In this document: in pieces, positions 1 through 64,000 of the stretch
Position numbering within the stretch: position 1 is the stretch's first letter
Layout: the number at the start of each line of letters is the position of its first letter
DNA from: Candidatus Rokuibacteriota bacterium
GTDB lineage: Bacteria; Methylomirabilota; Methylomirabilia; Rokubacteriales; CSP1-6
Length of the DNA stretch: 64,000 bases
Direction: 5' to 3'
Assembly (NCBI GenBank): GCA_003221455.1
Contig: QHRX01000009.1
Span: 10,031 to 74,030 of the forward strand
Notes under the pieces: generated by a model
Told to the model about the DNA's origin: nothing
What the model saw: only the letters and a program-made list of their open reading frames with translations
The model's database searches: none
Translations under genes and position numbers: made by a program

Positions 1-103
1 CAGCCGACGCTCGCCGAGCTGGTCGCCGTCCGAGGCCTTCGCTCGCACTACCATCAGAACGCCGTCCAGAGCTGGAGGGTGGCCCCCGACGGGAGGGTAT
101 CGA

Positions 104-655
104 ATGTCCACGCCTAGGGCCGCCGTCGTCGGCGCCGTGGCCGCGACGTGCATGGCCCTGGCCGGCCCGGCGCAGGCCCAGCTCCCGAGCTACGGCGTCG
201 GTCGCCCGCCGACGCCGGAGGAGATCCGGGCGTGGGACATCGCCGTCGGCCCGGACGGCGCGGAGCTGCCGCCCGGCGAAGGGACGGCGGTCAGCGGCAA
301 GCCCGTATACGATGCGAAGTGCGCGGCCTGTCACGGGGCGACGGGGCGGGAGGGGCCGCAGGACGTGCTCGTGGGCGGCCAGGGCTCGCTCGCCACGGCC
401 AAGCCGCTCAAGACGATCGGCAGCTACTGGCCGTACGCGACGACCGTCTACGACTACATCTACCGGGCGATGCCCTTCACGCAGCCGGAATCGTTGACGG
501 CCGCTGAGGTCTACGGCGTGACGGCCTACCTGCTCTATCTCAACGGGATCATCGGCGAGCGCGACGTCATCGACCGCCGCACCCTGCCGCAGGTGAAGAT
601 GCCGAACCGTCACGGCTTCGTCCCGGATCCACGGCCGGAGAAGTTCCCGCGCTGA
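104..655 (+). CDS. c-type cytochrome (class I, SoxX/sulfite-dehydrogenase cytochrome-subunit-like), secreted
   Basis: N-terminal signal peptide (AMALAGPAQA). Single CxxCH haem-binding motif (CAACH). Conserved SoxX-like C-terminal helix (VYGVTAYLLYLNG). GGAGGG RBS about 9 nt upstream of the ATG. Confidence 0.8.
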   Translation: MSTPRAAVVGAVAATCMALAGPAQAQLPSYGVGRPPTPEEIRAWDIAVGPDGAELPPGEGTAVSGKPVYDAKCAACHGATGREGPQDVLVGGQGSLATAKPLKTIGSYWPYATTVYDYIYRAMPFTQPESLTAAEVYGVTAYLLYLNGIIGERDVIDRRTLPQVKMPNRHGFVPDPRPEKFPR

Positions 656-694
656 TCGCCGCGAGGGGCCGGGGCGGAGGCCGAGGGGAGGGCG

Positions 695-1825
695 CTACCT
701 GAGTGTGTCGCGGAGCTCGCGGGTCAGCACCTCGACCGTCCCCCGCGTCCCGCCGGCGAGCTTCTGCTTCCACTCGCCCTCGGTCTCGAAACGGCGGTCG
801 CGCAGGCGCTCGCCCCACGGCTTGATGGTCTCGCGGATCGCGTGGAGCTCGAACGGGTCGCGCCGGAGCTCCCGGGCGCGGGCCATGATGTCGGGCGCGA
901 CCCGGATGAACGCCCGGAGCGCCGCCCCCGTCTTGATGGAGTACTTCCGGCCCGCCCACGCGTTCGGGAAGACGCCGGCCAGGGCCTTGACGTAGTTCAA
1001 GAAGAAGCGCTTCGCGCCCTGGCGCAGTTCCTGGATGCGCGCGGCGCCGCCGACCTTCTCCACGGTCTCCAGGAGCTCGACGATCTCCTCGGCGAGCGGC
1101 GCCTGGCTCACCCGGCCGCGGCCCGTGCCGAGCATCTTGATCTCGCCGTGGAGCGGCGACGTCTCGTCCTCGTTGAGCGAGCGGATCACGTCGTGGGCGA
1201 GGGCCTGGTTCGGGTCGGGGTAGAGCTTGCGACCGGCCAGGCTGATGATGTGCGACGGGTTGAGGCGCGTGTGCTTGGCGTTGATGGTGACGAAGAGCTC
1301 GACGATCTGCCGGGCGTCGAGGGTGTCGAAGAGCACGGCCGGCACCTCGATGCCGAAGGTCTCGCCCGACTGGGAGAGGGCGTGAAGCGCGAGCAGGCGG
1401 TGCTGGCCGTCGAGGACGCGGAGCACGCCCTGCTCCTCGGGGATCTGCAGGAGCCCGAGGTCGTGGTGGCTCGCCAGCGGCGTGAACGTGAAGCGCTTCT
1501 CGGACGTGATGATGACAGCGCCGGGGATCGCCGGGAGCGTGGCCGCCTCCTTGCACTCCCGGTAGTAGGCCACGAGCTCGTCGATCTTCCGTCGGATCAC
1601 CGGCCGCTGGTACGCGATCTCGCTCTCGCTGATGCGCTTCTCCAGAACCTCCCAGTTCACGCGCCCGCGGTTGCCGCGGGCGGGCTTGGTGGTGACCTTG
1701 GGGGCCCCCCCCGTGTAGCCGAGCACCTCGAACTTCACGAGCCGATCGATGTCCTTGGCCGAGAACGAGGCCTGGTAGAACTCGACGCCGAACTGCTTCA
1801 CGCGGTGGGCGTGGACGGTGATCAT
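695..1825 (-). CDS. DGQHR-domain protein (DndB/DpdB-like, ParB-like nuclease superfamily)
   Basis: Contains the exact DGQHR motif (VLDGQHRLLAL). Its 376 aa length is typical of DndB. No dndACDE, dptFGH or dpd partner genes are visible in the window. Confidence 0.75.
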   Translation of the reverse strand: MITVHAHRVKQFGVEFYQASFSAKDIDRLVKFEVLGYTGGAPKVTTKPARGNRGRVNWEVLEKRISESEIAYQRPVIRRKIDELVAYYRECKEAATLPAIPGAVIITSEKRFTFTPLASHHDLGLLQIPEEQGVLRVLDGQHRLLALHALSQSGETFGIEVPAVLFDTLDARQIVELFVTINAKHTRLNPSHIISLAGRKLYPDPNQALAHDVIRSLNEDETSPLHGEIKMLGTGRGRVSQAPLAEEIVELLETVEKVGGAARIQELRQGAKRFFLNYVKALAGVFPNAWAGRKYSIKTGAALRAFIRVAPDIMARARELRRDPFELHAIRETIKPWGERLRDRRFETEGEWKQKLAGGTRGTVEVLTRELRDTLR

Positions 1826-1955
1826 TGCCGTGTCATGCTAATCGAAGCGCAAATCCCAGTCAATCGACGCGGTGCCCGACGGGGCGCGCCGGGGCGCGGC
1901 CCCTCTATTTTGTGGTCCGCGCGGAGCGGGACGGCATCCGTGGGATTCCCCGGGG

Positions 1956-3167
1956 TCAAGCGAGGCCGAAGGCCTCCCGGGCAAGCGCGGCGATGTGCCG
2001 GCCGATGGCCAGGGACGCGGTGGCGGCCGGCGAGGGCGCGTTGAGCACGTGGATCGCGTCCGGCCCGCTCACGATGCTGAAGTCGTCCACCAGCGAGCCG
2101 TCGGCGGCCACCGCCTGGGCGCGGACGCCGGCGCCGCCCGGGGTGACGTCCTCGGGACGGATCGCGGGGATCAGGCGCTGGAGCGCCCGCACGAAGGCGG
2201 CCTTGCTGAGCGAGCGGTACATCTCGTAGCTGCCCGTGCGCCAGTATCGCGCCACCATCGCCCAGAACCCCCGGTAGCCGAGCGCCCCGGCCAGCTCTCC
2301 CGGCCGCACCCGGCCGAGCGAGTAGCCCTCTCGCGCGAAGGCCAGCACCGCGTTCGGCCCCGCCTCGACCTGGCCGTGGATCGTCCGCGTGAAGTGCACG
2401 CCGAGGAACGGGAACGCGGGGTCGGGCACGGGGTAGACGAGGCCGCGCACGAGGTCGTGCCGCTCGGGGCGGACCATGTAGTACTCGCCGCGAAACGGGA
2501 TGATCCGCACCGCCGTCGGGGCGCCCATGAGCCGGGCCACCACGTCGGAGTAGAGTCCCGCGCAGTTGATGACCCTTCGCGCCGCCGTCTCTCCCCGGCT
2601 CGAGCAGAGGCGGACGCCGTCACCGTCGCGGACGACGCGCGTGATGTGGCGGCCGGTGAGGATCTCGGCGCCGGCGGCCCGCAGCCGGAGGTCCAGCGCC
2701 GCCGCGACCTCCGTGAAGTCCACGATCGCGGTGCTCGGCGAGTGGATCGCGCGGACCGCCGCCGCGTGCGGCTCGATGGTCCGGAGCTCGCCCGGCTCGA
2801 GGAGGCGGAGCCCCGGCACGCCGTTGGCGGTCCCGCGCTCGTAGAGGGTCTGCAGGCGCGGGAGCTCCGCGTCGGTGGTGGCCACGATGACCTTGCCGAT
2901 GCGCTCGTAGCGGATGCCGTCCTGCTCGCAGAACTCGATCAGCTGCCGGGCGCCCTCCACGGTCAGGCGGGCCTTGTACGATCCCGGCCGGTAGTAGATC
3001 CCGGAGTGGATGACGCCGCTGTTATGGCCGGTCTGGTGGGTGCCGATGCGCGATTCCTTCTCGAGGAGGACCAGCCGGAGGCGTGGAAACCTTTCGGTGA
3101 GCGCGAGCCCGGTGGCGAGCCCGACGATGCCGCCGCCGACGATGGCTACGTCGTACATTACGGCCAT
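1956..3167 (-). CDS. lhgO: FAD-dependent L-2-hydroxyglutarate oxidase/dehydrogenase-like oxidoreductase
   Basis: N-terminal Rossmann FAD motif (VAIVGGGIVGLATGLAL). Length and motifs fit the LhgO/DAO family. Start could be either of two in-frame ATGs (MAVMYD or MYD). Confidence 0.7.
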   Translation of the reverse strand: MAVMYDVAIVGGGIVGLATGLALTERFPRLRLVLLEKESRIGTHQTGHNSGVIHSGIYYRPGSYKARLTVEGARQLIEFCEQDGIRYERIGKVIVATTDAELPRLQTLYERGTANGVPGLRLLEPGELRTIEPHAAAVRAIHSPSTAIVDFTEVAAALDLRLRAAGAEILTGRHITRVVRDGDGVRLCSSRGETAARRVINCAGLYSDVVARLMGAPTAVRIIPFRGEYYMVRPERHDLVRGLVYPVPDPAFPFLGVHFTRTIHGQVEAGPNAVLAFAREGYSLGRVRPGELAGALGYRGFWAMVARYWRTGSYEMYRSLSKAAFVRALQRLIPAIRPEDVTPGGAGVRAQAVAADGSLVDDFSIVSGPDAIHVLNAPSPAATASLAIGRHIAALAREAFGLA

Positions 3168-3196
3168 GCTACGCTACCGCCCCAAAGGAGACAACG

Positions 3197-3598
3197 ATGC
3201 GGCGTATCTACGGTAGGACCGATGGCGAAGAGCGTCACGCGCACGACGGCTGTCCGCGCACCGTCCGCCTGCTGATCGAGCCCGCCACCGCGGGCGCCAC
3301 GCACCTCGCGATGGGCACCGAGGCGGTCGATCCGGGCAGCCGGATCCCCGTCCACGTCCACGACGACGCCGAGGAGATCCTCTTCCTCTACGCGGGCGGC
3401 GGTCGCGCCCGCGTCGGCGACGAGGAGATCGAGATCGGTCCCGAGACCGCGATCTTCGTGCCGGCGGGCGCCCCGCACGGGTTCGTGAACACCTCGGCCG
3501 CGCCCGCCCGGCTCACGTGGACCTTCTCGCCGCCGGGCGCCCACGAGAAGTTCCGCGACGAGGCGGTGTGGAAGCACGCGCGTCGGGACCCGCGCTGA
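3197..3598 (+). CDS. cupin-domain protein
   Basis: Small protein with a cupin metal-binding pattern (HVHDDAEE ... PAGAPHGF). AAAGGAG RBS upstream. Its stop overlaps the next gene's start (TGATG). Confidence 0.7.
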
Positions 3599-4053
3599 TG
3601 GCGGGGAAGTACTACGAGGAGCTGACCGTCGGCCAGGTCTTCCGCCACCAGCCCGGCCGCACGATCACCGAGGCCGACAACGTGTTCTTCTCGTGCCTGA
3701 CCATGAATCCGCAGCCCCTGCACGTCGACTTCCACGCCGCCCAGCAGGCGGAGTTCGGCAAGCCGCTGGTGAACAGCCTGCTCACGCTCGGGATCGCGGT
3801 CGGGCTCTCGGTGGGGGAGACGACGCTCGGCACCACCGTCGGCAACCTCGGCTTCGAGAAGACCGAATTCCCGAAGCCGGTGTTCCACGGCGACACGCTC
3901 TACGCGGAGACCGAGGTGGTCGACAAGCGCGAGTCGAAGTCGCGCCCGCAGTGGGGGATCGTCACGTTCGAGCACCGCGCGCGGAACCAGCACGGGGAGC
4001 TCGTCGTGCGGACCCGCCGCGCCGCCATGATGCGGAAGCGCGAGGCGCGATGA
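3598..4053 (+). CDS. MaoC-like (R)-specific enoyl-CoA hydratase / itaconyl- or mesaconyl-CoA hydratase-like
   Basis: Single hot-dog fold, 151 aa, with MaoC dehydratase hallmarks. ATG at 3598 overlaps the cupin stop. Confidence 0.8.
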
Positions 4054-4943
4054 CCGAGGGGCTGCGCCGGTCGCTCCACTTCGTCCCCGGCGGCAACGAG
4101 AAGATGATGGCCAAGGCGCTCGGGCTGCCCGCCGACGGGCTCATCTACGACCTCGAGGACTCGGTGCCGGCTGACCGGAAGGTCAGGACGCGTGCGACGG
4201 TCCGCGCCTGGCTCGAGGGTGGGGACCTGGGGGGCCGCGAACGCTGGGTCCGCATGAACCCGCTCGTCTCTGGGTTCGGCCGCGGCGACCTCGAGGAGAC
4301 CCTGCCCGGCCGCCCCCACGGCTACGTGGTCCCGAAGCCCCGGCGCGCGGCCGACGTGCGCGAGGTCGCCCAGCACCTCGACCGGCTCGAGGAGCACCAG
4401 GGCATTCCGAACGGCGCCACGCGGCTCCTCCTGATCGCCACCGAGACGCCGGAGGGGCTCCTCAACATCGCCGAGTTGGCCGCGGCGAGCCCGCGGATCG
4501 CCGCGGTCTCGTGGGGCATCGAGGACCTCGGCGCGTCGATGGGCCTGCCGCGGACGCGCGACGCGGGCGGACGCTACCTGGACATCCCGCGCTACGCGCG
4601 TATGATGTGTGCGATCGCCGCCAGCGCCGCTGGCGTCGAGGCCCTCGACACCGTCTACACGGACATCGACGACCTGGACGGGCTCCGCCGGGAATGCGAG
4701 GAGGCGGCGTGGATGGGCTTCGCCGGCAAGCTCTCGGTCCACCCGACCCAGATCGACGTGATCAACGCGGCCTTCGCGCCGACGCGGGAGGCCGTCGCCG
4801 AGGCGCAGGAGTTGATCGCCGCGTTCGAGGAGCACGAGCGCCGCGGCGTCTACGCGTTCCGCTTCAAGGGGCGAATGGTCGACGCCCCCCACCTCAGCCA
4901 GGCCCGGAAGGTCGTGGCGCGCGGAGTTCGAGCCGGCCACTGA
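4050..4943 (+). CDS. CitE/HpcH-family acyl-CoA lyase (citramalyl-CoA / malyl-CoA lyase-like)
   Basis: Citrate-lyase beta-subunit-like sequence ([30 protein letters not shown]). ATGA overlap with the upstream hydratase. Confidence 0.8.
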
Positions 4944-5087
4944 CCTGCCCGGGCATGTCACGATGCCCGTCCCGCGATGTCCCGCCGACACACCTTTTTT
5001 GACGCCCGGACCGGGCTCCGCTCGGCAGATCAATGGGTTACGACACAGGTACGATGTTTGCTCTAAGAGCGTCGCGGAGGAACGGGG

Positions 5088-5690
5088 ATGAGCCACGGCT
5101 TCCGGTCCACCCTTCTCGTCTCGGCGCTCCTGACGGCGCTCACTCTCGCGGCGCCACCCGGATCCGCGGCCCGGCCCGCGGGCGACCCTCCTCCCGCAAC
5201 CGGCGAGCTCGACGCGCTCGACGGGCTCGCCGCCGCGCTCCGGAGCGATCTGCACCTCGAGCAGCAGCGGCTCGACTCAGCGTGCGAGTTCACGGAGATT
5301 CGCGCGCGCCTGATCAGGGTGCGGGACGAGGCGGTCGCGGCCGCCGAGCGGCTGGGGAGCCTCTGGCGCGGCGGCCGCCTCCGCGCCCGTGGCCTCGCGA
5401 TGTCGGAGGTGCTCGTCTACGACTTCGCCGCGCTCATCTACGAGGCCCGGCGCGACACGGCACTCGCCGACACGCTGGCGACGCTCGAGGAAGAGACGCG
5501 CCAGGGGTCGGCCGAGGCGCGCGCCCTCTTCCGGCGCATGGTCGAGATCCATCCGGCGGCGCCGGCCTGTCTGAGCGGGACGCCCGACGAGCCCGAGCGG
5601 GGCGACCTCGCCGCGGTCCGCGCGCTCAAGCGGGCGCTCTCGATCGACTCCGTGCCTGATAGCGTCCTGGTGATCCGCGGGCTCAGATGA
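5088..5690 (+). CDS. hypothetical secreted protein
   Basis: Signal-peptide-like N-terminus (LLVSALLTALTLAAPPGSAA). GGAGG RBS about 9 nt upstream. No recognisable domain. Lies between the lyase and the convergent CoA-transferase. Confidence 0.4.
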   Translation: MSHGFRSTLLVSALLTALTLAAPPGSAARPAGDPPPATGELDALDGLAAALRSDLHLEQQRLDSACEFTEIRARLIRVRDEAVAAAERLGSLWRGGRLRARGLAMSEVLVYDFAALIYEARRDTALADTLATLEEETRQGSAEARALFRRMVEIHPAAPACLSGTPDEPERGDLAAVRALKRALSIDSVPDSVLVIRGLR

Positions 5691-6885
5691 CGCGCTCGGC
5701 GCGGAGCCGCCCGATCGCCGCGGCGTCGTAGCCGAGCTCGCCGAGCACCTCGTCCGTGTGCTGGCCGAGGGTCGGCGCCGGCCGCCGAATGCGGGCGGGT
5801 GTGTCGGAGAGCTTGATCGGGATCCCGAGCACCCGCGTCCGCCCCGCCACCGGATGGTCAACCGGCACCGCCATCTCGCGATGCGCCACCTGGGGGTCGG
5901 CGAAGACCTGATCGTAGGTGAGGATCGGCCCCGCCGGAACGCCCTCCGCCTCGAAGCGGTCGAGCCAGGTCGCCGTGGTCTCCTTCTCAAAGCGCGGCTG
6001 GAGCAGTGCCTCCAGCTCCTTCCGGTGCCGGACGCGGTCGCCCGGCGTCCGGAACCGGGGGTCGTCGACGAGCTCTGGGACGCCGAGCAGCGCGCAGATC
6101 TTCGGCCAGAAGCCCGGCGAGCCGCCGCCGAGGTTGATCCAGGAGTCCTTCGTCCGGAAGGCCTGGTAGGGCGCGCTCGCACGGTGGCCGGGCCCCAGGC
6201 GCTCCGGGACCTCGCCCGTCGCGAAGTAGGAGGAGGCCTCGTAGATCGACCACGCGATCGGCGTCTCCAGCAGCGACGTGTCGACGTGCTGACCCCGGCC
6301 GGTGCGCGACCGCGCGGCGAGGGCGGCCAGGATGCCGATCGTGGCGAACATGCCGGTGCCAATGTCGGCGATCGGGATCGGCAGCGGCAGGGGGGGGCCG
6401 TCTAGATCGCCGCTGATCGACATGAACCCTGACATGCCCTGGGCGATCCGGTCGAAGCCGCCGCGCTCCCGATAGGGACCGGTCTGGCCGAATCCCGAGA
6501 TCGAGCAGTAGATGACGCGCGGGTTGATCGCGCGCACGTGGTCGTAGCCGAGCCCGAGGCGGGCCGTCGCGCCCGGGCGGAAGTTCTCCAGGACGACGTC
6601 GACCCGGGCCGCCAGCGCGAGCGCGATCGTCCGGCCGGCCGCCGCCTTCAGGTCGAGCGTGACGCTCCGCTTGTTGCGGTTGTAGGTCATGAAGGCCGCG
6701 CTCTCGCCGCTGATCTTCGGGGAGACCGCGCGCGCGTCGTCGCCGACGCCCGGCCGCTCGAGCTTGATCACGTCGGCGCCGAGGTCGCCGAGCAGCATGG
6801 CGCAGTAGGGCCCGGAGAGCTGGGAGGTGAGGTCCAGGACGCGCAGGCCGTCGAGGGCGAGGCTGCCGGTCGTCATCGGCGACAC
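5683..6885 (-). CDS. family III CoA-transferase (CaiB/BaiF-like)
   Basis: N-terminal LRVLDLTSQLSGPYCAMLLGDLGADVIKLE and overall CaiB/BaiF fold signature. The conserved Asp region is present. Confidence 0.85.
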   Translation of the reverse strand: MSPMTTGSLALDGLRVLDLTSQLSGPYCAMLLGDLGADVIKLERPGVGDDARAVSPKISGESAAFMTYNRNKRSVTLDLKAAAGRTIALALAARVDVVLENFRPGATARLGLGYDHVRAINPRVIYCSISGFGQTGPYRERGGFDRIAQGMSGFMSISGDLDGPPLPLPIPIADIGTGMFATIGILAALAARSRTGRGQHVDTSLLETPIAWSIYEASSYFATGEVPERLGPGHRASAPYQAFRTKDSWINLGGGSPGFWPKICALLGVPELVDDPRFRTPGDRVRHRKELEALLQPRFEKETTATWLDRFEAEGVPAGPILTYDQVFADPQVAHREMAVPVDHPVAGRTRVLGIPIKLSDTPARIRRPAPTLGQHTDEVLGELGYDAAAIGRLRAERVI

Positions 6886-7145
6886 AGTCTACGGCGCGAC
6901 GGCGCGGCGCGCAAACGCCGCGCCCGCGGGCAAGCGCGTCTGGGTCGCCCGCGCGTCGGTCGCGGTGCGCGCGGCGGTCGGGTCGGCGCCCGGCGGATCT
7001 CGCCGCCCTTCGACCTGACCCCCGACCGCCCGGTCTCGACCGGTCGCCGCGCGCGGCGTCCGTGCGCGTTCAGGTCCAGACGTCGTCTTCCCGGTCGGAC
7101 CGGGGGCGTCGGGGCCGGCCCGCGGGTGGCGCTGCCCGGCCGTGC

Positions 7146-7175
7146 TTGACACGTCGAACAATCGGATGCTATTCG
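7146..7175 (+). promoter_or_regulatory. candidate sigma70-like promoter for the downstream membrane glycosyltransferase gene
   Basis: Perfect -35 TTGACA at 7146-7151. A 17-nt spacer is followed by CTATTC/TATTCG as a weak -10. It lies about 30 nt upstream of the ATG at 7207 in a 320-bp non-coding gap. Confidence 0.3.
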
Positions 7176-7206
7176 TGGGGCCCATTTGCGCCGGCACACA
7201 TCACGC

Positions 7207-8658
7207 ATGAGGGCCGGGACGTCCGCGGCTCAGGGCCTCCTGGCGGCGGCGCTCGCGGTGGTCGCCTTCCGCCTCGCCTGGTCGTCGCGAACCTGGCCGC
7301 TGATCCACGACGCCCCCCTCATGCACTACATCGCCTGGCGCATCCAGCACGGCGCCGTCCCGTACCGCGACCTATTCGACATGAACGCGCCCGGCCCCTA
7401 CCTGATCCACCTGCTCGTGCTGCGGACGCTCGGCGGGGGCGACCTGGCCTGGCGGATCTTCGACCTCGGCTGGCTGGCGCTCACCTGCTGGGTGGTGGCG
7501 CTCTACGCGTGGCCGGTCGGCGTCGGCCCCGCGGCGGTCGCCGCCGCGCTCGTCGCCCTCTACCATCTCGCGGGTGGCGTGTGGCTCGCCGGCCAGCGCG
7601 ACTTCCTCCTCTGCGCGTTCCTGATCGGAGGGGCGCAGCTGGTGGCGTCGCCGGCCACCTGGTGGCGCCTGATCCTGGCGGGGGTCGTCGGCGGGGCAGG
7701 GGTCACGCTGAAGCCCCCCGCCCTGATCTTCTTGATCGTGCTCGCGCTGGTGGCGGCCGTCGCGGCGGCGCGCGAGGGCCGGGTCTGGTGGACGCCACCC
7801 CTCGCCGTCCTGGCCGGTGGCGCCGCGGCGCCGCTCGGGTGCCTCGCCTGGCTCGCCTGGACCGGCGGGCTCCGGGCCTTCGTCGAGATCTTCGTCGAGT
7901 ACGACCTCCCGGTCTACTCGCGGCTGGCGCGCGTTTGGCCGTGGACCGCGCTCGGCTGGTGGCCGTTCGGCTGGCGCGTCTGGGCTCTCTTCGCCGTGCT
8001 CGTCCTGGCCGCCGGCGCCACTCGGCGCTGGGACACGCGGCGGGCGCTCGTGCTCGCGGGCCTGGCCTATGGCGTCGTGCACTTCCTGGCGCAGGGCAAG
8101 GGCTGGGAGTACCAGGTCTATCCGCTGGCCACGTTCGCTTGCCTCGGCGCCGGCTTCGCCATGGCGGCCCCCGCCCGCGCGGTGCGGGGGACGGCGCTCC
8201 TGGCCTCCGCGCTCCTCGGCCTCCAGCTCTACGTCAAAGGCGTTCAGGAACTCCGGCCGGCGTGGATCACGGCGAAAGCCCAGCGCGTGGACCGCATCGT
8301 GGCCGACCTGCGGGGTCGCGTCGGGCCGGAGGACACAGTCCAGGTGCTCGACACGGGCGAGGGGGGCGTCCACGCGCTCCTCAGGCTCGGCGTGCGCCAG
8401 CCGACGCGCTTCATCTACGACTTCCCGGTCTTCCACGACGAGGACCGGCCGGTCGTCCGGCGCCTCCGCGCCGAGTTCCTGCGCGAGCTCGAGGCCGCGC
8501 CGCCAAAGTTCATCGTGGTCCTCGAGCGCGGCTGGCCGTCGGGGGACTACGCGCGGATCGCCTGCTTCCCCGCGCTGGCCACCTGGATCGCGGCCACCTA
8601 TCGCCTCGACCGGGAGGGCCCCGAATACCGGGTCTATGCGAAGCGAGCAGATCTTTAG
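7207..8658 (+). CDS. GT-C fold membrane glycosyltransferase (ArnT/PMT/DUF2029-like), polytopic
   Basis: About 11 predicted TM helices. N-terminal periplasmic-loop motif (YRDLFDMNAPGPYL) typical of dolichyl/undecaprenyl-phosphate-sugar-dependent transferases. The ORF finder used an upstream TTG at 7186. Confidence 0.5.
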   Translation: MRAGTSAAQGLLAAALAVVAFRLAWSSRTWPLIHDAPLMHYIAWRIQHGAVPYRDLFDMNAPGPYLIHLLVLRTLGGGDLAWRIFDLGWLALTCWVVALYAWPVGVGPAAVAAALVALYHLAGGVWLAGQRDFLLCAFLIGGAQLVASPATWWRLILAGVVGGAGVTLKPPALIFLIVLALVAAVAAAREGRVWWTPPLAVLAGGAAAPLGCLAWLAWTGGLRAFVEIFVEYDLPVYSRLARVWPWTALGWWPFGWRVWALFAVLVLAAGATRRWDTRRALVLAGLAYGVVHFLAQGKGWEYQVYPLATFACLGAGFAMAAPARAVRGTALLASALLGLQLYVKGVQELRPAWITAKAQRVDRIVADLRGRVGPEDTVQVLDTGEGGVHALLRLGVRQPTRFIYDFPVFHDEDRPVVRRLRAEFLRELEAAPPKFIVVLERGWPSGDYARIACFPALATWIAATYRLDREGPEYRVYAKRADL

Positions 8659-9289
8659 GATCATCCGGGCCTACGACGACCCGGTGGTGCGGGCCTACTG
8701 CTGGCTCCGCTTCGGCATCCTGCGCCAGCGCTTCCTCGACGAGATCGGCCAGTATCTGCCGCCGTCGGGCGAGGTGCTGGACCTCGGCTGCGGCTTCGGA
8801 CTCTTCTCGCTCTACTACGCCTCGATCGCCCCCGGCCGCTTCGTCCGCGGCCTCGACCTGAACGGCCGGCGCATCGCGATGGCCCGTCATGCGGCCGCGC
8901 GCCTGGCGATCGCCAACGTGGCGTACCGCCAGGGCGACGCGCGCGACGTCGGCGGGAGCGGCGAGTACGGTGCCGCCTACATGCTCGACATCGTGCACCA
9001 CGTGCCGGCCGCGAGCGTCGAGCCACTCCTCCGGCGGCTCCATGGCTGCCTCGCCCCTGGGGCGCCGCTCCTGATCAAGGACGTCGATACCCGTCCGGCC
9101 TGGAAGCGCTGGTTCACCTGGACGCTCGACCGCCTGATGGACCCGTGGACGCCGGTCCGCTACTGGCCCGCCGACGAGCTCGAGGCCCTCCTCGAGCGCG
9201 TGGGCTTCCGAGTCCACCGGCACCTGATGGTGGACTTCCTGCCGTACCCCCACGTGCTCTACATCTGCCATCGGGCGGGGGGTCGCTGA
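8636..9289 (+). CDS. class I SAM-dependent methyltransferase
   Basis: Motif I (VLDLGCGFG) and motif post-I/II (PLLIKDVD). Overlaps the 3' end of the GT-C gene by about 23 nt. Confidence 0.7.
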   Translation: MRSEQIFRIIRAYDDPVVRAYCWLRFGILRQRFLDEIGQYLPPSGEVLDLGCGFGLFSLYYASIAPGRFVRGLDLNGRRIAMARHAAARLAIANVAYRQGDARDVGGSGEYGAAYMLDIVHHVPAASVEPLLRRLHGCLAPGAPLLIKDVDTRPAWKRWFTWTLDRLMDPWTPVRYWPADELEALLERVGFRVHRHLMVDFLPYPHVLYICHRAGGR

Positions 9290-9546
9290 GAGGGCGCGGG
9301 TCAACCGCGTCGGCGCCGTCGACACGCCCTCGCGGCGCGCGACCGCGTCGGTGCCGGTCCCGGCGGCCGCATGGTCACGTCGGGCGTGACCGAGGTCTCG
9401 TCGGAAAAAAGGGCGCGAGCGACGGGGACGTGACCCGGGCGGCGAGGACCCTGCGCAGGACGCGGCCGTTCGGTTTGACGACCGGCGCCTCTGGAGTATA
9501 TCGTCACAGCGCCGAGAGCCGCCCGCGGGCTCGAGGAGGACGACTC

Positions 9547-9933
9547 ATGCACACGCTCGTCCGGGCTCAAGGGCTCTCGGAGCCGATCAGCCACTACTCC
9601 GACGCGGTGGTGGCCGGCCGAACGGTCTACGTGTCGGGCCAAGGCGCGTTCGATGCCCGCGGCCGTCTCGTCGGCGCCAACGACGTCGTGGCCCAGACGC
9701 GTCAGGTGCTCGAGAACATGAAGACGGCGCTCGGGGCCGCCGGCGCGACGCTCGACGACGTCGTCAAGGTGACCGTCTACCTCGCTAACCGCGACGACCG
9801 GCCCCGGGTCAACGAGGTGCGGAAGGAATACTTCAGGGCCAACAAGCCTGCCAGCACGCTGATCGAGATCAGTCGCTTCGCGATCGAGGGCATGCTGATC
9901 GAGATCGAGGCGATTGCGGTTCTGCCCTCCTGA
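9547..9933 (+). CDS. RidA/YjgF family reactive-intermediate deaminase
   Basis: 128 aa. YSDAVVAG...VYVSGQ and C-terminal LIEIEAIAV are typical of the YjgF/RidA chorismate-mutase-like fold. Confidence 0.8.
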   Translation: MHTLVRAQGLSEPISHYSDAVVAGRTVYVSGQGAFDARGRLVGANDVVAQTRQVLENMKTALGAAGATLDDVVKVTVYLANRDDRPRVNEVRKEYFRANKPASTLIEISRFAIEGMLIEIEAIAVLPS

Positions 9934-10064
9934 GTCTGGCGCGACCGCCGCAGCGCGGCCGCCGGTCGTGAGCCGGCCTTGACGCTCGGCGCTCGCGGGA
10001 CGTGCATCGCGCTGCGGCCGCGCCGAGGGCCGACCGGCCCCCCGCGCACCCGCGTCCCGCTGGG

Positions 10065-10478
10065 ATGACGACGCCGCTCCGCACGCTTCCTGCGCGTGTC
10101 GTCCGCTGGAGTCGGCTCGCCCGCTGGCTGCGCGCGGCGGATGCGGTCGGGGGCTTCGGCGTGACCTGGGCGGCCGTGCAGGCCTGGGGGCCGGGCGCCG
10201 GGCCGCGGCTCCACGCGCTGCTGGCCCTCGCGGCCGCCGCCGGCGCGGCGTGCGTGCCCTTCGTCCGCCGCCGGTTCCGTCCCGTGAGCGGCCTCGTCGC
10301 TCTGTGGGTGAGCCGCCGCCTCGCGCCCGGCGCCGCGGCCTGGTTCATCCGCCCGGGGGGCGCGGAGCGCGTGCTCGTGACGGGCCGTCGGGGCCTCCGC
10401 CTGGTCATCTTCCCGGTCGGAGCGGACGGCCCGGCGGAGGGGATCGAGGTGCGCCGCACGCGCGTCTTGCTCGTGTAG
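10065..10478 (+). CDS. small membrane protein with bacterial PH (bPH_2/YdbS-like) domain, putative
   Basis: Two N-terminal hydrophobic helices, then VLVTGRRGLRLVIFPV...IEVRR, which resembles the YdbS/YdbT membrane-flanked PH domain. Arg-rich composition makes this uncertain. Confidence 0.35.
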   Translation: MTTPLRTLPARVVRWSRLARWLRAADAVGGFGVTWAAVQAWGPGAGPRLHALLALAAAAGAACVPFVRRRFRPVSGLVALWVSRRLAPGAAAWFIRPGGAERVLVTGRRGLRLVIFPVGADGPAEGIEVRRTRVLLV

Positions 10479-10502
10479 GGCCGGCGAGGCGCGCGGGCCC
10501 GG

Positions 10503-11297
10503 TCACGCCGGCTCGCGGTCGCGGATCGCCTCCTCGATTCGCTGGAAGCGTCGCCGAATCGCCTCGAGACTCTCCTCGTGCGGGATGATGTAGAAGCGGT
10601 TCCGTCGGATCGCGTCGACGACCATGGCGGCGACGGGCTCGGGCGAGAGCGTGCGGCCGATCAGCTCGACCGGCGCCGCCGCGGCCGCGCCCTCGTTCCG
10701 GAGCGCGGGCGGCCGGCCGCGCTCGCTGTCGCGGATGCGGGTGGCGACGCCCATCGGGCAGAGGACCGAGACGCCGATCCCGTACGGGCGCAGATCCTTC
10801 ACCAGGGTCTCGGAGAGCCCGACCACCGCGTACTTGGACGTGTTGTAGACGCCGAGCCCCTGGCTCGCGATGAGCCCCGCCATCGAGGCCGTGTTGACGA
10901 CGTGCCCCTCGCTCTGCTGGGCGATCATCCGCGGCACGAAGGCCTCGACCCCGTGGATCACGCCCCAGAGGTTGACGCCGAGGACCCAGCGCCAGTCGCG
11001 GTGCGTGGCCGCCTCGAGCCCGCCCCACAGCGCGACGCCGGCGTTGTTGCAGACCACGTGCACGGCGCCGTAGGCGGCCCAGGCCCGGTCGGCCAGGGCC
11101 AGGACCTCCCGGCGTTCGCTCACGTCCGTGCGCACGGCGACTCCGTCGAGCCCGTCGATCGTCTGGGCAAGGCCCGCCTCGTCCACGTCGGCGGCCACGA
11201 TCCGCATCCCGGCCTGCGCGAGCGCGCGGGCGAGGGCGCGCCCGATACCGCTCGCCGCGCCGGTGACGACGGCCACCCTGCCCGCCAGCTCCCTCAC
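10503..11297 (-). CDS. short-chain dehydrogenase/reductase (SDR)
   Basis: TGAASGIGRA cofactor motif, NNAG, and catalytic YxxxK (YNTSKYAVVGL). Confidence 0.85.
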   Translation of the reverse strand: MRELAGRVAVVTGAASGIGRALARALAQAGMRIVAADVDEAGLAQTIDGLDGVAVRTDVSERREVLALADRAWAAYGAVHVVCNNAGVALWGGLEAATHRDWRWVLGVNLWGVIHGVEAFVPRMIAQQSEGHVVNTASMAGLIASQGLGVYNTSKYAVVGLSETLVKDLRPYGIGVSVLCPMGVATRIRDSERGRPPALRNEGAAAAAPVELIGRTLSPEPVAAMVVDAIRRNRFYIIPHEESLEAIRRRFQRIEEAIRDREPA

Positions 11298-12265
11298 GGG
11301 TGGAGGATGACCTTACCGTAGCTCTCGCGCGCAGCGATGGCGGCGAGGGCCTGCGCGGCCTGCGCGAGCGGAAACGTCTTCCAGACGACGGGACGGAGCA
11401 TGCCGCGCTCGACCAGGGCCAGGAGGTCCGCCATCCACCGGTCCACGAGCGGCGAGCCGCGCTCTTGATAGAGGCCCCAGTGCACGCCAACGACGCTGAT
11501 GTTCTTCAGCAAGATCCGGTTCGCGGCGATCTCCGGGATTCGGCCGCCGGCGAAGCCGATCACGAGCAACCGGCCCTCGAAGGCGATGCACTTGCTCGAG
11601 CCGTCGAAGACGTCGCCTCCGACGGGGTCGTAGATGACGTCGGCACCGCCCCCGGTCACCTCCTTCACGCGCGCGACCCAATCCTCGGTGCGGTAGTTGA
11701 CGAGTACGTCGGCGCCAGCCTGGCGGGCCACGTCGAGCTTCTCGGCGGTGCCCGCCGTCGCGATGACGCGCGCGCCCAGCGCGTGGCCGATCTGCACGGC
11801 GGCGAGCCCGACACCGCCAGCGGCGCCGTGCACGAGGAGCCACTCGCCGGCCCGGAGCCCGGCGCGATGCACGAGGGCGCACCAGGAGGTCTGGTACACG
11901 AGGCCGAACGCCGCACCGTCGTCGAAGCCGAGCGCGGCCGGCAGCCGGTAGACGCGGCGCTCGGGCACGGCGACGGCCTCCGCGTACCCGCCCCACCCCA
12001 TGAGCGCGAACACCCGGTCGCCGGGCGCGAAGCGCCGGGCGTTCGGCCCGCAGGCGCGCACGACCCCGGCCACCTCCACGCCCGGGCTGAACGGCAGCGG
12101 CGGCTTCTTCTGGTACTTGCCCTGCACGATCAGGATGTCCGGGAAGTTGCAGCCGATGGCCTTCACGTCGATCAGCACGTCGCCGGGGGCGGGCGTGGGC
12201 GGGGGCACGTCGGCGTATTCGAGCTCCGTCGGGTCGCCCCAGCGGGTGGCGAGCATGGCTTTCAT
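11294..12265 (-). CDS. NADPH:quinone oxidoreductase / zinc-independent MDR-family oxidoreductase
   Basis: Qor-like sequence (GVNFPDILIVQGKY, LVHGAAGGVGLAAVQIG). Start taken at MKAML. 4-nt overlap with the SDR gene. Confidence 0.85.
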   Translation of the reverse strand: MKAMLATRWGDPTELEYADVPPPTPAPGDVLIDVKAIGCNFPDILIVQGKYQKKPPLPFSPGVEVAGVVRACGPNARRFAPGDRVFALMGWGGYAEAVAVPERRVYRLPAALGFDDGAAFGLVYQTSWCALVHRAGLRAGEWLLVHGAAGGVGLAAVQIGHALGARVIATAGTAEKLDVARQAGADVLVNYRTEDWVARVKEVTGGGADVIYDPVGGDVFDGSSKCIAFEGRLLVIGFAGGRIPEIAANRILLKNISVVGVHWGLYQERGSPLVDRWMADLLALVERGMLRPVVWKTFPLAQAAQALAAIAARESYGKVILHP

Positions 12266-12318
12266 CGGATCGTCGCTCCGTCCTTGACCGGGATCGGCAG
12301 CAGTATACACTTCGGCCC

Positions 12319-13161
12319 GTGACGCGGAACGTGGTGACGGTCGAGGGCGGTGTGCGCATCCACTACCGGCGCCTGGGCGCGGGGCCCGGCATGGTGCTGC
12401 TCCACGGCTTTCCCCAGACCGGCCACATGTGGCGAAAGGTGATGCCGGCGCTCGCCGAGCGCTTCACCGTCCTCGCTCCCGACCTGCGCGGCTACGGCGA
12501 TTCCGACCGCCCGCCCGGCGGCTACGACAAGCGCCGGATGGCGGCCGACCTCGCGCAGGTGATCGAGGCGCTCGGCCTGACGCCGGTCGTCTTCGTCGGC
12601 CATGACCGTGGCGCGCGCGTCGGACATCGCTTCGCGCTCGACCACCCGGCGCTCCTCACGCGCCTCGTGCTCCTCGATATCGCCCCCACGTTCGACGTCT
12701 TCGACCGCCTCGACCAGGCGAGTGCGCGGCGGGTCTGGCACTGGTTCTTCCACCTGGTCCCGGACCTCCCCGAAGCCCTCACGGCCGGACGTGAGGAGGT
12801 CTACCTGCGCTGGTGCTACCGGACCTGGAGCCACAACCCGGCGGCGATCGAGGAGGAGGCGGTCCAGGAATACCTGCGCTGCTTCCGTCAGCCCGGCGCG
12901 ATGCGCGCGGCCTTCGAGGACTATCGGGCGGGCGGGACGGTGGATCTCGAGCAGGACGTCGCCGACCGCCACCGAAAGGTCACCGTGCCGACCCTCGTGC
13001 TCTGGGGCGCCAGCCGCACCGCGCAGAGCACCGACATGCTGGCCGTCTGGAGGGCGCGCTGCGAGCGTGTGGAGGGGCGCGCCGTCCCCGAGTGCGGCCA
13101 CTTCATCCCGGAAGAGCGGCCGGCCGCCGTGATCGACGCGGTGCTCGGCTTTGCGGGCTAG
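12319..13161 (+). CDS. alpha/beta hydrolase (epoxide hydrolase/haloalkane dehalogenase-like)
   Basis: HGFPQTGHMWR and the nucleophile elbow region (VFVGHDRGARV). GTG start. Confidence 0.8.
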   Translation: MTRNVVTVEGGVRIHYRRLGAGPGMVLLHGFPQTGHMWRKVMPALAERFTVLAPDLRGYGDSDRPPGGYDKRRMAADLAQVIEALGLTPVVFVGHDRGARVGHRFALDHPALLTRLVLLDIAPTFDVFDRLDQASARRVWHWFFHLVPDLPEALTAGREEVYLRWCYRTWSHNPAAIEEEAVQEYLRCFRQPGAMRAAFEDYRAGGTVDLEQDVADRHRKVTVPTLVLWGASRTAQSTDMLAVWRARCERVEGRAVPECGHFIPEERPAAVIDAVLGFAG

Positions 13162-13502
13162 TTCCCGGCGAGCTTCGAGAAGAAGCTCTTCACGCTGTGG
13201 CCGAGGCCGGCGGCGCCCGCCTTGAAGTTGGCCCACGCGCCCTTGGCCGGGGGCTCGGCCGCCTTTCCCGATTCCTTGAGCTTCTCGCCCGTGAACTTGC
13301 TGCCCTCGACGATCGTGTGACCGATCCCTTTCGCCGTCTCCTCAATGCCCGGGCCGATCTTGCCGGTACCGATCTTGTGCGCGCCCTCGTCGACCTGCTT
13401 GGTCGCGGCCTTCACCTTCGACGCGTCGGCGGCGGCGGCGGGCGTCGCGGTGACGACCAGCGCCCCGAGCAGGGCCGTGCAGACAACCGCGGATCGTGGC
13501 AT
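13158..13502 (-). CDS. small secreted Lys/Gly-rich protein, hypothetical
   Basis: Signal peptide with AxA site (VVTATPAAAADA). Non-Arg-rich composition unlike the spurious ORFs. 114 aa. Confidence 0.45.
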   Translation of the reverse strand: MPRSAVVCTALLGALVVTATPAAAADASKVKAATKQVDEGAHKIGTGKIGPGIEETAKGIGHTIVEGSKFTGEKLKESGKAAEPPAKGAWANFKAGAAGLGHSVKSFFSKLAGN

Positions 13503-13526
13503 GGCAATCCTCCAACACGATCTATC

Positions 13527-13910
13527 TTACCGCGGGCCGTCCCCAGCCCGCGCCGAGCCGGCCACCAGTTTAGAGGGCGATCGTGGGGCCGACGCTGGCT
13601 GGCTCGGATCAGACGGCAGGTTGAGGCTCATCGAGGGGCCGACGAGGAGCAGCCCGTTATTGGGAGGCGGGTCTCCCACTCCGTCCTGGCTCGCGATCTC
13701 GAACGTCGGAGCGGCGGAGTTCGTGTCAAGGGCTCCGACGACGAAATTGGGCGTACAGGTCGTCGGAATGGGGTTCCCGTTGGCGTCCAGGACGGGCGCC
13801 CCCGTGCTCGGGTCGGTCTGGTATGTGCGCACCGGGTTGGTCTGCTGTCCGGCCACGGGGAGCGAGGCGAGCCGCGCGACGAGCGGCAGGACTGAGAGGA
13901 TTTTCTTCAT
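13527..13910 (-). CDS. small secreted Pro/Thr/Ser-rich protein, hypothetical
   Basis: Lys-rich signal peptide (MKKILSVLPLVARLASLPVAG). 127 aa. Same strand as, and immediately downstream of, the PilZ receptor gene. Confidence 0.45.
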   Translation of the reverse strand: MKKILSVLPLVARLASLPVAGQQTNPVRTYQTDPSTGAPVLDANGNPIPTTCTPNFVVGALDTNSAAPTFEIASQDGVGDPPPNNGLLLVGPSMSLNLPSDPSQPASAPRSPSKLVAGSARAGDGPR

Positions 13911-13944
13911 TCACCCCTCGAGCGAGCGGCGGTCACGTTTTACC

Positions 13945-15552
13945 TTAGGCGGCTCCCCGTCGCCGGTCGCCGACGACGCGGGCGAGGAGGCCCCTCGCCC
14001 CCCCCTCGTGCGCGATCGCGGCGCGCGGCAGCTCTTCTTCGACCGAGAGCCCGATCGTCCGATCGCCGACGTGCCGGAGCTCTCCGACGCGGATCACCCC
14101 ACTCTTCATCCCCGGGAGGAGGACCTCGACCCGGTAGCAGCCCCCGAGCTCGAGCAGGTCGGCCCGCGCGGGGCCCGCGACGACGACGCGCATCCCCTTG
14201 AGGCTCGCGTCCACCGCACGGCCGACCGCCGCCCCGCCTGCGTGGAGCCACACGCGGACGGGCCAGGAAACCGGATCGCGGGGATTCCGTCGGCGTTCTC
14301 CGGCCCGCGGTCGCTCGGGATGCGGCGCGGGCGTCCCCCGCGCCGGCCCGGCGGACTGCCGGGGGGTCTCGACGGCCTCGGGTACGCCCTCGGACGGGAA
14401 GCCGTTCCTGGCCGGCGCCAAGGCCACGCCGGCCGCCCCCGCGGCGAGCGGGCCGGGCGCTCCGCCGAGGCCTCCCACGTGACGCGGGATAATGCGGTTT
14501 CCGATCACGCGCGCCGCCGCCAGGGCCAGCGCGGCGATGAGCCCGAGCCCCAGGAGGGTCGGGGCGAGCGCCGCGTCGGGCGCGGCCAGCGCCGCCTCGC
14601 GGGGAATGGCGACGGCTAGATAGGCGCCTTCGCTTCCGTCCGTGCTGGGCAGGGGAGTGAAGCCGACGAACCGATCGATGCCGTCGGGTCCGGCGGTCTC
14701 GGCCGAGCCCTCGCCCAGAGCCACCATCCGGTCGACGACGGCCGGGCCCCAGGCGACGGGTCCGACCCATTTGGCGGGATCGGGGAAGCGGACCCGGACG
14801 CGGCCCTGGCGGTCGCTGATCGTGACCGTCGAGCCCTCGGGTAACCGGGCGAGCGCGGCGAGCCGCGCGAGCCCCGTCAGGTCGACCGCCGCGAAGACGG
14901 CCCCCTGCACGGTCCCCGCGTCGTCGCCGAGGGGGTAGCTGACGTTGACCGTGGTCCGGCCTGTCACGCGGTCGACCCGGTACTCGCCGACCTCGAAGCC
15001 GCTGTTCTCCAGGGCGCGCCAGAAGTGGGCGCGTCCGCCGAGCTCGATCGGCTCTCCCGGCGGCGCCGCGCTGCAGAAGACGCTCCCGTTCAGCGTGACG
15101 GCGCCGAGGTTAGCGTAGCGCGAGTACCGCCGCAGAAGATCGCCGACGAGCGCGTTGCACCGGTCGGGCCGCTGCTGCCGAACGTCGGGGAGCTGGGCGA
15201 GCATCGTCAGGAGCTGCCGCGCCATCTCGATCGACCGTTCGTGCTCGGCGGCGAGGGCGCGCGCCCAGCGCACCGTGTCCTCCTGGGCGAGCGAGGCGGC
15301 GTGGCGGCGCTGCGCCAGAGTCGTCCGGAGCAGCAGTCCGGCCGTGGGGACGAAGCCGACCAGGAGCAGCAGCACGAGGTGGACGTGAAGCCGGGACAGG
15401 TAGGACCGCCGCACGAAGTCCGCCCGACTGCGGCGCCGGGCGGGCTGGGAGCCGGTCTCGCCCGACGGCAAGGTCGCGCTGACCCACGCGCCGTTCGTCG
15501 GGGCGGGCGGGGGAGAGGTGTGCTGCGGAGCTGACTCGGTGACCGCCGGCAT
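13945..15552 (-). CDS. transmembrane receptor: periplasmic sensor domain (Cache/CHASE-like) + C-terminal PilZ domain (putative c-di-GMP effector)
   Basis: Two TM helices flank a periplasmic domain of about 260 aa. A Gly/Ala/Pro-rich linker follows. The C-terminus has PilZ-like RxxxR (RRRNPR) and DxSxxG (DASLKGM) motifs. AAGGAGG RBS 7 nt upstream of the ATG at 15552. The ORF finder started at an upstream GTG. Confidence 0.5.
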   Translation of the reverse strand: MPAVTESAPQHTSPPPAPTNGAWVSATLPSGETGSQPARRRSRADFVRRSYLSRLHVHLVLLLLVGFVPTAGLLLRTTLAQRRHAASLAQEDTVRWARALAAEHERSIEMARQLLTMLAQLPDVRQQRPDRCNALVGDLLRRYSRYANLGAVTLNGSVFCSAAPPGEPIELGGRAHFWRALENSGFEVGEYRVDRVTGRTTVNVSYPLGDDAGTVQGAVFAAVDLTGLARLAALARLPEGSTVTISDRQGRVRVRFPDPAKWVGPVAWGPAVVDRMVALGEGSAETAGPDGIDRFVGFTPLPSTDGSEGAYLAVAIPREAALAAPDAALAPTLLGLGLIAALALAAARVIGNRIIPRHVGGLGGAPGPLAAGAAGVALAPARNGFPSEGVPEAVETPRQSAGPARGTPAPHPERPRAGERRRNPRDPVSWPVRVWLHAGGAAVGRAVDASLKGMRVVVAGPARADLLELGGCYRVEVLLPGMKSGVIRVGELRHVGDRTIGLSVEEELPRAAIAHEGGARGLLARVVGDRRRGAA

Positions 15553-15757
15553 GGTCGACCTCCTTCGCCGGTAGATCACCGCCCGTTGGGGCGGACAACT
15601 AGGGGCCTGAACCCCTGAAGCGGCGCCCGTATACTTCTACGCGGTTGGGCCGGCCAAGTCAAGCCGCGGTCGCGACCCGAATCGGACCCGGAGGATCCAT
15701 TACGGCCCGGGCGGCCTCCGTTGGTTCGGCTGAAGCCGGGAATGATATCCTCTGCGC

Positions 15758-16546
15758 GTGACCTACCGGCACCTTCTCGTCGCGCGCTCCGCCGACGGTC
15801 ACGTCGTCACGGTGACGATCGACCGGCCCGAGCGGCGGAACGCGCTGAACACGGCGCTCGGCGAAGACCTGCTCGCCTGCTTCGAGAGGCTGGCGCGCGA
15901 TGCCGACGCACGCGTCGTGGTGCTGACCGGCGCGGGCGACAAGGCGTTCTGCGCGGGGGCCGATCTGAAGGAGCGCGATGGCATGACCGACGAGGCGTGG
16001 CGCGCCCAGCACGTGGTCTTCGAGCAGGCCGCCCTCCGGATCCTCCGCTGCCCGATCCCGGTGATCGCCGCGGTGGAGGGCGCGGCCCTCGGCGGCGGCT
16101 GCGAGCTGGCGCTCCTCGCCGACTTCATCGTCGCCGGCGCCACCGCGGTGTTCGGCCTGCCGGAGACGACGCTCGGAATCTTCCCCGGCATCGGCGGCAC
16201 CCAGCTCCTGCCGCGCATGGTGGGCGCCCCCCTGGCGAAGGAGCTGATCTTTACCGGCCGCCGGCTTGCGGCGGACGCGGCGCGGGAGGCGGGCCTCGTC
16301 AACCACGTGGTCGCCGCGGGCCAGGCCCGGGCGACCGCGACGGAGATCGCCGCGACGATCGCGGGCAACGGCCCGATCGCCGTCCGCCAGGCGAAGAAGG
16401 CGATCGCGTACGGCACCGAGACCGACCTCGAGACCGCCATGGTCCTGGCGATCGAGGCCTACAACGCGACCGTCGTGACCGAGGACCGGCTCGAGGGCGT
16501 GCGCGCGTTCAACGAGAAGCGACCCCCCCGCTTCACCGGACGATGA
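15758..16546 (+). CDS. enoyl-CoA hydratase/isomerase (crotonase family)
   Basis: Crotonase signature (AFCAGADLKE) and GGGCELAL oxyanion region. Confidence 0.85.
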   Translation: MTYRHLLVARSADGHVVTVTIDRPERRNALNTALGEDLLACFERLARDADARVVVLTGAGDKAFCAGADLKERDGMTDEAWRAQHVVFEQAALRILRCPIPVIAAVEGAALGGGCELALLADFIVAGATAVFGLPETTLGIFPGIGGTQLLPRMVGAPLAKELIFTGRRLAADAAREAGLVNHVVAAGQARATATEIAATIAGNGPIAVRQAKKAIAYGTETDLETAMVLAIEAYNATVVTEDRLEGVRAFNEKRPPRFTGR

Positions 16547-17709
16547 CGACGCTGAACCTCTCGCTCACCGCCGAGCAGCGGGCGCTCAAGGCCGGCGTCG
16601 CGGGGGTCTGCGCGCGCTATCCCGGCGAGTACTGGCGCGAGCTCGACCAGAAACGCGAGTACCCGGAGGCCTTCGTGGACGAGCTGACCCGCGCCGGCTA
16701 CCTGGCGGCGTTGATCCCGCCGGAGTACGGCGGCGCCGGCCTTGGCCTCCTCGAGGCGGCGCTCATCCTGGAGGAGATCAACCGCTCGGGGGGCAACGCC
16801 GGCGCGTGCCACGCCCAGATGTACATCATGGGCACGCTCCTGCGTCACGGGAGCGAGGCGCAGAAGCAGGCGTACCTCCCGAAGATCGCCGGCGGCGAGC
16901 TCCGGCTGCAGGCCTTCGCGGTGACCGAGCCGAACGCGGGTTCGGACACCACCAAGCTCCAGACGACGGCGGTCCGGCGCGGCGATCGCTACGTGGTGAA
17001 CGGGCAGAAGATCTTCATCTCCCGCGTCCTCCAGTCCGACCTCATGCTGCTGCTCGCCCGCACGACGCCGCTCGCCGACGTCGCCCGGAAGACCGACGGG
17101 CTCTCCGTCTTCCTCGTCGACATCCGGCAGGCCCGCGGGCTCGAGGTGCGGCCGCTCCGCGTGATGATGAACCACTCCACCAACGCCCTCTTCTTCGACA
17201 ACATGGAGGTCCCCGCCGCCGGCCTGATCGGCGAGGAGGGCAAGGGGTTCAGCTATATCCTCGACGGCATGAACGCCGAGCGGATCCTCGTCGCCTCCGA
17301 CTCGATCGGCGACGGAAAATGGTTCGTCGAGAAGGCGGTCGGCTACTCGAACCAGCGCGTGGTCTTCGGCCGGCCCATCGGCGCCAACCAGGGGGTGCAG
17401 TTCGCGATCGCCCGGGCCCACATGGCGGTGGAGGCGGCGGAGCTGATGCGCAACAAGGCCGCCGCGCTCTTCGACGCGAGCGAGCCCTGCGGGCCCGAGG
17501 CCAACATCGCGAAGTACCTGGCGGCGGAGGCGGCGTGGGAGGCCGGGAACGCGTGCATCGACTGCCACGGCGGCTACGGCTACGCCGAGGAGTACGACGT
17601 CGAGCGGAAGTTCCGGGAGGCGCGGCTCTACAAGACCGCGCCCATCAGCCAGAACCTCGTGCTCGCCTACGTGGGCGAGCACGTGCTCGGCCTGCCCCGC
17701 TCCTACTAA
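16543..17709 (+). CDS. acyl-CoA dehydrogenase
   Basis: ACAD fold motifs (FAVTEPNAGSD, catalytic C-terminal region YGGYGYAEEY). ATGA overlap with the hydratase gene. Confidence 0.9.
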   Translation: MTTLNLSLTAEQRALKAGVAGVCARYPGEYWRELDQKREYPEAFVDELTRAGYLAALIPPEYGGAGLGLLEAALILEEINRSGGNAGACHAQMYIMGTLLRHGSEAQKQAYLPKIAGGELRLQAFAVTEPNAGSDTTKLQTTAVRRGDRYVVNGQKIFISRVLQSDLMLLLARTTPLADVARKTDGLSVFLVDIRQARGLEVRPLRVMMNHSTNALFFDNMEVPAAGLIGEEGKGFSYILDGMNAERILVASDSIGDGKWFVEKAVGYSNQRVVFGRPIGANQGVQFAIARAHMAVEAAELMRNKAAALFDASEPCGPEANIAKYLAAEAAWEAGNACIDCHGGYGYAEEYDVERKFREARLYKTAPISQNLVLAYVGEHVLGLPRSY

Positions 17710-17784
17710 GTCCGCCCCCGGGGCCGGCCGGGCCGCGCGGCTGCCCGTTGACCCGCGCCCTGGGGCGCGAGCGGCCGTTCGTCG

Positions 17785-19068
17785 CTACCGGGTGCGCCGG
17801 GCGCGGTGGAGCCAGAAGTGCTCGGCGCGCATCTCGAGCCGCGCGGCGAGGAGCCGCGTCCCCCGCTCGAGGTCGCCGGCGCGGAAGCACGCCTCGAGCA
17901 GGGTGTCGTGGAAGACGTCCCGCTGCGCGCGGCTCCCACCGAGCTCGACGATCCGCGGCGAGAGCGACTCGATCCGCTCGATCACCCGCGCATAGTCGCC
18001 GCCCGCGAACGCGTGGAGCCCCTCGATGAGCGGGATGGCCACGCCCGCGACGAGGTCAGAGCGATCCTTGGCGGCGCGCTCCCGGAGGAGGCCGAGCTGC
18101 TCGCCCGCGGTCGCCCAGTCCCCCGCCATCGCGAGCGCCATCGCGAGGTGTGCCGCGTGGTAGAGGAGGCCCGGGCGCCTCACGCGCTCGCGGGCGATCG
18201 CCGCGAACGGCGCCCAGGCGCCGCCCTGCGGGCGGCCGTAGAGCTCGAAGCGCCAGAGGAGCGAGATCGAGTCGTGCAGGTCGCCCGCGATCGACGAGGG
18301 CGCCAGCTCGAATACCTCGCGCGCGAGCGCGCGGGCCCGGTCGTAGCCGCCGCAGGCGAGGTGCATCAGAGCGAGGTGCCACAGCAGGTGGTCGCGAAAC
18401 CAGCCGAGCTGGACGCAGGGCTCAACCCGGGCCGGGAGCGCGGCGAGCCCCTCCTCGCTCCGGCCCGTCTCGTAGAGCGCGTGCGCGAACGCGTGCACGG
18501 CCCACGCGTCCCGGGCGTCCCGCGCGAGGGCGGCCTCGGCGGCGCGGAGGGCCTCGGCGCGCCGGCCTCCTTCCTCGAGGGCAAACGCGTGGAGGCCGAG
18601 CATGAACGAATCGTCCGCGTTCGCGGCCGCCAGGTCCCCGGTGAGGGCCAGCAGCTCCGCGAAGCGCCCCTGCCAGAAGAGGATGAAGTAGAGCCGCTGG
18701 AGGATCACGAGGTCGCGCGGGTAGGCCGCGAGGTGCGCGCGCATCGCCGCCTCGGCCTCCGTCGTCTTGCCGCCGGTGAGCAGCGCGACCGCCTCCACGT
18801 GGCCGCGCTCGCGCGCCGACTGGGCCTCGGCGGCCAGACGCGCGCCCGCCGCCTCGGCGCGCGCCTCCTGGAACCGCTCGTCGAGGAACAAGCAGACGGC
18901 CGCCCCGGCGCGGGCCAGCGCGAGCCGCTCGTCGCGCGCGGCGGCGGCGCGGAAGCGCTCGAGCGCGCCCGCGTCCCACGCGAGCAACCCACGCGCGCCG
19001 AGGTCGTAGAGATCGAGCGCCCCGCGGTCGGTCGTCGTGACGCCGAGTCCGCGCCCGTCAGCCAGCAT
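17785..19068 (-). CDS. TPR-like helical repeat protein (TTC38-family-like)
   Basis: All-helical repeat composition along the full length. Start placed at an internal Met (MLADGRGLG). No catalytic motif. Confidence 0.45.
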   Translation of the reverse strand: MLADGRGLGVTTTDRGALDLYDLGARGLLAWDAGALERFRAAAARDERLALARAGAAVCLFLDERFQEARAEAAGARLAAEAQSARERGHVEAVALLTGGKTTEAEAAMRAHLAAYPRDLVILQRLYFILFWQGRFAELLALTGDLAAANADDSFMLGLHAFALEEGGRRAEALRAAEAALARDARDAWAVHAFAHALYETGRSEEGLAALPARVEPCVQLGWFRDHLLWHLALMHLACGGYDRARALAREVFELAPSSIAGDLHDSISLLWRFELYGRPQGGAWAPFAAIARERVRRPGLLYHAAHLAMALAMAGDWATAGEQLGLLRERAAKDRSDLVAGVAIPLIEGLHAFAGGDYARVIERIESLSPRIVELGGSRAQRDVFHDTLLEACFRAGDLERGTRLLAARLEMRAEHFWLHRARRTR

Positions 19069-19133
19069 CCGGGGCAGGATACTACAGCGCGGGGACGGGC
19101 CGCGCGAGCCCGCCCCGCGGGGGCGGACCCGGC

Positions 19134-19613
19134 CTACGTCGCAGAGAGGAAGGACCGGAGCATCCACGCCATCTTCTCGTGGCGCTCCAGCAGCCCGGTC
19201 AGGAAGTCGCTCGTGCCGACGTCATGGTGCCGATCGACCGCGACGGCGAGGTCGTCGCGGAGCTGGCGGATGACCGCCTCGTGGTCGGCGAGCAGGTCCG
19301 CCACCATGCCCGTCGCGTCGGGGATCGTGCCAGGTTGCTCCTTGAGCCGCGCGTGATGCGTGAACTCGGCAAGCGTGCCCCGGGCCCGGCCGCCCAGCGT
19401 CCGCGCCCGCTCGGCGACGTCGTCGACGACGCCGTCCAGCTCCTCGTACTGCGCCTCGAAGAACGTGTGCAGGTCGTTGAACTGCGGGCCGGTCACGTTC
19501 CAGTGGTAGTTCCGCGTCTTGGTGTAGAGCAGGTACTCGTCTGAGAGCACGTCGTTCAGGATCGTCACAACGGACGCGCGAGGCGCATCCGGGATACCGA
19601 TGTTGGGTGCCAT
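19134..19613 (-). CDS. dps: Dps family DNA-protection/ferritin-like protein
   Basis: Dps ferroxidase-site pattern (YHWNVTGPQFNDLHTFFEAQYEE). 159 aa. Confidence 0.8.
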   Translation of the reverse strand: MAPNIGIPDAPRASVVTILNDVLSDEYLLYTKTRNYHWNVTGPQFNDLHTFFEAQYEELDGVVDDVAERARTLGGRARGTLAEFTHHARLKEQPGTIPDATGMVADLLADHEAVIRQLRDDLAVAVDRHHDVGTSDFLTGLLERHEKMAWMLRSFLSAT

Positions 19614-19715
19614 TCGTCGCTCCTCCTCGCCCTTTGGATGGCGGCGGTCCGCCGGCGGGTTCACGCCCGGCCGCCGTGGTAGAGTGGCGCCGAGATCGCC
19701 TTGGAGGCTGCTCCG

Positions 19716-20669
19716 ATGAAGTTGCCGAGTCGCGTCACGATCTGCGAGGTCGGGACCCGTGACGGGTTCCAGATCGAGCCCGACTTCATCCCGACCGATC
19801 TGAAGGTCGAGGTGGTGAACGGGCTGGCCGAGGCGGGCCTGCCCCTGATCGAGGTGACCTCGTTCGTCCACCCGAAGGTGGTGCCCGCCCTCCGGGACGC
19901 CGAGGCGGTGATGGCGCGGATCGCCCGCCGGCCCGGCACCGTCTACGCCGCCCTCGTCCCAAACGACACGGGCGCGGTGCGGGCCGTCGACGCGGGCGTC
20001 GACGAGATCCACACGGTCGTCTCGGCGAGCGAGAGCCACAACCTCGCCAACGTCAACATGACGATCGCCGAGTCCCTCGACCGGCTGCACGCGGTCATGC
20101 GGGTGGCCGAGCGGGCGGGCGTCCGCGTGGTGGCGGGGATCTCGACGGCCTTCGGCTGCCCGTTCGAAGGCGCGGTCCCGGTGAGCCAGGTCGAGCGGAT
20201 CGTGGCGCGGCTCGCCGACATGGGCGCCCGCGGAATCGGGCTGGCCGACACGACCGGGGTCGCGAATCCACTGCAGGTCACACGGGTACTCGAGCACCTG
20301 GCGCCGAAGTTCCCGACCCTCGAATGGGGGCTCCACACCCACGACACGCGCGCGATGGCGATCCCGAACGTCCTCGCCGCCATGGCGCACGGGGTGACGC
20401 ACTTCGACGCCTCGATCGGCGGCCTCGGGGGCTGCCCCTTCGCGCCCGGCGCCTCCGGCAACGTCTGCACCGAGGACCTCGTCCACTGCCTCCACGCCAT
20501 GGAGGTCGAGACCGGCATCGACCTCGACCGCCTGCTCGCCGTCTCCAGGCGCGTCGAGGGGATCGTCGGCCGCGCGCTCCCCGGCCAGGTCGTCAAGGCC
20601 GGGCCGTACACCCGGCGCTATCCCGTCCCCGACGGGATCGCCCACCGGCTCCCCGCGACGGCCGAATGA
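19716..20669 (+). CDS. hydroxymethylglutaryl-CoA lyase
   Basis: TIM-barrel HMGL signature (VTICEVGTRDGFQ, GLADTTG, HTHDTRAMA, GGLGGCPFAPGASGN). Confidence 0.85.
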   Translation: MKLPSRVTICEVGTRDGFQIEPDFIPTDLKVEVVNGLAEAGLPLIEVTSFVHPKVVPALRDAEAVMARIARRPGTVYAALVPNDTGAVRAVDAGVDEIHTVVSASESHNLANVNMTIAESLDRLHAVMRVAERAGVRVVAGISTAFGCPFEGAVPVSQVERIVARLADMGARGIGLADTTGVANPLQVTRVLEHLAPKFPTLEWGLHTHDTRAMAIPNVLAAMAHGVTHFDASIGGLGGCPFAPGASGNVCTEDLVHCLHAMEVETGIDLDRLLAVSRRVEGIVGRALPGQVVKAGPYTRRYPVPDGIAHRLPATAE

Positions 20670-21220
20670 ACAAGACGCCGCGGCGGATGCTCCGGGTGAT
20701 GGACACCGCGCTCAAGTGGTGGCGGCTCCCCGCCATCGGCCGGGACAAGGGCCGGCTGATCCGCCGTCTGATCGAGCGCCACCGGCCCAAGCGGGCGATC
20801 GAGATCGGCTCACTCTTCGGCTACTCCGCGGTGTTGATCGGCGCGAGCCTCCCGGCGGGGGGCCGGCTCGTCTGCATCGAGGCGAGCGAGTTCCTCGGCG
20901 AGCTCGTGCGGCGGAACGCCGAGGCCGCCGGCCTGGGCAAGCGCGTGAGCGTGACCGTCGGCGACGCGCTCCGCGTCCTCCCGCTCCTGCGCTCGCGCTT
21001 CGACTTCGCGCTGATCGACGCCGCCAAGGAGGAGTACCTCGATTACCTCCGCTCGCTCGAGCCGAGGCTCGTCCGGGGTGCCGTCGTGGTCGCCGACAAC
21101 ACCGGGATGTTCCGCCGCGAGGTCATGCCCTACCTCGACCACGTGCGCGGGAGCGGGCGCTACCGGACGCGCGAATACGATGTCGGCGGGGACTGCATGG
21201 AGGTCTCCATCCTCTCGTGA
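20666..21220 (+). CDS. class I SAM-dependent O-methyltransferase (caffeoyl-CoA OMT-like)
   Basis: AIEIGSLFGYSA motif I and VVVADN. ATGA overlap with the HMG-CoA lyase stop. Confidence 0.75.
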   Translation: MNKTPRRMLRVMDTALKWWRLPAIGRDKGRLIRRLIERHRPKRAIEIGSLFGYSAVLIGASLPAGGRLVCIEASEFLGELVRRNAEAAGLGKRVSVTVGDALRVLPLLRSRFDFALIDAAKEEYLDYLRSLEPRLVRGAVVVADNTGMFRREVMPYLDHVRGSGRYRTREYDVGGDCMEVSILS

Positions 21221-22179
21221 CCCCGCCGGCGCGCACGGCGGCCTACCTGAGCCCCGGCGGTGATCTCGGGGTGGCGGTCGGGCTCGCCCGGCGCGCGGAG
21301 GGGCTCGGCTACGAGAGCGTCTGGGTCACCCACGGCACCGGCCGCGACTCCTTCCTCGTGCTGGCCACGTACGCCTCGGCCACCAGCCGCGTCGGCCTCG
21401 GCAACGGTGTGGTCCCGATCTACCCGCGTCACCCGACGGCGGTGGCCCAGGCCGCGCTGACGCTCTCGGAGCTCTCGGGCGGCCGTTTCCGCCTCGGGCT
21501 CGGCGTCAGCCACCGCGCGGCGATGGAGGGGATGCTCGGCCTGCGGCTGGCGGAGCCCCTCTCCGTCATGCGGGAGTACGTCGCGGTCCTTCGCGGGGCG
21601 CTCGGACGGGGGGCGCGGTTCGTCGGGCGGCACTACCGGGTCGAGTGGAGCATGACCCTGCCCGACCTCCCCCCGGCGCCGCCGATCCTGCTGGCCGGCC
21701 TCTCGCCGAAGATGCTCGAGCTCGCGGGCGAGGTCGCCGATGGCGTGGTGTTGTGGCTCTGCACGCCGCGCTACATACGGGAGACGGCCCTGCCGGCGCT
21801 CGAGCGGGGGCGGCGCCGGGCGGGGAAGACGCTCGAGGGCTTCGAGATCGTGGCCGCCGTGCCGCTGGCGATCACGGACGACCCGGCGGGGGCGCTGCGT
21901 GCGTTCCGCGAGGAGCTGGTCCGCTACCTGGCGCTCCCGTTCTACCGGGCGATGCTCGAGGAGAGCGGCTTCGGCGAGGACGTGGGGAAGTTCGATCGCG
22001 ACCGCGTCGTCCCTGAGCGCCTAGCCGGGGCGCTCGGCGGCATCGGCCCGCCAAAGACCGCGCGCGCCTACGTGCAGGCCTACCGCGACGCCGGCGTGAC
22101 GCTCCCCGCCGTGCGGCCGATCACGTTCCCCGACGCCCCCTGGTCAGCGCGCACGCTGGACGAGGCGCTCGCCGGCTGA
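21217..22179 (+). CDS. LLM-class (luciferase-like) flavin/F420-dependent oxidoreductase
   Basis: Luciferase-like TIM-barrel pattern (GYESVWVTHGTG, RFRLGLGVSH). GTG start overlapping the upstream stop (GTGA). Confidence 0.75.
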   Translation: MTPPARTAAYLSPGGDLGVAVGLARRAEGLGYESVWVTHGTGRDSFLVLATYASATSRVGLGNGVVPIYPRHPTAVAQAALTLSELSGGRFRLGLGVSHRAAMEGMLGLRLAEPLSVMREYVAVLRGALGRGARFVGRHYRVEWSMTLPDLPPAPPILLAGLSPKMLELAGEVADGVVLWLCTPRYIRETALPALERGRRRAGKTLEGFEIVAAVPLAITDDPAGALRAFREELVRYLALPFYRAMLEESGFGEDVGKFDRDRVVPERLAGALGGIGPPKTARAYVQAYRDAGVTLPAVRPITFPDAPWSARTLDEALAG

Positions 22180-22257
22180 GGGGCGCCTGCCGCCGGCGGC
22201 GCGCCCTGGGAGGGCGACGCCCTGCGGGGGAAGCGAGCCGGTATACTTGGAGCCACG

Positions 22258-23169
22258 ATGATGCGCCTCGCCCCCATGGCCGGCGTCACCAACGCGCCGT
22301 TCCGGCTGCTCGCGCGCGAGTGCGGCAGCGATCCCGTCACCAGCGAGGAGATCGACGCCCGCGCGCTCGTCCATGACAACAGCCGCACCCGGGAGATCGC
22401 GCGCTTCCTGCCCGAGGAGCGCCCGATCACGATGCAGCTCCTGGGATCGGAGCCCGACGTCCTCGCCGAGGCCGCGCGCCGACTCGAGGCCGAGGGCGCC
22501 GACGCGATCGACCTGAACATGGGCTGTCCGGTCCCGAAGATCGTGGCCAAGGGCCAGGGGGCGGCGCTCATGCGCGACCCGGCCGGCGCCGCCGTGATCT
22601 TCCGCGTCATGCGCAGGGCGATCCGGGTGCCGCTGACGATCAAGATCCGAGGGGGCTGGGACGACCGGTCGGTGAACGCGGTCGAGATCGCGCGGGTGGC
22701 AGAGGGCGAGGGCGTCGGCGGGATCACCGTCCACCCGCGGACGCGCGCTCAGCAGTTCACCGGGCGGGCGCCGTGGGAGACTATCGCCTCGGTCGTGGAC
22801 GCGGTCAGGCTCCCGGTGACCGGCAACGGCGACGTGCGCTCGCGCGCCGACGCGGAGGCGATGCGGCGGGCCACAGGGTGCGCGGGCGTGATGGTGGGTC
22901 GGGGCGCGCTGGGCGCGCCGTGGGTCTTTCTACCGGCGCCGCCGGCGCGGGCGGAGCGCGCGCGGGCGATCCGCCGCCATTGCCAGCTGATCATGGCGCT
23001 CCTGCCCGAGCGCTCGGCGCTGCTGCAGCTCCGCAGGCACTTGGCGTGGTACGCGGACGGGCTTCCGGTAGCCGGCCAGGCCCGCGCGGCGATGTTCCGG
23101 GTCCCGGACGCGACGGCGCTCCAGGCGCTCTTCTGGAGCCTCTGGGAGGGCGCGCCCGCCCTACTGTGA
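22258..23169 (+). CDS. dus: tRNA-dihydrouridine synthase
   Basis: LAPMAGVTNAPFR N-terminus, DLNMGCPVPK with the catalytic Cys, HPRTR. Confidence 0.85.
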   Translation: MMRLAPMAGVTNAPFRLLARECGSDPVTSEEIDARALVHDNSRTREIARFLPEERPITMQLLGSEPDVLAEAARRLEAEGADAIDLNMGCPVPKIVAKGQGAALMRDPAGAAVIFRVMRRAIRVPLTIKIRGGWDDRSVNAVEIARVAEGEGVGGITVHPRTRAQQFTGRAPWETIASVVDAVRLPVTGNGDVRSRADAEAMRRATGCAGVMVGRGALGAPWVFLPAPPARAERARAIRRHCQLIMALLPERSALLQLRRHLAWYADGLPVAGQARAAMFRVPDATALQALFWSLWEGAPALL

Positions 23170-24263
23170 CTTGCCGCGTGCGGCGATGTCCCACACGGCC
23201 TCGACGCGCGCGCCCCGCATCGCGTACACGCGGTCGTACAGGTTCATCGTCGGATCGCAGTGCGGCGGGAAGAACTCGACCCGCTCGCCGAGCCGAACGC
23301 TGCCGCGCGGGTCCCGGCTCAGCAGGCGCCCGTGTTCGTCCCCGGCGAACTCGTAGACCACGCTCGGCCGCTCCACCGGCTCTGGCCCGAAGGGGCGGTC
23401 CGTGGCGAATGCCTTCAGACCGGCGTCTACGATGGCGAGGTCCGGTGCCGGCACGCTCACGACGGTGGCGAGCACGGTCAGCGCCATCTCGAAGTCGGTG
23501 AGCCGGTCGCCGGTCCGGCCGCCGATCCGAAGGTAGTCGAGATCCATCACGCAGTACGACCCGCACTGGAGCTCCGTGAGCCCCGCGAGGTCGGAGTCGA
23601 TGTCGTAGGTGCCGGTGGAGCCGCCGCTGACGATCTCGACCGGAATCCCCCGCGCCTCGAGGAGCCGCCGCGTCTCGATGAGCGGCGTCATCGCCTTGAC
23701 CGCCGCCTCGCGCCTGGCCGCCCAGCCGACGATGTGCGCGCACTGCCCGGCGTAGCCCTGGAGGCCGCGGAACCTGAGCGACGGGGCCGCCGCCACGGCG
23801 CGGGCGAGCGCCAGCGCGGGCTCGCCCGGCCCGGTGCCGGTCCGGCGGCCGCCGACGTCGACGTCGACCAGGACGCCGAGCACGTGCCCGGCGGCGCGGG
23901 CCGCGTGCGCGAGGTCCCGCACGTTGTCCGGGTGGTCGACCACGACGAGCACGCCTGGGTCGTGGTCGAGGAGGCGCATCAGCCGGCCGACCTTCTCGTC
24001 GCCGACGACCTCGGTGGAGATCAGGAGGCCGGGGATCCCGGAGGCCGCCATCACCTCCGCCTCCGCGAGCTTGGCGCAGACGACGCCCGTCGCACCGGCC
24101 GCGACCTGGCGCCGCGCGATCTCCGGGCACTTGTGGGTCTTCGCGTGCGGGCGGAACTGCTTGCCCGCGGCCGACACGTGCGCGGCCGCGGCACGGAGGT
24201 TCCGGTCGAAGCGGTCGAGGTCGAGGAGAAGGGCGGGGGTGGGAATGTCGTCGCGGATCACGG
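23161..24263 (-). CDS. fold-type III PLP enzyme, D-serine dehydratase-like (DSD1 / D-threo-3-hydroxyaspartate dehydratase / D-threonine aldolase family)
   Basis: PTPALLLDLDRFDRN start region, PHAKTHKCPE with the PLP lysine, alanine-racemase-like N-domain. Start assigned to the GTG giving VIRDDIPTPALL. The ORF is open further upstream. Confidence 0.7.
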
Positions 24264-24334
24264 CCGAGACTCTAGCACGCCGTCCGCCGCACCCGGCCTG
24301 TCTATTGCCGGGTGCGTTCGGTATCATCTGAGGC

Positions 24335-25186
24335 TTGACGATGAACGTGGCGGAGAGCCTCGAGGCGTTCGTGACCTGGCGGGAGACCGTCGGCGGACGA
24401 CTGGGCCTCGTGCCCACGATGGGCGCGCTCCACGACGGCCACCTCTCCCTCGTCCGCCGCGCGCGGCGCGAGACCGACCGGGTCGTGACGACGATCTTCG
24501 TGAACCCGACGCAGTTCGGCTCCTCCGACGACCTGAAGGCCTATCCGCGCGACCTCGACCGTGACCTGGCCCTCCTCCGGGAGGAGCGGGTGGACTGCGT
24601 CTTCACGCCGGGGGAGGCGATGATGTACCCGGGAGACTTCTCGACGTGGGTCGTGGTCGAGCGGCTCACCGACCGCTGGGAGGGCGTCTCGCGGCCGGGC
24701 CACTTCCGCGGCGTCGCCACGGTCGTGCTGAAGCTCCTCAACATCGCGCGCGCCGACCGCGCCTACTTCGGCGAGAAGGACTACCAGCAGCTGCGGGTCG
24801 TGGAGCGGCTCGTCCAAGACCTCAACGTGCCGACCGAGATCGTCCCCTGCCCGACGGTTCGCGAGTCCGACGGGCTCGCGATGAGCTCGCGGAACGTCCA
24901 TCTGTCGCCGGACGACCGTCGGGCCGCGCTCGTCCTCTTCCGGGCGCTCAGCGCGGCGCGCGACGCCTGTCACGCGGGCGAGCGGAACGGCGAGGCACTC
25001 GGCCGTCTCGTCGCGGAAACGATCGGCCGCGAGCCCCGCGCGCGCGCGGACTACGTCGCGGTGGCCGATCCCCGGACGCTCGAGCCCGTGACGCGGGTCG
25101 GGCGCGGCGGCGCCGTGTGTCTGGTGGCGGTCTGGGTCGGCTCGGTGCGGCTCATCGACAACGTGCTCCTCGGATCGCCCGGCTAG
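24335..25186 (+). CDS. panC: pantoate--beta-alanine ligase
   Basis: PTMGALHDGH, FVNPTQF and HxGH-type nucleotidyltransferase motifs. 283 aa. Confidence 0.9.
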   Translation: MTMNVAESLEAFVTWRETVGGRLGLVPTMGALHDGHLSLVRRARRETDRVVTTIFVNPTQFGSSDDLKAYPRDLDRDLALLREERVDCVFTPGEAMMYPGDFSTWVVVERLTDRWEGVSRPGHFRGVATVVLKLLNIARADRAYFGEKDYQQLRVVERLVQDLNVPTEIVPCPTVRESDGLAMSSRNVHLSPDDRRAALVLFRALSAARDACHAGERNGEALGRLVAETIGREPRARADYVAVADPRTLEPVTRVGRGGAVCLVAVWVGSVRLIDNVLLGSPG

Positions 25187-25228
25187 CCTCGCGGCGTCGG
25201 TCGGCGCGGCCGGCGGCCGGGTCCGGCG

Positions 25229-25682
25229 TCACGCGGTCGTGACGGCCTGCGCGGCGTCCTTCGGGTCGTCGGGGCGGGGCGGGAAGTGCGCGCCCAGCGC
25301 GCGGCCGATCTCGGCGACGGCCGCGGTCACGCCGTCGCGCATGCGCCCCGCGCGGAGCTCCCGCTGCAGTACGTCGCGCACGGAGTCCCAGAGGCGGTAG
25401 CCGACCCGCGCGTGGATCCCGTCGTCGCCGACGATCGCGAACTTGCGGTCGTCGACCGCGAGGTAGAGGAGCACGCTCGCACGATGGTGGGTCCGGTGCA
25501 TGCCGAGGGCGTGGAACACGCGGCGGGCGTGGGCGAGCACGTCGCCGACCGCGCGTCGCTCGAGATGCACGCGGATCTCGCCCGCCGTCTGCCGCTCGGC
25601 CGCGGCGACGGCCGCCCGGATCGCCTCGAGATCGGCGGGCGAGAAGTGCCGCTCGACCCAGTCCGGATGCGGCTCCACCATC
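25229..25682 (-). CDS. TPM-domain protein (cytoplasmic type)
   Basis: TPM (TLP18.3/Psb32/MOLO-1) domain pattern. ATGA overlap with the upstream TPM gene. Confidence 0.7.
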
Positions 25683-26400
25683 ACCAACTCCCGCTCGCGC
25701 CGCCCCCGCCGAAGCCGCCGCCGCCCCCACCGAAGCCCCCGCCGCCGCCGAAGCCCCCGCCCCCGCCGAAGCCGCCGCCGCCGAAGTACCAGCCGCCGGG
25801 CCCCCCGGTGTAGCCGCGGCGGCCGTGGATCCCGGGCTGACGGCGCGAGGCGACGGCGAGCATGCCGAAGACGACGACGGAGAGGAGCATGAACGCGATC
25901 GGCGCCAGCGAGACCGCGTACGCGGCCACCGGCCGCCGCGCCGGCCGCGCGCGGTACTCGCCGGCGATCGCCTGGAAGATCGCCGTGAGCCCCGCGTCGA
26001 GGCCGTCGGCGTAGCGCTCCTGCCGGAAGAGCGGGGCGAGCTCGTGGCGGATGATGGAGTCGGCGACCGCGTCGGTGAGCCGGGCCTCGAGCCCGTAGCC
26101 GACCTCGATCCTCACCTTGTGGTCCTGGAGGAAGACCAGCACGATGACGCCGTTGTCCCGGCCGGCGTGCCCGATCTTCCACCGCTCGGCGAGGCGGATC
26201 GAGACGTCTTCGAGGCTCTCGCCGGCGAGCGACGGGAAGATCGCGACCACGACCTGGTTGCCGGTTTGCAGCTCCTCGGCGGCGGCGCGGCGCTCGAGGC
26301 GGTCCCGGTCGGCGGGGCTCAACACGCCCGCGTAGTCGTTGATGTGCCCGCTCGGCGCGGCGGGGAGCGTAAGGGCGAGGACGAGGAGCAGCGGGACCAG
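25681..26400 (-). CDS. TPM-domain protein, YgcG-like, signal peptide + C-terminal TM helix + Gly-rich tail
   Basis: Signal peptide (LALLVPLLLVLALTLPAAPSG), TPM domain, C-terminal TM helix, then a GGGGF-repeat tail. No canonical start codon in frame just 5' of the signal peptide. Start uncertain; it may use a non-canonical codon or overlap the lemA 3' end. Confidence 0.55.
   Translation of the reverse strand: MVPLLLVLALTLPAAPSGHINDYAGVLSPADRDRLERRAAAEELQTGNQVVVAIFPSLAGESLEDVSIRLAERWKIGHAGRDNGVIVLVFLQDHKVRIEVGYGLEARLTDAVADSIIRHELAPLFRQERYADGLDAGLTAIFQAIAGEYRARPARRPVAAYAVSLAPIAFMLLSVVVFGMLAVASRRQPGIHGRRGYTGGPGGWYFGGGGFGGGGGFGGGGGFGGGGGGFGGGGASGSW
25700..25790 (-). repeat. degenerate 15-nt tandem repeat encoding (GGGGF)n tail
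   Basis: ccgaagcc-containing units recur about 5 times and translate to GGGGFGGGGGFGGGGGF. Confidence 0.6.
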
Positions 26401-26405
26401 CAGGG

Positions 26406-27002
26406 CTAGAACTTGACCTTCGGGGGGGTCTGAGCCTCGGGAGCGGCCTCGAAGAAGGCCTTCTCTCGGAACCCCCGCAGGCCGGCGATCACGCTCCCGG
26501 GAAAGAGCCGCACCCGCGTGTTGTACTCCCGCACGGCCTCGTTGAAGCGCCGCCGCTCGACGGCGATGCGGTTCTCGGTGCCCTCGAGCTGGCTCTGCAG
26601 CTCGAGGAAATTCTGGTTCGACTTGAGCTCGGGGTAGCGCTCGACCGTCACGAGCAGGCGAGAGAGCGCGCCGCCGAGCTGGGTCTGCGCCTCCTGGAAC
26701 CGGCGCAGCGCCGACGGGTCGCTGAGCGCCTGCGGCGGCAGCTGGATGCTCGAGGCGCGCGCCCGGGCGCTGGTGACCTCGTTGAGGACCGTGCGCTCCT
26801 GGCTGGCGAAGCCCTTCACGGTCTCGACCAGGTTGGGGATCAGGTCGGCCCGGCGCTGGTAGACGTTCTGGACCTGCGCCCACTTCTCGTTCACGTCCTG
26901 GTCGAGACGGACGAGCTGGTTGTTGACGCTGATCGCCCAGCCGACGGTGGCGATGGCGAGCAGCAGGACGACGGCGAGGACGGCCAGGAGCGCGCGGGCC
27001 AT
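26406..27002 (-). CDS. lemA: LemA family protein
   Basis: N-terminal TM anchor, then the LemA helical bundle (NQLVRLDQDVNEKWAQVQNVYQRRADLIPNLVETVKG). Confidence 0.8.
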   Translation of the reverse strand: MARALLAVLAVVLLLAIATVGWAISVNNQLVRLDQDVNEKWAQVQNVYQRRADLIPNLVETVKGFASQERTVLNEVTSARARASSIQLPPQALSDPSALRRFQEAQTQLGGALSRLLVTVERYPELKSNQNFLELQSQLEGTENRIAVERRRFNEAVREYNTRVRLFPGSVIAGLRGFREKAFFEAAPEAQTPPKVKF

Positions 27003-27097
27003 AGGACGTACCGATTATAGCGAGGACGGCTCGGCTCCGCGAGCCGAGCGCCCGGGGTCGCGTTGACCGGGGCGGCCGCCCGGGCTACGATGCGGCC

Positions 27098-27910
27098 GTG
27101 CGCACGCAGCTTGCCGAGTACCGCGTTCCCGCGCGCAATCCCTCCGGGCACTCCGCGAACAAGATCCACGACGACCTGGTCGCGCGCCAGCTCGGCTTCC
27201 GCGGGGGCCTCGTGCCCGGCGTCACCGTCTACGCCTACATGACGCGGCCGCTCGTCGCCGCCTGGGGGCGGGAGTGGGTCGAGGGCGGGACCGCGTCCGT
27301 GCGGTTCGTCAAGCCGGTATACGCGGGCGAGGTGGTCACGGTCCGGGCTGCGGGCGTGCCGGCCGATCCGGCGGCGCTCGAGGTGAGCGCCGTCAACCCG
27401 GCGGGCGAGCCGTGCGCGGTCCTCACCGCCCGGCTGCCGGAGCTCGGCGCCGCTCCGTCCGTCGACCTGGCTGCGTATCCCGCGCGCGAGCTCCCCGCCG
27501 AGCGGCCGCCCGCCACGCGCGCCGTCCTCGCGGCGCTCGACGTCCTCGGCTCCCCCGTGCTCCTCTGGGACGCGGCCGCGGCCGCCGAGGCCCGAGCGAA
27601 GTTCGACGACCCGGACCCCCTCGCCGGGGACGCCGCCGCCCTCGCGCACCCCGCCGTCTTCCTGGACCAGGGCAACCGCGCGCTCGACCAGAACGTCCGC
27701 CTCGGCCCCTGGATCCACACGGGCAGCACGGTCCAGCACCTCGGCGGAGTCCGGCCCGGCGAGCGGCTGACGACGCGCGGCCGCGTGGGCCGGCTGTTTG
27801 AAAAGCGGGGCCAGGAGTTCGTGGAGCTCGACCTCCTGGTGGTGGCGGGGGACGCACGGCCGGTCGCGCGGCTCTCCCACACCGCCATCTACCAGCTCCG
27901 GGCGTCGTGA
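27098..27910 (+). CDS. MaoC-like double hot-dog dehydratase/hydratase
   Basis: Two hot-dog halves (N-terminal half without the catalytic motif, C-terminal MaoC-like half). GTG start. Confidence 0.65.
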   Translation: MRTQLAEYRVPARNPSGHSANKIHDDLVARQLGFRGGLVPGVTVYAYMTRPLVAAWGREWVEGGTASVRFVKPVYAGEVVTVRAAGVPADPAALEVSAVNPAGEPCAVLTARLPELGAAPSVDLAAYPARELPAERPPATRAVLAALDVLGSPVLLWDAAAAAEARAKFDDPDPLAGDAAALAHPAVFLDQGNRALDQNVRLGPWIHTGSTVQHLGGVRPGERLTTRGRVGRLFEKRGQEFVELDLLVVAGDARPVARLSHTAIYQLRAS

Positions 27911-29061
27911 GCGGTCCGCTCGCCGGGATCCGGGTCGTCGACCTCACGAGCTACGTCGCCGGTTCCTACGCGGCGATGGCGCTGGCCGACATGGGGGCCG
28001 CGGTGGTCAAGGTCGAGTCCCTCGCCGGCGACTCGTTCCGCGAGCTGCCGGGGTTCCTCGGCTGGAACCGCGGCAAGCGCTCGCTCGCGGTGGACCTCAA
28101 GACCGACGCCGGGCGGGCCGTGCTCGACCGGCTCGCGACGCGCGCCGACGTCGCCCTGGAAAACATGCGGCCGGGCGTCGCCGACCGGCTCGGCGCGGGC
28201 TGGGCGCGGCTCTCGGCGCTCAACCCGCGCCTCGTCTACTGCTCGATCACGGCGTTCGGCCCGACCGGGCCCGACGCGGGGCGGCCCGGCTTCGACCCGC
28301 TCTTCCAGGCGCTGGGCGGCGTGATGGCGCTCCAGGGGTTCGGCGGCCCGCCCCAGTACGTGCGGATCGCGGTGACCGACTACTACGCGGCGGCGCTCGC
28401 GAGCCAGGCGATCCTGGCCGCGCTCTTCGCGCGGGAGCGCACCGGCCGCGGCCAGAAGGTGGAGACGTCGCTCGTGCAGGCCGTGCTCGCGCTGCAGTCG
28501 GGCAACGTCGTCTTCTACCCGGACAAGGACACCCGCCTCCGCGAGAACCCGACCTACCGCCTCTACGAGGCGGGCGACGGCCGCTGGCTCTTCCTCGCCT
28601 GCGGCAACCAGTCTTTCTGGGCAAAGCTCTGCAAGGCACTCGACCTGGGCGCGCTCGTGGACGACCCGCGCTTTGCCTCCTGGATGCTGCGCGTCGAGAA
28701 CCGGGACGCGCTCTCGCCGCTCCTCGAGGCGCGCTTCCGCGAGTGCTCGCGCGCGGAGTGGCTCGAGACGCTGGGCGCTCACGACGTCCCGTGCGCGCCG
28801 GTCCAAACCCTCCAGGAGTTCGTCGCCCAGCCGGCGGTGGCGCGGCTCGCGATGGTCCGGCAGTACGCGCATCCGGAGGTCGGTCCGCTGCGGCTGATGG
28901 GCCAGCCGCTCGGCTTCTCGGCGACGCCCGTCGTTGACCCCGGTCCCCCGCCCACCCTTGGCCAGCACACCGACGAGATCCTGGCCGAGGCCGGGTACGA
29001 TCGGACCGCGATCGCCGACCTCAGGCGCCGCGGCGTCGTCGGAGGAGGGTCGGCGAGGTAG
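27907..29061 (+). CDS. family III CoA-transferase (CaiB/BaiF-like)
   Basis: GIRVVDLTSYVAGSYAAMALADMGAAVVKVE N-terminus. GTG start overlapping the upstream stop. Confidence 0.85.
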   Translation: MSGPLAGIRVVDLTSYVAGSYAAMALADMGAAVVKVESLAGDSFRELPGFLGWNRGKRSLAVDLKTDAGRAVLDRLATRADVALENMRPGVADRLGAGWARLSALNPRLVYCSITAFGPTGPDAGRPGFDPLFQALGGVMALQGFGGPPQYVRIAVTDYYAAALASQAILAALFARERTGRGQKVETSLVQAVLALQSGNVVFYPDKDTRLRENPTYRLYEAGDGRWLFLACGNQSFWAKLCKALDLGALVDDPRFASWMLRVENRDALSPLLEARFRECSRAEWLETLGAHDVPCAPVQTLQEFVAQPAVARLAMVRQYAHPEVGPLRLMGQPLGFSATPVVDPGPPPTLGQHTDEILAEAGYDRTAIADLRRRGVVGGGSAR

Positions 29062-30054
29062 GTGCCGTTCCGCTATTACGCGCGCCTCTCGCGCTCCCAG
29101 AAGGCGACGTACGCGAAGAGCGACGGCGTCCCGCTGCTCCGGCTTCGCCGGGCGGAGGAGGTCCGGCCGCTCGTCCGCGCGCTCGAGGTGGCGCTCGGGT
29201 CGGAGAGCCGCGAGCGCACCCAGGCGGCGAGCGACCACCTCATCCGCGGCCTGACCGACGCGCTCGGGATCCGGGCCGTCCGGGTCGAGGTGCTCGCGGC
29301 ACGGCCGCACGCGCGGTCGGGGGAACTGCACGGCCTGTACGAGGCGCCACGGGGCGCCCGGCCCACGATCACGCTGTGGATGCGCACGGCCAAGCAGCGC
29401 CGGGTGGTGGCCTTCCGTACCTTCCTCCGAACGCTGCTCCACGAGGTCGGCCACCATGTCGACTACACCCTCTTGAAGCTGCCGGACTCGTTCCACACCG
29501 AGGGGTTCTACAAGCGGGAGTCGAGTCTCTTTCACCAGCTCGTCCTGCCGGAGGGAGATGCGATGCCGACGATCGAAGACGTCGCGAAGCGACCGATCGA
29601 GCAGCAGCTCGACCGCCTCGGGCGCACCGCCCACGACCTCGCGGAGGCCATACGGGGTCAGGCCGACGCAGCGCTCTCGCGTCGACCGGACCAGAAGAAC
29701 TGGGCCGCCACGGAGGTGCTCTGCCACCTGCGCGACACGGAGGAGTCGTTCATGGGCCGCTTCCACACGATCCTGGCGATGGACGAGCCCAAGCTCTTCC
29801 CGATCGACCCCGACCGGTGGGCCGACGAACGCCAGTACCTCCGCGCGGACGCCGAGCATGCGCTGCGCGCGTTCCGGCGGCGTCGGGAGGAGTCTCTCGG
29901 CCTCCTGCGCGGGCTCGCGGCCGAGGCCTGGAACCGCGGCGCGATCCACCCGGTGAAGGGCCGCATGACCGTCCGGGAGTTCGTCACGCTGATGGCGTGG
30001 CACGACGACAACCACCTCGATCAGCTGAAGCGCGCCCTGGAGGGCCGGGCGTAG
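29062..30054 (+). CDS. fusion protein: N-terminal HExxH zinc-metallopeptidase-like domain + C-terminal DinB_2 (DinB/YfiT-like) domain
   Basis: LLHEVGHHVDY (HExxH) in the N-terminal half. C-terminal four-helix DinB_2 pattern ending WHDDNHLDQL. GTG start immediately after the CoA-transferase stop. Confidence 0.5.
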   Translation: MPFRYYARLSRSQKATYAKSDGVPLLRLRRAEEVRPLVRALEVALGSESRERTQAASDHLIRGLTDALGIRAVRVEVLAARPHARSGELHGLYEAPRGARPTITLWMRTAKQRRVVAFRTFLRTLLHEVGHHVDYTLLKLPDSFHTEGFYKRESSLFHQLVLPEGDAMPTIEDVAKRPIEQQLDRLGRTAHDLAEAIRGQADAALSRRPDQKNWAATEVLCHLRDTEESFMGRFHTILAMDEPKLFPIDPDRWADERQYLRADAEHALRAFRRRREESLGLLRGLAAEAWNRGAIHPVKGRMTVREFVTLMAWHDDNHLDQLKRALEGRA

Positions 30055-30177
30055 CGCCCGATCAGCCGCGGGGGGCGACTCCGAGGGCGGCCAGCCGGAG
30101 CTCCTGACAGACGTCCCACCGCATGGTCCAGAGGACGCCCCCGACGTCGAGAATGACGCCCGCGGGCTCGGCCGGGG

Positions 30178-30435
30178 TCAATGCCCGCTCGGGATCTGGT
30201 AGGTCCGGCCGCCGCCCTGCTTCTTTTGGGGCTCGGGCTGCAGGGGCTGCACCGCGATCCAGCCCTTGGTCTGCATGCAGTCGGCGTCCAGTTCGCCGCG
30301 GCGGGTGCAGGCGGCCGTGTCTCGGTGGAACTCTTCCACCGTGTACGGGCCCGGCTTCATCCACTGGCGGTCCGGCTCCTGGGAGCACGCCGCCGCTGCG
30401 ACGACGAGCAGCAGCAGCGCCGGCCGGATTTTCAT
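30178..30435 (-). CDS. small lipoprotein, hypothetical
   Basis: Signal peptide with lipobox (LLLLVVAAAAC). 85 aa with 3 further Cys. Confidence 0.4.
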   Translation of the reverse strand: MKIRPALLLLVVAAAACSQEPDRQWMKPGPYTVEEFHRDTAACTRRGELDADCMQTKGWIAVQPLQPEPQKKQGGGRTYQIPSGH

Positions 30436-30944
30436 AGAACGCTCCCGGCGCGGAAACCTCGCCCTTCAAGGCGGGGAGGAGCGCCGATCTCCATGGCGGA
30501 CTCTCCCCGGGAGCTGAGCACGCGCTCCGCGAGCGGCCCTGGCGATAACCAAGCCGTGGGCCCGCTCAGACAGCCGTCGAAACGACGGTGGGGCTGGACG
30601 GGGAGGCTCCGGCGCAGCCGGGCGGGCCGACGAACCGTCAACCTGGAACCGCAGGGCCAGGCTCTCGGGTTCAAGCACGGGCTCCTTTCTCTGAAAGCCC
30701 CGGACTTCAGTCCGGGCGATGTTTACGCGCGGTATTCTATCAGCACTACTCTCCAGGGCCGCGACCGCACCCTGCGGCCGGTCGTGGCTCGTGCAGACGG
30801 AGCCACAGCCGCCCGGCGCCGCTGCGCCCTTCAGTTTTCGGCGTATCGGGCACCAGTGCCGGATCGGTCACCACCGGGGGGCCGCCGATCTCCTCAGAGG
30901 TGCGTTCTTCGCTCCCAGCGGCAACGGCGCTAGACTGATTCTAG

Positions 30945-31460
30945 ATGCTGTCCACCCCGTGGCGCCCAACCATCCGGGGACTTCTCGTCGGCCTTGCCTG
31001 GCTCGTCTTGACCACGGGGGCGGCCGCCCAGCCTCCGGCTCACTACCGAACCGGCGCGGACGGCGTGATCCTGCCGGACTCTTCTGCGACACCCGGAGCC
31101 ACTCGCCCCGTCACCGTCAGCGACCTCTGCCCCATCGCCCACACGCGACGCGTTCGCCACGTCACCCCGGCCCAGAAGCACCGTGCGTATGCCGTCTACG
31201 GCGCCACGCCGAAGCAGGGGGTCTGCTGCGAGGTCGATCACCTCATCCCACTGGAGCTCGGTGGCTCGAACGCTGATAGCAACTTGTGGCCGGAACCGTA
31301 TGCGCCGAAGCCGGGTGCTCGCGAGAAGGATGTGCTCGAGACGTTCCTCCACTTCGCGGTGTGTGGGGGCACTCTGGACCTGAAAGAGGCCCAGCAGAAG
31401 ATCGCGGCGGACTGGTACGCCGTCTACCTGGAGATGCGGGGGCAGGGTCCCTCGCGGTAG
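30945..31460 (+). CDS. secreted HNH-endonuclease-domain protein
   Basis: Signal peptide (LAWLVLTTGAAAQP). HNH motif (CCEVDHLIPLELGGSNADSNLWP) with an upstream Cys pair. Confidence 0.6.
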   Translation: MLSTPWRPTIRGLLVGLAWLVLTTGAAAQPPAHYRTGADGVILPDSSATPGATRPVTVSDLCPIAHTRRVRHVTPAQKHRAYAVYGATPKQGVCCEVDHLIPLELGGSNADSNLWPEPYAPKPGAREKDVLETFLHFAVCGGTLDLKEAQQKIAADWYAVYLEMRGQGPSR

Positions 31461-31695
31461 CCGTTGTCGCTCGCTCGTTGAATCACCGGGCATGCGGGAC
31501 GCGATTCTTCTTGGTCAGCGTCCCGGGATTCCTAGGGTGACCCGCCCCAACGTCTCCGCGTCCCACTGGCCTCTCGCAGTTCCGGGCAGAGTCACGCCGA
31601 CGGACGGTCCGGCTATGCGGGACGCCGGCTACCGGCGACGCCGCCCCCGTGCGGTGAGCGCCGCCGTCGGGCCCCTCCTACCGGGGCTCGGGCGC

Positions 31696-32643
31696 TCACC
31701 CCATGGCCACGACACCTGACACACGCTCGATGAGCGCCCGCACGACGGGCGCAATCGTCCCGGACGGATCGGGCATCGTCAGCGGCAGGGCGGTCTGGCT
31801 CCACGGGGTCCAGCGGGGCCGCGACGCGGGCGGAAAGAGGAGGACCGCCTGGGAGCCGACGGCGGCCGCGAGATGGCTCACCCCTGTGTCGCCGCCAAGG
31901 TACGCCGCTGCCTCCCGGAGGATCGCGGCCAGGACGGGCAGGGGGGGCTTCAGCAGCCGCAGCATCGGGAGATCCGGGGTCGACAGCAGTTCGCCCGCGG
32001 CGGCCTTGTCGGCCGGGCCCTCGTGGACCACCACCTGGCATCCGGTCTCGCGCACCACGCCGCGGATCGATTGGGCAAAGCCGCCGGCGGACCAGCGCTT
32101 CTCGGCGCCGCCGGCACCGGGATGGACCACGAGGAACGGGCGCGCGGCGTCGACACCGAGGCGCGACAACGCCCGCCGCGCTTCCGCGCGCCACGCATCT
32201 GGCAGGCGGAGCGGCAGGAGCGGCGGGGGAGTCGTCACGCCGCAGGGCTTCACCGTCTCCACGAGGTGCTCCCAGACGCGGAGCGGGGACTCCGGCGGAG
32301 GAACGGGGGAGGCCACCACGACCTCCCGCCCGAGCTCGCGCAGTCGCGCCGGAAAGGGATCGGCGCGGGCGCCGAACCACGAAATCACTCGGGCGAAACC
32401 GGCCAGACGGCACCGGACGTCGGCGGGCACGGGATCACGACCGAAGAAGGCCTCGAGCCCGAGCCCATCGAAGGACGGGCAGGACCCGACGACGCCGGTC
32501 CCAGCGAGGAGCGTGCCGAGGTGAGACTGCCCCGCGAAGGTCGGCGCGGTCCCGCCGCCGAGCTCCCGGAGCGCGGTCAGCGCGGGAATGGCCTGCAGGA
32601 CGTCGCCGAGAGCCCCCGGATGGATGACGAGCGTCGCGTTCAT
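31696..32643 (-). CDS. glycosyltransferase family 9 (ADP-heptose:LPS heptosyltransferase-like)
   Basis: LVIHPGALGDVL, VVHPGAGGAEKRW, GGDTGVSHLAAAVG motifs. Start at the internal Met MNATLV. Confidence 0.7.
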   Translation of the reverse strand: MNATLVIHPGALGDVLQAIPALTALRELGGGTAPTFAGQSHLGTLLAGTGVVGSCPSFDGLGLEAFFGRDPVPADVRCRLAGFARVISWFGARADPFPARLRELGREVVVASPVPPPESPLRVWEHLVETVKPCGVTTPPPLLPLRLPDAWRAEARRALSRLGVDAARPFLVVHPGAGGAEKRWSAGGFAQSIRGVVRETGCQVVVHEGPADKAAAGELLSTPDLPMLRLLKPPLPVLAAILREAAAYLGGDTGVSHLAAAVGSQAVLLFPPASRPRWTPWSQTALPLTMPDPSGTIAPVVRALIERVSGVVAMG

Positions 32644-32786
32644 GCTCGGCGATGCGCCCGGGTCAACCGGATCCGGGGGCTTCCCGTTGAGGGGCGCGCT
32701 TTTCCACGACCCGCAAGTCTCCTCTCGGAAGCGACGGCAGCCGGCCGTTGGCTGCGTGGTCGTCCAGTCCCGGCCAGATTCTACCC

Positions 32787-33119
32787 TCAGGCGCCCGATC
32801 GTCCAGTCCCGAGCGTCTCCCAGGCGGCGCGCTGCACTGCGAGCCACGGCGTCGATTCGAACGCGGAGCCCGTCGCGCCCGTCGCCGAATGCTCCATGCC
32901 GGTGACGTAGAACGTCGCCCGCCAGCCGCGCTCGTCGTACCGGGTGAGGCTGAGGTCATAGCCCTGCCGTGCCATGCCGGCGGCGACGAGGCCGATGCCC
33001 GACCAGGTGCCGAGCCAGGCGCGAACGAGGCTGAGCTCGGGCGCGTCGGCGGCGACGAGGGCGAAACCGAGTGCCGCGGTGAGGAGCGCCCTACGGTCAG
33101 CAGGACGCTCCTCGCGCAT
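32787..33119 (-). CDS. hypothetical small protein
   Basis: ORF with non-extreme composition and a hydrophobic N-region (LLTAALGFALVAADAPELS). No known domain. Weak. Confidence 0.3.
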   Translation of the reverse strand: MREERPADRRALLTAALGFALVAADAPELSLVRAWLGTWSGIGLVAAGMARQGYDLSLTRYDERGWRATFYVTGMEHSATGATGSAFESTPWLAVQRAAWETLGTGRSGA

Positions 33120-33523
33120 TGACGTCACGCCCTCCCGCTGGCGGCCTCCCACTGATTCGACACCCGCCCGGCCGGCCAGCCGAGCGGATCTCTGATCGGC
33201 CATCTGCCCGTTCAGAATGGTCTGCCGGTCCCGAGGCGCCGTCGAGCGGCGCGATCGGCGACAGCGCGACGACCGGGGAGAGGGCCTTCTTCACAGCCAG
33301 CGGCGCCGAAGGAGCCCAACGGGCGGAAGGGCGCCGCCGTCGTCTGCTTGACGCCTTCCCGGTTTGTGCCGGTGACCGTGTCAGCGGCGCCGCCCACGCA
33401 CGCGGACACCCGGTCCGTACGTCGCTGATCCGACGAGCGAGCCAGGCGCTATTCTATCAGCGGGCACGCGCGCCAGATCCGGGCGCGCGAGACGGCCCCG
33501 GGTCCGCGCGTCCGGAGGAGACC

Positions 33524-34366
33524 ATGCCGATCGCACGAGTGAACGGAGTCGACCTGTACTACGAGGAGACCGGCCGTGGGTTTCCTCTCGTCTGGAGCCA
33601 CGAGTTCGCGGGCGATCACCGCTCGTGGGAGCCGCAGGTGCGCTACTTCGCGCGGCGCTACCGCGTGATCACCTACAACCACCGCGGCTACCCCCCGTCG
33701 AGCGTGCCCGCCGACGGCGCGGCCTACGACAACCTCACCCTCGTCGAGGATCTCTACCATCTCCTGCGTCAGCTCGGGATCTCACGCGCCCACGTGGGGG
33801 GGCTGTCGATGGGCGGTAACGTCGCCCTGAACTTCGGCCTCCGGCATCCCGAGATGGCCGCGAGCCTCATCGTCGCCGGCTGCGGCAGCGGCACCGTGGA
33901 CCGCGAGCGGTTCCTTGCCGAGTACGGCGGGCTCGCCGCCGAAGTCGAGCGGGGCGGGATGGGCGTCCTGGTGACCCGCCTCGGCGCCATCCCCACACGC
34001 CAGGTCTTCCGCGCGAAGGACCCGCGCGGATGGAACGAGTTCCTGCGGTACCTCGGCGAGCACTCGGCCCTGGCCTCCGCGCACCTGATCCGGGGCGTCA
34101 TCCTCAGGCGGAAGACGATCTTCGAGCTGGAGCCCGAGCTCCGGAGGCTGTCGATCCCGACGCTCGTGATGGTGGGCGACCAGGACGAGCCCTGCCTCGA
34201 GCCCGGCCTCTTCATGCGACGCCTCATCCCGCACGCCGGCCTCGTGATCCTGCCGATGAGCGGCCACACGATCAACATCGAGGAGCCCGCGCTCTTCAAC
34301 CTGCACGCGGCCGAGTTCCTCACCGCCGTCGAGAACGGGCGGTGGGGGAGCTGGAGCGCGGCCTGA
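33524..34366 (+). CDS. alpha/beta hydrolase
   Basis: Nucleophile elbow GLSMGG. Acid/His region near the C-terminus (LPMSGHT). Confidence 0.8.
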   Translation: MPIARVNGVDLYYEETGRGFPLVWSHEFAGDHRSWEPQVRYFARRYRVITYNHRGYPPSSVPADGAAYDNLTLVEDLYHLLRQLGISRAHVGGLSMGGNVALNFGLRHPEMAASLIVAGCGSGTVDRERFLAEYGGLAAEVERGGMGVLVTRLGAIPTRQVFRAKDPRGWNEFLRYLGEHSALASAHLIRGVILRRKTIFELEPELRRLSIPTLVMVGDQDEPCLEPGLFMRRLIPHAGLVILPMSGHTINIEEPALFNLHAAEFLTAVENGRWGSWSAA

Positions 34367-34482
34367 ACGGCGCGGGCGAGTCTCGTCGCACGCCCGCGGC
34401 GGGACGAGACCGGGTGGGCCCGCGCGCCGAGCGGCGTCGCCCTGCGCCCGGCCGGTCGGTCGGCGGAGTACAATCGGGACCG

Positions 34483-35031
34483 ATGACGACGCTGGCGAGG
34501 GTCTTGCTCGTCGCGACGCTCCTCGCCGGTTGCGCGACCCGCCCCCCGGCCGAGGAAATGGCGGCCGGGTGCCCCGCCCACCCCACGGAGACACTGATCC
34601 TGCCCGGTGAGCAGGCGGTGTTCCGGGCGACGGGGCCGGAGGATCGGAGCGTCACCTCCGCTCACGTGACGGGGACCGATCTCCGGGGCACGATCACGGT
34701 CGAATCGGACCGCGGTCCGGTCGAGGTGTGGATCGTCGATACGGCCCACTACCACTTCGGCGACCGGGTGGAGATCAGCATGGCCGTCCGGGCCGTGCGC
34801 GTGGAGGTTCGGCCTGCGTCGCCGGCCTCGCCAGAGGCGCCGCCTGCGGAATGGAGCGAGCCGGGCGATCACGCGGTCGTGCGGGGGCGCATCCTGAGTG
34901 CGGACCCGCGCGGCACGATCGCCGTCGAGTCGCCGCGGGGCCCCGTCCGGATCTGGGCGACGATCGAGCCGGGGCGGTACTGCGTCAGGAACTGGGTCGA
35001 AGCGCAAACCCGCGTCCGCCGGGCACCGTAA
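34483..35031 (+). CDS. lipoprotein with internal tandem duplicated domain, hypothetical
   Basis: Lipobox LLAGCAT. Two repeats of about 45 aa (TITVESDRGPVEVWI / TIAVESPRGPVRIWA). Confidence 0.45.
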   Translation: MTTLARVLLVATLLAGCATRPPAEEMAAGCPAHPTETLILPGEQAVFRATGPEDRSVTSAHVTGTDLRGTITVESDRGPVEVWIVDTAHYHFGDRVEISMAVRAVRVEVRPASPASPEAPPAEWSEPGDHAVVRGRILSADPRGTIAVESPRGPVRIWATIEPGRYCVRNWVEAQTRVRRAP

Positions 35032-35155
35032 CTGGAGGGGAGAATGAACGAGCCGTCGGTGCGGGGGTTGATCGCCGCGGACGGCTCGTCCGACCTCGGC
35101 TTCTTCGACCGGGACGGTAAGCCGATCGGGCCCGCCACGCAGCTCCCGTCCCACT

Positions 35156-36166
35156 CTAGGGCGAGCGCGTCAGCTCCGCCCTCATGCCCGTCTCCGCCGC
35201 CGCACCGGGCCTGAACAGGACGTAGCCCACGCCGGAGCGCTCGAGCCAGACTCGCCGGAGGTCGGCCAGCGCGTATCGCCGGGGTACCTCGCGGGCGGTC
35301 GGCGCCGCGGGGTCGTTGGCGAGCACGGTCCGGCCCTCGTAGCCGGTGAGGACGAGCAGGTGCCCCGTGGTTGATTCGATCGCGGCGCCGGCGAGCTCGC
35401 CCGCGGCGTAACGGACCGACGCCACGATCGGCACCCCCTCCGCGAGGCACCAGGCCGCGGCGGCCCAGGACGGGAAGCGGAGCAGGTAGCCCCAGACGCC
35501 GCGGCGGGCGGCCGCGCGGATCGCCGCCGGCCAGACGCCGTAGAGGTCGTGTCGCGGGTCGAACATCTCGCGGGCCAGGTCGAGCGGGGCCGCGGGCCGC
35601 TCCCAGTAGCCGAGCACCATCGCGACGCTCGTGGGCGAGCAGATCCGGTGGCGGATCGCCTCGGGGGTCTCCATCTGGCTGAGCGCGGGGACCTCGAGCG
35701 CCACCGGTCCCTCAGCCGCCGTCCCGCTCTCGGGATCGTCGTCGGACGCCGACACGGCGCAGAGGGCGGGGGCGGCCGCGACCGCCGCCAGGTCCGACGA
35801 ATGGACCCACACGCGGAGCCGGACCTCCTCCACCGGTGGCGAGGCCGTGTAGAGATCGATCTCGGGACGGAGGCAAGGGTCGGATGACCCGCTCGCGGCC
35901 CAGGGGTGCGGCCCGACCGGGCTCAACGGGCTCCAGGCGCGGCTCGCGGCGCTCCGCGCCTCGAATCGGAAGGTGTGCTCGGGCTCCGTGAGCAGGCTCA
36001 GCGACGGGAGGATCTGGGTCGCCGCCACGCGCAGCCGGAGGGGGGGCAGGTCGAGGAGGGCCGTCTCCGGACCCACCGGCGTCCAGGGCGGCAGCGGCGC
36101 CGGCGCCTGCCGGCACTCCGGCGGCACCGGCGCCGGGCCACCGAAGACGAAGAGGTCCGTCGCCAC
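35156..36166 (-). CDS. peptidase C39-like (papain-fold) domain protein
   Basis: C-terminal C39_2-like motif (CSPTSVAMVLGYW, catalytic Cys). GTG start overlapping the upstream stop (TAGTG). N-terminal half Pro-rich, unknown. Confidence 0.5.
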   Translation of the reverse strand: MATDLFVFGGPAPVPPECRQAPAPLPPWTPVGPETALLDLPPLRLRVAATQILPSLSLLTEPEHTFRFEARSAASRAWSPLSPVGPHPWAASGSSDPCLRPEIDLYTASPPVEEVRLRVWVHSSDLAAVAAAPALCAVSASDDDPESGTAAEGPVALEVPALSQMETPEAIRHRICSPTSVAMVLGYWERPAAPLDLAREMFDPRHDLYGVWPAAIRAAARRGVWGYLLRFPSWAAAAWCLAEGVPIVASVRYAAGELAGAAIESTTGHLLVLTGYEGRTVLANDPAAPTAREVPRRYALADLRRVWLERSGVGYVLFRPGAAAETGMRAELTRSP

Positions 36167-37191
36167 TACGTGCCGGCCAGCTGTCTCCGGACGAGCTGGG
36201 CGCCCGCGACGAGCGCGCGGAGCTTCTGGTTGCACATGTAGCGCGGGCTCCAGCCGAAGCCACAGTCGGGATTGACCGTGAGCTTTTCGGGCCGGCAGAC
36301 CTCGAGGACGCGGCGGATGCGCGCGGCCACCTGCTCGGGCGTATCCTGGTTGAAGCCCTTCACGTCGACGACGCCGGCGCCGAGTTCGCGGCCGTCGCCG
36401 TACTTCTGCCAGAGGTCCAGCTCCGCCATCTCGCGCCCGGCGAACTCAAGCACGAACTGGTCGGCGCGGGCCTGGAGGAGCCCGGGGAAGTAGGGCGCGT
36501 ACGAGCGCTCGAAGCGCGAGCGGCCGAAACGGTTGCCGAAGCAGACATGGTAGGCGAGGCGCGCGCGCACCCCCTCGGTGGCGGCGTTGAAGAGCCGCGC
36601 CATCTCCTCGCCCGTGACGGTGCCTCGCGCCGGCTCGTCGATCTGGATGAAGTCGGCGCCGGCGGCGACGAGCCCGCGGAGCTCCGCGTTGATGACCTCG
36701 GCGAAGCGCTCCGCGACGTCGACCACCCCCGTGTACAGCTTGCCGGGGTGGATGCGGGAGCCGAACGTCAGCGGCCCGGCGCACGTCGCCTTGGTGCGGC
36801 GGGTCGTGTGGGCCTTGAGGTACTCGAACTCCTTGACGATGCCGAGGCCGCCGGACGGCGTCTCGATGCGCCCGATCGCCTCGTAGCGCGTCTGCTGGTC
36901 GTACCCCCAGGGACCCGCCTTGCGGCGCACCGGTAGCGTCTCGATGCCCTTGATGATCGCGTAGTACGAGTCGACGTACCCGTCGAGCCGCCGCACCTCG
37001 CCGTCGGTGATGATGTCGATCCCGGCCCGCTCCATGTCGCGGATCGCGGTATCGGCGGCGTCGTCCATCGCCTCCTCGAGATCGGCGGGACCGAAGTCGC
37101 CAGCTTCCTGCGCCTTGACCGAGACGAACCACCAGCCGGGCTTGCCGTGGGAGCCGACCACCGTGGTGGGGATCCGCGGCAGGTCAGCCAT
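36166..37191 (-). CDS. methionine synthase II (cobalamin-independent) C-terminal-domain-like protein
   Basis: MetE catalytic-domain pattern (IQIDEPA, HVCFGN, NPDCGFG zinc ligands). 341 aa, short form. Confidence 0.8.
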   Translation of the reverse strand: MADLPRIPTTVVGSHGKPGWWFVSVKAQEAGDFGPADLEEAMDDAADTAIRDMERAGIDIITDGEVRRLDGYVDSYYAIIKGIETLPVRRKAGPWGYDQQTRYEAIGRIETPSGGLGIVKEFEYLKAHTTRRTKATCAGPLTFGSRIHPGKLYTGVVDVAERFAEVINAELRGLVAAGADFIQIDEPARGTVTGEEMARLFNAATEGVRARLAYHVCFGNRFGRSRFERSYAPYFPGLLQARADQFVLEFAGREMAELDLWQKYGDGRELGAGVVDVKGFNQDTPEQVAARIRRVLEVCRPEKLTVNPDCGFGWSPRYMCNQKLRALVAGAQLVRRQLAGT

Positions 37192-37780
37192 GGCGCGAGT
37201 CCTCCGATCGATCGGTCGGGGCGGGAGCGTCGGCCGGGCGGCCGTCGGCGACGTGGTCGAAGGTGAAGGTGGCCCGGACCTCGGGCGGGTTGCGGAGCGT
37301 GTCGAGGATCGAGCAATAGCGCTCCGCGGACGCGAGCAGGCGCCGAGCCCGCTCCGCGTCACCACCGCGCACGACGACGTGGGTCCGGACCTCGAGCTTC
37401 TGGATGCCGACCTTCGTCGTGCGGTCGAGGGCGAGCGTCCCGCGGAGGTCGGACGTCCCGGTCACGGTCACCCGGACGTCGTCCAGGGCGAGACCCATGT
37501 TGGCCGCCACCATCCGCACCGTCAGCTCCTGACAGGCCGCCAGCGCGGCCTCGAGCACGTCGCCGGGGCACGGCAAGGTGCCGTCGCCGCCCGCGACCGG
37601 ATGGAGGCCCACCGTGATCTCGAAGGCCCGGCCGTCGGCGCGGCCGATGCGGACCCGCATGGGATCGCGCAGGTCCGAGGGAAGGCTCTGCACCGTGTCG
37701 GCGATCCTGGCCCTGTCTGGATGCTGCCTGAGGTCCTCCTTGAGCGAGGCCTGGTGCCGGCGGACGTCCACCGAATACAT
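37184..37780 (-). CDS. OsmC/Ohr family protein
   Basis: OsmC pattern, including the second conserved Cys region (ASAERYCSILDTL). Confidence 0.8.
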   Translation of the reverse strand: MYSVDVRRHQASLKEDLRQHPDRARIADTVQSLPSDLRDPMRVRIGRADGRAFEITVGLHPVAGGDGTLPCPGDVLEAALAACQELTVRMVAANMGLALDDVRVTVTGTSDLRGTLALDRTTKVGIQKLEVRTHVVVRGGDAERARRLLASAERYCSILDTLRNPPEVRATFTFDHVADGRPADAPAPTDRSEDSRHG

Positions 37781-37804
37781 ATGGGGTCTCCTCGAGGGCG
37801 CGCC

Positions 37805-38041
37805 CTACTTGTGGCCGCCGGCCAGCACGCCGCCGCTGTCTACGGTCCCGCCGATCGGGCCGGGCGTGGTCAGCGCGGCGTCGTCGCGTCGGTAGTCGGG
37901 CCCGCGGTGGGCCGCCTGCCGGGGCTCGAGCGAGGCGCAGCCGCCGAGCATCGCAGCGAGCCCGAGCCCTACCAATCCCGCGAGCACGGTCTTCGTCGTC
38001 CCACGCGCGTCGGTCTGGGCGCTCCGGGCACCATCGTACAC
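37805..38041 (-). CDS. small lipoprotein, hypothetical
   Basis: Lipobox (AAMLGGCAS) after a hydrophobic stretch. 78 aa. Confidence 0.35.
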   Translation of the reverse strand: MYDGARSAQTDARGTTKTVLAGLVGLGLAAMLGGCASLEPRQAAHRGPDYRRDDAALTTPGPIGGTVDSGGVLAGGHK

Positions 38042-38310
38042 CGGCGACGCCCGTCGCGGGGCCGCGCCGCCTCCCCGGATTGAGCCGGGGCGTCCCGGAA
38101 GCCGCGAGGCGGCTCCGGGGACTCGCGTCAGCCTCCCGACGTCCGAATGTCTTCGCCCGATCCGACGCCTCCCTGGAAGTCCTCGAAAACGAACCGCTGT
38201 GTGTGGGGTCGACGGCTGGTACGGGGGCTGCAGCCGCCTTGGATGCCCCGGGACATTTTGACGCTCGGCGCGCCTGGGAGGTCGTTCCCTCTCCGCTGAA
38301 GGAGGTCGGG

Positions 38311-39552
38311 ATGGTTGAGCAGCTCGTCCGGGCGGTTCCGGAACGGTGGCGGGAGATCGCGGGGGTGGTGGCCGCTCCCGTCATCTGGATTCCGCCGATG
38401 CAGCGAGCCATCGCGCAGTTCTTCCTCGAGTCCCCGTCGCTGTGGATCGCCGCCGTGAAATACGTGCTCCTCCTCTTCCCGGCGGCCCTCTGGGTCGTCG
38501 CGGTCTGGTGCACGCAAGGCGCGCTCTACACGCTGCCCTTTCGCGGCCGGCGCCAGGCCTTCGTCTCCACCATGCTGCTCATGTGGTGGGACGCCGTGCG
38601 CGCCGCGTGGCTCTACTGGATGGGGGTCCTCCGTCTCGCCGTGGTGCTCGTGGGGTGGAGCGCCATGTTCGTCAGCCTCGGCATGAAGCTGATGGCACGG
38701 GGGGCGGTCCGGCTGGCCGGGCTGCCCGTCACGGCGAGCAAACGGCTGGCGAAGCACCATTCCCGGCCCGGGGTGCCCTGGATCGCCGTCCTCATGTTCA
38801 GGTTCTGGTGCTTCGTGGAGGCCACGGTGTTCACCTGGGTCCTGTTCCCGACGGTGTCCACGGTGGTGGCGAAGTTCGTCGGTCCCGCCCACGCGCGGGC
38901 CTACACGGCGCCCGTCCTCTACGTCTTCCTGCTCCTCCTCGTCAGGGGAAGCTTCGCCAGCCTGCGGGCGCTCGCCGACGCCGTCAAGACGCACGAGCGC
39001 GAATGGCTGGCCCAGATCGTCGTGGTCGGGCTGTCCGTGATGGTGTTCGAGGTGTTGGTCCTCTACCGGGAGCTGGTGCACGTCCTGGCGTCCTGGATCG
39101 CCGCCCGGACGGGCGGGAGGTACGAGCTCGGCGCGTGGCTCACCGTGGCCATCCCGCTGGCGGGCTGGATCAGCGTCCGCAGCATGACGTGGTTCTTGTT
39201 CGCGCAATTCGGGACGCCGGCGCTGCCCGCCCATCTCGGGCGCCGGCCGGCGATCGAGCCGAACGGCCGGCCGATCACGGTGCCGCCGACGTCGGGCGGC
39301 GGCGGGTGGCGGGCAGAGCTGGACGAGCTCGGGCGGGGGATGGGCTGGCTGCACGAGAAGAGCGACGAACTGCTCGAATATTTGGCGCTCCCCGTCCTCA
39401 CGGTCCTGGCCGTCGCCCTCAATTTCGGCATGGTCCTCGTGACGTCGCGGCCCGCCTTCAGCGTCCCCTTCAAGGGTCTGAAGGCCGTGCCGGACACGGG
39501 GGACATTCTCGCGGCGATGGCCCCGCCACCGAGGAAGGGCGTCAGCGCGTGA
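38311..39552 (+). CDS. polytopic Trp-rich integral membrane protein, uncharacterised
   Basis: Strong GAAGGAGG RBS 5-8 nt upstream of the ATG at 38311. About 8 predicted TM helices. No recognisable family. Confidence 0.55.
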   Translation: MVEQLVRAVPERWREIAGVVAAPVIWIPPMQRAIAQFFLESPSLWIAAVKYVLLLFPAALWVVAVWCTQGALYTLPFRGRRQAFVSTMLLMWWDAVRAAWLYWMGVLRLAVVLVGWSAMFVSLGMKLMARGAVRLAGLPVTASKRLAKHHSRPGVPWIAVLMFRFWCFVEATVFTWVLFPTVSTVVAKFVGPAHARAYTAPVLYVFLLLLVRGSFASLRALADAVKTHEREWLAQIVVVGLSVMVFEVLVLYRELVHVLASWIAARTGGRYELGAWLTVAIPLAGWISVRSMTWFLFAQFGTPALPAHLGRRPAIEPNGRPITVPPTSGGGGWRAELDELGRGMGWLHEKSDELLEYLALPVLTVLAVALNFGMVLVTSRPAFSVPFKGLKAVPDTGDILAAMAPPPRKGVSA

Positions 39553-39691
39553 GGGGAGGCCTCGGCCACGATCGGTCCCCCGACGGGGGTCCGCGGATTC
39601 TGGACGGCCCGGCTCCGCTCGGGTCGAGGGGTGCCGGTCGATCCAACCTCACTCCTGCCCGGCGAGGCGGACCGCCCCGAGTACGCGTCGG

Positions 39692-39916
39692 ATGACGGCC
39701 CGAGCGTCCAGCTGCCTCGTGCTCCTCGTCGCCACGCTGATCGGGGGGGGCTGCGGTGACGAGCCGACCGAGGCACAGCGCCATCGGGACAATGTGCGGT
39801 GTGCGGAGTTCGCGGCGGGGCTCCAGGCCGAGCGCGCCGAAGCGGCCTACCAGCGGTGCATGGACGGCAGTCGGGAGCGGTTCAAAGCGCCCGAGGACAG
39901 CCCCCCGTCGAACTAA
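39692..39916 (+). CDS. small Cys-containing lipoprotein, hypothetical
   Basis: Lipobox (LIGGGCG). 74 aa with 3 further Cys. Confidence 0.4.
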   Translation: MTARASSCLVLLVATLIGGGCGDEPTEAQRHRDNVRCAEFAAGLQAERAEAAYQRCMDGSRERFKAPEDSPPSN

Positions 39917-40043
39917 GGCCTCGGGCGGGTCCGACGCGGCGGAGGGCGCGTCGCGACGGCCACGCACGATCGCCCGACCCGCGAGGATCGGCCGGCGCCG
40001 CGTACGGCCGCCGAGCCACCACTGGGATAAGATCTGTAGCGGC

Positions 40044-40736
40044 ATGAGTGATCTCCCGGCCCACCCAGTCCGACGGGTCGTCTGGAAGGTCTGCGCCGTC
40101 GCCGCCGCCGTGCTCCTGGCCGGCCTGATCGCGGTCGATATCCATCTGGCGTGGAACGTGATTCGCACGTCTCGGGTCGAACGCGAGACAGCGAAGCTGC
40201 GCACGTGGGAGCCGACGGCGATCGCCATCCGGGCCGATCAACTGCGGATCCCGGGCGGGCGGGGTCCCTTTCTGATGGCGACGATTGAGACGCGGTGCAG
40301 CGGCTCTCGCCTGTACTATACCCTCAGCGTCCGGAAGAACCCCCAGTGCTGCGCCGCCGCGACCGGCGACGGCGCCGCCGGGCCCGTCGCGGCCGTCCTG
40401 CTGGACCTCGTGAGCTTCGATGACTTACTCAGCTCGGTCAGACGATTCACCATCCGCCTCATCGACGAGCAGGGGGCCACGATGAAGACCGTGGTGGTGG
40501 CGCGGCGTCAGGTGTATCTCCAGTCGGACAACGCGGGCGGCGTTCGCGCGGGCGAGGCGAGTGCCGGCGTCCCTTGGGACTGCGGCGTCTACAGCCAGGT
40601 CAAGCGGGTCGTCGTCGAGTCGGACGAGTTTCGCGAGAAGAGTGAGCGGGCCGTGTCCCCGCACGTCGCCGCGGCGCACGCCCCGCCCGCCGATCACGGC
40701 TCTTCGCCGGGCCGCGAGCGGGATCGGGGGCGGTAG
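40044..40736 (+). CDS. membrane-anchored periplasmic protein, hypothetical
   Basis: Single N-terminal TM (VCAVAAAVLLAGLIAV), then a domain with 4 Cys. No known family. Confidence 0.4.
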   Translation: MSDLPAHPVRRVVWKVCAVAAAVLLAGLIAVDIHLAWNVIRTSRVERETAKLRTWEPTAIAIRADQLRIPGGRGPFLMATIETRCSGSRLYYTLSVRKNPQCCAAATGDGAAGPVAAVLLDLVSFDDLLSSVRRFTIRLIDEQGATMKTVVVARRQVYLQSDNAGGVRAGEASAGVPWDCGVYSQVKRVVVESDEFREKSERAVSPHVAAAHAPPADHGSSPGRERDRGR

Positions 40737-40840
40737 AATGACCCGATTGCGTTGGGCCGCGCGGATCGGCTAAGTATTAGCGCCGGGGCGGCAGGATCCG
40801 GGGCGTGTGGTCCGAAGCGCCCGGGGGGGAGGAAGGGCTC

Positions 40841-41725
40841 ATGGCCACGACAAGCGTACGACATTTGACCGCGGAGCAGATCGCCGCCTACCATCGTGAC
40901 GGCTACCTCGCGGTGCGGGACGTGATCGACCCGACGCAGCTCGAGGCACTCCGGGCGGCGACGGACGAGTTCGTCGAGCAGTCGCGGCGCGTCACGTCGA
41001 GCGGCCCCGTGTTCGACCTCGATCCCCGTCACACGGCGGAGCGCCCGATCCTGCGGCGAATCAAGAATCCCGCCGACAACCACGCGCTCTACCGCTGGGT
41101 GGCCTTCGAGTCCCCGATCCCGGCGATCGTGGCGGAGCTGATCGGCCCCGACGTCAAGTTCCACCACAGCAAGCTGAACCTCAAGGGCGAGAAGATCGGC
41201 GCGCCAGTCGAGTGGCACCAGGACGCCGCGTTCTACCCCCACTCGAACGACGACGTGCTCGCGGTGGGGCTCCTGCTCGACGACGCCACGCCTGAGAACG
41301 GCTGCCTCGCCGTGCTGCCCGGAAGCCACCGGGGGCCCGTGTACGACCACTACGAGGGCGATGGCTTCACCGGCAGCATCAACCGGGCGGACCTCGGCCG
41401 GCTCGACCTCGGGCGGGCGGTCCCGCTCCCGGTCCCGGCCGGAAGCATCCACATCCACCACTACCGGGCCGTCCACGGGTCGGCCGAGAACAGGTCGAGC
41501 GCCCCGCGGCGGCTCCTGATCAACTCCTATAGCGCGGCGGACGCGATCCCGTTCACCCCCGACACCCAGCACTCGCCGCTCTACGGCCGGATCGTGTGCG
41601 GCGTCCCCGCCGCGCAGTTTCGACGCACGGCGGCCGAGTGGCGGATGCCGCCGACCTGGGACCACGGCTACACGTCGATCTACGAGCTCCAGGGACGCGC
41701 CAGCGGCGCGCCGGGAGCGATGTGA
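40841..41725 (+). CDS. phytanoyl-CoA dioxygenase (PhyH) family Fe(II)/2-oxoglutarate oxygenase
   Basis: HxD...H facial triad (WHQDAAFYPH ... HIHHYRAVHGS). GGGAGGAAGG RBS. Confidence 0.8.
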   Translation: MATTSVRHLTAEQIAAYHRDGYLAVRDVIDPTQLEALRAATDEFVEQSRRVTSSGPVFDLDPRHTAERPILRRIKNPADNHALYRWVAFESPIPAIVAELIGPDVKFHHSKLNLKGEKIGAPVEWHQDAAFYPHSNDDVLAVGLLLDDATPENGCLAVLPGSHRGPVYDHYEGDGFTGSINRADLGRLDLGRAVPLPVPAGSIHIHHYRAVHGSAENRSSAPRRLLINSYSAADAIPFTPDTQHSPLYGRIVCGVPAAQFRRTAAEWRMPPTWDHGYTSIYELQGRASGAPGAM

Positions 41726-41730
41726 TCGCC

Positions 41731-43029
41731 ATGACGGGTCGTCGGCTCGGCCTGGGAGCGCTCGCCGTCCTGCTCCTGCTCGTGGCGGGCGCGGCCACGC
41801 CGGCCGAGGCGCAAAAACCGCGGCTCCGCGTCTGGCTCCTCCGCACCTACGTGCCCGACGCCAACAAGGCGCTCGAGGCGAGCATTGCCGAGTGGGGCCG
41901 GCAGAAGAACGTCGAGACGTCGATCGAGTACTTCACCTTCGACGACATCGAGACCAAGTACGTCGCGGCGATCGAGACGGACTCCCTGCCTGACGTGGGC
42001 CAGCTCCAGACGATCAGCCCCTCGCGCTACCACGGCATGGGGCGTCTCATGGACGTGAGCGACGTGGTCGCCGACGTCGAGCGGACGAACGGGCCGTTGC
42101 TCGACTCGGCCCTCGCCGCGACCCGCTTCGGCGGTCGCTTCTACGCCGTGCCGTTCAACTACATCACCGATGTCCTGTTCGTCCGCACGGACGTGTTCAA
42201 GAAGGCGGGGGTCCCGTACCCGAAGACCTGGGAGGAGGTACGGGAGGCCGCCCGTCGGATCAAAGCGAAGGGCGTGATGGACTACCCGCTCGGCCAGAGC
42301 TGGAATCGGAGCGCCGACGGCTATGGGGTGTTCCAGGCGCTGCTCTACTCCTACGGAGGCGGCTGGGCCGACGCCCGCGGTCACTACAAGTCGATCATGA
42401 ACGATACCTGGCGGGCGGTCGTCCGGTGGGCGAGCGAGATCTATACCAAGGACAAGACGGTGCCGCCCGACGCGATGGCCTGGACCGGCTTCGGCAACAA
42501 CGAGGCGTACCTCGGCGGCAAGATCGCGATGACCTTCAACGGTCCGAGCATCTACTACGTGCTCGAGAAGGAGAATCGACCGCTCCTCGGCGACACGCTG
42601 ATGCTGGTCAAGCCCGCCGGCCCCGCCGGTCGGAACCACGACGTGTTCCTCCTCTCGTGGGGCGTGTTCAACGGCACCAAGCACGCGGAGCTGGCCCGGG
42701 ACCTGGTTCGCTTCGTCATGTCCCCGGACGAGGCCCGGAAGTACATGTACCAGTCGTGGGGGCAGATGGTGCCGGCCTTCGAGAAGCTCCGCCGCGACCC
42801 CTACTGGCAGAAGAACCCCTCGTACAAGGCGGTCCTCGAGGCGCCGAGCCACGCCCACACTCCCGGCTACCCGGGCCCGCTCACCCCGGCCGCGGCCGAG
42901 GTCGTCGCCACCAACGTCCTCACCGATCTCTGCGCGCGCGTGATCGTGGAGGGCTGGGACGTCGAGCGCGCCCTCCAGGAAGCCGACAAGCGCATCAACG
43001 ACATCTACGCCACTGTGCCCTCCCGATAG
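41731..43029 (+). CDS. ABC transporter substrate-binding protein (family 1, carbohydrate)
   Basis: Signal peptide and family-1 SBP fold pattern. Confidence 0.85.
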   Translation: MTGRRLGLGALAVLLLLVAGAATPAEAQKPRLRVWLLRTYVPDANKALEASIAEWGRQKNVETSIEYFTFDDIETKYVAAIETDSLPDVGQLQTISPSRYHGMGRLMDVSDVVADVERTNGPLLDSALAATRFGGRFYAVPFNYITDVLFVRTDVFKKAGVPYPKTWEEVREAARRIKAKGVMDYPLGQSWNRSADGYGVFQALLYSYGGGWADARGHYKSIMNDTWRAVVRWASEIYTKDKTVPPDAMAWTGFGNNEAYLGGKIAMTFNGPSIYYVLEKENRPLLGDTLMLVKPAGPAGRNHDVFLLSWGVFNGTKHAELARDLVRFVMSPDEARKYMYQSWGQMVPAFEKLRRDPYWQKNPSYKAVLEAPSHAHTPGYPGPLTPAAAEVVATNVLTDLCARVIVEGWDVERALQEADKRINDIYATVPSR

Positions 43030-43078
43030 CGTCGCCTCCTCCGCCCCCGCGCTCGGGCGGGCCTCGGCGAGCCGACGG

Positions 43079-43945
43079 GTGCTCCCGCCCGATGCCGGGA
43101 TCGGCTACCTGTTCGTCCTGCCGCTCGTCGTCCTCGTCCTCCTGCTGATCGCCTATCCGCTCGGGAGCGCCGTCTATCTGAGCCTCACCGAGAAGTACGT
43201 CGGGTACCCGCCGCGCTTCGTCGGTCTGAAGAACTACGTGGAGCTGACGGGGGACCCGGTCTTCCGGAAGGTCATCTGGAACAGCGCGGTGTTCACCGTC
43301 GGGTCGGTGACGGTCAAGCTCATGATCGGGCTCCTGATGGCGCTCTCGCTCCACCAGGCGCTCTTCGCGCGGCGCCTCGTCCGCGGCCTCTTGCTCCTGC
43401 CGTGGGTCGTCCCCACCGTCATCACCGCGCTCGCGTGGCACTGGATGTTCGACGCGCTCCGCGGCTTCATCAACGTGTCGCTCGAGACCCTCGGCCTGAT
43501 CGGTGAGCCGATCGCCTGGCTCGGGCAACCGTCCACGGCCATGATGGCCGTGGTCGTCGTCAACATCTGGCGCGGGTTCCCCTTCTTCGGCGTCTCGCTG
43601 CTGGCGGGCCTCCAGGCCATCCCGGCCGATCTCTACGAGGCGGCCGCCGTGGACGGCGCCTCGGCCACCCAGCGGTTCCGCCACGTCACGCTTCCCGGAC
43701 TCCGCCCGGTGATCTTCGTGACCACGCTGATCTCGACGATCTTCACGCTCAACGACTTCAACATCGTCTACGTGATGACGCGGGGCGGCCCCGGCATCGC
43801 CACCCACATCCTCGCCACGTACACCTACGAGGTCGGGTTCCAGGCGCTGCGCTGGGGTCGGGCGGTGGCGGTCTCGATGTACCTGATGCCCCTCGTGGTG
43901 GTGATGATCGTCGTGCTCGCCCGGCGGCTGACGCGGGAGGACTGA
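43079..43945 (+). CDS. ABC transporter permease (MalF/UgpA-like)
   Basis: 6 TM helices. EAA loop (EAAAVDGASATQRFRHVTLP). Confidence 0.85.
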   Translation: MLPPDAGIGYLFVLPLVVLVLLLIAYPLGSAVYLSLTEKYVGYPPRFVGLKNYVELTGDPVFRKVIWNSAVFTVGSVTVKLMIGLLMALSLHQALFARRLVRGLLLLPWVVPTVITALAWHWMFDALRGFINVSLETLGLIGEPIAWLGQPSTAMMAVVVVNIWRGFPFFGVSLLAGLQAIPADLYEAAAVDGASATQRFRHVTLPGLRPVIFVTTLISTIFTLNDFNIVYVMTRGGPGIATHILATYTYEVGFQALRWGRAVAVSMYLMPLVVVMIVVLARRLTRED

Positions 43946-43946
43946 G

Positions 43947-44765
43947 GTGGGGGCCCGCGTGCTCGCCTGGGTGTCTCTCTCGGTCCTGCTCGTGGCCGTG
44001 GGCGTGCCCTTCTACTGGATGGTGACCACGTCGCTCAAGACGTCGACCCAGATCCAGAGCCTCACGCCCTACTACTACCCGCGCCCGGTCACCTTCGGGA
44101 ACTACGTCGAGCTCCTGCGCGGCACCGGCTTTCCGCGCTGGATCCGCAACAGCACGGCCGTGGCGCTGGGCGCCTCGCTGGTGACGGTCCTCGTGAGCTG
44201 TCTGGCCGGCTACAGCCTCGCGCGCATCCGCTACCCGGGGCGGCGCCTCCTGGCCACGACGGTGCTGGTCGTCTACCTGGTACCGCCGACGCTCCTCTTC
44301 ATCCCGCTCTATACGATCCTCAACGGCCTCGGCCTCGCCAACACGCTCTGGGCCCTGCTCGTCGCGTACCCGACCTTCACGGTCCCGTTCTGCACGTGGC
44401 TCCTGATCGGGTTCTTCCGGTCGATCCCGCCCGACCTCGAGGACGCGGCCATGGTGGATGGCGCGAGCCGCGTCCAGGCCTTTCACCGCGTCGTCCTTCC
44501 GCTGGCGGCGCCGGGCGTGCTCGCGGCCGGGCTCTTCGCGTTCACGCTCGCCTGGAACGAGTTCCTGTACGCGCTCGTGTTCATCCACGACGGCGACCTG
44601 AAGACGATCCCGGTCGGGCTGAACGACCTGATGTTCGGCGACATCTTCCTGTGGGGCCAGCTCATGGCGGCGTCGGTGCTCACGACGGTGCCCGTCGTCG
44701 TGCTCTACACCTACCTGCAGCGCTACATGGTCGAGGGGCTGACCGCGGGCGCGGTGAAGGGGTAG
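43947..44765 (+). CDS. ABC transporter permease (MalG/UgpE-like)
   Basis: EAA loop (DLEDAAMVDGASRVQAF). GTG start 1 nt after the upstream stop. Confidence 0.85.
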   Translation: MGARVLAWVSLSVLLVAVGVPFYWMVTTSLKTSTQIQSLTPYYYPRPVTFGNYVELLRGTGFPRWIRNSTAVALGASLVTVLVSCLAGYSLARIRYPGRRLLATTVLVVYLVPPTLLFIPLYTILNGLGLANTLWALLVAYPTFTVPFCTWLLIGFFRSIPPDLEDAAMVDGASRVQAFHRVVLPLAAPGVLAAGLFAFTLAWNEFLYALVFIHDGDLKTIPVGLNDLMFGDIFLWGQLMAASVLTTVPVVVLYTYLQRYMVEGLTAGAVKG

Positions 44766-44767
44766 GC

Positions 44768-45598
44768 TCAGAAGACCTCGTCACGCTCGCCGAACTCGAA
44801 CTCCTCGGTCCGGTCGTCGAGCCCCTCGCGGGTCAGGATCCCCCCCTCGATGAGGAGCCCCTCGAACGCCCGGAGCCAGCGTTCGTAGTAGGTGGACTCC
44901 TCGCCGCGGGTCTCGGCGGCGGCGATCTCGGCGCTGAGGCGCCGCTGGAAGTCCCGCCAGTCGTAGACGCGTCGATCCTGGAGCGCGACCGCCATGCCGA
45001 AGACGCGCCCCTGCCAGGGCGCCTCGAAGAGGAGCTCCCCGTTCCGCCGGGGAACGGCAGCCGGCCCGTCCATGTTCGCGACGAGGCGGTCCGGCGTCGG
45101 CGCCGAGGGCCCGGGCGCCGTGGGAGGGGGGACGAGGGGGGCGCCGTCGCCGGACCCCGCGCGGGGCCGGAGATGGCGATCGTCGACGGGCTGGCCGTCC
45201 GGGCGCTCGACCCACGTCGAGGCGGTGAACTGGAGAGCGGCGAGAGCGGGCGGGGGTGGCTGCCAGCCATCCGCCCCGAGGAGCTCCTCGACATAGTCGT
45301 AGAGCGCCCGCGCCTGGGCCTCGGAGTTGATCGAGTGGAACCAGGCCTGGCGGCCGTCGAAGAGCAGCATGACCACGTTGGCGAGGCGGCAGGGGCCGAG
45401 GCAGCCGCCGATGGTGAGGTGGACGCGGTGACGCAGGCTCCGTCGCTCCCACTCGTCGTGGAACCGCGCGCGCGGCACCGGCGGGAAGCCGGCCTCGGTG
45501 CGGCCGCAGCAGCAGCCGTCGGCGCAGACGAAGAGGTGGCCGCGCGTGCGCGGCACCTGGAGGCGTCGGCCGTCGGCTCGGGACACGATGTTGCGCAT
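44768..45598 (-). CDS. nitrile hydratase accessory/activator-like protein with N-terminal thioredoxin-like [2Fe-2S] ferredoxin domain
   Basis: N-terminal HLFVC..C.C...(about 30 aa)...GGCLGPC..ANVVML.FDGRQAW matches the Trx-like 2Fe-2S ferredoxin pattern. C-terminal half resembles NHase beta/accessory proteins (LFEAPWQGRVFGMAVAL, YYERWL). Confidence 0.55.
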   Translation of the reverse strand: MRNIVSRADGRRLQVPRTRGHLFVCADGCCCGRTEAGFPPVPRARFHDEWERRSLRHRVHLTIGGCLGPCRLANVVMLLFDGRQAWFHSINSEAQARALYDYVEELLGADGWQPPPPALAALQFTASTWVERPDGQPVDDRHLRPRAGSGDGAPLVPPPTAPGPSAPTPDRLVANMDGPAAVPRRNGELLFEAPWQGRVFGMAVALQDRRVYDWRDFQRRLSAEIAAAETRGEESTYYERWLRAFEGLLIEGGILTREGLDDRTEEFEFGERDEVF

Positions 45599-45623
45599 GG
45601 CGGCGTCGACGGAGGCCGCGAGA

Positions 45624-46238
45624 CTACCGCGCCGGGGCCGCCGCCGTCACCCGGGCCACCCCGATCATCGCGTCACGGGTGACGAGCCGCGCCAGCTCGG
45701 CCTCGCCGAGGTGCCCGGTGCCGGCGGGGCGTTCGGGCAGCACCAGGTAGCGGACCTCGGCGCTGCTGTCCCAGACCCGAACCTCGACCGACTCGGGGAG
45801 CTCGAGACCGAACTCGCGCAGGAGCGTCCGCGGTTCGAGCACGGCCCGCGAGCGATAGGCGGGCATCTTGTACCAGTTCGGTGGCAGCCCCAGCACCGGC
45901 CACGGATAGCAGGAGCAGAGCGTGCAGACGACCAGGTTGTGCACGGTCGGGGTGTTCTCCACGGCGACCAGCTTGTCGCCGCCGCCGCGGCCGCCGAAGC
46001 CGAGCTCCGCGATGGCCGCGGCGCCGTCGGCGAGGAGCCGCTGCTTGTAGGCCGAATCGACCCAGGCGCGCGCCACCACCCGGGCGCCGTTCATCGGGCC
46101 GACGTCGTTCTCGTAGATGGCCACCAGCTTGTCCACGACGTCGCTGGACAGGAGCCCCTTCTCGATCAGCAGCGACTCGAGCGCCCGCACGCGGAGCGCC
46201 GGGTACGGCTCGGGCTCGGAGTTATGCGTGCCGCCCAT
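45624..46238 (-). CDS. nthA: nitrile hydratase alpha subunit (cobalt type)
   Basis: Metal-binding claw [10 protein letters not shown]. The Thr/Tyr variant is typical of Co-type enzymes. 204 aa. Confidence 0.85.
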
Positions 46239-46274
46239 CGTCCTGCCCTCCGCCTGGCCGGGAGGCCGCGGCGG

Positions 46275-46949
46275 TCACGCCGGCTCCAGGTAGCTCTCCC
46301 ACAGGTCCAGGTACACCCACGCGCCGGGCTCGGCGCTCTCGCCCCAGAGCTCCCGGCCCTCGAAGCGGACGCTATAGAGGGGCTGCGGCTGTCGCCCGCG
46401 GCCGTGGGCGTGAGCGTCGGGCAGCGTGTAGACGCCGTGGAAGCGCTCGATCGCGCCGTGGCGGCCGCGGGCGTACCGCGGCAGGCGCGTGTGGCCCGCC
46501 GGGTGCGTGTTCCGGGTCAGGACCCGGTCGCCGGCGCGGAAGCGCGGCGCCGGCGCCGCCTCGCTCTTCGCGGCGCTGCCCGCCCGGACGGCGTGGAGCA
46601 GGCGCGCGCTCAGCGCGGGATCGTCGCGGCGCGGGTGCGCCGCCGGGTTCGCGCCAAGGGCGGCCGTGCGGACGTCCAGCTCGATTCGCTTCACCACGCC
46701 CTTCTCGATCAGGAGCGTCTCGACGGCGGCAAACCAATGCTCGTAGTACCCGGAGGCGAGGTAGTGGGCGGCGCCCATGCGCTCGATGCCGTGGCGGAAC
46801 TCGTCGACGTTGTAGAGCCGCTGCGTCATCGCCGCGACGTTCATGGCGAGCACGCGCTTCTCCCAATCCGCGTGGAAGACCGGCTCGTTCGGCTCACGCG
46901 CGACCGGCCCGAACCCCTGCATCCCGCCGAGGTCGTGGACGCCGTTCAT
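46275..46949 (-). CDS. nthB: nitrile hydratase beta subunit
   Basis: MNGVHDLGGMQGFGPV N-terminus and C-terminal beta-barrel half. Start at the internal ATG (46949) of a longer ORF. Confidence 0.8.
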   Translation of the reverse strand: MNGVHDLGGMQGFGPVAREPNEPVFHADWEKRVLAMNVAAMTQRLYNVDEFRHGIERMGAAHYLASGYYEHWFAAVETLLIEKGVVKRIELDVRTAALGANPAAHPRRDDPALSARLLHAVRAGSAAKSEAAPAPRFRAGDRVLTRNTHPAGHTRLPRYARGRHGAIERFHGVYTLPDAHAHGRGRQPQPLYSVRFEGRELWGESAEPGAWVYLDLWESYLEPA

Positions 46950-47008
46950 GCGCGCATGATCGACGAACGCCCACGGCGCGTCAAGCGGCGCGGGCGGCGA
47001 GGTCGGGG

Positions 47009-47677
47009 TCAGTCGACGAAGGCGACGGCCCGCACGGGCGAGCCGTCGGCGCCCTCGATCGCGAGCGGAAGGGCCGCGAAGCGGCAGCGCGGCCGCCGGA
47101 TCTCGTGCAGATTCGCCAGGTACTCGATGACCGTGACGCCGGCCGGGAACAGGATGAAGTGGGTCGTGCTGTCCTCGCGCGCGAGCGGGGTGTCGGGGCG
47201 GAAGATCATGTCGCGGATGCAGTAGTCGGGCGGGTAGTCGTAGCCGACCGCCTTCACGCGCCGCCGCACGAGCCAGTGGCACGCGCTCGCGTCCGTGTAC
47301 GGCGCGTGGCTCCAGAAGCGCTCGGTCTCGACGCCCACCCGGAGGGGCCAATCGGTCCGCAGGAGCACGATGTCTCCACCCCGCACGTGCTGGGCCCGCT
47401 GCTCGAGCTCGGCGGCCGTCACGGCGCCGTTCTCGCCGAGGTGCGTGAGGTCCACCACCACCGCGTCACCGATCCACTGGTCCACCGGCATCTGGGCGAT
47501 GTGGCGCGCGCCGGGAAGGAAGTGCGACGGTGCGTCGACGTGGGTGAACGCGTGGCACGGCATGGTCACGCTGGTGGACTGGAAGACGTCGCCGCGATGG
47601 TGGGAGCCGCGGACCTCCGTCGCGACCTTCCAGCGGAAGTGCGTCTTGATCGGCAGGCTCAGGTCGACGACGCGCAC
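47009..47677 (-). CDS. cyclase-family metal-dependent hydrolase (kynurenine/aryl-formamidase-like)
   Basis: Cyclase fold motif (HAFTHVDAPSHF) and downstream His/Asp/Glu metal ligands. Confidence 0.75.
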   Translation of the reverse strand: MRVVDLSLPIKTHFRWKVATEVRGSHHRGDVFQSTSVTMPCHAFTHVDAPSHFLPGARHIAQMPVDQWIGDAVVVDLTHLGENGAVTAAELEQRAQHVRGGDIVLLRTDWPLRVGVETERFWSHAPYTDASACHWLVRRRVKAVGYDYPPDYCIRDMIFRPDTPLAREDSTTHFILFPAGVTVIEYLANLHEIRRPRCRFAALPLAIEGADGSPVRAVAFVD

Positions 47678-47688
47678 CCGTCCTCCGA

Positions 47689-48804
47689 TCAGAGCCCGAC
47701 CGTGTAGCGGGCGAGGCGCGTCTCGTCCACCTCGACGCCGATGCCGACACCGTCGGGGACGAACGCGTAGCCGTCCTTCACGACGAGCGGGCGCTTCACG
47801 ATGTCGTCGGCCAGCCAGCCCGCCGGCCCGACGTGAAAGTCCCCGCCGAGCGAGGCGTTCCAGGTGGCCGCGTAGAAATGCGCGGCGGTCGCGGAGCCCA
47901 CGCTCGTCCCCGGCTGCCCGCCCGGGTAGATCGGAAGCGAGGCCGCCTGGGCGATCGCCGCGATCCGCTGCGCCGCGTAGATCCCGCCGTGCTTGGCGAG
48001 CTTCATCCCGAAGATCGAGGCGGCCCGCCGCCGCACCAGCTCGAGTGCGGACTCCGGCGAGTGCAGGCTCTCGTCGGGCATGATCGGGACACCGGCGAGC
48101 TCGATGAGCCGAGCCATCCCGTCGAGGTCGCCGAGGCCGAGCGGCTGCTCGACGAGCTCGAGCTTGAACGGGGAGAGGTCGCGGAGGAGCGCCAGCGCCT
48201 GATCGAAGCCGAACACGCCGTTGGCGTCGACCCGGAGGCCCACCTCCGGCCCGACGGCGTCCCGGACGGCGGCGACGTTTTCGATGTCCTCCGCCGCGTG
48301 CGCCGAACCGATTTTCACCTTGACCAGGCGGAAGCCGCGGCCGAGCGCCCAGCGCGCCTCATCGGCCATCCGGCGGCGGTCCTGGATCCCGATCGTCCAG
48401 ACGACGGGGATCCGGTCGCGGTAGAGGCCACCCAGGAGCTGGTGGAGGGGGACCCCATACGCCTTTGCGTTCAGGTCGTAGAGCGCGTCGACCACGGCCG
48501 CCTTGGCGTACGGGCTTCCCGCGATCGCCGCCTCCATGTCGCGCACGATACGCTCGACCTCGAACGGACTCCGGCCGATGAGGACGGGCGCGAGGCGCTC
48601 GCGGATCAACGGGACGATCGTGGCCTGCGACTCGGTGCAGCCCTGGAAGCCCTCGAGCGGCTGCGTCTCGCCGAGGCCGGCGAGCCGGCCCGCCCAGAGG
48701 CGCACGATCACGTTGTCCTGGTGCTCGAGCACCCCCGTGGCGAGCTTGAGCGGGATCCGGTTCGGGAGCCGGATCGGGATTACCTCCACGCGATCGATCG
48801 TCAT
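47689..48804 (-). CDS. enolase-superfamily enzyme (mandelate racemase/muconate lactonizing enzyme family)
   Basis: KVKIG... capping/barrel pattern with metal ligands (LRVDANG, ELVEQP, MPDESL). Start at ATG 48804 inside a longer ORF. Confidence 0.8.
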   Translation of the reverse strand: MTIDRVEVIPIRLPNRIPLKLATGVLEHQDNVIVRLWAGRLAGLGETQPLEGFQGCTESQATIVPLIRERLAPVLIGRSPFEVERIVRDMEAAIAGSPYAKAAVVDALYDLNAKAYGVPLHQLLGGLYRDRIPVVWTIGIQDRRRMADEARWALGRGFRLVKVKIGSAHAAEDIENVAAVRDAVGPEVGLRVDANGVFGFDQALALLRDLSPFKLELVEQPLGLGDLDGMARLIELAGVPIMPDESLHSPESALELVRRRAASIFGMKLAKHGGIYAAQRIAAIAQAASLPIYPGGQPGTSVGSATAAHFYAATWNASLGGDFHVGPAGWLADDIVKRPLVVKDGYAFVPDGVGIGVEVDETRLARYTVGL

Positions 48805-48847
48805 TGCGTCACCCGCTCTCTCGGCCCTCCCGGCCGCCGTCTTCCCA

Positions 48848-50110
48848 TCATACGGGCTCCGGTGCGGCTGCGGCGAGGCGGCTCCCCTCGCCGGCGCAGG
48901 CGAAGGGGAAGCCCATGACAACCCAGAGGAGGTCGATGACCTCCGAGTCGCCGAAGTTGTACTCGAAGAGCCCGGCCACGAGGAAGGCGGCCACCGCCGC
49001 GATGCTGCCCGCCACCAGGGCCCGGTCGTCGGCCCGCGCGGGCGGAAGCGCGGTGTAGATGCGCCCCGCGCCGGCGAAGAAGGCGATCCAGATCCAGAGC
49101 CAGGCCCCGAGCCCGAGCAGGCCGTGCTCGGCGCCAATCTGGACGAGGTTGTTGTGCAGGTGGCCAGTGCGCGGCTTCCGCGCGTCTGGGTTCTTGTAGG
49201 CGGGATAGACGCGGTGGACGCCGCCGGGCCCGAGCCCGAGGAGCGGCGCGTCCTCGATCATGCGGTGCCCGGCGTCCCAGAAGTACAGGCGCTCGCGCGC
49301 GGTCGGGTCCTCCGGGTTGCCGAACGAGAGCAGCCGCGTCCTGAGCGCGGAGGGCACGGCAAGCGCCAGGAGGATGCCGAGGGCGAGCGGCGCGATGAGC
49401 CAGAGCCGGCGGCTCCAGACGGTGAGGATCCCGGTCGCGACCGCGAGCCCGAGCCACGCGCCCCGCACGTAGGTGAGCCCGAGGGCCGCGACGGCGGGCG
49501 CACCGGAGACGAGCAGGCTCCGCGCGTGCGCTCGCTGGCCGAACAGCAAGAGCGCGAGGCCGAGCGAGAGCGCGATCATCAGGCTCCCGCCCAGTGTCAT
49601 GTAGATGCTGAAAAAGCCCTTGGCCCGGAAGGGGTGCAGGCGGCACGCCTCGAGCTTGACCCTGAGCGCCACGCCGACCCACGCGGGCAGCGCGAGCTGG
49701 GTCTCGCACGCGAGCGTCTGGACGATCGCGTAGACCGAGACCGCGGCCACCACCGCGAAGAACCGGCGGAGCCCGCGCCGGATCGCGTCACCTCCGGCGA
49801 AGCCGTTCGCCGCGATGAAGAAGAGCGCGAGCCCGATCAGGTGCTTGGACTCGAAGAAGGCGCCCGCCCGGTCCGCCGCCGCCGCCGCCGACACGAGCGT
49901 GAGCGCCGCGAAGGTCAGCATGGGAAGGAGCAGCGGCAGCCGGTACCGCGCCCGCTCGGCGGGGTCGGTCAGCGCGAGGAGCGTCGCGACGATGAGCAGG
50001 GCGAGGAGCGTGTCGATCGCCGTGATCGACACGCTCAACGCCAGGAGGAGGAGGCCGAGGAGGACCGGGATCGAGCGCGCCGCCGCCTGCGCGAGCCAGG
50101 GCGCCGTCAC
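48848..50110 (-). CDS. O-antigen ligase (Wzy_C/WaaL-like) family membrane protein
   Basis: About 11 TM helices and a Wzy_C-like periplasmic loop. GTG start assumed. Confidence 0.6.
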   Translation of the reverse strand: MTAPWLAQAAARSIPVLLGLLLLALSVSITAIDTLLALLIVATLLALTDPAERARYRLPLLLPMLTFAALTLVSAAAAADRAGAFFESKHLIGLALFFIAANGFAGGDAIRRGLRRFFAVVAAVSVYAIVQTLACETQLALPAWVGVALRVKLEACRLHPFRAKGFFSIYMTLGGSLMIALSLGLALLLFGQRAHARSLLVSGAPAVAALGLTYVRGAWLGLAVATGILTVWSRRLWLIAPLALGILLALAVPSALRTRLLSFGNPEDPTARERLYFWDAGHRMIEDAPLLGLGPGGVHRVYPAYKNPDARKPRTGHLHNNLVQIGAEHGLLGLGAWLWIWIAFFAGAGRIYTALPPARADDRALVAGSIAAVAAFLVAGLFEYNFGDSEVIDLLWVVMGFPFACAGEGSRLAAAAPEPV

Positions 50111-50288
50111 GCCTTGAGGGTGATCTGCCACCCCGACAGTATGCACTGATGCCGGGCGCGTGAGTGCGACTGGACCCGGCGGTGGCCAACCCCTCTGTGC
50201 CAACGGCGCTTTGGTGATGCTCACGGCGGCGTCCAGACCTCGCTGGCGCGTCGCCCCGCGGGGGGGGCCGCCGCGAGCCCGGATGCCG

Positions 50289-51404
50289 TTACACCTTCAA
50301 ACCGAAGAGCCTGGCGGCGTTTTCGCCGAGGAGCCTTCGTTTCAGGTCTGACCCGAGGTCCGACCGGCCTGCCACCGTCGAGACCGAGTCGGGGCACATG
50401 CAGTCGAAGTGGGCGTAGTCCGAGGCGTACATGAGCCGGCCGTCCCCGACCCGCGCCGCGACGAATGGCACCGTCGTCTCCTCGGGCTCGATCGTGTAGA
50501 AGCAGCGGTCCGAGGCCATCTGCTCGGCCGGGTCGCGCGTGAGGTGGGGGAGCTGGTCGGAGAAGAGCTCCCAGTGCTCGTGGACCCGCTCCATCAGGTA
50601 CGGGATCCAGCCGCAGCCCGCCTCGAAGACGCCGATCCGGAGCCCGGGGAAGCGCTCGAGCACGCCGCCCGCGAGCATCCCCGCGAAGGCCATGAACACG
50701 TCGGCGCCGTAGAACACGTGCTTGAGGAAGAAGTTGTCGAACCGGTCGGCGCCGACGGTGCGGGCGGAGAGAAGGTGCAGGCACGCGGGGACGCCGAGTT
50801 CCTCGGCCGCCGCGTAGATCGGGTCGAAGCGCCGGGCGCCGGGATCGCGCCCGTCGGGCCAGGTGGGGACCCGCACGGCCACGAGCCCCTGCTCCCGCAC
50901 GGCCCGTTGGAGCTCGCGGGCGCCGGCCTCGGGGTCCTGGAACGGGACCGCGGCGACGCCCTTCAGCCGATCGGGCGCCGCCCCACAGTACTCGGCGAGC
51001 CAGTCATTGTAGGCGCGGCAGGTGGCGAGCGCGAGCGCGGGGTTCTCGACGAGGCCGATCGCGGCCGAGGAGAGGGCGCCGCCGAAGAGGACGGCGACGT
51101 CGATCCCTTCGAGGTCCATGTCGGCCAGCCGCGCCTTGGGATCGGTCATTCCCGGGCGGCCGGTCCACTGGTGGGCGGGCTTGTGCACGGTGATGGGCCG
51201 GCTCCCGCGCCCCCACTTGTCCTCCCAGCGCGGGAAGACCTTCCCCTCGATCGTCAGACGTCCCTGGCCCGACTCATGGCGCCCGTCGGAGATGTAACGG
51301 GGCGCCCAGTCCCCCCAGTCCCCGTCGAGGCGCCTGACCCAGTCGACCCCGGTTTCCTCCACGTGGCCGTCCGCGTCGATGACCGGGTATCCGAGTGAGT
51401 TCAT
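50289..51404 (-). CDS. amidohydrolase-2 family protein (ACMSD-like metal-dependent hydrolase/decarboxylase)
   Basis: VIDADGHV N-terminal metal site. TIM-barrel amidohydrolase_2 pattern with a downstream His and Asp (YASDYAHFD). Confidence 0.8.
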   Translation of the reverse strand: MNSLGYPVIDADGHVEETGVDWVRRLDGDWGDWAPRYISDGRHESGQGRLTIEGKVFPRWEDKWGRGSRPITVHKPAHQWTGRPGMTDPKARLADMDLEGIDVAVLFGGALSSAAIGLVENPALALATCRAYNDWLAEYCGAAPDRLKGVAAVPFQDPEAGARELQRAVREQGLVAVRVPTWPDGRDPGARRFDPIYAAAEELGVPACLHLLSARTVGADRFDNFFLKHVFYGADVFMAFAGMLAGGVLERFPGLRIGVFEAGCGWIPYLMERVHEHWELFSDQLPHLTRDPAEQMASDRCFYTIEPEETTVPFVAARVGDGRLMYASDYAHFDCMCPDSVSTVAGRSDLGSDLKRRLLGENAARLFGLKV

Positions 51405-52119
51405 GCCCGTCCTCCTCCAGCTTCGTCGGCGGTCCCGGACGCCAGTTGTAGGCGCCGGGCCCGCCCCTGTCAAGGTCGCGATCGCCGATTCGGATCCGGC
51501 TCAGTCCGGGTCAGGGCGACCATCCCTCTTCGTGCCCGTTCGTGGCGAGGGGAGCAAGCCGCAGCTTCCGGAATGGGTTCGGCGACGGCAGGACTTTCGC
51601 GTTCTTGCGAAAAAGAGCGCGCCCGGGCGAGCGAAGCACGGCACTCGACCATCCCAATGTTGACTCGGTTGCGGGCCGCACCGACGGGGGAGAACAACGC
51701 GGCGGCGGTCAGAATCCGGAGACCGCGTGCATGGAGGAACCCAGCTGACATTCAGGACGAGACGCTTCCTGGTGGCGACAGGCGTAGTGCTACGTGCGAC
51801 CCTGCGAGGCCTACTGCCATCGTACGTCCAGGGCGTCGACTCGGACCGGCTCCTCAACGCGGACTAAGGATGGCACTGCGCCATCAAGCCCGAAGGAACA
51901 CGATAGATGGAGATCGACGAAACGGTTCGATGGGCTCCCCGGACGGGGACCCAACGGACGAGGGAGAGACTCTCGATACGCGGCATGATCCATCGCCCGC
52001 GGATCCCGAGGCGGCTCGGGAGGGGAGTGCGCATAGTGCGCCGACAGGGGAAGTCGGCTCCGCCGGTGTTGGGAGTGGTGATCGTGGCTGGAACGACGGA
52101 GTGGCGAGGAGACCGTGAC

Positions 52120-52689
52120 ATGAATATCGACGCGCTGGCAGGGAACTGGTGGGCTCTGGCCCTTCGCGGTGTCGCCGCGATCATCTTCGGCCTCCTGGCG
52201 TTCGTCTTGCCGGGCGTCACGCTGGCCGCCCTGATCCTACTCTTCGGCGGCTACGCCCTTGTCGAGGGTGTCCTCAACGTCACCGCCGCCGTCCGAGGCC
52301 GCGGAGACGACCAGCCGTGGTGGGCACTGCTTCTCGAGGGACTCGTCAGCATCGCCGCGGGCATCGTCGCATTCGCGGTGCCGGGTCTTACCGCGCTCGC
52401 GCTGCTCTACGTGATCGCGGCGTGGGCGATCGTGACCGGGGCGCTGGAGATCGTGGCTGCCATCCGACTTCGCCGCCGGATCACGGGTGAGGCCTGGCTG
52501 GCGTTAAACGGCGTCCTGTCGATCGCCTTCGGCGCGCTGACGATGCTCGTACCCGGAGCCGGCGCGCTGTCCCTGGTGTGGTTGATCGGAGCGTACGCGA
52601 TCGCCTTCGGCGCACTCCTACTCGGGCTGTCGCTCCGGCTCCGTCGCTGGCGCGGCGAGGCGGCGGTGCGGATCGCTCGTGCCGCGTGA
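52120..52689 (+). CDS. hdeD: HdeD-family (DUF308) acid-resistance membrane protein
   Basis: Six short TM helices with repeated GxxxIxxG motifs. 189 aa. Confidence 0.75.
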   Translation: MNIDALAGNWWALALRGVAAIIFGLLAFVLPGVTLAALILLFGGYALVEGVLNVTAAVRGRGDDQPWWALLLEGLVSIAAGIVAFAVPGLTALALLYVIAAWAIVTGALEIVAAIRLRRRITGEAWLALNGVLSIAFGALTMLVPGAGALSLVWLIGAYAIAFGALLLGLSLRLRRWRGEAAVRIARAA

Positions 52690-52723
52690 CCCGCGCAAAA
52701 ACCCTTTCGGAACGGAGGAGATC

Positions 52724-53317
52724 ATGACCAGGAAACACGACGGCGCAACACTGACGGAGCGTGCTTGGCCGCTGGCCGTTCATGGAGCGAAGCCGATCCA
52801 GCATTACGGGGCAGTGGCGAGATTACCCATCGCGCTCGATGCCTCGGTCTGCGCCACGAGCGTCGAGAACCTCAACCAGCTTCTGGCCGACACCATGACC
52901 TTGCGGGACTTGTACAAGAAGCACCACTGGCAGGTGAGCGGGCCGACCTTCTATCAGCTCCACCTCCTCTTCGACAAGCACTTCAACGAGCAGAGTCAGC
53001 TCGTGGACGCGATCGCAGAAAGGATCCAGTCGCTGGGCGGCGTCAGCATCGCCATGGCCTACGACGTGGCTGAGATGACGCTGATTCCGCGCCCGCCGCG
53101 TGACCGCGATGAAGTCTCCGTGCAGATTGCTCGGCTGCTTCACGCGCACGAGATCGTCTTGAAGGAGACCCGTGCGATGGCGCGGCAGGCGGCTGAGGCT
53201 GGCGATGACGGCACCAACGACCTGCTGGTCAGCGACGTGATCCGGACAAACGAGTTGCAAGTCTGGTTCGTCGCCGAGCACCTTGGGGACACACCGCTCG
53301 TCGCGCGCGAGGGGTAG
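52724..53317 (+). CDS. dps: Dps family DNA-protection/ferritin-like protein (second copy)
   Basis: HHWQVSGPTFYQLHLLFDKH ferroxidase motif. GGAGGAG RBS. Confidence 0.8.
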   Translation: MTRKHDGATLTERAWPLAVHGAKPIQHYGAVARLPIALDASVCATSVENLNQLLADTMTLRDLYKKHHWQVSGPTFYQLHLLFDKHFNEQSQLVDAIAERIQSLGGVSIAMAYDVAEMTLIPRPPRDRDEVSVQIARLLHAHEIVLKETRAMARQAAEAGDDGTNDLLVSDVIRTNELQVWFVAEHLGDTPLVAREG

Positions 53318-53569
53318 GCTTCCGAGTCGCGAGAAGCTCATCGCGGCTCTCTCCGTTCCCGACGGGCAGGGCCGGATCGTGCGGGTCATTCCGGCGACGG
53401 ACTATCGCCGGGCGACCGAGCCCGCGGGCAACGGGCGTCCCGGGAGGGAGCCCATGGCGACCCGTACGGGGAGAGGTCCGGGAACCCAGGCCAGGACTCC
53501 GCCACGAACTAGGGGCGGGAGCCGAACGTGCGATCTGACGGACATGCGGCACCTGGGGGGAGCGTCGCG

Positions 53570-54175
53570 ATGACGATTACGAGACCGGGGTGGACCTTTC
53601 TGCTGACGCTGTTGGCGAGCGTACTGGTCGGGTCGGCCGGGTGCGCGCCCGCGGTCGCACCGGCTCCGGCCACAGTCCGCCGTATTGCAGTCCTGCCCCC
53701 GTTCGATGCCATGGGAGCTCCGCTTAGTCCGAGGGCGCCCGCCGACCTCGGTGCGGCCCCGACGCTGGGCCTCCGTGCGATCCTCGCGTCAGAGGCCCGC
53801 ACACAACTCGCTCGTCAGGGCTTCGAGGTCGTCGACCCGAACTTCGTGGAGACGGCGACCGGAGGACGAGTGCCGTCGAGTCCCGAGATGGCGGCCGAGA
53901 TCCTTCGGTCGGTGAAGCTCGATGCGGCGGGCTTGTTTATGCGGGTGCGTCGCTGGGAGTTCCCGTATCCGACCTTCCGGACGGACGAGGTCATCGTCTC
54001 GCTCGACGCGCTGCTCGTGGACCCGACGAGCGGCCAGATTGTTTGGCAGGTGCGGCGTCCTGCGAAGCCCGTGCCGTTGCATGGCGTGGCCATCGGCGGG
54101 CAGGCGGACGCCGTGGCAGCGGAAGAGGTAATGAAGGAGGTGCTCGCGCCGCTCGGCCAGCGGTTGCCGTCGTGA
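53570..54175 (+). CDS. lipoprotein (LpoB/DUF799-like), hypothetical
   Basis: Lipobox LVGSAGC, then RRIAVLPPFDA as in LpoB-like periplasmic lipoproteins. Confidence 0.5.
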   Translation: MTITRPGWTFLLTLLASVLVGSAGCAPAVAPAPATVRRIAVLPPFDAMGAPLSPRAPADLGAAPTLGLRAILASEARTQLARQGFEVVDPNFVETATGGRVPSSPEMAAEILRSVKLDAAGLFMRVRRWEFPYPTFRTDEVIVSLDALLVDPTSGQIVWQVRRPAKPVPLHGVAIGGQADAVAAEEVMKEVLAPLGQRLPS

Positions 54176-54266
54176 GCGGCGGATAGAAGGTACTGTTCCC
54201 CGCTCCTTGACGGGGCGTGCCCACACCTGCCGTCCCGAGACCCTGACCGCCCCGCCGGGGCTTCCG

Positions 54267-55136
54267 CTACAGGTGGTGGAGCTTCGGGTCGAGCTCGTCG
54301 CGCAGCCAGTCGCCCACCAAGTTGAAGGCCAGGACCACGAGGAGGATGGCGAGGCCGGGGAAGAACGAGACCCACCAGGCGCTCGCGACGTAGTCGCGTC
54401 CCTCCGCGATCATCGAGCCCCACGCCGGCGTCGGCGGCGGGATGCCCGCCCCCAGGAAGGAGAGCGACGCCTCCACGATGATGACGTAGCCGATCTGGAG
54501 GCTCAGAAGCACGAGCAGCGAGGGCAGGGTATTGGGCAGCAGGTGCACGAGGATGATGCGGCGGTCCGAGCAGCCGGTGAGGCGCGCCTGGGCGATAAAG
54601 TCGCGCTCCATCAACGCCAGCACCTCGCCGTAGACGACCCGCGCGTACCGGGCCCACAGGATGGCGCCGATTGCGATCACGACGTTGACGAAGCTCGGCC
54701 CCGCCGTCACCGCCAAGACCAGCGCGAGCAGGATGACGGGCAGGGCGAGCGTGGCGTCCGTCAGCCGCATGAGCAGGCTCCCGATCCGGCCGCGGTAATA
54801 GCCGGCCAGGAGGCCGACGGCGGCGCCGACCAGCCCCGCCAGCAGCACGGTCACGACGCCCGCCGTCAGCGACACGCGGGCACCGAAGATGATGCGCGAG
54901 AGGAGGTCGCGCCCGAGGCGGTCGGTGCCGAGCGGGTGCGCCCAGGAGCCGTCGGCCGCCCAGACCGGCGGGGCGAGCCGGGCGCGGAGCGACTGCGCGT
55001 AGGGGTCGGCAGGGCTCAGGCGGCCCGCCGCCAGGGCGAGGAGCACGAAGGCCGCGATGATCATGACGGGAATCACCGGCATCCGCCGGAACAGGGAGCT
55101 ACGACGCCAGGCCGATTCGGGGGTCGATGACGGCAT
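54267..55136 (-). CDS. ABC transporter permease (DppC/OppC-like)
   Basis: EAA loop region and 6 TM helices. Real start may be the internal Met (MPVIPV). Confidence 0.85.
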   Translation of the reverse strand: MPSSTPESAWRRSSLFRRMPVIPVMIIAAFVLLALAAGRLSPADPYAQSLRARLAPPVWAADGSWAHPLGTDRLGRDLLSRIIFGARVSLTAGVVTVLLAGLVGAAVGLLAGYYRGRIGSLLMRLTDATLALPVILLALVLAVTAGPSFVNVVIAIGAILWARYARVVYGEVLALMERDFIAQARLTGCSDRRIILVHLLPNTLPSLLVLLSLQIGYVIIVEASLSFLGAGIPPPTPAWGSMIAEGRDYVASAWWVSFFPGLAILLVVLAFNLVGDWLRDELDPKLHHL

Positions 55137-56019
55137 AGAGCAGGTCGACGGCGAAGTTCACGGTCACCACGATGGCAGCGGTCACGAGCACGACGGCCTG
55201 GATGACCGGAAAGTCGCGTCCGGTGATCGCCTCGTAGGCGAGCCGGCCCATGCCCGGCCAGGCGAAGACGGTCTCCACGACGATCGCGCTCGTCACCAGG
55301 ATCGCGAAGTAGACGCCGGCGAACGTGACGACCGGGATCAGCGCGTTCCTGAGCGCGTGGCGCCAGACCACCGACACTTCCGACGCGCCCTTGGCGCGGG
55401 CGGTCGTGACGTACTCCGCGTCGAGGACCTCGAGCATCGCGGAGCGGAGCAGGCGCATGAGCCCGGCGACGACGAACCAGCCAAGGGTGAAACCCGGCAG
55501 GATGTAGTGGGCGAGGCTCCCGCTGCCCCCCGCCGGCAGCCACTGGAGGCGGCCGGCCACGACCTCGATCAGCACGATGCCGACCCAGAACGTCGGGAGC
55601 GACTGACCGAGGGTCGCGAGGACCTTGGCGCCGGAGTCGAGCGCGGTTCCCCTCCGTACCGCCGCCAGCACGCCGAGGGGGAACGCGATGAGCAGGCTCA
55701 CGGCCATCGAGAACGCGGCGAGGGCGAGCGAGTTCGGGAGCCGCTCTCGCAGGAGCTCGACGACCGGCCGGCGGGAGCGGATCGACGTGCCGAAGTCCCC
55801 CGTGGCCGCCCGCCCGACAAAGGTCACGTACTGGGCGTAAAGCGGGCGATCGAGGCCGAGGTACCGGCGCGCGTTGGCGAAGTCCTCCTCGGTGGCGACC
55901 ATCGGCAGGACCAAGGTGAGCGGGTCGCCGGTGGCGCGGGCGAGCCCGAAGATCACGACCGAGAACAGGAGGAGGGTGATCGCCGACTGGCTCAGGCGTG
56001 CCAGCACGAAGCGGAGCAT
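55099..56019 (-). CDS. ABC transporter permease (DppB/OppB-like)
   Basis: 306 aa, N-terminal MLRFVLARL. Typical DppB. Start at ATG 56019 inside a longer ORF. Confidence 0.85.
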   Translation of the reverse strand: MLRFVLARLSQSAITLLLFSVVIFGLARATGDPLTLVLPMVATEEDFANARRYLGLDRPLYAQYVTFVGRAATGDFGTSIRSRRPVVELLRERLPNSLALAAFSMAVSLLIAFPLGVLAAVRRGTALDSGAKVLATLGQSLPTFWVGIVLIEVVAGRLQWLPAGGSGSLAHYILPGFTLGWFVVAGLMRLLRSAMLEVLDAEYVTTARAKGASEVSVVWRHALRNALIPVVTFAGVYFAILVTSAIVVETVFAWPGMGRLAYEAITGRDFPVIQAVVLVTAAIVVTVNFAVDLLYAVIDPRIGLAS

Positions 56020-56023
56020 CCGG

Positions 56024-57586
56024 TCAGCGCTCGGCCACCAGCCCGTCGATGTTGAGGTCGAGCATGACGGAGCCCGGGTCCCAGCGGCTGATCCGCTTCG
56101 AGGTGACGTAGGGGGTATGCAGGTAGACGAGGGGGATCCCGTCGTGGTCGCGCCGGAGCCGCGCGAAGGCCTGCCGCATGAGCTCGTTGATCTTCGTGCG
56201 ATCGGTGGTGGTGAGGATCGCGTCAAGCATCCGGTCGATCTCGGGATCGGCGACCGTGTCCGTGGGGCGGGAGGGCGTGTGGGCGAACTTGTCGAGGAGC
56301 GTGTAGGTGCCGATCCAGTCGCGGTTCGGGAGGTTGTAGTAGCCGACGGCGCCGGGCGCCGTCCGGTCCACCCACTGCTTGCGGAAGGCGGGGTAGTCGA
56401 CGGGGACCAGCGTCGGCCGCACGCCGATCTTCTGCCAGTAGCCCGCCAACGCCTCCGCCATCTCCCTGCCCTCGGGCAGGGCCGGGAGCTGGTAAGCGAA
56501 GATGGTGATCGGGAAGCCGTCCCGATAGCCGGCCTCGGCGAGGAGGGCGCGGGCGCGGGCGGGATCGAAGGGGTACCGCCACTCATCGGGCACTGTGAGC
56601 TTGACGTCACGGAACGCCCAGGTGAGCCCGAACGGAATCGCCGCCGGTTCGGCCTTGCCGCCGAAGATGGTGGCCGCGATCTCGCGGCGGTCGATGGCGA
56701 GGTTCAGGGCCTCGCGGACGCGCCGGTCCCGGACCGGCGTCCGGTCCCAGGGGAGAATCCACCAGAGGTGGAGGAGCGAGTCGTTGTCGCGGTAGCGGAC
56801 GGGGAAGCCGGCCTGCTCCATCTCCCGGACCCGATCGCGGCTCACGTCGGCGATATCGACCTCGCCGCGTCGGACCATGGCCATGCGCGTCGACTCCTCG
56901 GGAATGACCCGGAAGGTCACCGTCTGGTACCGGGGCGTGCCGATCCGCCAGTGGTGCGGCACCGCCGCCAGCCGGACGTGCGAACCGGTGACCTGCTCCA
57001 CGAAGCGATAGGGGCCACTGCCGATCGGCTTCCGGGCGAACTCGTCGTCGCCGACCGACTCGATGTACCGCTTGGGCAGGATCATCCCCTCGGTCGCGAG
57101 CGCGCGCGAGAGATACGGCGGGATGACCAGCGTCGGCTCCCGCGTGACGATCACGACGCGGTCGGGGGCGGGCGTCTCGATCCGGTCGAGGAGGGCGCGG
57201 AGGACGCCCGCGTAGCCTGTGGTCGAGCGCGGTCCGATGGCGCGGAGAATGCTGAACCTGACGTCGGCCGATGTGAGCGGGTCGCCGTTGTGGAAGTGCA
57301 CGTCGCGCCGGAGCGTGAACGTCCAGCGCCGGTGGTCGGGCGAGACCTCCCACGCCGTTGCGATGCCGAGCTCCGGGCTCAACCGGCCGTCGGGGGTGAC
57401 GCCGATCAGGTAGTCGAACATCAGCGCCAGGTAGAACTTCACGCCGTGCCCGCCGAGGGCGGGATCAAGCACCTCGTTGGCGAAGCTCGAGAGCGCCACC
57501 GTGAGTTCTCCCGCCGGTGGGGCCGCGGCCCCCGTGGCCTCTGTCGCGGTGAGGAGGAGCAGCAGGAGCGCCGTGGTCGCGCGCAT
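56024..57586 (-). CDS. ABC transporter substrate-binding protein, family 5 (peptide/nickel/opine type)
   Basis: Signal peptide (LLLLLLTATEATGAAA) plus family-5 SBP body. The start ATG shares its A with the upstream gene's stop (TGATG). Confidence 0.85.
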   Translation of the reverse strand: MRATTALLLLLLTATEATGAAAPPAGELTVALSSFANEVLDPALGGHGVKFYLALMFDYLIGVTPDGRLSPELGIATAWEVSPDHRRWTFTLRRDVHFHNGDPLTSADVRFSILRAIGPRSTTGYAGVLRALLDRIETPAPDRVVIVTREPTLVIPPYLSRALATEGMILPKRYIESVGDDEFARKPIGSGPYRFVEQVTGSHVRLAAVPHHWRIGTPRYQTVTFRVIPEESTRMAMVRRGEVDIADVSRDRVREMEQAGFPVRYRDNDSLLHLWWILPWDRTPVRDRRVREALNLAIDRREIAATIFGGKAEPAAIPFGLTWAFRDVKLTVPDEWRYPFDPARARALLAEAGYRDGFPITIFAYQLPALPEGREMAEALAGYWQKIGVRPTLVPVDYPAFRKQWVDRTAPGAVGYYNLPNRDWIGTYTLLDKFAHTPSRPTDTVADPEIDRMLDAILTTTDRTKINELMRQAFARLRRDHDGIPLVYLHTPYVTSKRISRWDPGSVMLDLNIDGLVAER

Positions 57587-59256
57587 CAATCCTCGACGGG
57601 CATCGTGACTGGCTCGCCCGCGCCGTAGAAGTACGCCCCCCGCCCGGCGGCGCCGCCGACGACGGCGATCTCGAAGCAGTCGGGTGTCTCGACGACGGGC
57701 AGCGGGAGGTCTGGGTGATCGGCGAGCCAGCCGAGCTCGGGGTGGGCGGCCTGGAGCGCCTTCGGCTCCTTGTTCAGCATGAGCGTCCGGAACGGCAGGC
57801 GCGCCGTCTTGTAGAGGGCCTGCTGGATCCGGGCCCGGTCCCACCCCTCGCCGGCGAAGATCTGCGCGTGCTCAGGGCAGACGAAGAGCGTGTTGTGCTC
57901 GCGCTCCTCGGTCTTGTAGCGCGGGTCCGCGCGCCGGCCGATCAGCCAGAGCGCCGTCCCCACCTGGGCGACGTTGGTGGCCGCCGTCGCGAAGACCTGG
58001 ATCAGGTCCTCGGGGCGCGTGCTCCTGAAGTCGTGTAGCTCGCAGATCCCGTAGACGAAGTGGACGGTCACCGTGCTGGCCTCGCGGGCGTAGCCGCGGG
58101 CCACGTGGTAGGGCTCCCACGGGCTCTGGGCCTCGTTCTCCGCGCACGCCAGGCTGTACTTGAGCGGGGAGCCGATCGTGTCCATGTCGGAGACGCCGAC
58201 GTAGGTGTGGCCCACGTTCATCATCGTGAGGCGGACCGCCCGGCCGAGGACGGTGTTGGACGCCGACGGGGCGCCCGGCCCGAGCGCGCACATCCCGGCG
58301 TTGAGGTTCGCCGCCCGCCCCTTCGGCCCGTTGACGAGGACGAGCGGGGCGTGGGGCCCCGTCGACATCGCCTTGTTGCGCAGGTACATCTTCGGCTCCG
58401 CGAGGCAGCGGACCGCGGCGACGAGGAGCGGCAGGTGCTCGGGCCCGCCGCCGGCCATCACGGCGTTGATCGCGAGCTTCTCGACCGTGGCGACGCCGAA
58501 CCCGGGCTCGAGTGTCGCGATGACCTCGCCGGGATCGCGGGCGCTGCCGCGCAGCATGGCCTCGACGGCGCGGCCGGTCGGCGCCACCAGCGGGAAGCCG
58601 TCGCTCCAGCCCCGCGCGAGGAAGTCCCGGTTCATGCGACTCCACGCGTCGAGCAGGTCAGGCCCGTCGTAGGTGAGCCGTTCCTCCACGGCGGGACGAC
58701 CGACGTCGGCGCACGCCTCGACGGGGCGGGTGAGCCCGGCGACCACCTGATCAAACGCCTCCGTCACCATGCGGTGGATGTCCTCGGGGCGCCGGTTCGT
58801 CAGGGGCGTCGGCACCACCGCGAGCGGCAGGCCGGCGAGCCCGAAACTCTGTGCGCTCCGCCGCGCGTCCTGGACGAAGGCCTCGGCGGTGATGATCACG
58901 GTCGGGACCCCCCGTCGCTCGAGCTCGACCATGTCGTGGACACCCCACGACGTGCACGACCCTCAGTCGTTGGTGGTGCCGACGACGGCGTCGACCTCTG
59001 CCGCGATGCGGTCGGCGTCCTCCGCGGTGCAGTGCCGCATGAGCCAGCCGACCGAGCCCGTGTAGCGCTTGAACCTGGCGCCGGGAAAGCGCTCCCGGAG
59101 GAGCTGCTCGGTGCGATCGAGCGCGGCGTCGCCGCCCGCCTTCATGTTCCAGTAGAGGCCAATCGTCGCATGGCCGAGGTCGCGGAGCCGCGGCGCGGGC
59201 TTCACCGATTGCTCGACGACGTTCGCGACGGGACTCAGGATCTCGAGGCTCGCCAT
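57586..59256 (-). CDS. candidate selenoprotein with UGSC motif (in-frame TGA at 58965-58963 read as Sec), fused to a large C-terminal uncharacterised domain
   Basis: ORFs 58963..59256 and 57586..58932 are in the same frame, separated only by a TGA. The joined reading gives ...VVGTTND-U-GSC-TSWGVHDMVELERRGVPTVII..., placing U inside a U-G-S-C motif. A 7-bp-stem hairpin begins 12 nt 3' of the TGA. The alternative is two separate genes with ATG at 58932. Confidence 0.5.
58933..58951 (-). promoter_or_regulatory. candidate bacterial SECIS hairpin downstream of in-frame UGA
   Basis: GTCGTGG-GGTGT-CCACGAC perfect 7-bp stem with a G/U-rich 5-nt loop. It starts 12 nt after the TGA at 58965-58963. Confidence 0.4.
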
Positions 59257-59350
59257 CTCCGCACCTCCTCGGGGTGACCGGCCGGCTCACCTCCCCGCCC
59301 GCGGGCCGGTGGCGCGAGGATGGGCCGTCGGAGGGCGTCGCGTCAAGTCC

Positions 59351-59383
59351 TTGGGAAGGCCTTTGGGAAGGCCTTGGGAAGGC
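59351..59383. repeat. three tandem copies of TTGGGAAGGC (CCTTCCCAA on minus strand) in an intergenic region
   Basis: Units at 59351-60, 59363-72 and 59374-83. They lie in the 300-bp gap between pcp and the selenoprotein gene start, upstream of the latter on the minus strand. Confidence 0.7.
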
Positions 59384-59557
59384 GTTGCTGTCGGTCCAGA
59401 CGACGGTCACGGCTCACTTGCTCGGTGAACATGTCACCCCGTGAGCGACCCGCCCCGCGTCTGGGTTGACACGGGAGGCGGCGAGAAGGGGTGCCTGCCG
59501 AGCGAGGAATCGAGACTCCGCACGGGCGCCCGCGTCGGGAGGCTCGGTGAGAGGTGT

Positions 59558-60265
59558 CTAGGCGGTGGGCCTGGAGGAGCTCGCCGGGGGCCGGGGGCGC
59601 TCTTCGAGCGAGACCTCGAGGATGATCCGGGCGGCTTCGACCATGGTCCCGAGGCTCATCGAGGCGAGGGCGTGAGGCGCGTACGGCTCGGCGCTCTTCC
59701 CGGCCCGCACCTCCTCGCAGAGCCGCGCGACCTGCTCGGCGAGGTAGGGCAGGTGCACGAAGCCGCTCGGGACGCCCGCCGCCTGCTCGGCCTGGAGCAC
59801 CGTGTACATGGTGGCGTTGCAGAGGAAGGTGCCCGCCGTGGTCGAGAGGCGGGCGGGGATCCCGGCTCGAAGCAGCGCCTGCTCGATCGCCCGGAGCGGC
59901 AAGGTCGCGGGGAGGGCGGTGAGCCCCTCGGGAACGACCACGTCGTCGGCGAGGCGCGCACCCTCGTTGTCGGGGATGGTGAAGTCGGCGATGTTGACGG
60001 CGACGCGCTCGAGACGGATCACGGGCTCGCCCGGGCAGAGGCCGAGGCTCACCACGGCGACCGGACCGGTCTCCTGCAGCAGATCGTGGATCCGGCGCCG
60101 CAGGGGACCGAAGGTGACGGGGAGGATCCGGCCGACCACCCGGCGGCCCAGGATCTCCGCGCCGTCGAGCTGCTTCACGACCTCGGCCGAGGGGTTACGG
60201 TCGAGGCCGCCGTAGGGCTCGAACCCGGTGAGGAGCGCGACCCTGGGCACCGTGGTCCGGCTCAA
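59558..60265 (-). CDS. pcp: pyroglutamyl-peptidase I (peptidase C15)
   Basis: LLTGFEPYGG N-terminus and catalytic Cys region (AGTFLCNATMY). Confidence 0.85.
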   Translation of the reverse strand: MSRTTVPRVALLTGFEPYGGLDRNPSAEVVKQLDGAEILGRRVVGRILPVTFGPLRRRIHDLLQETGPVAVVSLGLCPGEPVIRLERVAVNIADFTIPDNEGARLADDVVVPEGLTALPATLPLRAIEQALLRAGIPARLSTTAGTFLCNATMYTVLQAEQAAGVPSGFVHLPYLAEQVARLCEEVRAGKSAEPYAPHALASMSLGTMVEAARIILEVSLEERPRPPASSSRPTA

Positions 60266-60392
60266 CGCATCCAGAAAGTCGGGGCGGGACCGCGGGGCGC
60301 CCGGAGGAGCCCGCTCGAGGCTCTGCGCCCGTCGCTCACGTCCTGCCCGCTGGTGCGCTCCATCGGTCGCGCCTCCTTCGTTAGGGTCGGGC

Positions 60393-61446
60393 TCAGGGAA
60401 TTCGGACCGCGCCTTCCATCAGCCGCCGGGCGGTGCGGTAGACCGTCACGCGCGTGGCCACTGGTCCCGGGCCGACCTCGGCCGCGATCGGGAGCACCCC
60501 CGACGGATGGCCGAGGCGGAGGTCGCGCGCGGCCGGGCCGGCGACCTCGTGGACCACCGTGCCCTCGATGCGCGCGGCGACGGCGAGGCACATCGCCGCC
60601 GTCAGCGCGACGGCCCGGTGGCACGCGCCCAGCGAGATGACGCGGGCGATCAGGTCCGCCTGGGTCGCGTCGTAGCGCGCGCGGTCGAGCGCCGTGAAGG
60701 GTGCGGGCGGCGCCACCAGCACGATCTTCGGCACGGCCGCGCTCCCCGGGATCCCCATGAGCCCGGCGGCGGCGGTCCGGATCCGCTCGAGGCGCCCGCC
60801 GAGCGCCCGGTCCGCGTCGATGTCGGTGGGCGACTCGGTGCCGGTCAGTCCGACGTCCTTGGCCCGCACGAACACGACCGGGTTCGTCGCGTCGACGCTC
60901 GAGGCCTCGACCCCCTCGATCAGGTCGCGCGCCGCCGGGGTCGACGAAGTCGAGGGCGATCCGCGCGCCCGTCCCGGCGACGCCCGGCAGCTCGAAGTCG
61001 CCCTCGACCGCGGCCTCGCCGTCGCGGACGGGCACGCGGGCGATGAGGAGCTTCTGCGTATTCGTGTTGTGAATGCGGACCACCGTCGCGGGCTCGACGG
61101 CGGGCACGAGGTGCTCGTCGATCGCGAACGGGCCGACGGCCGCCGAGCAGTTGCCGCAGTTGCCCGTGTAGTCGACGACGGGGCGACCCACCTCCACCTG
61201 GGCGAACGTGAAGTCGACGTCCGCGTCCGGGCGAGCCGGCGGGCCGACGATACAGGCCTTCGAGAGCGACGAGATGCCGCCGCCGAGGCCGTCGAGCTGG
61301 CGGCCGTAGGGATCGGGGCTCCCGAGGGCTCGCAGCAGGACGGCGTCCCGCTCCGGGCCGCGGGGGGGCAGGTCGCGCTCGTGGAAGAAGAGGGCGCGGC
61401 TCGTGCCGCCGCGCATGTAGACCGCCCGGATCTTCCGCTGGCTCAC
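60393..61446 (-). pseudogene. prpF: prpF-like 2-methylaconitate isomerase (PrpF/AcnD-accessory family), reading frame disrupted
   Basis: N-terminal part (VSQRKIRAVYMRGGTSRALFF...ALDFVDPGGA) is in one frame. The C-terminal part (DLIEGVEASSVDATNPVVFVRAKDV...RTARRLMEGAVRIP) is in another. The switch occurs within a GCGCGCG run near 60921-60936. The alternative is a sequencing indel in an intact gene. GTGA overlap with the upstream aconitase gene. Confidence 0.6.
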
Positions 61447-63371
61447 GCGCGGGAGAGCGCTCGGGTGTGGGCCAGCAGCCCGCCGGCGAGGAGGATCTCG
61501 CGCTCGCGCGGGGTGAGGAGGCACCGGGCGGTGTGGCGGGCACCGGTGCGCTCGCTCACGACCGTCACCCGTCCGTCGGCGACGAGCGAGGCCCGCACGG
61601 CCTCGAGCGTCAGCGTCTCGCCCGGCTCGATCGCGTCGTAGGTGTCGGGTTCGATCGTCAAGGGCACGACGCCCCAGTTGATCAGGTTCGCGCGGTGGAT
61701 GGGCGCGAACGACTTCGCGAGCACGGCGCGGACGCCGAGGTACATCGGCGCCACCGCCGCCGCCTCGCGCGACGAGCCCTGGCCGTAGAGCTCGCCGGCG
61801 ACGAGCAGGCCGCGGCCCGCCGCCTTCGCGCGCGCGACGAACTCCGGGTCGACATACTTGAACGTGAACTCCGCGATGGCCGGCACGTTCGAGCGAAACA
61901 CGAGCGCCGCGGACCCGCCCGGCGAGATGTGATCGGTGGAGATCTTGTCGCCGAGCTTCAGAAGGACGGGCGCGGCGAGCCGGTCTGCGACGGGCTCGCC
62001 GAGCGGCACGTCCTTGATGTTGGGGCCGCGGACGACCTCGGCCGGCTCGCCGGGCGCCGCCGGCGGCACGAAGCCGGCGTCCGACGCGAGAAAGTCCGCG
62101 GGGAGGACGAGCGCGGGCAGCGGCGGCCGCGCCCGCGGGTCGGTGATCCGGCCCGTGAGCGCCGAGGCCGCGGCGACCACCGAGGAGCAGAGGTAGACCT
62201 GATCGTCCTTGGCGCCGCTCCGGCCGGGGAAGTTGCGGTTGAACGCGCGGAGGCTGCGGGCGCCGGCCGCGGGCACATGGCCGATCCCCGGACAGGCGCC
62301 GCAGGTGGACTCGGAGATGACGACGCCCGCGGCGAGGAGATCCTGCACGAGCCCTTCGCGCGCCATGACCTCCAGGATCCGGTGCGAGCCCGGGAAGACC
62401 ACGAACGAGACCGATGGGTGCACGCGCCCCCCGCGGACCACCTGCGTCACCGACCACACGTCCTCCCACGAGCCGTTCGTGCAGGAGCCGGCCATGACCT
62501 GCTCGACCGCGGTGCCCGCGACCTCCTCGATCGGCACCACCCGGTCGGGCGAGCCGGGGAGCGCGATCAACGGCGTGATCGTCGAGAGGTCCACGTCGAT
62601 GGCGGCGTCGTAGTCGGCGTCGGGGTCGGGAGCGGCGGGGCGCCAGTCGGCCTCGCGGCCCAGCCGTCGGAAGTAGTCGCGCGTCACCTCGTCGCTCGGG
62701 AAGATCGAGGTCGTGAGCGTCAGCTCGGCGCCCATATTGGCGATCGTCATCCGCTGGGGCAGCGAGAGCGCGGGGAGGCCGGGGCCCGTGTACTCGAAGA
62801 TCTTCCCGGCGCCGCCGCGCACGCTGAGCCGCCGGAGCAGCTCGAGAATCACGTCCTTGGCGGTGACCCACGGACCGAGCGCGCCCCGGAGCCGCACCGC
62901 GACGATCTGCGGCATCGTGAGATAGTGCGGGCCGCCGCCCATCGCGACCGCGACGTCGAGACCGCCCGCGCCGATCGCGAGCATGCCGGCCGCGCCGCAG
63001 AGCGGCGTGTGACTATCCGTTCCGAGCAGCGTCTGGCCGGGGGCGCTGAAGGATTCCAGGTGGACCTGGTGGCAGATGCCGTTGCCGGGCTTGGAGAAGA
63101 CGGCCCCGTAGCGCCGGGACGCGGTCTGCAGATAGCGGTGGTCGTCCGAGTTGCGCGAGTCGAACTGGTACACGTTGTGGTCGATGTAGGTCACGACCCG
63201 TGGCGGCCGGACGTGCGGGAACCCCAGCGCCTCGAACTGGAGGAAGGCCAGCGTCCCGTTGGTGTCGGTGAGGAGGATCTGGTCGGCGGTGATGCCGATC
63301 TCGTCCCCGGCCACGGGCTTGCCCGCGACGAGGTGCGACTCGATCAGCTTCCGCGCGAGCGATTTGCCCAC
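61443..63371 (-). CDS. aconitase-family Fe-S hydratase (AcnD/2-methylcitrate dehydratase-like, 642 aa form)
   Basis: Aconitase catalytic domains (GICHQVHLE, GTDSHTP, Fe-S Cys ligands SCTNGS / CGAC) and a C-terminal swivel domain. Adjacent to prpF and a citrate-synthase homologue. Confidence 0.85.
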   Translation of the reverse strand: MGKSLARKLIESHLVAGKPVAGDEIGITADQILLTDTNGTLAFLQFEALGFPHVRPPRVVTYIDHNVYQFDSRNSDDHRYLQTASRRYGAVFSKPGNGICHQVHLESFSAPGQTLLGTDSHTPLCGAAGMLAIGAGGLDVAVAMGGGPHYLTMPQIVAVRLRGALGPWVTAKDVILELLRRLSVRGGAGKIFEYTGPGLPALSLPQRMTIANMGAELTLTTSIFPSDEVTRDYFRRLGREADWRPAAPDPDADYDAAIDVDLSTITPLIALPGSPDRVVPIEEVAGTAVEQVMAGSCTNGSWEDVWSVTQVVRGGRVHPSVSFVVFPGSHRILEVMAREGLVQDLLAAGVVISESTCGACPGIGHVPAAGARSLRAFNRNFPGRSGAKDDQVYLCSSVVAAASALTGRITDPRARPPLPALVLPADFLASDAGFVPPAAPGEPAEVVRGPNIKDVPLGEPVADRLAAPVLLKLGDKISTDHISPGGSAALVFRSNVPAIAEFTFKYVDPEFVARAKAAGRGLLVAGELYGQGSSREAAAVAPMYLGVRAVLAKSFAPIHRANLINWGVVPLTIEPDTYDAIEPGETLTLEAVRASLVADGRVTVVSERTGARHTARCLLTPREREILLAGGLLAHTRALSRA

Positions 63372-64000
63372 CTACCGCCCTTCCACCGGGGCCCACGGCT
63401 GGCGGATCGGCCCCACGTACTCGGCGCGGGGGCGTATGAGGCGGTTGTCGTCATACTGCTCGATGAGGTTGGCGGTCCAGCCGGCGATGCGGCCGGCCGC
63501 GATGACGGGGGTGAAGAGATCGACGGGGATGCCGAGCGAGTAGAAGAGCGGCGCCGAGTAGAAGTCGACGTTGGGGATGAGGCCCTTGGCCGCCTGGACC
63601 GTCTCGTGCAGGCGCACGGCCATGTCGTACCAGTGCGGCTGGCTCGACTGCCGGCACGCCTGCTCGGCCATGCCGCGCAGGATCGCCGCCCGCGGGTCGC
63701 CCGCCTTGTACACCCGGTGGCCGAAGCCCATGAGCCGGCGCTTCGCCCCGAGGGCGCCGGCGACGAACGCGTCGACGCGGGCGACCTCGCCGATCTCCAG
63801 CAAGGTCCGCATCACGGCCTCGCCCGCGCCGCCGTGGAGCGTGCCCCGGAGCGCGCCGACGCCACCGGCGACGGCCGAGTGCATGTCCGAGAGCGTGGCC
63901 GCGATGACGCGCGTCGTGAACGTGGAGGCGTTCAGCTCGTGCTCGGCGTAGAGGGTGAGGCACGCGTCGAAGGCCTTGGTGTTGACCGCGTTCGGCCGCT
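63372..64000 (-). CDS. prpC: citrate synthase / 2-methylcitrate synthase family (partial, N-terminus beyond window end)
   Basis: C-terminal citrate-synthase signature (GFGHRVYK, catalytic His and Asp). The ORF is open to the window edge. Confidence 0.8.
   Translation of the reverse strand, partial: RPNAVNTKAFDACLTLYAEHELNASTFTTRVIAATLSDMHSAVAGGVGALRGTLHGGAGEAVMRTLLEIGEVARVDAFVAGALGAKRRLMGFGHRVYKAGDPRAAILRGMAEQACRQSSQPHWYDMAVRLHETVQAAKGLIPNVDFYSAPLFYSLGIPVDLFTPVIAAGRIAGWTANLIEQYDDNRLIRPRAEYVGPIRQPWAPVEGR

What the first reader, a model, noticed from the sequence alone, without database searches (positions are those of the whole stretch)
54267..60265. Operon context of the selenoprotein: pyroglutamyl peptidase, repeat-bearing leader, selenoprotein, then a peptide ABC importer with no ATPase genes
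Minus-strand order is pcp (59558..60265), a 300-bp gap with CCTTCCCAA x3, the UGSC protein, a family-5 SBP (56024..57586), a DppB-like permease and a DppC-like permease (54267..55136). A convergent plus-strand lipoprotein gene follows. No DppD/DppF-type ATPase genes follow the permeases. The SBP start is translationally coupled to the selenoprotein stop. The arrangement suggests a dedicated uptake and reductive or processing route for a peptide-like or pyroglutamyl-containing substrate.
Basis: partly seen in the sequence, partly recalled or inferred. Interest (0 to 1): 0.55.

Follow-up and report, generated by a model that had tools for sequence, protein, structure and literature searches.

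The report
Selenoenzyme coupled to ATPase-less importer
A soil Rokubacteria genome encodes a two-part selenium-containing enzyme of unknown function in one operon with a nutrient importer; the importer's missing ATPase genes and the neighbouring pyroglutamyl peptidase are incidental, but the enzyme's uncharacterised partner domain gives a new handle on an orphan selenoprotein family.

Summary
The gene order, the three repeats, the TGATG overlap and the lack of ATPase genes are all real.

- **pcp is not part of the unit.** It belongs to the upstream citrate-synthase/aconitase/PrpF cluster, evolves three to four times faster, and is absent from relatives at 86% identity.
- **The repeats are species-specific.** They sit just upstream of a conserved promoter-like element.
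- **ATPase-less importer operons are normal here.** A second one lies in the same window, and every related cluster examined lacks ATPase genes.
- **The selenoprotein is the substantive result.** It has 556 residues but was deposited as a 448-residue fragment. It fuses a UGSC redox domain (Sec98) to a 380-residue domain with no Pfam, NCBIfam or solved-structure relative. That domain is confidently modelled (pLDDT 95.6).
- **The two modules go together.** In 80 metagenomic loci, 85% of copies of this domain sit directly beside or fused to a UGSC module, and 97% of those modules carry Sec.
- **The pair recurs beside uptake genes.** These include family-5, TRAP and TTT binding proteins, MFS carriers and family III CoA-transferases.

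The best reading is a selenol-based redox enzyme that acts on an imported, carboxylate-bearing small molecule. The substrate is unknown.

The parts
57586..59256 (-). Selenoprotein gene of 556 codons plus stop: a UGSC domain fused to an uncharacterised 380-residue domain. It was deposited as the 448-residue fragment PYM39184.1.
   Evidence: The frame is continuous through TGA. PF24696 spans residues 5-176, on both sides of the TGA. The N-terminal 97 codons are under purifying selection, with dN/dS about 0.25.
58963..58965 (-). UGA codon 98, read as selenocysteine in the motif D-U-G-S-C.
   Evidence: TGA is present in 50 of 52 loci, and TGC (Cys) in the two Xanthobacteraceae genomes. In the metagenomic loci 69 of 71 modules carry TGA.
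58930..58954 (-). SECIS-like hairpin. The 7-bp stem GUCGUGG/CCACGAC has a 5-nt G/U-rich loop and begins 9-12 nt after the UGA.
   Evidence: The fold is; its energy alone is not significant (z 0.30). 96% of pair cells are kept across 37 unique sequences, against 21-48% for slid partners. The stem is broken in the two Cys forms.
58729..59244 (-). UGSC redox domain, residues 5-176. Sec98 and Cys101 sit at the N-terminus of a helix that follows a beta-strand.
57589..58728 (-). C-terminal domain of about 380 residues with no family assignment; presumed substrate-binding or catalytic part.
59317..59346 (-). Conserved promoter-like element: TTGACG, an 18-nt spacer, then CATCCT, about 60 nt upstream of the ATG.
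   Evidence: It is conserved in the window, L065, L055 and L006, while the sequence further upstream is not. It was read by eye and did not pass the consensus scanner.
59351..59384 (-). Three tandem copies of GGCCTTCCCAA directly upstream of the -35-like hexamer.
   Evidence: The repeats occur only in conspecific contigs L063, L064 and L066-L068. They are absent from L065 and from every other locus.
59264..59270 (-). Ribosome-binding site GAGGAGG, 7 nt before the ATG at 59256.
   Evidence: Read directly from the sequence.
56024..57586 (-). Family-5 solute-binding protein with a signal peptide (PYM39183.1). Its start is coupled to the selenoprotein stop through TGATG.
   Evidence: PF00496 at 1.8e-70. 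The closest solved relatives are AgaA (6hlx, 2.8e-36), 6tfq and AccA.
55099..56019 (-). DppB/NikB-like permease.
   Evidence: PF00528 plus PF19300. The best NCBIfam match is Opp2B at 321.7 bits, below its cutoff of 350.
54267..55136 (-). DppC/NikC-like permease; an alternative start is at 55082.
   Evidence: PF00528. The best NCBIfam match is Opp2C at 279.9 bits, below its cutoff of 300. Gene callers on conspecific contigs choose the 271-residue form.
59558..60265 (-). Pyroglutamyl-peptidase-I-like gene. It is adjacent but is not part of the unit; it is the last gene of the upstream citrate-synthase/aconitase/PrpF cluster.
   Evidence: PF01470. It overlaps the prpF stop in L055. It is absent from L058 and from all other loci. 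Its dN is 0.19, against 0.05-0.06 for the other four genes.

Best explanation
**The unit.** The unit is a four-gene operon (selenoprotein, binding protein, two permeases) with its own promoter. pcp is not part of it.

**The enzyme.** The first gene encodes a cytoplasmic two-module enzyme.
- An N-terminal UGSC domain carries a Sec98-x-x-Cys101 pair at the start of a helix. That placement is typical of a redox-active selenol/thiol pair.
- A C-terminal 380-residue domain of unknown fold is presumed to bind the substrate.
- The UGSC module is proposed to serve as the dedicated redox partner, or nucleophile, of the second domain. It would cycle through a selenenylsulfide that cellular reductants re-reduce.

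**Expression.** Making the full protein needs Sec insertion at UGA98, directed by the hairpin just downstream. The binding-protein start overlaps the enzyme's stop, so importer synthesis is tied to completed translation of the enzyme.

**Transport.** The exported binding protein and the permease pair import a small solute, probably one bearing a carboxylate, such as an amino-acid conjugate, an opine-like compound or a short peptide. That solute would be the enzyme's substrate. The ATPase subunits are supplied from elsewhere in the genome.

**Shown:** gene structure, Sec recoding signals, domain architecture, and the conserved pairing and coupling. **Inferred:** the promoter, the redox relay, the substrate class and the ATPase in trans.
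For: **Sec recoding.** The frame is conserved across the TGA, Cys codons replace it in Xanthobacteraceae, and the hairpin is kept only in Sec forms.

**Position of the motif.** In the high-confidence model (pLDDT 93.9), strand 92-98 is followed by helix 101-116, and the CxxC equivalent sits at residues 100-103.

**The two modules are a functional pair.**
- 73 of 86 copies of the domain in 80 metagenomic loci have a UGSC module directly adjacent on the same strand: 30 fused, 31 with a UGSC gene first, and 12 with the domain gene first.
- A permuted fusion exists (P0194).
- A triple fusion with a ferredoxin:thioredoxin-reductase catalytic domain also exists (L062).
- The family has majority cysteines at two columns, 87% and 76%.

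**Coupling to uptake.**
- The TGATG-type overlap is conserved across the subclade.
- The four genes share the same dN and dN/dS.
- Sister clades have TRAP DctPQM 32-224 nt downstream.
- Other lineages have family-5 binding proteins (L050, L053, L070, L092, L118), TctC (8 loci), MFS carriers and a family-1 binding protein.

**Own promoter.** Only the last ~95 nt before the ATG are conserved, and they contain a TTGACG-N18-CATCCT element.

**ATPase in trans.** A second ATPase-less importer lies at 41596-44765. None of the related ABC clusters has an adjacent ATPase.
Against: - No biochemical datum exists for any member of the family.
- The substrate class rests on varied gene neighbourhoods, and many loci show no transporter at all.
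- Direct coupling to a family-5 binding protein is confined to one monophyletic Rokubacteria subclade, so it reflects one evolutionary event.
- The window protein lacks the two family-consensus cysteines at their exact columns: it has Gly270 and Ala370, with Cys371 next door.
- The promoter is read by eye and fails the consensus scanner.
- The energy of the SECIS hairpin is not better than shuffles.
Confidence: 0.55

Rival explanations
1. pcp, the selenoprotein and the importer together take up and process pyroglutamyl-containing or other peptides.
For: The genes are adjacent on one strand in the window and in conspecific contigs. The importer belongs to the peptide/nickel family. The closest solved binding protein, AgaA, is deposited as an agropinic-acid binder. 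Agropinic acid is a lactam resembling 5-oxoproline; that detail is from my own knowledge.
Against: pcp overlaps the prpF stop in L055, and an SNase-like gene separates it from the selenoprotein there. pcp is absent in L058 and in all 50 genome loci. It diverges three to four times faster than the other genes. A conserved promoter-like element lies between pcp and the selenoprotein.
Confidence: 0.1
2. The adjacency is not functional. The importer is an ordinary peptide or nickel transporter, and the selenoprotein is a general redox protein that happens to be co-transcribed with it.
For: Direct coupling is limited to one subclade. The largest Rokubacteria clade instead has a CoA-transferase upstream and no transporter immediately downstream. 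The permeases score just under the nickel Opp2B/Opp2C cutoffs.
Against: The one-base stop/start overlap is kept down to 86% identity. The four genes evolve at the same rate. Uptake genes of five unrelated families recur next to the enzyme in several phyla. Four paralogous fusions each sit beside a family-5 binding protein in L053.
Confidence: 0.2
3. The importer is a decaying remnant, non-functional because its ATPase genes were lost.
For: No ATPase gene lies in the 64-kb window.
Against: All three importer genes are intact with dN/dS 0.16-0.22. The same ATPase-less layout is seen in the window's second importer and in every related cluster examined.
Confidence: 0.05
4. The deposited annotation is right. 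The UGA is a true stop, and the locus holds two separate genes of 97 and 448 residues.
For: Gene callers in every database split the gene this way.
Against: One Pfam model spans both pieces. A Cys codon sits at the same position in the 562-residue Xanthobacteraceae proteins. The upstream piece is under purifying selection. The SECIS-like hairpin is kept only where TGA is present.
Confidence: 0.03

Closest known systems
UGSC-containing selenoprotein family (PF24696, NCBIfam NF041046; Zhang and Gladyshev, PMC2398784)
   Same: The window protein has the UGSC motif with Sec encoded by UGA and a clear Pfam match. Its function is unknown. The 2008 paper already mentions a fusion of UGSC with a conserved domain it called 'Unknown_1'.
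   Different: Here the partner domain is shown to be a large family present in fused, split and permuted forms, with no solved structural relative. The 2008 paper predicted a thioredoxin-like fold for the UGSC domain, but the model is flavodoxin/Rossmann-like. The window protein scores 111.6 bits, below the NCBIfam cutoff of 125. The figure showing Unknown_1 is an image, so its identity with this domain could not be verified.
Selenoprotein B subunits of D-proline and glycine reductase (PrdB, GrdB)
   Same: Both have a UxxC motif. In both, a Sec-bearing module works with a separate substrate-binding partner. There is a local match of about 40 residues around the Sec to TIGR01917, at E 1e-3.
   Different: No significant similarity exists outside that stretch. 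The Pfam glycine-reductase models are not matched. The partner domain is unrelated to PrdA or GrdE, and there is no evidence for a pyruvoyl group.
Dpp/Opp/Nik-type ABC importers (peptide/nickel family)
   Same: The operon has a family-5 binding protein and two permeases of the DppB and DppC types in the usual order.
   Different: No DppD or DppF ATPase genes are present. The first gene of the operon is a cytoplasmic selenoenzyme that is translationally coupled to the binding protein.
ABC importers that share one ATPase encoded elsewhere (MsiK in Streptomyces, MsmK in streptococci, MsmX in Bacillus; from my own knowledge, see also PMC3302838)
   Same: These operons also consist of a binding protein and two permeases only, with the ATPase supplied in trans.
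   Different: The documented cases are sugar importers that use a single MalK-like ATPase. The peptide/nickel family normally uses two ATPases, and sharing has not been shown for this lineage.
Thiol reductases with a fused or dedicated redoxin (for example methionine sulfoxide reductase-thioredoxin fusions, ferredoxin:thioredoxin reductase relays)
   Same: A catalytic domain is paired with a small redox module carrying an xCxxC-type motif. One relative adds a ferredoxin:thioredoxin-reductase catalytic domain.
   Different: The redox module is not thioredoxin-fold. It uses Sec in 97% of sampled cases. The catalytic domain and its reaction are unknown.

Membership tests
UGSC family (PF24696 / NF041046) | Match to the family profile above its curated threshold | tested here: met
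   The Pfam score is 133.4 bits against a cutoff of 25. The NCBIfam equivalog model scores 111.6 bits, below its cutoff of 125.
UGSC family (PF24696 / NF041046) | U/C-G-S-C motif, with U encoded by an in-frame UGA and a downstream SECIS hairpin | tested here: met
   The motif is D-U-G-S-C at codons 97-101. TGA is conserved in 50 of 52 loci. The hairpin is kept in Sec forms and broken in Cys forms.
UGSC family (PF24696 / NF041046) | Small stand-alone protein of about 150-170 residues | tested here: not met
   The protein has 556 residues, and the profile covers only residues 5-176. It is the fused architecture.
Thioredoxin-fold redox proteins (the fold predicted for UGSC in 2008) | Thioredoxin fold | tested here: not met
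GrdB/PrdB selenoprotein B | Full-length similarity to the GrdB/PrdB family | tested here: not met
   Only a 42-residue local match to TIGR01917 was found, at 18 bits against a cutoff of 602. No significant Pfam glycine-reductase match was found in 13 UGSC domains.
Peptide/nickel ABC importer (Dpp/Opp/Nik type) | Family-5 binding protein plus two permeases of the DppB and DppC types | tested here: met
   PF00496, PF00528 and PF19300 are all matched.
Peptide/nickel ABC importer (Dpp/Opp/Nik type) | Two ATPase genes (DppD/DppF type) in the operon | tested here: not met
   No Walker A plus signature ORF is present in the whole window or next to related clusters.
Peptide/nickel ABC importer (Dpp/Opp/Nik type) | Assignment to a characterised substrate subfamily (nickel, dipeptide, oligopeptide, glutathione, opine) | tested here: inconclusive
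   The binding protein is far below every equivalog cutoff; the best is 115 bits against 600. The permeases fall just under the nickel Opp2B/Opp2C cutoffs. The nearest solved binders are opine- and peptide-binding proteins at E 1e-36 to 1e-25.
Pyroglutamyl-peptidase I (C15) | Profile match and the Glu/Cys/His catalytic residues | tested here: met
   PF01470 is matched at 169.6 bits. The sequence contains the LERV, GTFLCN and VHLP motifs (the residue roles are from my own knowledge). The NCBIfam equivalog cutoffs are not reached, at 179.7 against 201.75.
Pyroglutamyl-peptidase I as part of the selenoprotein operon | Conserved co-location with the selenoprotein | tested here: not met
   Co-location is seen only in the window species and in L055. 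It is absent from L058 and from all 50 genome loci.

The most novel reading that the evidence does not exclude
UGSC and its partner domain may together form a widespread, structurally new class of selenium-dependent reductase. In soil and aquatic bacteria it would act on imported carboxylate substrates, for example amino-acid derivatives, opine-like compounds or acyl-CoA intermediates. The chemistry would be analogous to the reductive bond cleavage carried out by proline and glycine reductases, but with an unrelated catalytic partner. In the window's clade, expression of the importer would additionally depend on selenium, because its translation is coupled to read-through of UGA98.
Probability: 0.2. 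Interest if true: 0.8.

Novelty: new variant of a known kind. Interest (0 to 1): 0.5.

Why it matters
[quoted passage not shown] They have had no assigned function since they were first described (PMC2398784, PMC13188914). This work shows that the UGSC module almost always accompanies one specific partner domain. That domain has no family assignment and no solved structural relative.

**Candidate substrates and a test organism.** The pair often sits next to carboxylate-type uptake systems and CoA-transferases, which narrows the search for substrates. A natural Cys form exists in cultured Roseixanthobacter species, so the question can be tested at the bench.

**An annotation error.** Public annotation splits this gene at the UGA throughout the databases.

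**Ordinary features.** The missing ATPases, the neighbouring pcp and the repeats, which first drew attention, are ordinary.

Tried and rejected
- **Rfam.** A scan of 53400-60600 at a permissive threshold found nothing relevant, so there is no known riboswitch or leader.
- **Promoter and terminator scan.** It found no promoter, and no terminator on the minus strand.
- **Gap fold.** The 307-nt gap region folds no better than shuffles, with z -1.5.
- **SNase-like gene.** I looked for a remnant of the gene that relatives carry in the gap. None was found.
- **Repeats.** A search of all loci found them only in conspecific contigs.
- **GrdB/PrdB link.** A Pfam scan of 13 UGSC domains did not support it.
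- **Sequence searches against solved structures.** The full protein, the UGSC profile and the C-terminal-domain profile gave nothing significant.
- **AlphaFold database libraries.** They were not available.
- **Structure prediction of the window protein.** I therefore modelled a 52%-identical Cys homologue and, separately, the window's own C-terminal domain.
- **L001 fragment.** A 168-residue fragment with ABC-ATPase similarity turned out to be a chimeric remnant of an unrelated transporter family.
- **Metal-uptake reading.** I rated a nickel importer plus a metal-handling Sec protein as unlikely. The binding protein is far below the nickel cutoffs, and other clades use TRAP, TTT or MFS carriers.
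Full report
**Origin and anatomy**

The window has 70-75% G+C. Its proteins are identical to entries from a Candidatus Rokubacteria metagenome-assembled genome. The selenoprotein fragment is PYM39184.1 and the binding protein is PYM39183.1.

On the minus strand I confirmed the following features.
- pcp lies at 59558-60265 and matches PF01470. Its start is more likely at 60250.
- A 301-bp gap follows.
- A reading frame runs from 59256 to 57586 and passes through one TGA at 58963-58965.
- A family-5 binding protein lies at 56024-57586. Its ATG shares a base with the preceding stop, giving TGATG.
- A DppB-like permease lies at 55099-56019 and a DppC-like permease at 54267-55136.
- A convergent gene lies at 53528-54175.

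The repeat GGCCTTCCCAA occurs three times at 59351-59384, against 0.68 matches expected by chance. No ORF in any frame of the 64-kb window combines a Walker A motif with an ABC signature. No tRNA gene is present.

**The selenoprotein is real and is a two-domain fusion**

The Pfam UGSC model covers residues 5-176 and spans the TGA. Four lines of evidence support Sec insertion.
- Among 52 related loci, 50 have TGA at this codon. The two Xanthobacteraceae genomes have TGC inside a 562-residue protein that NCBI names 'UGSC family (seleno)protein'.
- The 97 codons upstream of the TGA are under purifying selection, with dN/dS about 0.25.
- A hairpin follows the UGA, with a GUCGUGG/CCACGAC stem and a 5-nt loop. 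It keeps 96% of its pair cells across 37 unique sequences, against 21-48% when the partners are slid.
- The hairpin is disrupted exactly in the two Cys forms. Its folding energy alone is not significant in this G+C-rich background.

All of the 120 best database homologues are annotated as proteins of about 448 residues that start just after the UGA. The gene is therefore split throughout public annotation.

Residues 177-556 match no Pfam or NCBIfam model. This domain nevertheless hits 4252 clusters of a 50%-identity protein library at E<=1e-3.

**Structure**

The window's own C-terminal domain models at pLDDT 95.6. It has no solved relative.
- The best Foldseek match has E 9e-3 and TM 0.17.
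- A profile search of all PDB sequences returns nothing.

The nearly invariant residues are D219, G220, R339, N334, E373, E375 and W380. The family has majority cysteines at two columns, 87% and 76%. The window protein has Gly and Ala at those columns, with Cys371 adjacent.

**UGSC and the partner domain form a pair**

I examined 80 metagenomic loci recovered with a profile of the C-terminal domain. Most are 31-44% identical to the window.
- 73 of the 86 domain copies have a UGSC module immediately adjacent on the same strand.
- Of these, 30 are fused, 31 have a UGSC gene followed by a separate domain gene, and 12 have the domain gene first.
- Five of the 13 copies without a visible UGSC module lie at a contig start.
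- Of the 71 modules with a recognisable motif, 69 have TGA and 2 have Cys.

Other architectures also occur.
- One protein has the permuted order (P0194).
- Some proteins carry the domain in tandem (P0158).
- One protein is a triple fusion of UGSC, the domain and a ferredoxin:thioredoxin-reductase catalytic domain (L062).

Zhang and Gladyshev noted a 'UGSC/Unknown_1' fusion in 2008 (PMC2398784). Their alignment is an image, so I could not confirm that it is the same domain. No searchable paper assigns a function to UGSC.

**Which neighbours are conserved**

Fifty genome loci and several metagenome contigs were compared. pcp is found next to the selenoprotein only in the window species and in L055.
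- In L055, pcp overlaps the prpF stop, and an SNase-like gene separates it from the selenoprotein.
- L058, at 86% identity, has the SNase-like gene but no pcp.
- pcp diverges with dN 0.19, against 0.05-0.06 for the other four genes.

The window has no remnant of the SNase-like gene. Only the last ~95 nt before the ATG are conserved with relatives. This stretch contains TTGACG, an 18-nt spacer and CATCCT, followed by GAGGAGG and the ATG. The repeats lie just upstream of this element. They occur only in conspecific contigs, and one of those (L065) lacks them. I read the gap as a promoter region that carries a species-specific tandem triplication.

The selenoprotein, binding protein and two permeases are kept together with the same overlap in the window, L005, L006, L055-L059 and L063-L068. 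In a neighbour-joining tree these form one subclade.
- Sister clades have TRAP DctPQM genes 32-224 nt downstream (L017, L049).
- The largest Rokubacteria clade has a family III CoA-transferase 14-80 nt upstream.

Outside Rokubacteria the enzyme sits next to a range of uptake and metabolic genes.
- Family-5 binding proteins occur in L050, L070, L092 and L118. In L053, four paralogous fusions each sit beside one.
- TctC binding proteins occur in eight metagenomic loci.
- TTT, MFS and family-1 binding proteins also occur.
- The metabolic neighbours include CoA-transferases, enoyl-CoA hydratase, HpcH aldolase, FAD oxidoreductases, Ldh_2 and aconitase-family genes.

This points to a small carboxylate-bearing substrate taken up from outside, not specifically to a peptide. 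The window's binding protein is closest to AgaA, 6tfq and AccA among solved structures. It lies far below every NCBIfam subfamily cutoff.

**The missing ATPases**

The three importer genes are intact and under purifying selection. A second importer in the window also lacks an ATPase gene. It consists of a family-1/8 binding protein and two permeases at 41596-44765. The same is true of all related clusters in L001, L005, L006, L026, L028, L029, L055 and L058. The only ABC ATPases found in those loci are two-domain proteins located elsewhere. Operons without ATPase genes are thus a habit of this lineage. The principle is known from sugar importers that share one ATPase; that comparison is from my own knowledge.

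**Verdict**

The enzyme and the importer form one unit. pcp, the repeats and the missing ATPases carry no special meaning. The substrate is unknown.

The most likely mechanism is a selenol/thiol redox module serving an uncharacterised catalytic domain that acts on the imported solute. I give this about 0.55 confidence. The broader result may be of use to selenoprotein research. It is the near-obligate pairing of UGSC with a large domain family that has no family assignment and no solved structural relative, in which 97% of the sampled UGSC modules carry Sec.

Noticed in passing
window 60393-61446 (-): The prpF gene is disrupted near 60928. The two halves lie in different frames and about 11 residues are missing. 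The conspecific contig L063 has an intact 362-residue PrpF, so this is either a strain-specific pseudogene or an assembly error.
   Followed up: partly
window 41596-44765 (+): A second ABC importer (a family-1/8 binding protein and two permeases) also lacks an ATPase gene. A convergent nitrile hydratase alpha/beta pair follows at 44768-46238.
   Followed up: partly
window 57586-59256 (-) and public databases: Gene callers everywhere split the selenoprotein at the UGA into a 97-residue and a 448-residue 'hypothetical protein'. The same happens to most relatives, and some are then called from an even later Met and look like stand-alone domains (for example P0223 in L069).
   Followed up: yes
L053:1-21305 (Chloroflexi contig): Several paralogous UGSC-domain fusions are interleaved with family-5 binding-protein genes within 21 kb. 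No permease genes are present.
   Followed up: partly
L062:7452-9485: A single 677-residue reading frame joins UGSC (Sec), the partner domain and a ferredoxin:thioredoxin-reductase catalytic domain. It is flanked by a binding protein, a fumarate-reductase-like flavoprotein, two CoA-transferases, UbiD and an old-yellow-enzyme homologue.
   Followed up: partly
L055:5535-5975 and L058:3455-3994: A small secreted SNase-like gene sits between pcp (or a divergent operon) and the selenoprotein in relatives. It is absent from the window species, where the three repeats lie at the corresponding junction.
   Followed up: partly
window 59558-63900 (-): pcp is the last gene of a citrate-synthase-like, aconitase-family and PrpF cluster, which resembles an AcnD/PrpF-type methylcitrate route. 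A pyroglutamyl peptidase is an odd member of such a cluster.
   Followed up: no
L001:12114-12620: A 168-residue ORF joins the Walker A region of a TauB/SsuB-like ATPase to the C-terminal part of a permease. It is a chimeric remnant of an unrelated ABC transporter.
   Followed up: partly
L002:11376-11618 and L015:8743-8982: In part of the CoA-transferase-linked clade, a small AhpD/CMD-like gene follows the selenoprotein directly. This is another family that often carries a redox CxxC or CxxU motif.
   Followed up: no

What the first reader, a model, noticed from the sequence alone, without database searches (positions are those of the whole stretch)
57586..59256. In-frame UGA inside a D-U-G-S-C motif joins two ORFs into a candidate selenoprotein, with a SECIS-like hairpin 12 nt downstream
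The ORF finder reports two minus-strand ORFs, 58963..59256 (97 aa) and 57586..58932 (448 aa). They are in the same frame and separated by a single TGA and 10 sense codons. Reading through the TGA gives ...AEVDAVVGTTND-U-GSCTSWGVHD-MVELERRGVPTVIITAEAF..., so the stop would be a selenocysteine inside a UGSC redox motif. A family named for this motif exists in protein databases, to my recollection. A perfect 7-bp hairpin (GTCGTGG GGTGT CCACGAC, 58951..58933) starts 12 nt 3' of the UGA. Its G/U-containing apical loop fits the geometry of bacterial SECIS elements. The joined gene continues into a roughly 440-aa Cys-rich domain of unknown function. Its stop overlaps (TGATG) the start of a peptide-type ABC transporter binding-protein gene. 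If real, this is an unannotated selenoprotein heading a transport operon.
Basis: seen in the sequence. Interest (0 to 1): 0.8.

Follow-up and report, generated by a model that had tools for sequence, protein, structure and literature searches.

The report
Split-annotated UGSC-family selenoprotein fusion gene
The two ORFs are one gene for a selenocysteine-containing protein of the known but functionally uncharacterised UGSC family, fused to a large uncharacterised domain; gene callers cut it in two because they read the selenocysteine UGA as a stop.

Summary
The ORFs 59256..58963 and 58932..57586 (minus strand) form one 556-codon gene with one in-frame TGA (58965..58963). The Pfam UGSC domain runs straight across that TGA. 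Among 76 related genomic loci, about 68, from Methylomirabilota/Rokubacteria, Chloroflexota, Nitrospinota, Tectomicrobia, Desulfobacteraceae and Betaproteobacteria, keep TGA at exactly this codon. Cultured Paraburkholderia, Xanthobacter, Aquabacter and Phytohabitans have TGC (CGSC) in a single uninterrupted ORF. The 7-bp hairpin lies 11 nt after the UGA. Its synonymous codon positions are almost frozen in 56 Sec forms and free in the Cys forms, which marks an RNA element, a SECIS. There is little true covariation.

Corrections: the downstream part is not Cys-rich. It is the second half of the UGSC domain plus a ~360-aa domain with no Pfam family, no NCBIfam family and no PDB fold match. The transporter neighbourhood holds only in the closest relatives. 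The family has been known since 2007-2008, so this is a new, mis-annotated member of a known kind. A useful by-product: the UGSC domain and this C-domain occur fused, or as adjacent genes in either order, in bacteria and haloarchaea. The UGSC Sec loop also weakly resembles GrdB/PrdB reductase selenoproteins.

The parts
57586..59256 (-). Single 556-codon gene (plus stop) for a UGSC-domain / C-domain fusion selenoprotein. Start ATG 59256..59254; the stop TGA 57588..57586 is a genuine stop.
   Evidence: Translation. tblastn of the joined protein covers residues 1-556 in most of 76 loci. Cys homologues are single ORFs of 560-580 aa. The N-terminal 97 codons show the same excess of synonymous over non-synonymous changes as the rest of the gene.
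59264..59270 (-). Shine-Dalgarno-like GAGGAGG, 7 nt upstream of the ATG at 59256.
   Evidence: Read directly from the sequence. Most relatives have GGAGG-type motifs at the same place.
58963..58965 (-). In-frame UGA = selenocysteine codon 98, first residue of the U-G-S-C motif.
   Evidence: TGA sits at the aligned codon in about 68 of 76 genomic loci from several phyla and in 80 of 80 loci of a standalone UGSC clade. It is TGC in Paraburkholderia, Xanthobacter, Aquabacter, Phytohabitans and Natrinema.
58933..58951 (-). SECIS-type hairpin: 5' arm 58951..58945 (GUCGUGG), loop 58944..58940 (GGUGU), 3' arm 58939..58933 (CCACGAC). It lies 11 nt after the UGA and encodes T-S-W-G-V-H-D.
   Evidence: The stem is paired in 98.2% of cells across 55 distinct sequences. 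Codons 101-103 and 107-108 have the lowest synonymous entropy of the whole gene. Cys forms use ACC/ACT and TCC, which breaks the stem. There is one compensatory U-A to G-C change, in L063.
58729..59244 (-). UGSC domain (residues 5-176), a flavodoxin/Rossmann-like alpha/beta fold with U98-x-x-C101 at a strand-to-helix junction.
57589..58674 (-). C-terminal domain of ~362 aa (residues 195-556), with no family assignment and no solved structural relative.
56024..57586 (-). SBP_bac_5 solute-binding protein gene whose ATG overlaps the selenoprotein stop (TGATG). It is followed by two permease genes (55099..56019 and 54267..55082).
   Evidence: Called genes and their Pfam families on the 99.9% identical contig L077.

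Best explanation
One gene (59256..57586, minus strand) encodes a 556-residue selenoprotein. UGA codon 98 is most likely recoded to selenocysteine by SelB and Sec-tRNA(Sec), recruited by the 19-nt hairpin that begins 11 nt downstream. The same mRNA's terminal UGA, which has no such hairpin, stops translation. The protein has two parts. The N-terminal part is a UGSC-family domain, an alpha/beta flavodoxin-like fold with a U98-G-S-C101 redox motif at the start of a helix. The C-terminal part is a ~360-residue domain of unknown fold and function. Shown here: single-gene status, the Sec/Cys pairing, RNA-level constraint on the hairpin, and the obligate partnership of the two domains (fused, or adjacent genes in either order). 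Inferred: the C-domain binds a small substrate, probably a carboxylic acid or related catabolic intermediate. Also inferred: the Sec/Cys pair of the UGSC domain supplies nucleophilic or reductive chemistry through a selenenylsulfide cycle. That would be analogous to, and possibly distantly homologous with, the Sec-containing B proteins of the glycine, sarcosine, betaine and proline reductases.
For: The domain is continuous across the TGA. TGA is conserved at the aligned codon in about 68 of 76 loci from at least 6 phyla, and Cys (TGC) forms are single ORFs in cultured bacteria. RefSeq names the 562-aa Xanthobacter homologue 'UGSC family (seleno)protein'. All 120 closest database proteins start at Met109, so the same mis-call is made everywhere. 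Of 104 conserved 4/6-fold codon columns, the two lowest synonymous entropies are codons 102 and 103. Of 29 2/3-fold columns, the three lowest are 101, 107 and 108. The lowest of 447 sliding windows starts at codon 101. The third base of codon 106 is C in 53 of 55 sequences although the amino acid varies. Cys forms break the stem. The N-terminal ORF is under purifying selection. A selD homologue lies next to the gene in L039. Methylomirabilota MAGs are reported to have very large selenoproteomes (PMC13188914). Domain partnership: UGSC and the C-domain are fused here. They are separate genes in the order UGSC then C in Betaproteobacteria and haloarchaea. They are in the order C then UGSC in a soil clade, in 47 of 51 loci. 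GrdB-like similarity: 14 of 18 UGSC domains weakly hit TIGR01917 around its Sec region.
Against: No selA, selB, selC or selD lies in the 64-kb window, and the rest of the source genome could not be searched. Rfam has no match. The hairpin's energy is not exceptional for this GC content, and covariation is a single event. The support is therefore conservation, not compensatory change. The functional model is weak. The GrdB hits are far below family cut-offs (at most 20.5 bits against 602). No GrdE/PrdA-like partner was detected. The gene neighbourhood varies. The family's best-conserved C-domain cysteine (NAVMAGC) is Gly in this protein.
Confidence: 0.9

Rival explanations
1. The UGA is recoded SECIS- and SelB-dependently, but as cysteine through a tRNA(ReC)-type tRNA. 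The product would then be a CGSC protein rather than a selenoprotein.
For: Such tRNAs occur in a fraction of Sec-using genomes and decode UGA followed by a SECIS as Cys (Vargas-Rodriguez 2018, as discussed in PMC13582414). Nothing in the window tells which tRNA is used.
Against: tRNA(ReC) is reported in a minority of genomes and alongside canonical tRNA-Sec. Strict maintenance of TGA across phyla, when a one-step change to TGC gives Cys directly, argues that Sec itself is selected.
Confidence: 0.05
2. These are two separate genes, or a gene broken by a nonsense mutation: a 97-aa product and a 448-aa product starting at Met 58932, with the TGA acting as a real stop.
For: Every public gene call for the close relatives starts at that Met, and the 97-aa ORF is called separately. 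In some lineages UGSC and the C-domain really are separate genes.
Against: The break falls inside the UGSC domain, between a beta-strand and the helix that carries the redox motif, and not at the domain border near residue 180 where the true split forms are cut. TGA, not any stop, is at exactly the Cys-aligned codon in about 68 loci. A random nonsense mutation would not be conserved from 31% to 98% identity.
Confidence: 0.02
3. The hairpin is a by-product of the conserved peptide T-S-W-x-x-H-D and local codon bias. Sec insertion, if it occurs, would use another signal.
For: Five of the seven stem pairs involve first or second codon positions fixed by conserved residues. There is only one compensatory change, and the fold energy equals that of shuffles.
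Against: The free third positions that form the pairs ACG:GAC, TCG:CAC and TGG:NNC are fixed in Sec forms. Thr codons elsewhere in the same gene prefer ACC. Cys forms with the same peptide use ACC/ACT and TCC.
Confidence: 0.04

Closest known systems
UGSC-containing selenoprotein family (Pfam PF24696; NCBIfam NF041046; prototype Hyphomonas neptunium ABI76733.1; Zhang & Gladyshev 2007/2008)
   Same: The same domain is matched end to end, with the U/C-G-S-C motif at the same position. It shows Sec/Cys pairing and an in-frame UGA followed by a hairpin, and its function is unknown.
   Different: Typical family members are ~150-210 aa stand-alone proteins. This one carries a ~360-aa C-terminal domain and scores below the NF041046 equivalog cut-off (111.6 against 125 bits).
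'UGSC/Unknown_1' fusion reported from Global Ocean Sampling reads (PMC2398784, Fig. S1A)
   Same: It is a UGSC domain fused to a conserved domain of unknown function that also exists on its own.
   Different: I could not establish identity of Unknown_1 with this C-domain. The figure is an image, and the stored supplementary sequences do not contain the motifs I searched for.
Selenoprotein B of the glycine/sarcosine/betaine reductases and D-proline reductase (GrdB, GrdF, GrdH, PrdB)
   Same: These have a UxxC motif. The local sequence similarity is centred on the Sec: 14 of 18 UGSC domains hit TIGR01917 positions ~332-372. Each also works with a separate substrate-binding partner polypeptide.
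   Different: The scores are far below family thresholds. The overall length and the partner differ, and no pyruvoyl proprotein of the GrdE/PrdA type was detected. The lineages here are aerobic or soil organisms rather than Stickland fermenters.
Bacterial SECIS elements, with E. coli fdhF/fdnG as the paradigm
   Same: A hairpin lies inside the coding sequence immediately 3' of the UGA, with an 11-nt spacer to the upper stem and a G/U-containing apical loop. The comparison with E. coli rests on my own knowledge of the literature.
   Different: The stem is a short perfect 7-bp one with a 5-nt loop and no bulged U. The loop sequence varies (GGUGU, AGUAU, CUUGU and others). No SelB binding data exist.

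Membership tests
UGSC family (Pfam PF24696) | Domain match above the gathering score over the whole profile. | tested here: met
   133.4 bits against a cut-off of 25, residues 5-176 on profile positions 1-171 of 172, spanning the TGA.
UGSC family (seleno)protein, NCBIfam NF041046 (equivalog) | Whole-protein score at or above the curated cut-off of 125 bits. | tested here: not met
   111.6 bits for the full protein and 115.4 bits for the domain alone. RefSeq nevertheless gives this name to the 55%-identical 562-aa Xanthobacter homologue.
UGSC family | U/C-G-S-C motif at the conserved position, with Sec/Cys alternation among homologues. | tested here: met
   D-U-G-S-C here. The codon is TGA in about 68 loci and TGC in L040, L041, L042 (both copies), L045, L046 and Natrinema.
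Bacterial SelB-dependent selenoprotein gene | In-frame UGA conserved under purifying selection on both sides. | tested here: met
Bacterial SelB-dependent selenoprotein gene | SECIS stem-loop immediately downstream of the UGA, under RNA-level constraint. | tested here: met
   Synonymous entropy reaches its minimum over codons 101-108, and the stem is 98.2% paired. The constraint is lost in Cys forms. Covariation is only a single event.
Bacterial SelB-dependent selenoprotein gene | selA, selB, selC and selD present in the same genome. | not testable with these tools
   None of them is in the 64-kb window or in most flanks. The indirect evidence is a selD next to the gene in L039 and published selenoproteomes of Methylomirabilota.
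Bacterial SelB-dependent selenoprotein gene | Selenium actually incorporated at the UGA position. | not testable with these tools
   This needs 75Se labelling or mass spectrometry.
GrdB/PrdB reductase selenoprotein B | Full-length match to TIGR01917, TIGR01918 or TIGR04483 above their cut-offs. | tested here: not met
   At most 20.5 bits against cut-offs of 602, 65 and 300. There is only a ~40-residue local match around the Sec.
GrdB/PrdB reductase selenoprotein B | A pyruvoyl-forming partner proprotein (GrdE/PrdA). | tested here: not met
   The fused C-domain gave no NCBIfam or Pfam hit. The candidate conserved Cys is Gly here.
Thioredoxin-fold oxidoreductases (suggested for UGSC in PMC2398784) | A thioredoxin-like fold around the UxxC motif. 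| tested here: not met

The most novel reading that the evidence does not exclude
[quoted passage not shown] Its catalytic partner would be the ~360-residue C-domain seen here, a domain without Pfam family or solved structural relative. The pair would perform GrdB/PrdB-like reductive chemistry on small imported carboxylic or amino acids in aerobic soil and water bacteria and in haloarchaea.
Probability: 0.3. Interest if true: 0.65.

Novelty: new member of a known kind. Interest (0 to 1): 0.38.

Why it matters
For annotation, this gene and at least 120 close relatives in public databases are called as a truncated 448-aa 'hypothetical protein' plus a 97-aa fragment. The same happens in a cultured Acidovorax plasmid. 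Recognising the Sec codon restores a 556-aa protein. For biology, the UGSC family has been known for almost 20 years with no function. The consistent fusion or adjacency with one particular unannotated domain, and the weak link to GrdB/PrdB, give a concrete hypothesis. They also point to cultured, genetically tractable Cys-form hosts (Paraburkholderia caffeinilytica, Xanthobacter) and a Sec-form host (Acidovorax sp. T1) in which to test it.

Tried and rejected
- **Rfam:** a scan of the window at gathering thresholds gave no match.
- **tRNA-Sec:** ARAGORN found none in the window or in 39 loci.
- **Single-sequence folding:** the hairpin region folds no better than shuffles, so it cannot support the SECIS on its own.
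- **Covariation:** only one compensatory pair was found. The argument was therefore moved to synonymous-site conservation.
- the joined protein could not be handed to the search of protein representatives, so the 448-aa ORF was used instead. The afdb50 fold library was not available.
- **2008 'Unknown_1' alignment:** it is held only as an image, and the stored supplementary sequences lack the motifs. Identity with this C-domain is therefore open.
- **Conserved operon:** the ABC transporter is shared only with the nearest relatives. All-against-all clustering of flanking ORFs found no universal neighbour. Recurrent but not universal neighbours are the CoA-transferase III family (21 Rokubacteria loci), SDR, MmgE/PrpD, TcuA-like flavoproteins, TctC/MFS/SBP_bac_5 transport proteins and DUF6282.
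- **Other read-through candidates:** a scan of the window found no other convincing in-frame TGA gene.
- **Sec machinery by similarity:** E. coli SelA, SelB and SelD searched against the window and all loci gave only selD in L039 and a doubtful GTPase hit in L036.
- **Metagenome scan:** a broad alignment of stand-alone UGSC proteins was too diverse to scan with. The narrower one reached only one soil clade, so the generality of the UGSC/C-domain pairing across the whole family is not established.
Full report
**1. The observation**

The minus strand carries ORFs 58963..59256 (97 aa) and 57586..58932 (448 aa). They are in one frame. The only interruption is TGA at 58965..58963, followed by ten sense codons (GSCTSWGVHD) and the ATG at 58932. 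Read through, the product is 556 residues with ...TTND-U-GSC-TSWGVHDM...

The hairpin is exactly as described. Its arms are GTCGTGG (58951..58945) and CCACGAC (58939..58933), with the loop GGTGT between them, and an 11-nt spacer follows the UGA. A GAGGAGG Shine-Dalgarno motif sits 7 nt before the ATG at 59256.

The gene's own stop is also TGA (57588..57586). It overlaps the ATG of an SBP_bac_5 gene. UGA is therefore used in two ways in one mRNA, which excludes a general reassignment of UGA.

Taken alone, the hairpin is only mildly unusual. 0.8% of the window's TGA triplets have a perfect 7-bp hairpin in the same position. The local folding energy equals that of shuffled sequence.

**2. One gene, not two**

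Pfam PF24696 (UGSC) matches residues 5-176 over its whole profile (E 1e-38), so the TGA lies in the middle of a domain. NCBIfam NF041046 matches too, at 111.6 bits, just under its cut-off of 125.

A scan of one genome per species returned 76 loci in which tblastn follows the joined protein from residue 1 to about 556. The codon aligned with U98 is TGA in about 68 of them. These come from Methylomirabilota/Rokubacteria, Chloroflexota/Dehalococcoidia, Nitrospinota, Tectomicrobia, a Desulfobacteraceae MAG, Binatia and Betaproteobacteria.

The codon is TGC, giving C-G-S-C in one uninterrupted ORF, in four cultured genera: Paraburkholderia caffeinilytica, Aquabacter, Phytohabitans suffuscus (two copies) and two Xanthobacter strains. 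RefSeq names the Xanthobacter protein 'UGSC family (seleno)protein'.

The N-terminal 97 codons accumulate synonymous changes in the same proportion as the rest of the gene. All 120 nearest database proteins are about 448 aa and begin at Met109, so gene callers make the same truncation everywhere.

**3. The hairpin as a SECIS**

Across 55 distinct Sec-form sequences (31-98% protein identity), the seven stem pairs are formed in 98.2% of cells. Only one change is compensatory (U-A to G-C in L063) and three are G-U variants. Classical covariation is therefore weak.

The decisive signal is at synonymous sites. Among 104 conserved four- or six-fold degenerate codon columns, the two with the lowest synonymous entropy are codon 102 (ACG in 53 of 55) and codon 103 (TCG in 56 of 56). 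Among 29 two- or three-fold columns, the three lowest are codons 101, 107 and 108. The lowest of 447 eight-codon windows starts at codon 101.

The third base of codon 106 pairs with the G of the Trp codon. It is C in 53 of 55 sequences although the amino acid varies. In the six Cys-form genes the same peptide is written ACC/ACT-TCC..., and the stem is lost.

As I recall the E. coli fdhF literature, an 11-nt spacer before a short upper stem-loop is the geometry of the minimal E. coli SECIS.

**4. Sec machinery**

The window has no tRNA gene, no Rfam match, and no SelA, SelB or SelD homologue. The indirect support is:
- A selD homologue (59% identical to E. coli SelD) lies directly downstream of the orthologue in L039.
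- A 2026 review reports a Methylomirabilota MAG with 63 predicted selenoproteins (PMC13188914).
- Sec-type hydrogenases are reported from the same phylum (PMC13582414).

That last paper also recalls tRNA(ReC), which can insert Cys at a UGA followed by a SECIS. This remains a minor rival.

**5. The protein**

The family is nevertheless large. The 448-aa ORF query, which holds the second half of the UGSC domain as well as the C-domain, matches 4436 50%-identity clusters at E <= 1e-3. They fall into these architectures:
- ~445 aa: Sec forms truncated by gene callers.
- 550-580 aa: full-length forms; the 17 I read carry Cys or another residue at the U position.
- 340-370 aa: the C-domain on its own.
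- ~715-740 aa: matched in two stretches.

The region is not Cys-rich. The one widely conserved cysteine (NAVMAGC, present in 66 of 72 members) is Gly in this protein.

**6. The two domains belong together**

Besides the fusion, several split arrangements occur:
- Betaproteobacterial MAGs have a ~175-aa Sec-UGSC gene followed by a separate C-domain gene.
- Haloarchaeal megaplasmids have the same order with Cys, annotated 'UGSC family (seleno)protein' plus 'hypothetical protein'.
- A soil clade has the opposite order, with the C-domain gene first. Here 80 of 80 loci have TGA, and 47 of the 51 loci with enough upstream sequence have the C-domain gene directly upstream.

This was sampled from loci chosen through the C-domain, or from one UGSC clade. 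It is not shown for the whole UGSC family.

**7. Likely function**

Fourteen of 18 UGSC domains give weak hits, always in the same region, to glycine reductase selenoprotein B. The best E-value is 1.8e-4, at profile positions ~332-372, which by my recollection is near the GrdB Sec. They also hit the sarcosine, betaine and proline reductase B proteins. These scores are far below family thresholds, so this is a lead and not a membership.

Neighbourhoods vary, but they recurrently hold transport and organic-acid catabolism genes:
- In this window: SBP_bac_5 plus two permeases downstream, and citrate-synthase-like, aconitase, PrpF and Peptidase_C15 genes upstream.
- In 21 Rokubacteria loci: a CoA-transferase III gene immediately upstream.
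- Elsewhere: MmgE/PrpD, TcuA/TcuB-like, MFS, TctC, SDR and DUF6282 genes.

My working model is that the C-domain binds a small acid substrate and that the U98/C101 pair of the UGSC domain acts as nucleophile or reductant through a selenenylsulfide. I hold this model at about 0.3-0.5 confidence.

**8. What is known, and the verdict**

UGSC-containing selenoproteins were described in 2007-2008 and remain of unknown function. [quoted passage not shown] A 'UGSC/Unknown_1' fusion was noted at that time. I could not verify that Unknown_1 is this C-domain.

The finding is therefore real and correctly interpreted, but it is a new, mis-annotated member of a known family. Its extra value lies in the unannotated partner domain and in the testable GrdB-like hypothesis.

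Noticed in passing
window 59345..59387: An 11-nt unit (AAGGCCTTGGG on the + strand, CCTTCCCAAGG-like on the gene strand) is repeated 3.8 times in the 300-nt gap upstream of the selenoprotein gene, just before a TTGACG. It is not present upstream of the orthologues in other species. It could be a regulator-binding array or simple slippage.
   Followed up: partly
window ~60923..60938 (PrpF-like gene, 60405..61446, minus strand): Compared with the 99.9% identical ENA contig L077, the window differs by a 16-nt indel inside the PrpF-like gene. The protein then aligns in two pieces in different frames. Another sample (L078) also calls this region differently. This is either a real frameshift variant or an assembly difference.
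   Followed up: partly
window 54267..57586: The ABC system after the selenoprotein gene has a binding protein and two permeases but no ATPase genes. The next genes are on the opposite strand.
   Followed up: no
window 58447..58449 (residue 270): The most conserved cysteine of the C-domain family (motif NAVMAGC, Cys in 66 of 72 members) is glycine in this protein. It is Gly or Ala in a few other Sec forms (L008, L015, L022, L024, L054/55/57/59).
   Followed up: partly
L039 10690..11022: A selD (selenophosphate synthetase) homologue, 59% identical to E. coli SelD over 111 residues, starts about 480 nt downstream of the orthologous selenoprotein gene and runs off the contig end.
   Followed up: partly
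L084 (Acidovorax sp. T1 plasmid p2-T1, NZ_CP021650.1) 7992..9497: A cultured strain carries the Sec form (TGA at 8280 with the same ACGTCGTGG-AGTGT-CCACGAC hairpin) on a conjugative IncP plasmid. It lies next to IS1071 and IS91-family transposases, an isocitrate lyase/PEP mutase family gene, a FAD oxidoreductase and a TctC gene. Only the 97-aa N-terminal piece is listed, as 'hypothetical protein'.
   Followed up: partly
L053 7177, 10280, 16771; L056 2840, 12248; L043 3582; L049 10286; L052 2420: Several genomes carry two or three UGSC-type Sec genes within 10 kb. L053 has three fused Sec paralogues. L049 and L052 have a stand-alone Sec-UGSC gene immediately upstream of the fused one.
   Followed up: partly
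L083 (Natrinema caseinilyticum plasmid) 7968..11379; L063 8542..9723: A DUF6282 family gene sits next to the UGSC/C-domain pair both in a haloarchaeal megaplasmid and in a Chloroflexi MAG (35% identity between the two). This hints at a third conserved partner in some lineages.
   Followed up: partly
window 60265..60363: A 33-codon ORF between the PrpF-like and Peptidase_C15 genes is called as a gene on three independent contigs and is 100% conserved with the window. It has no family.
   Followed up: no
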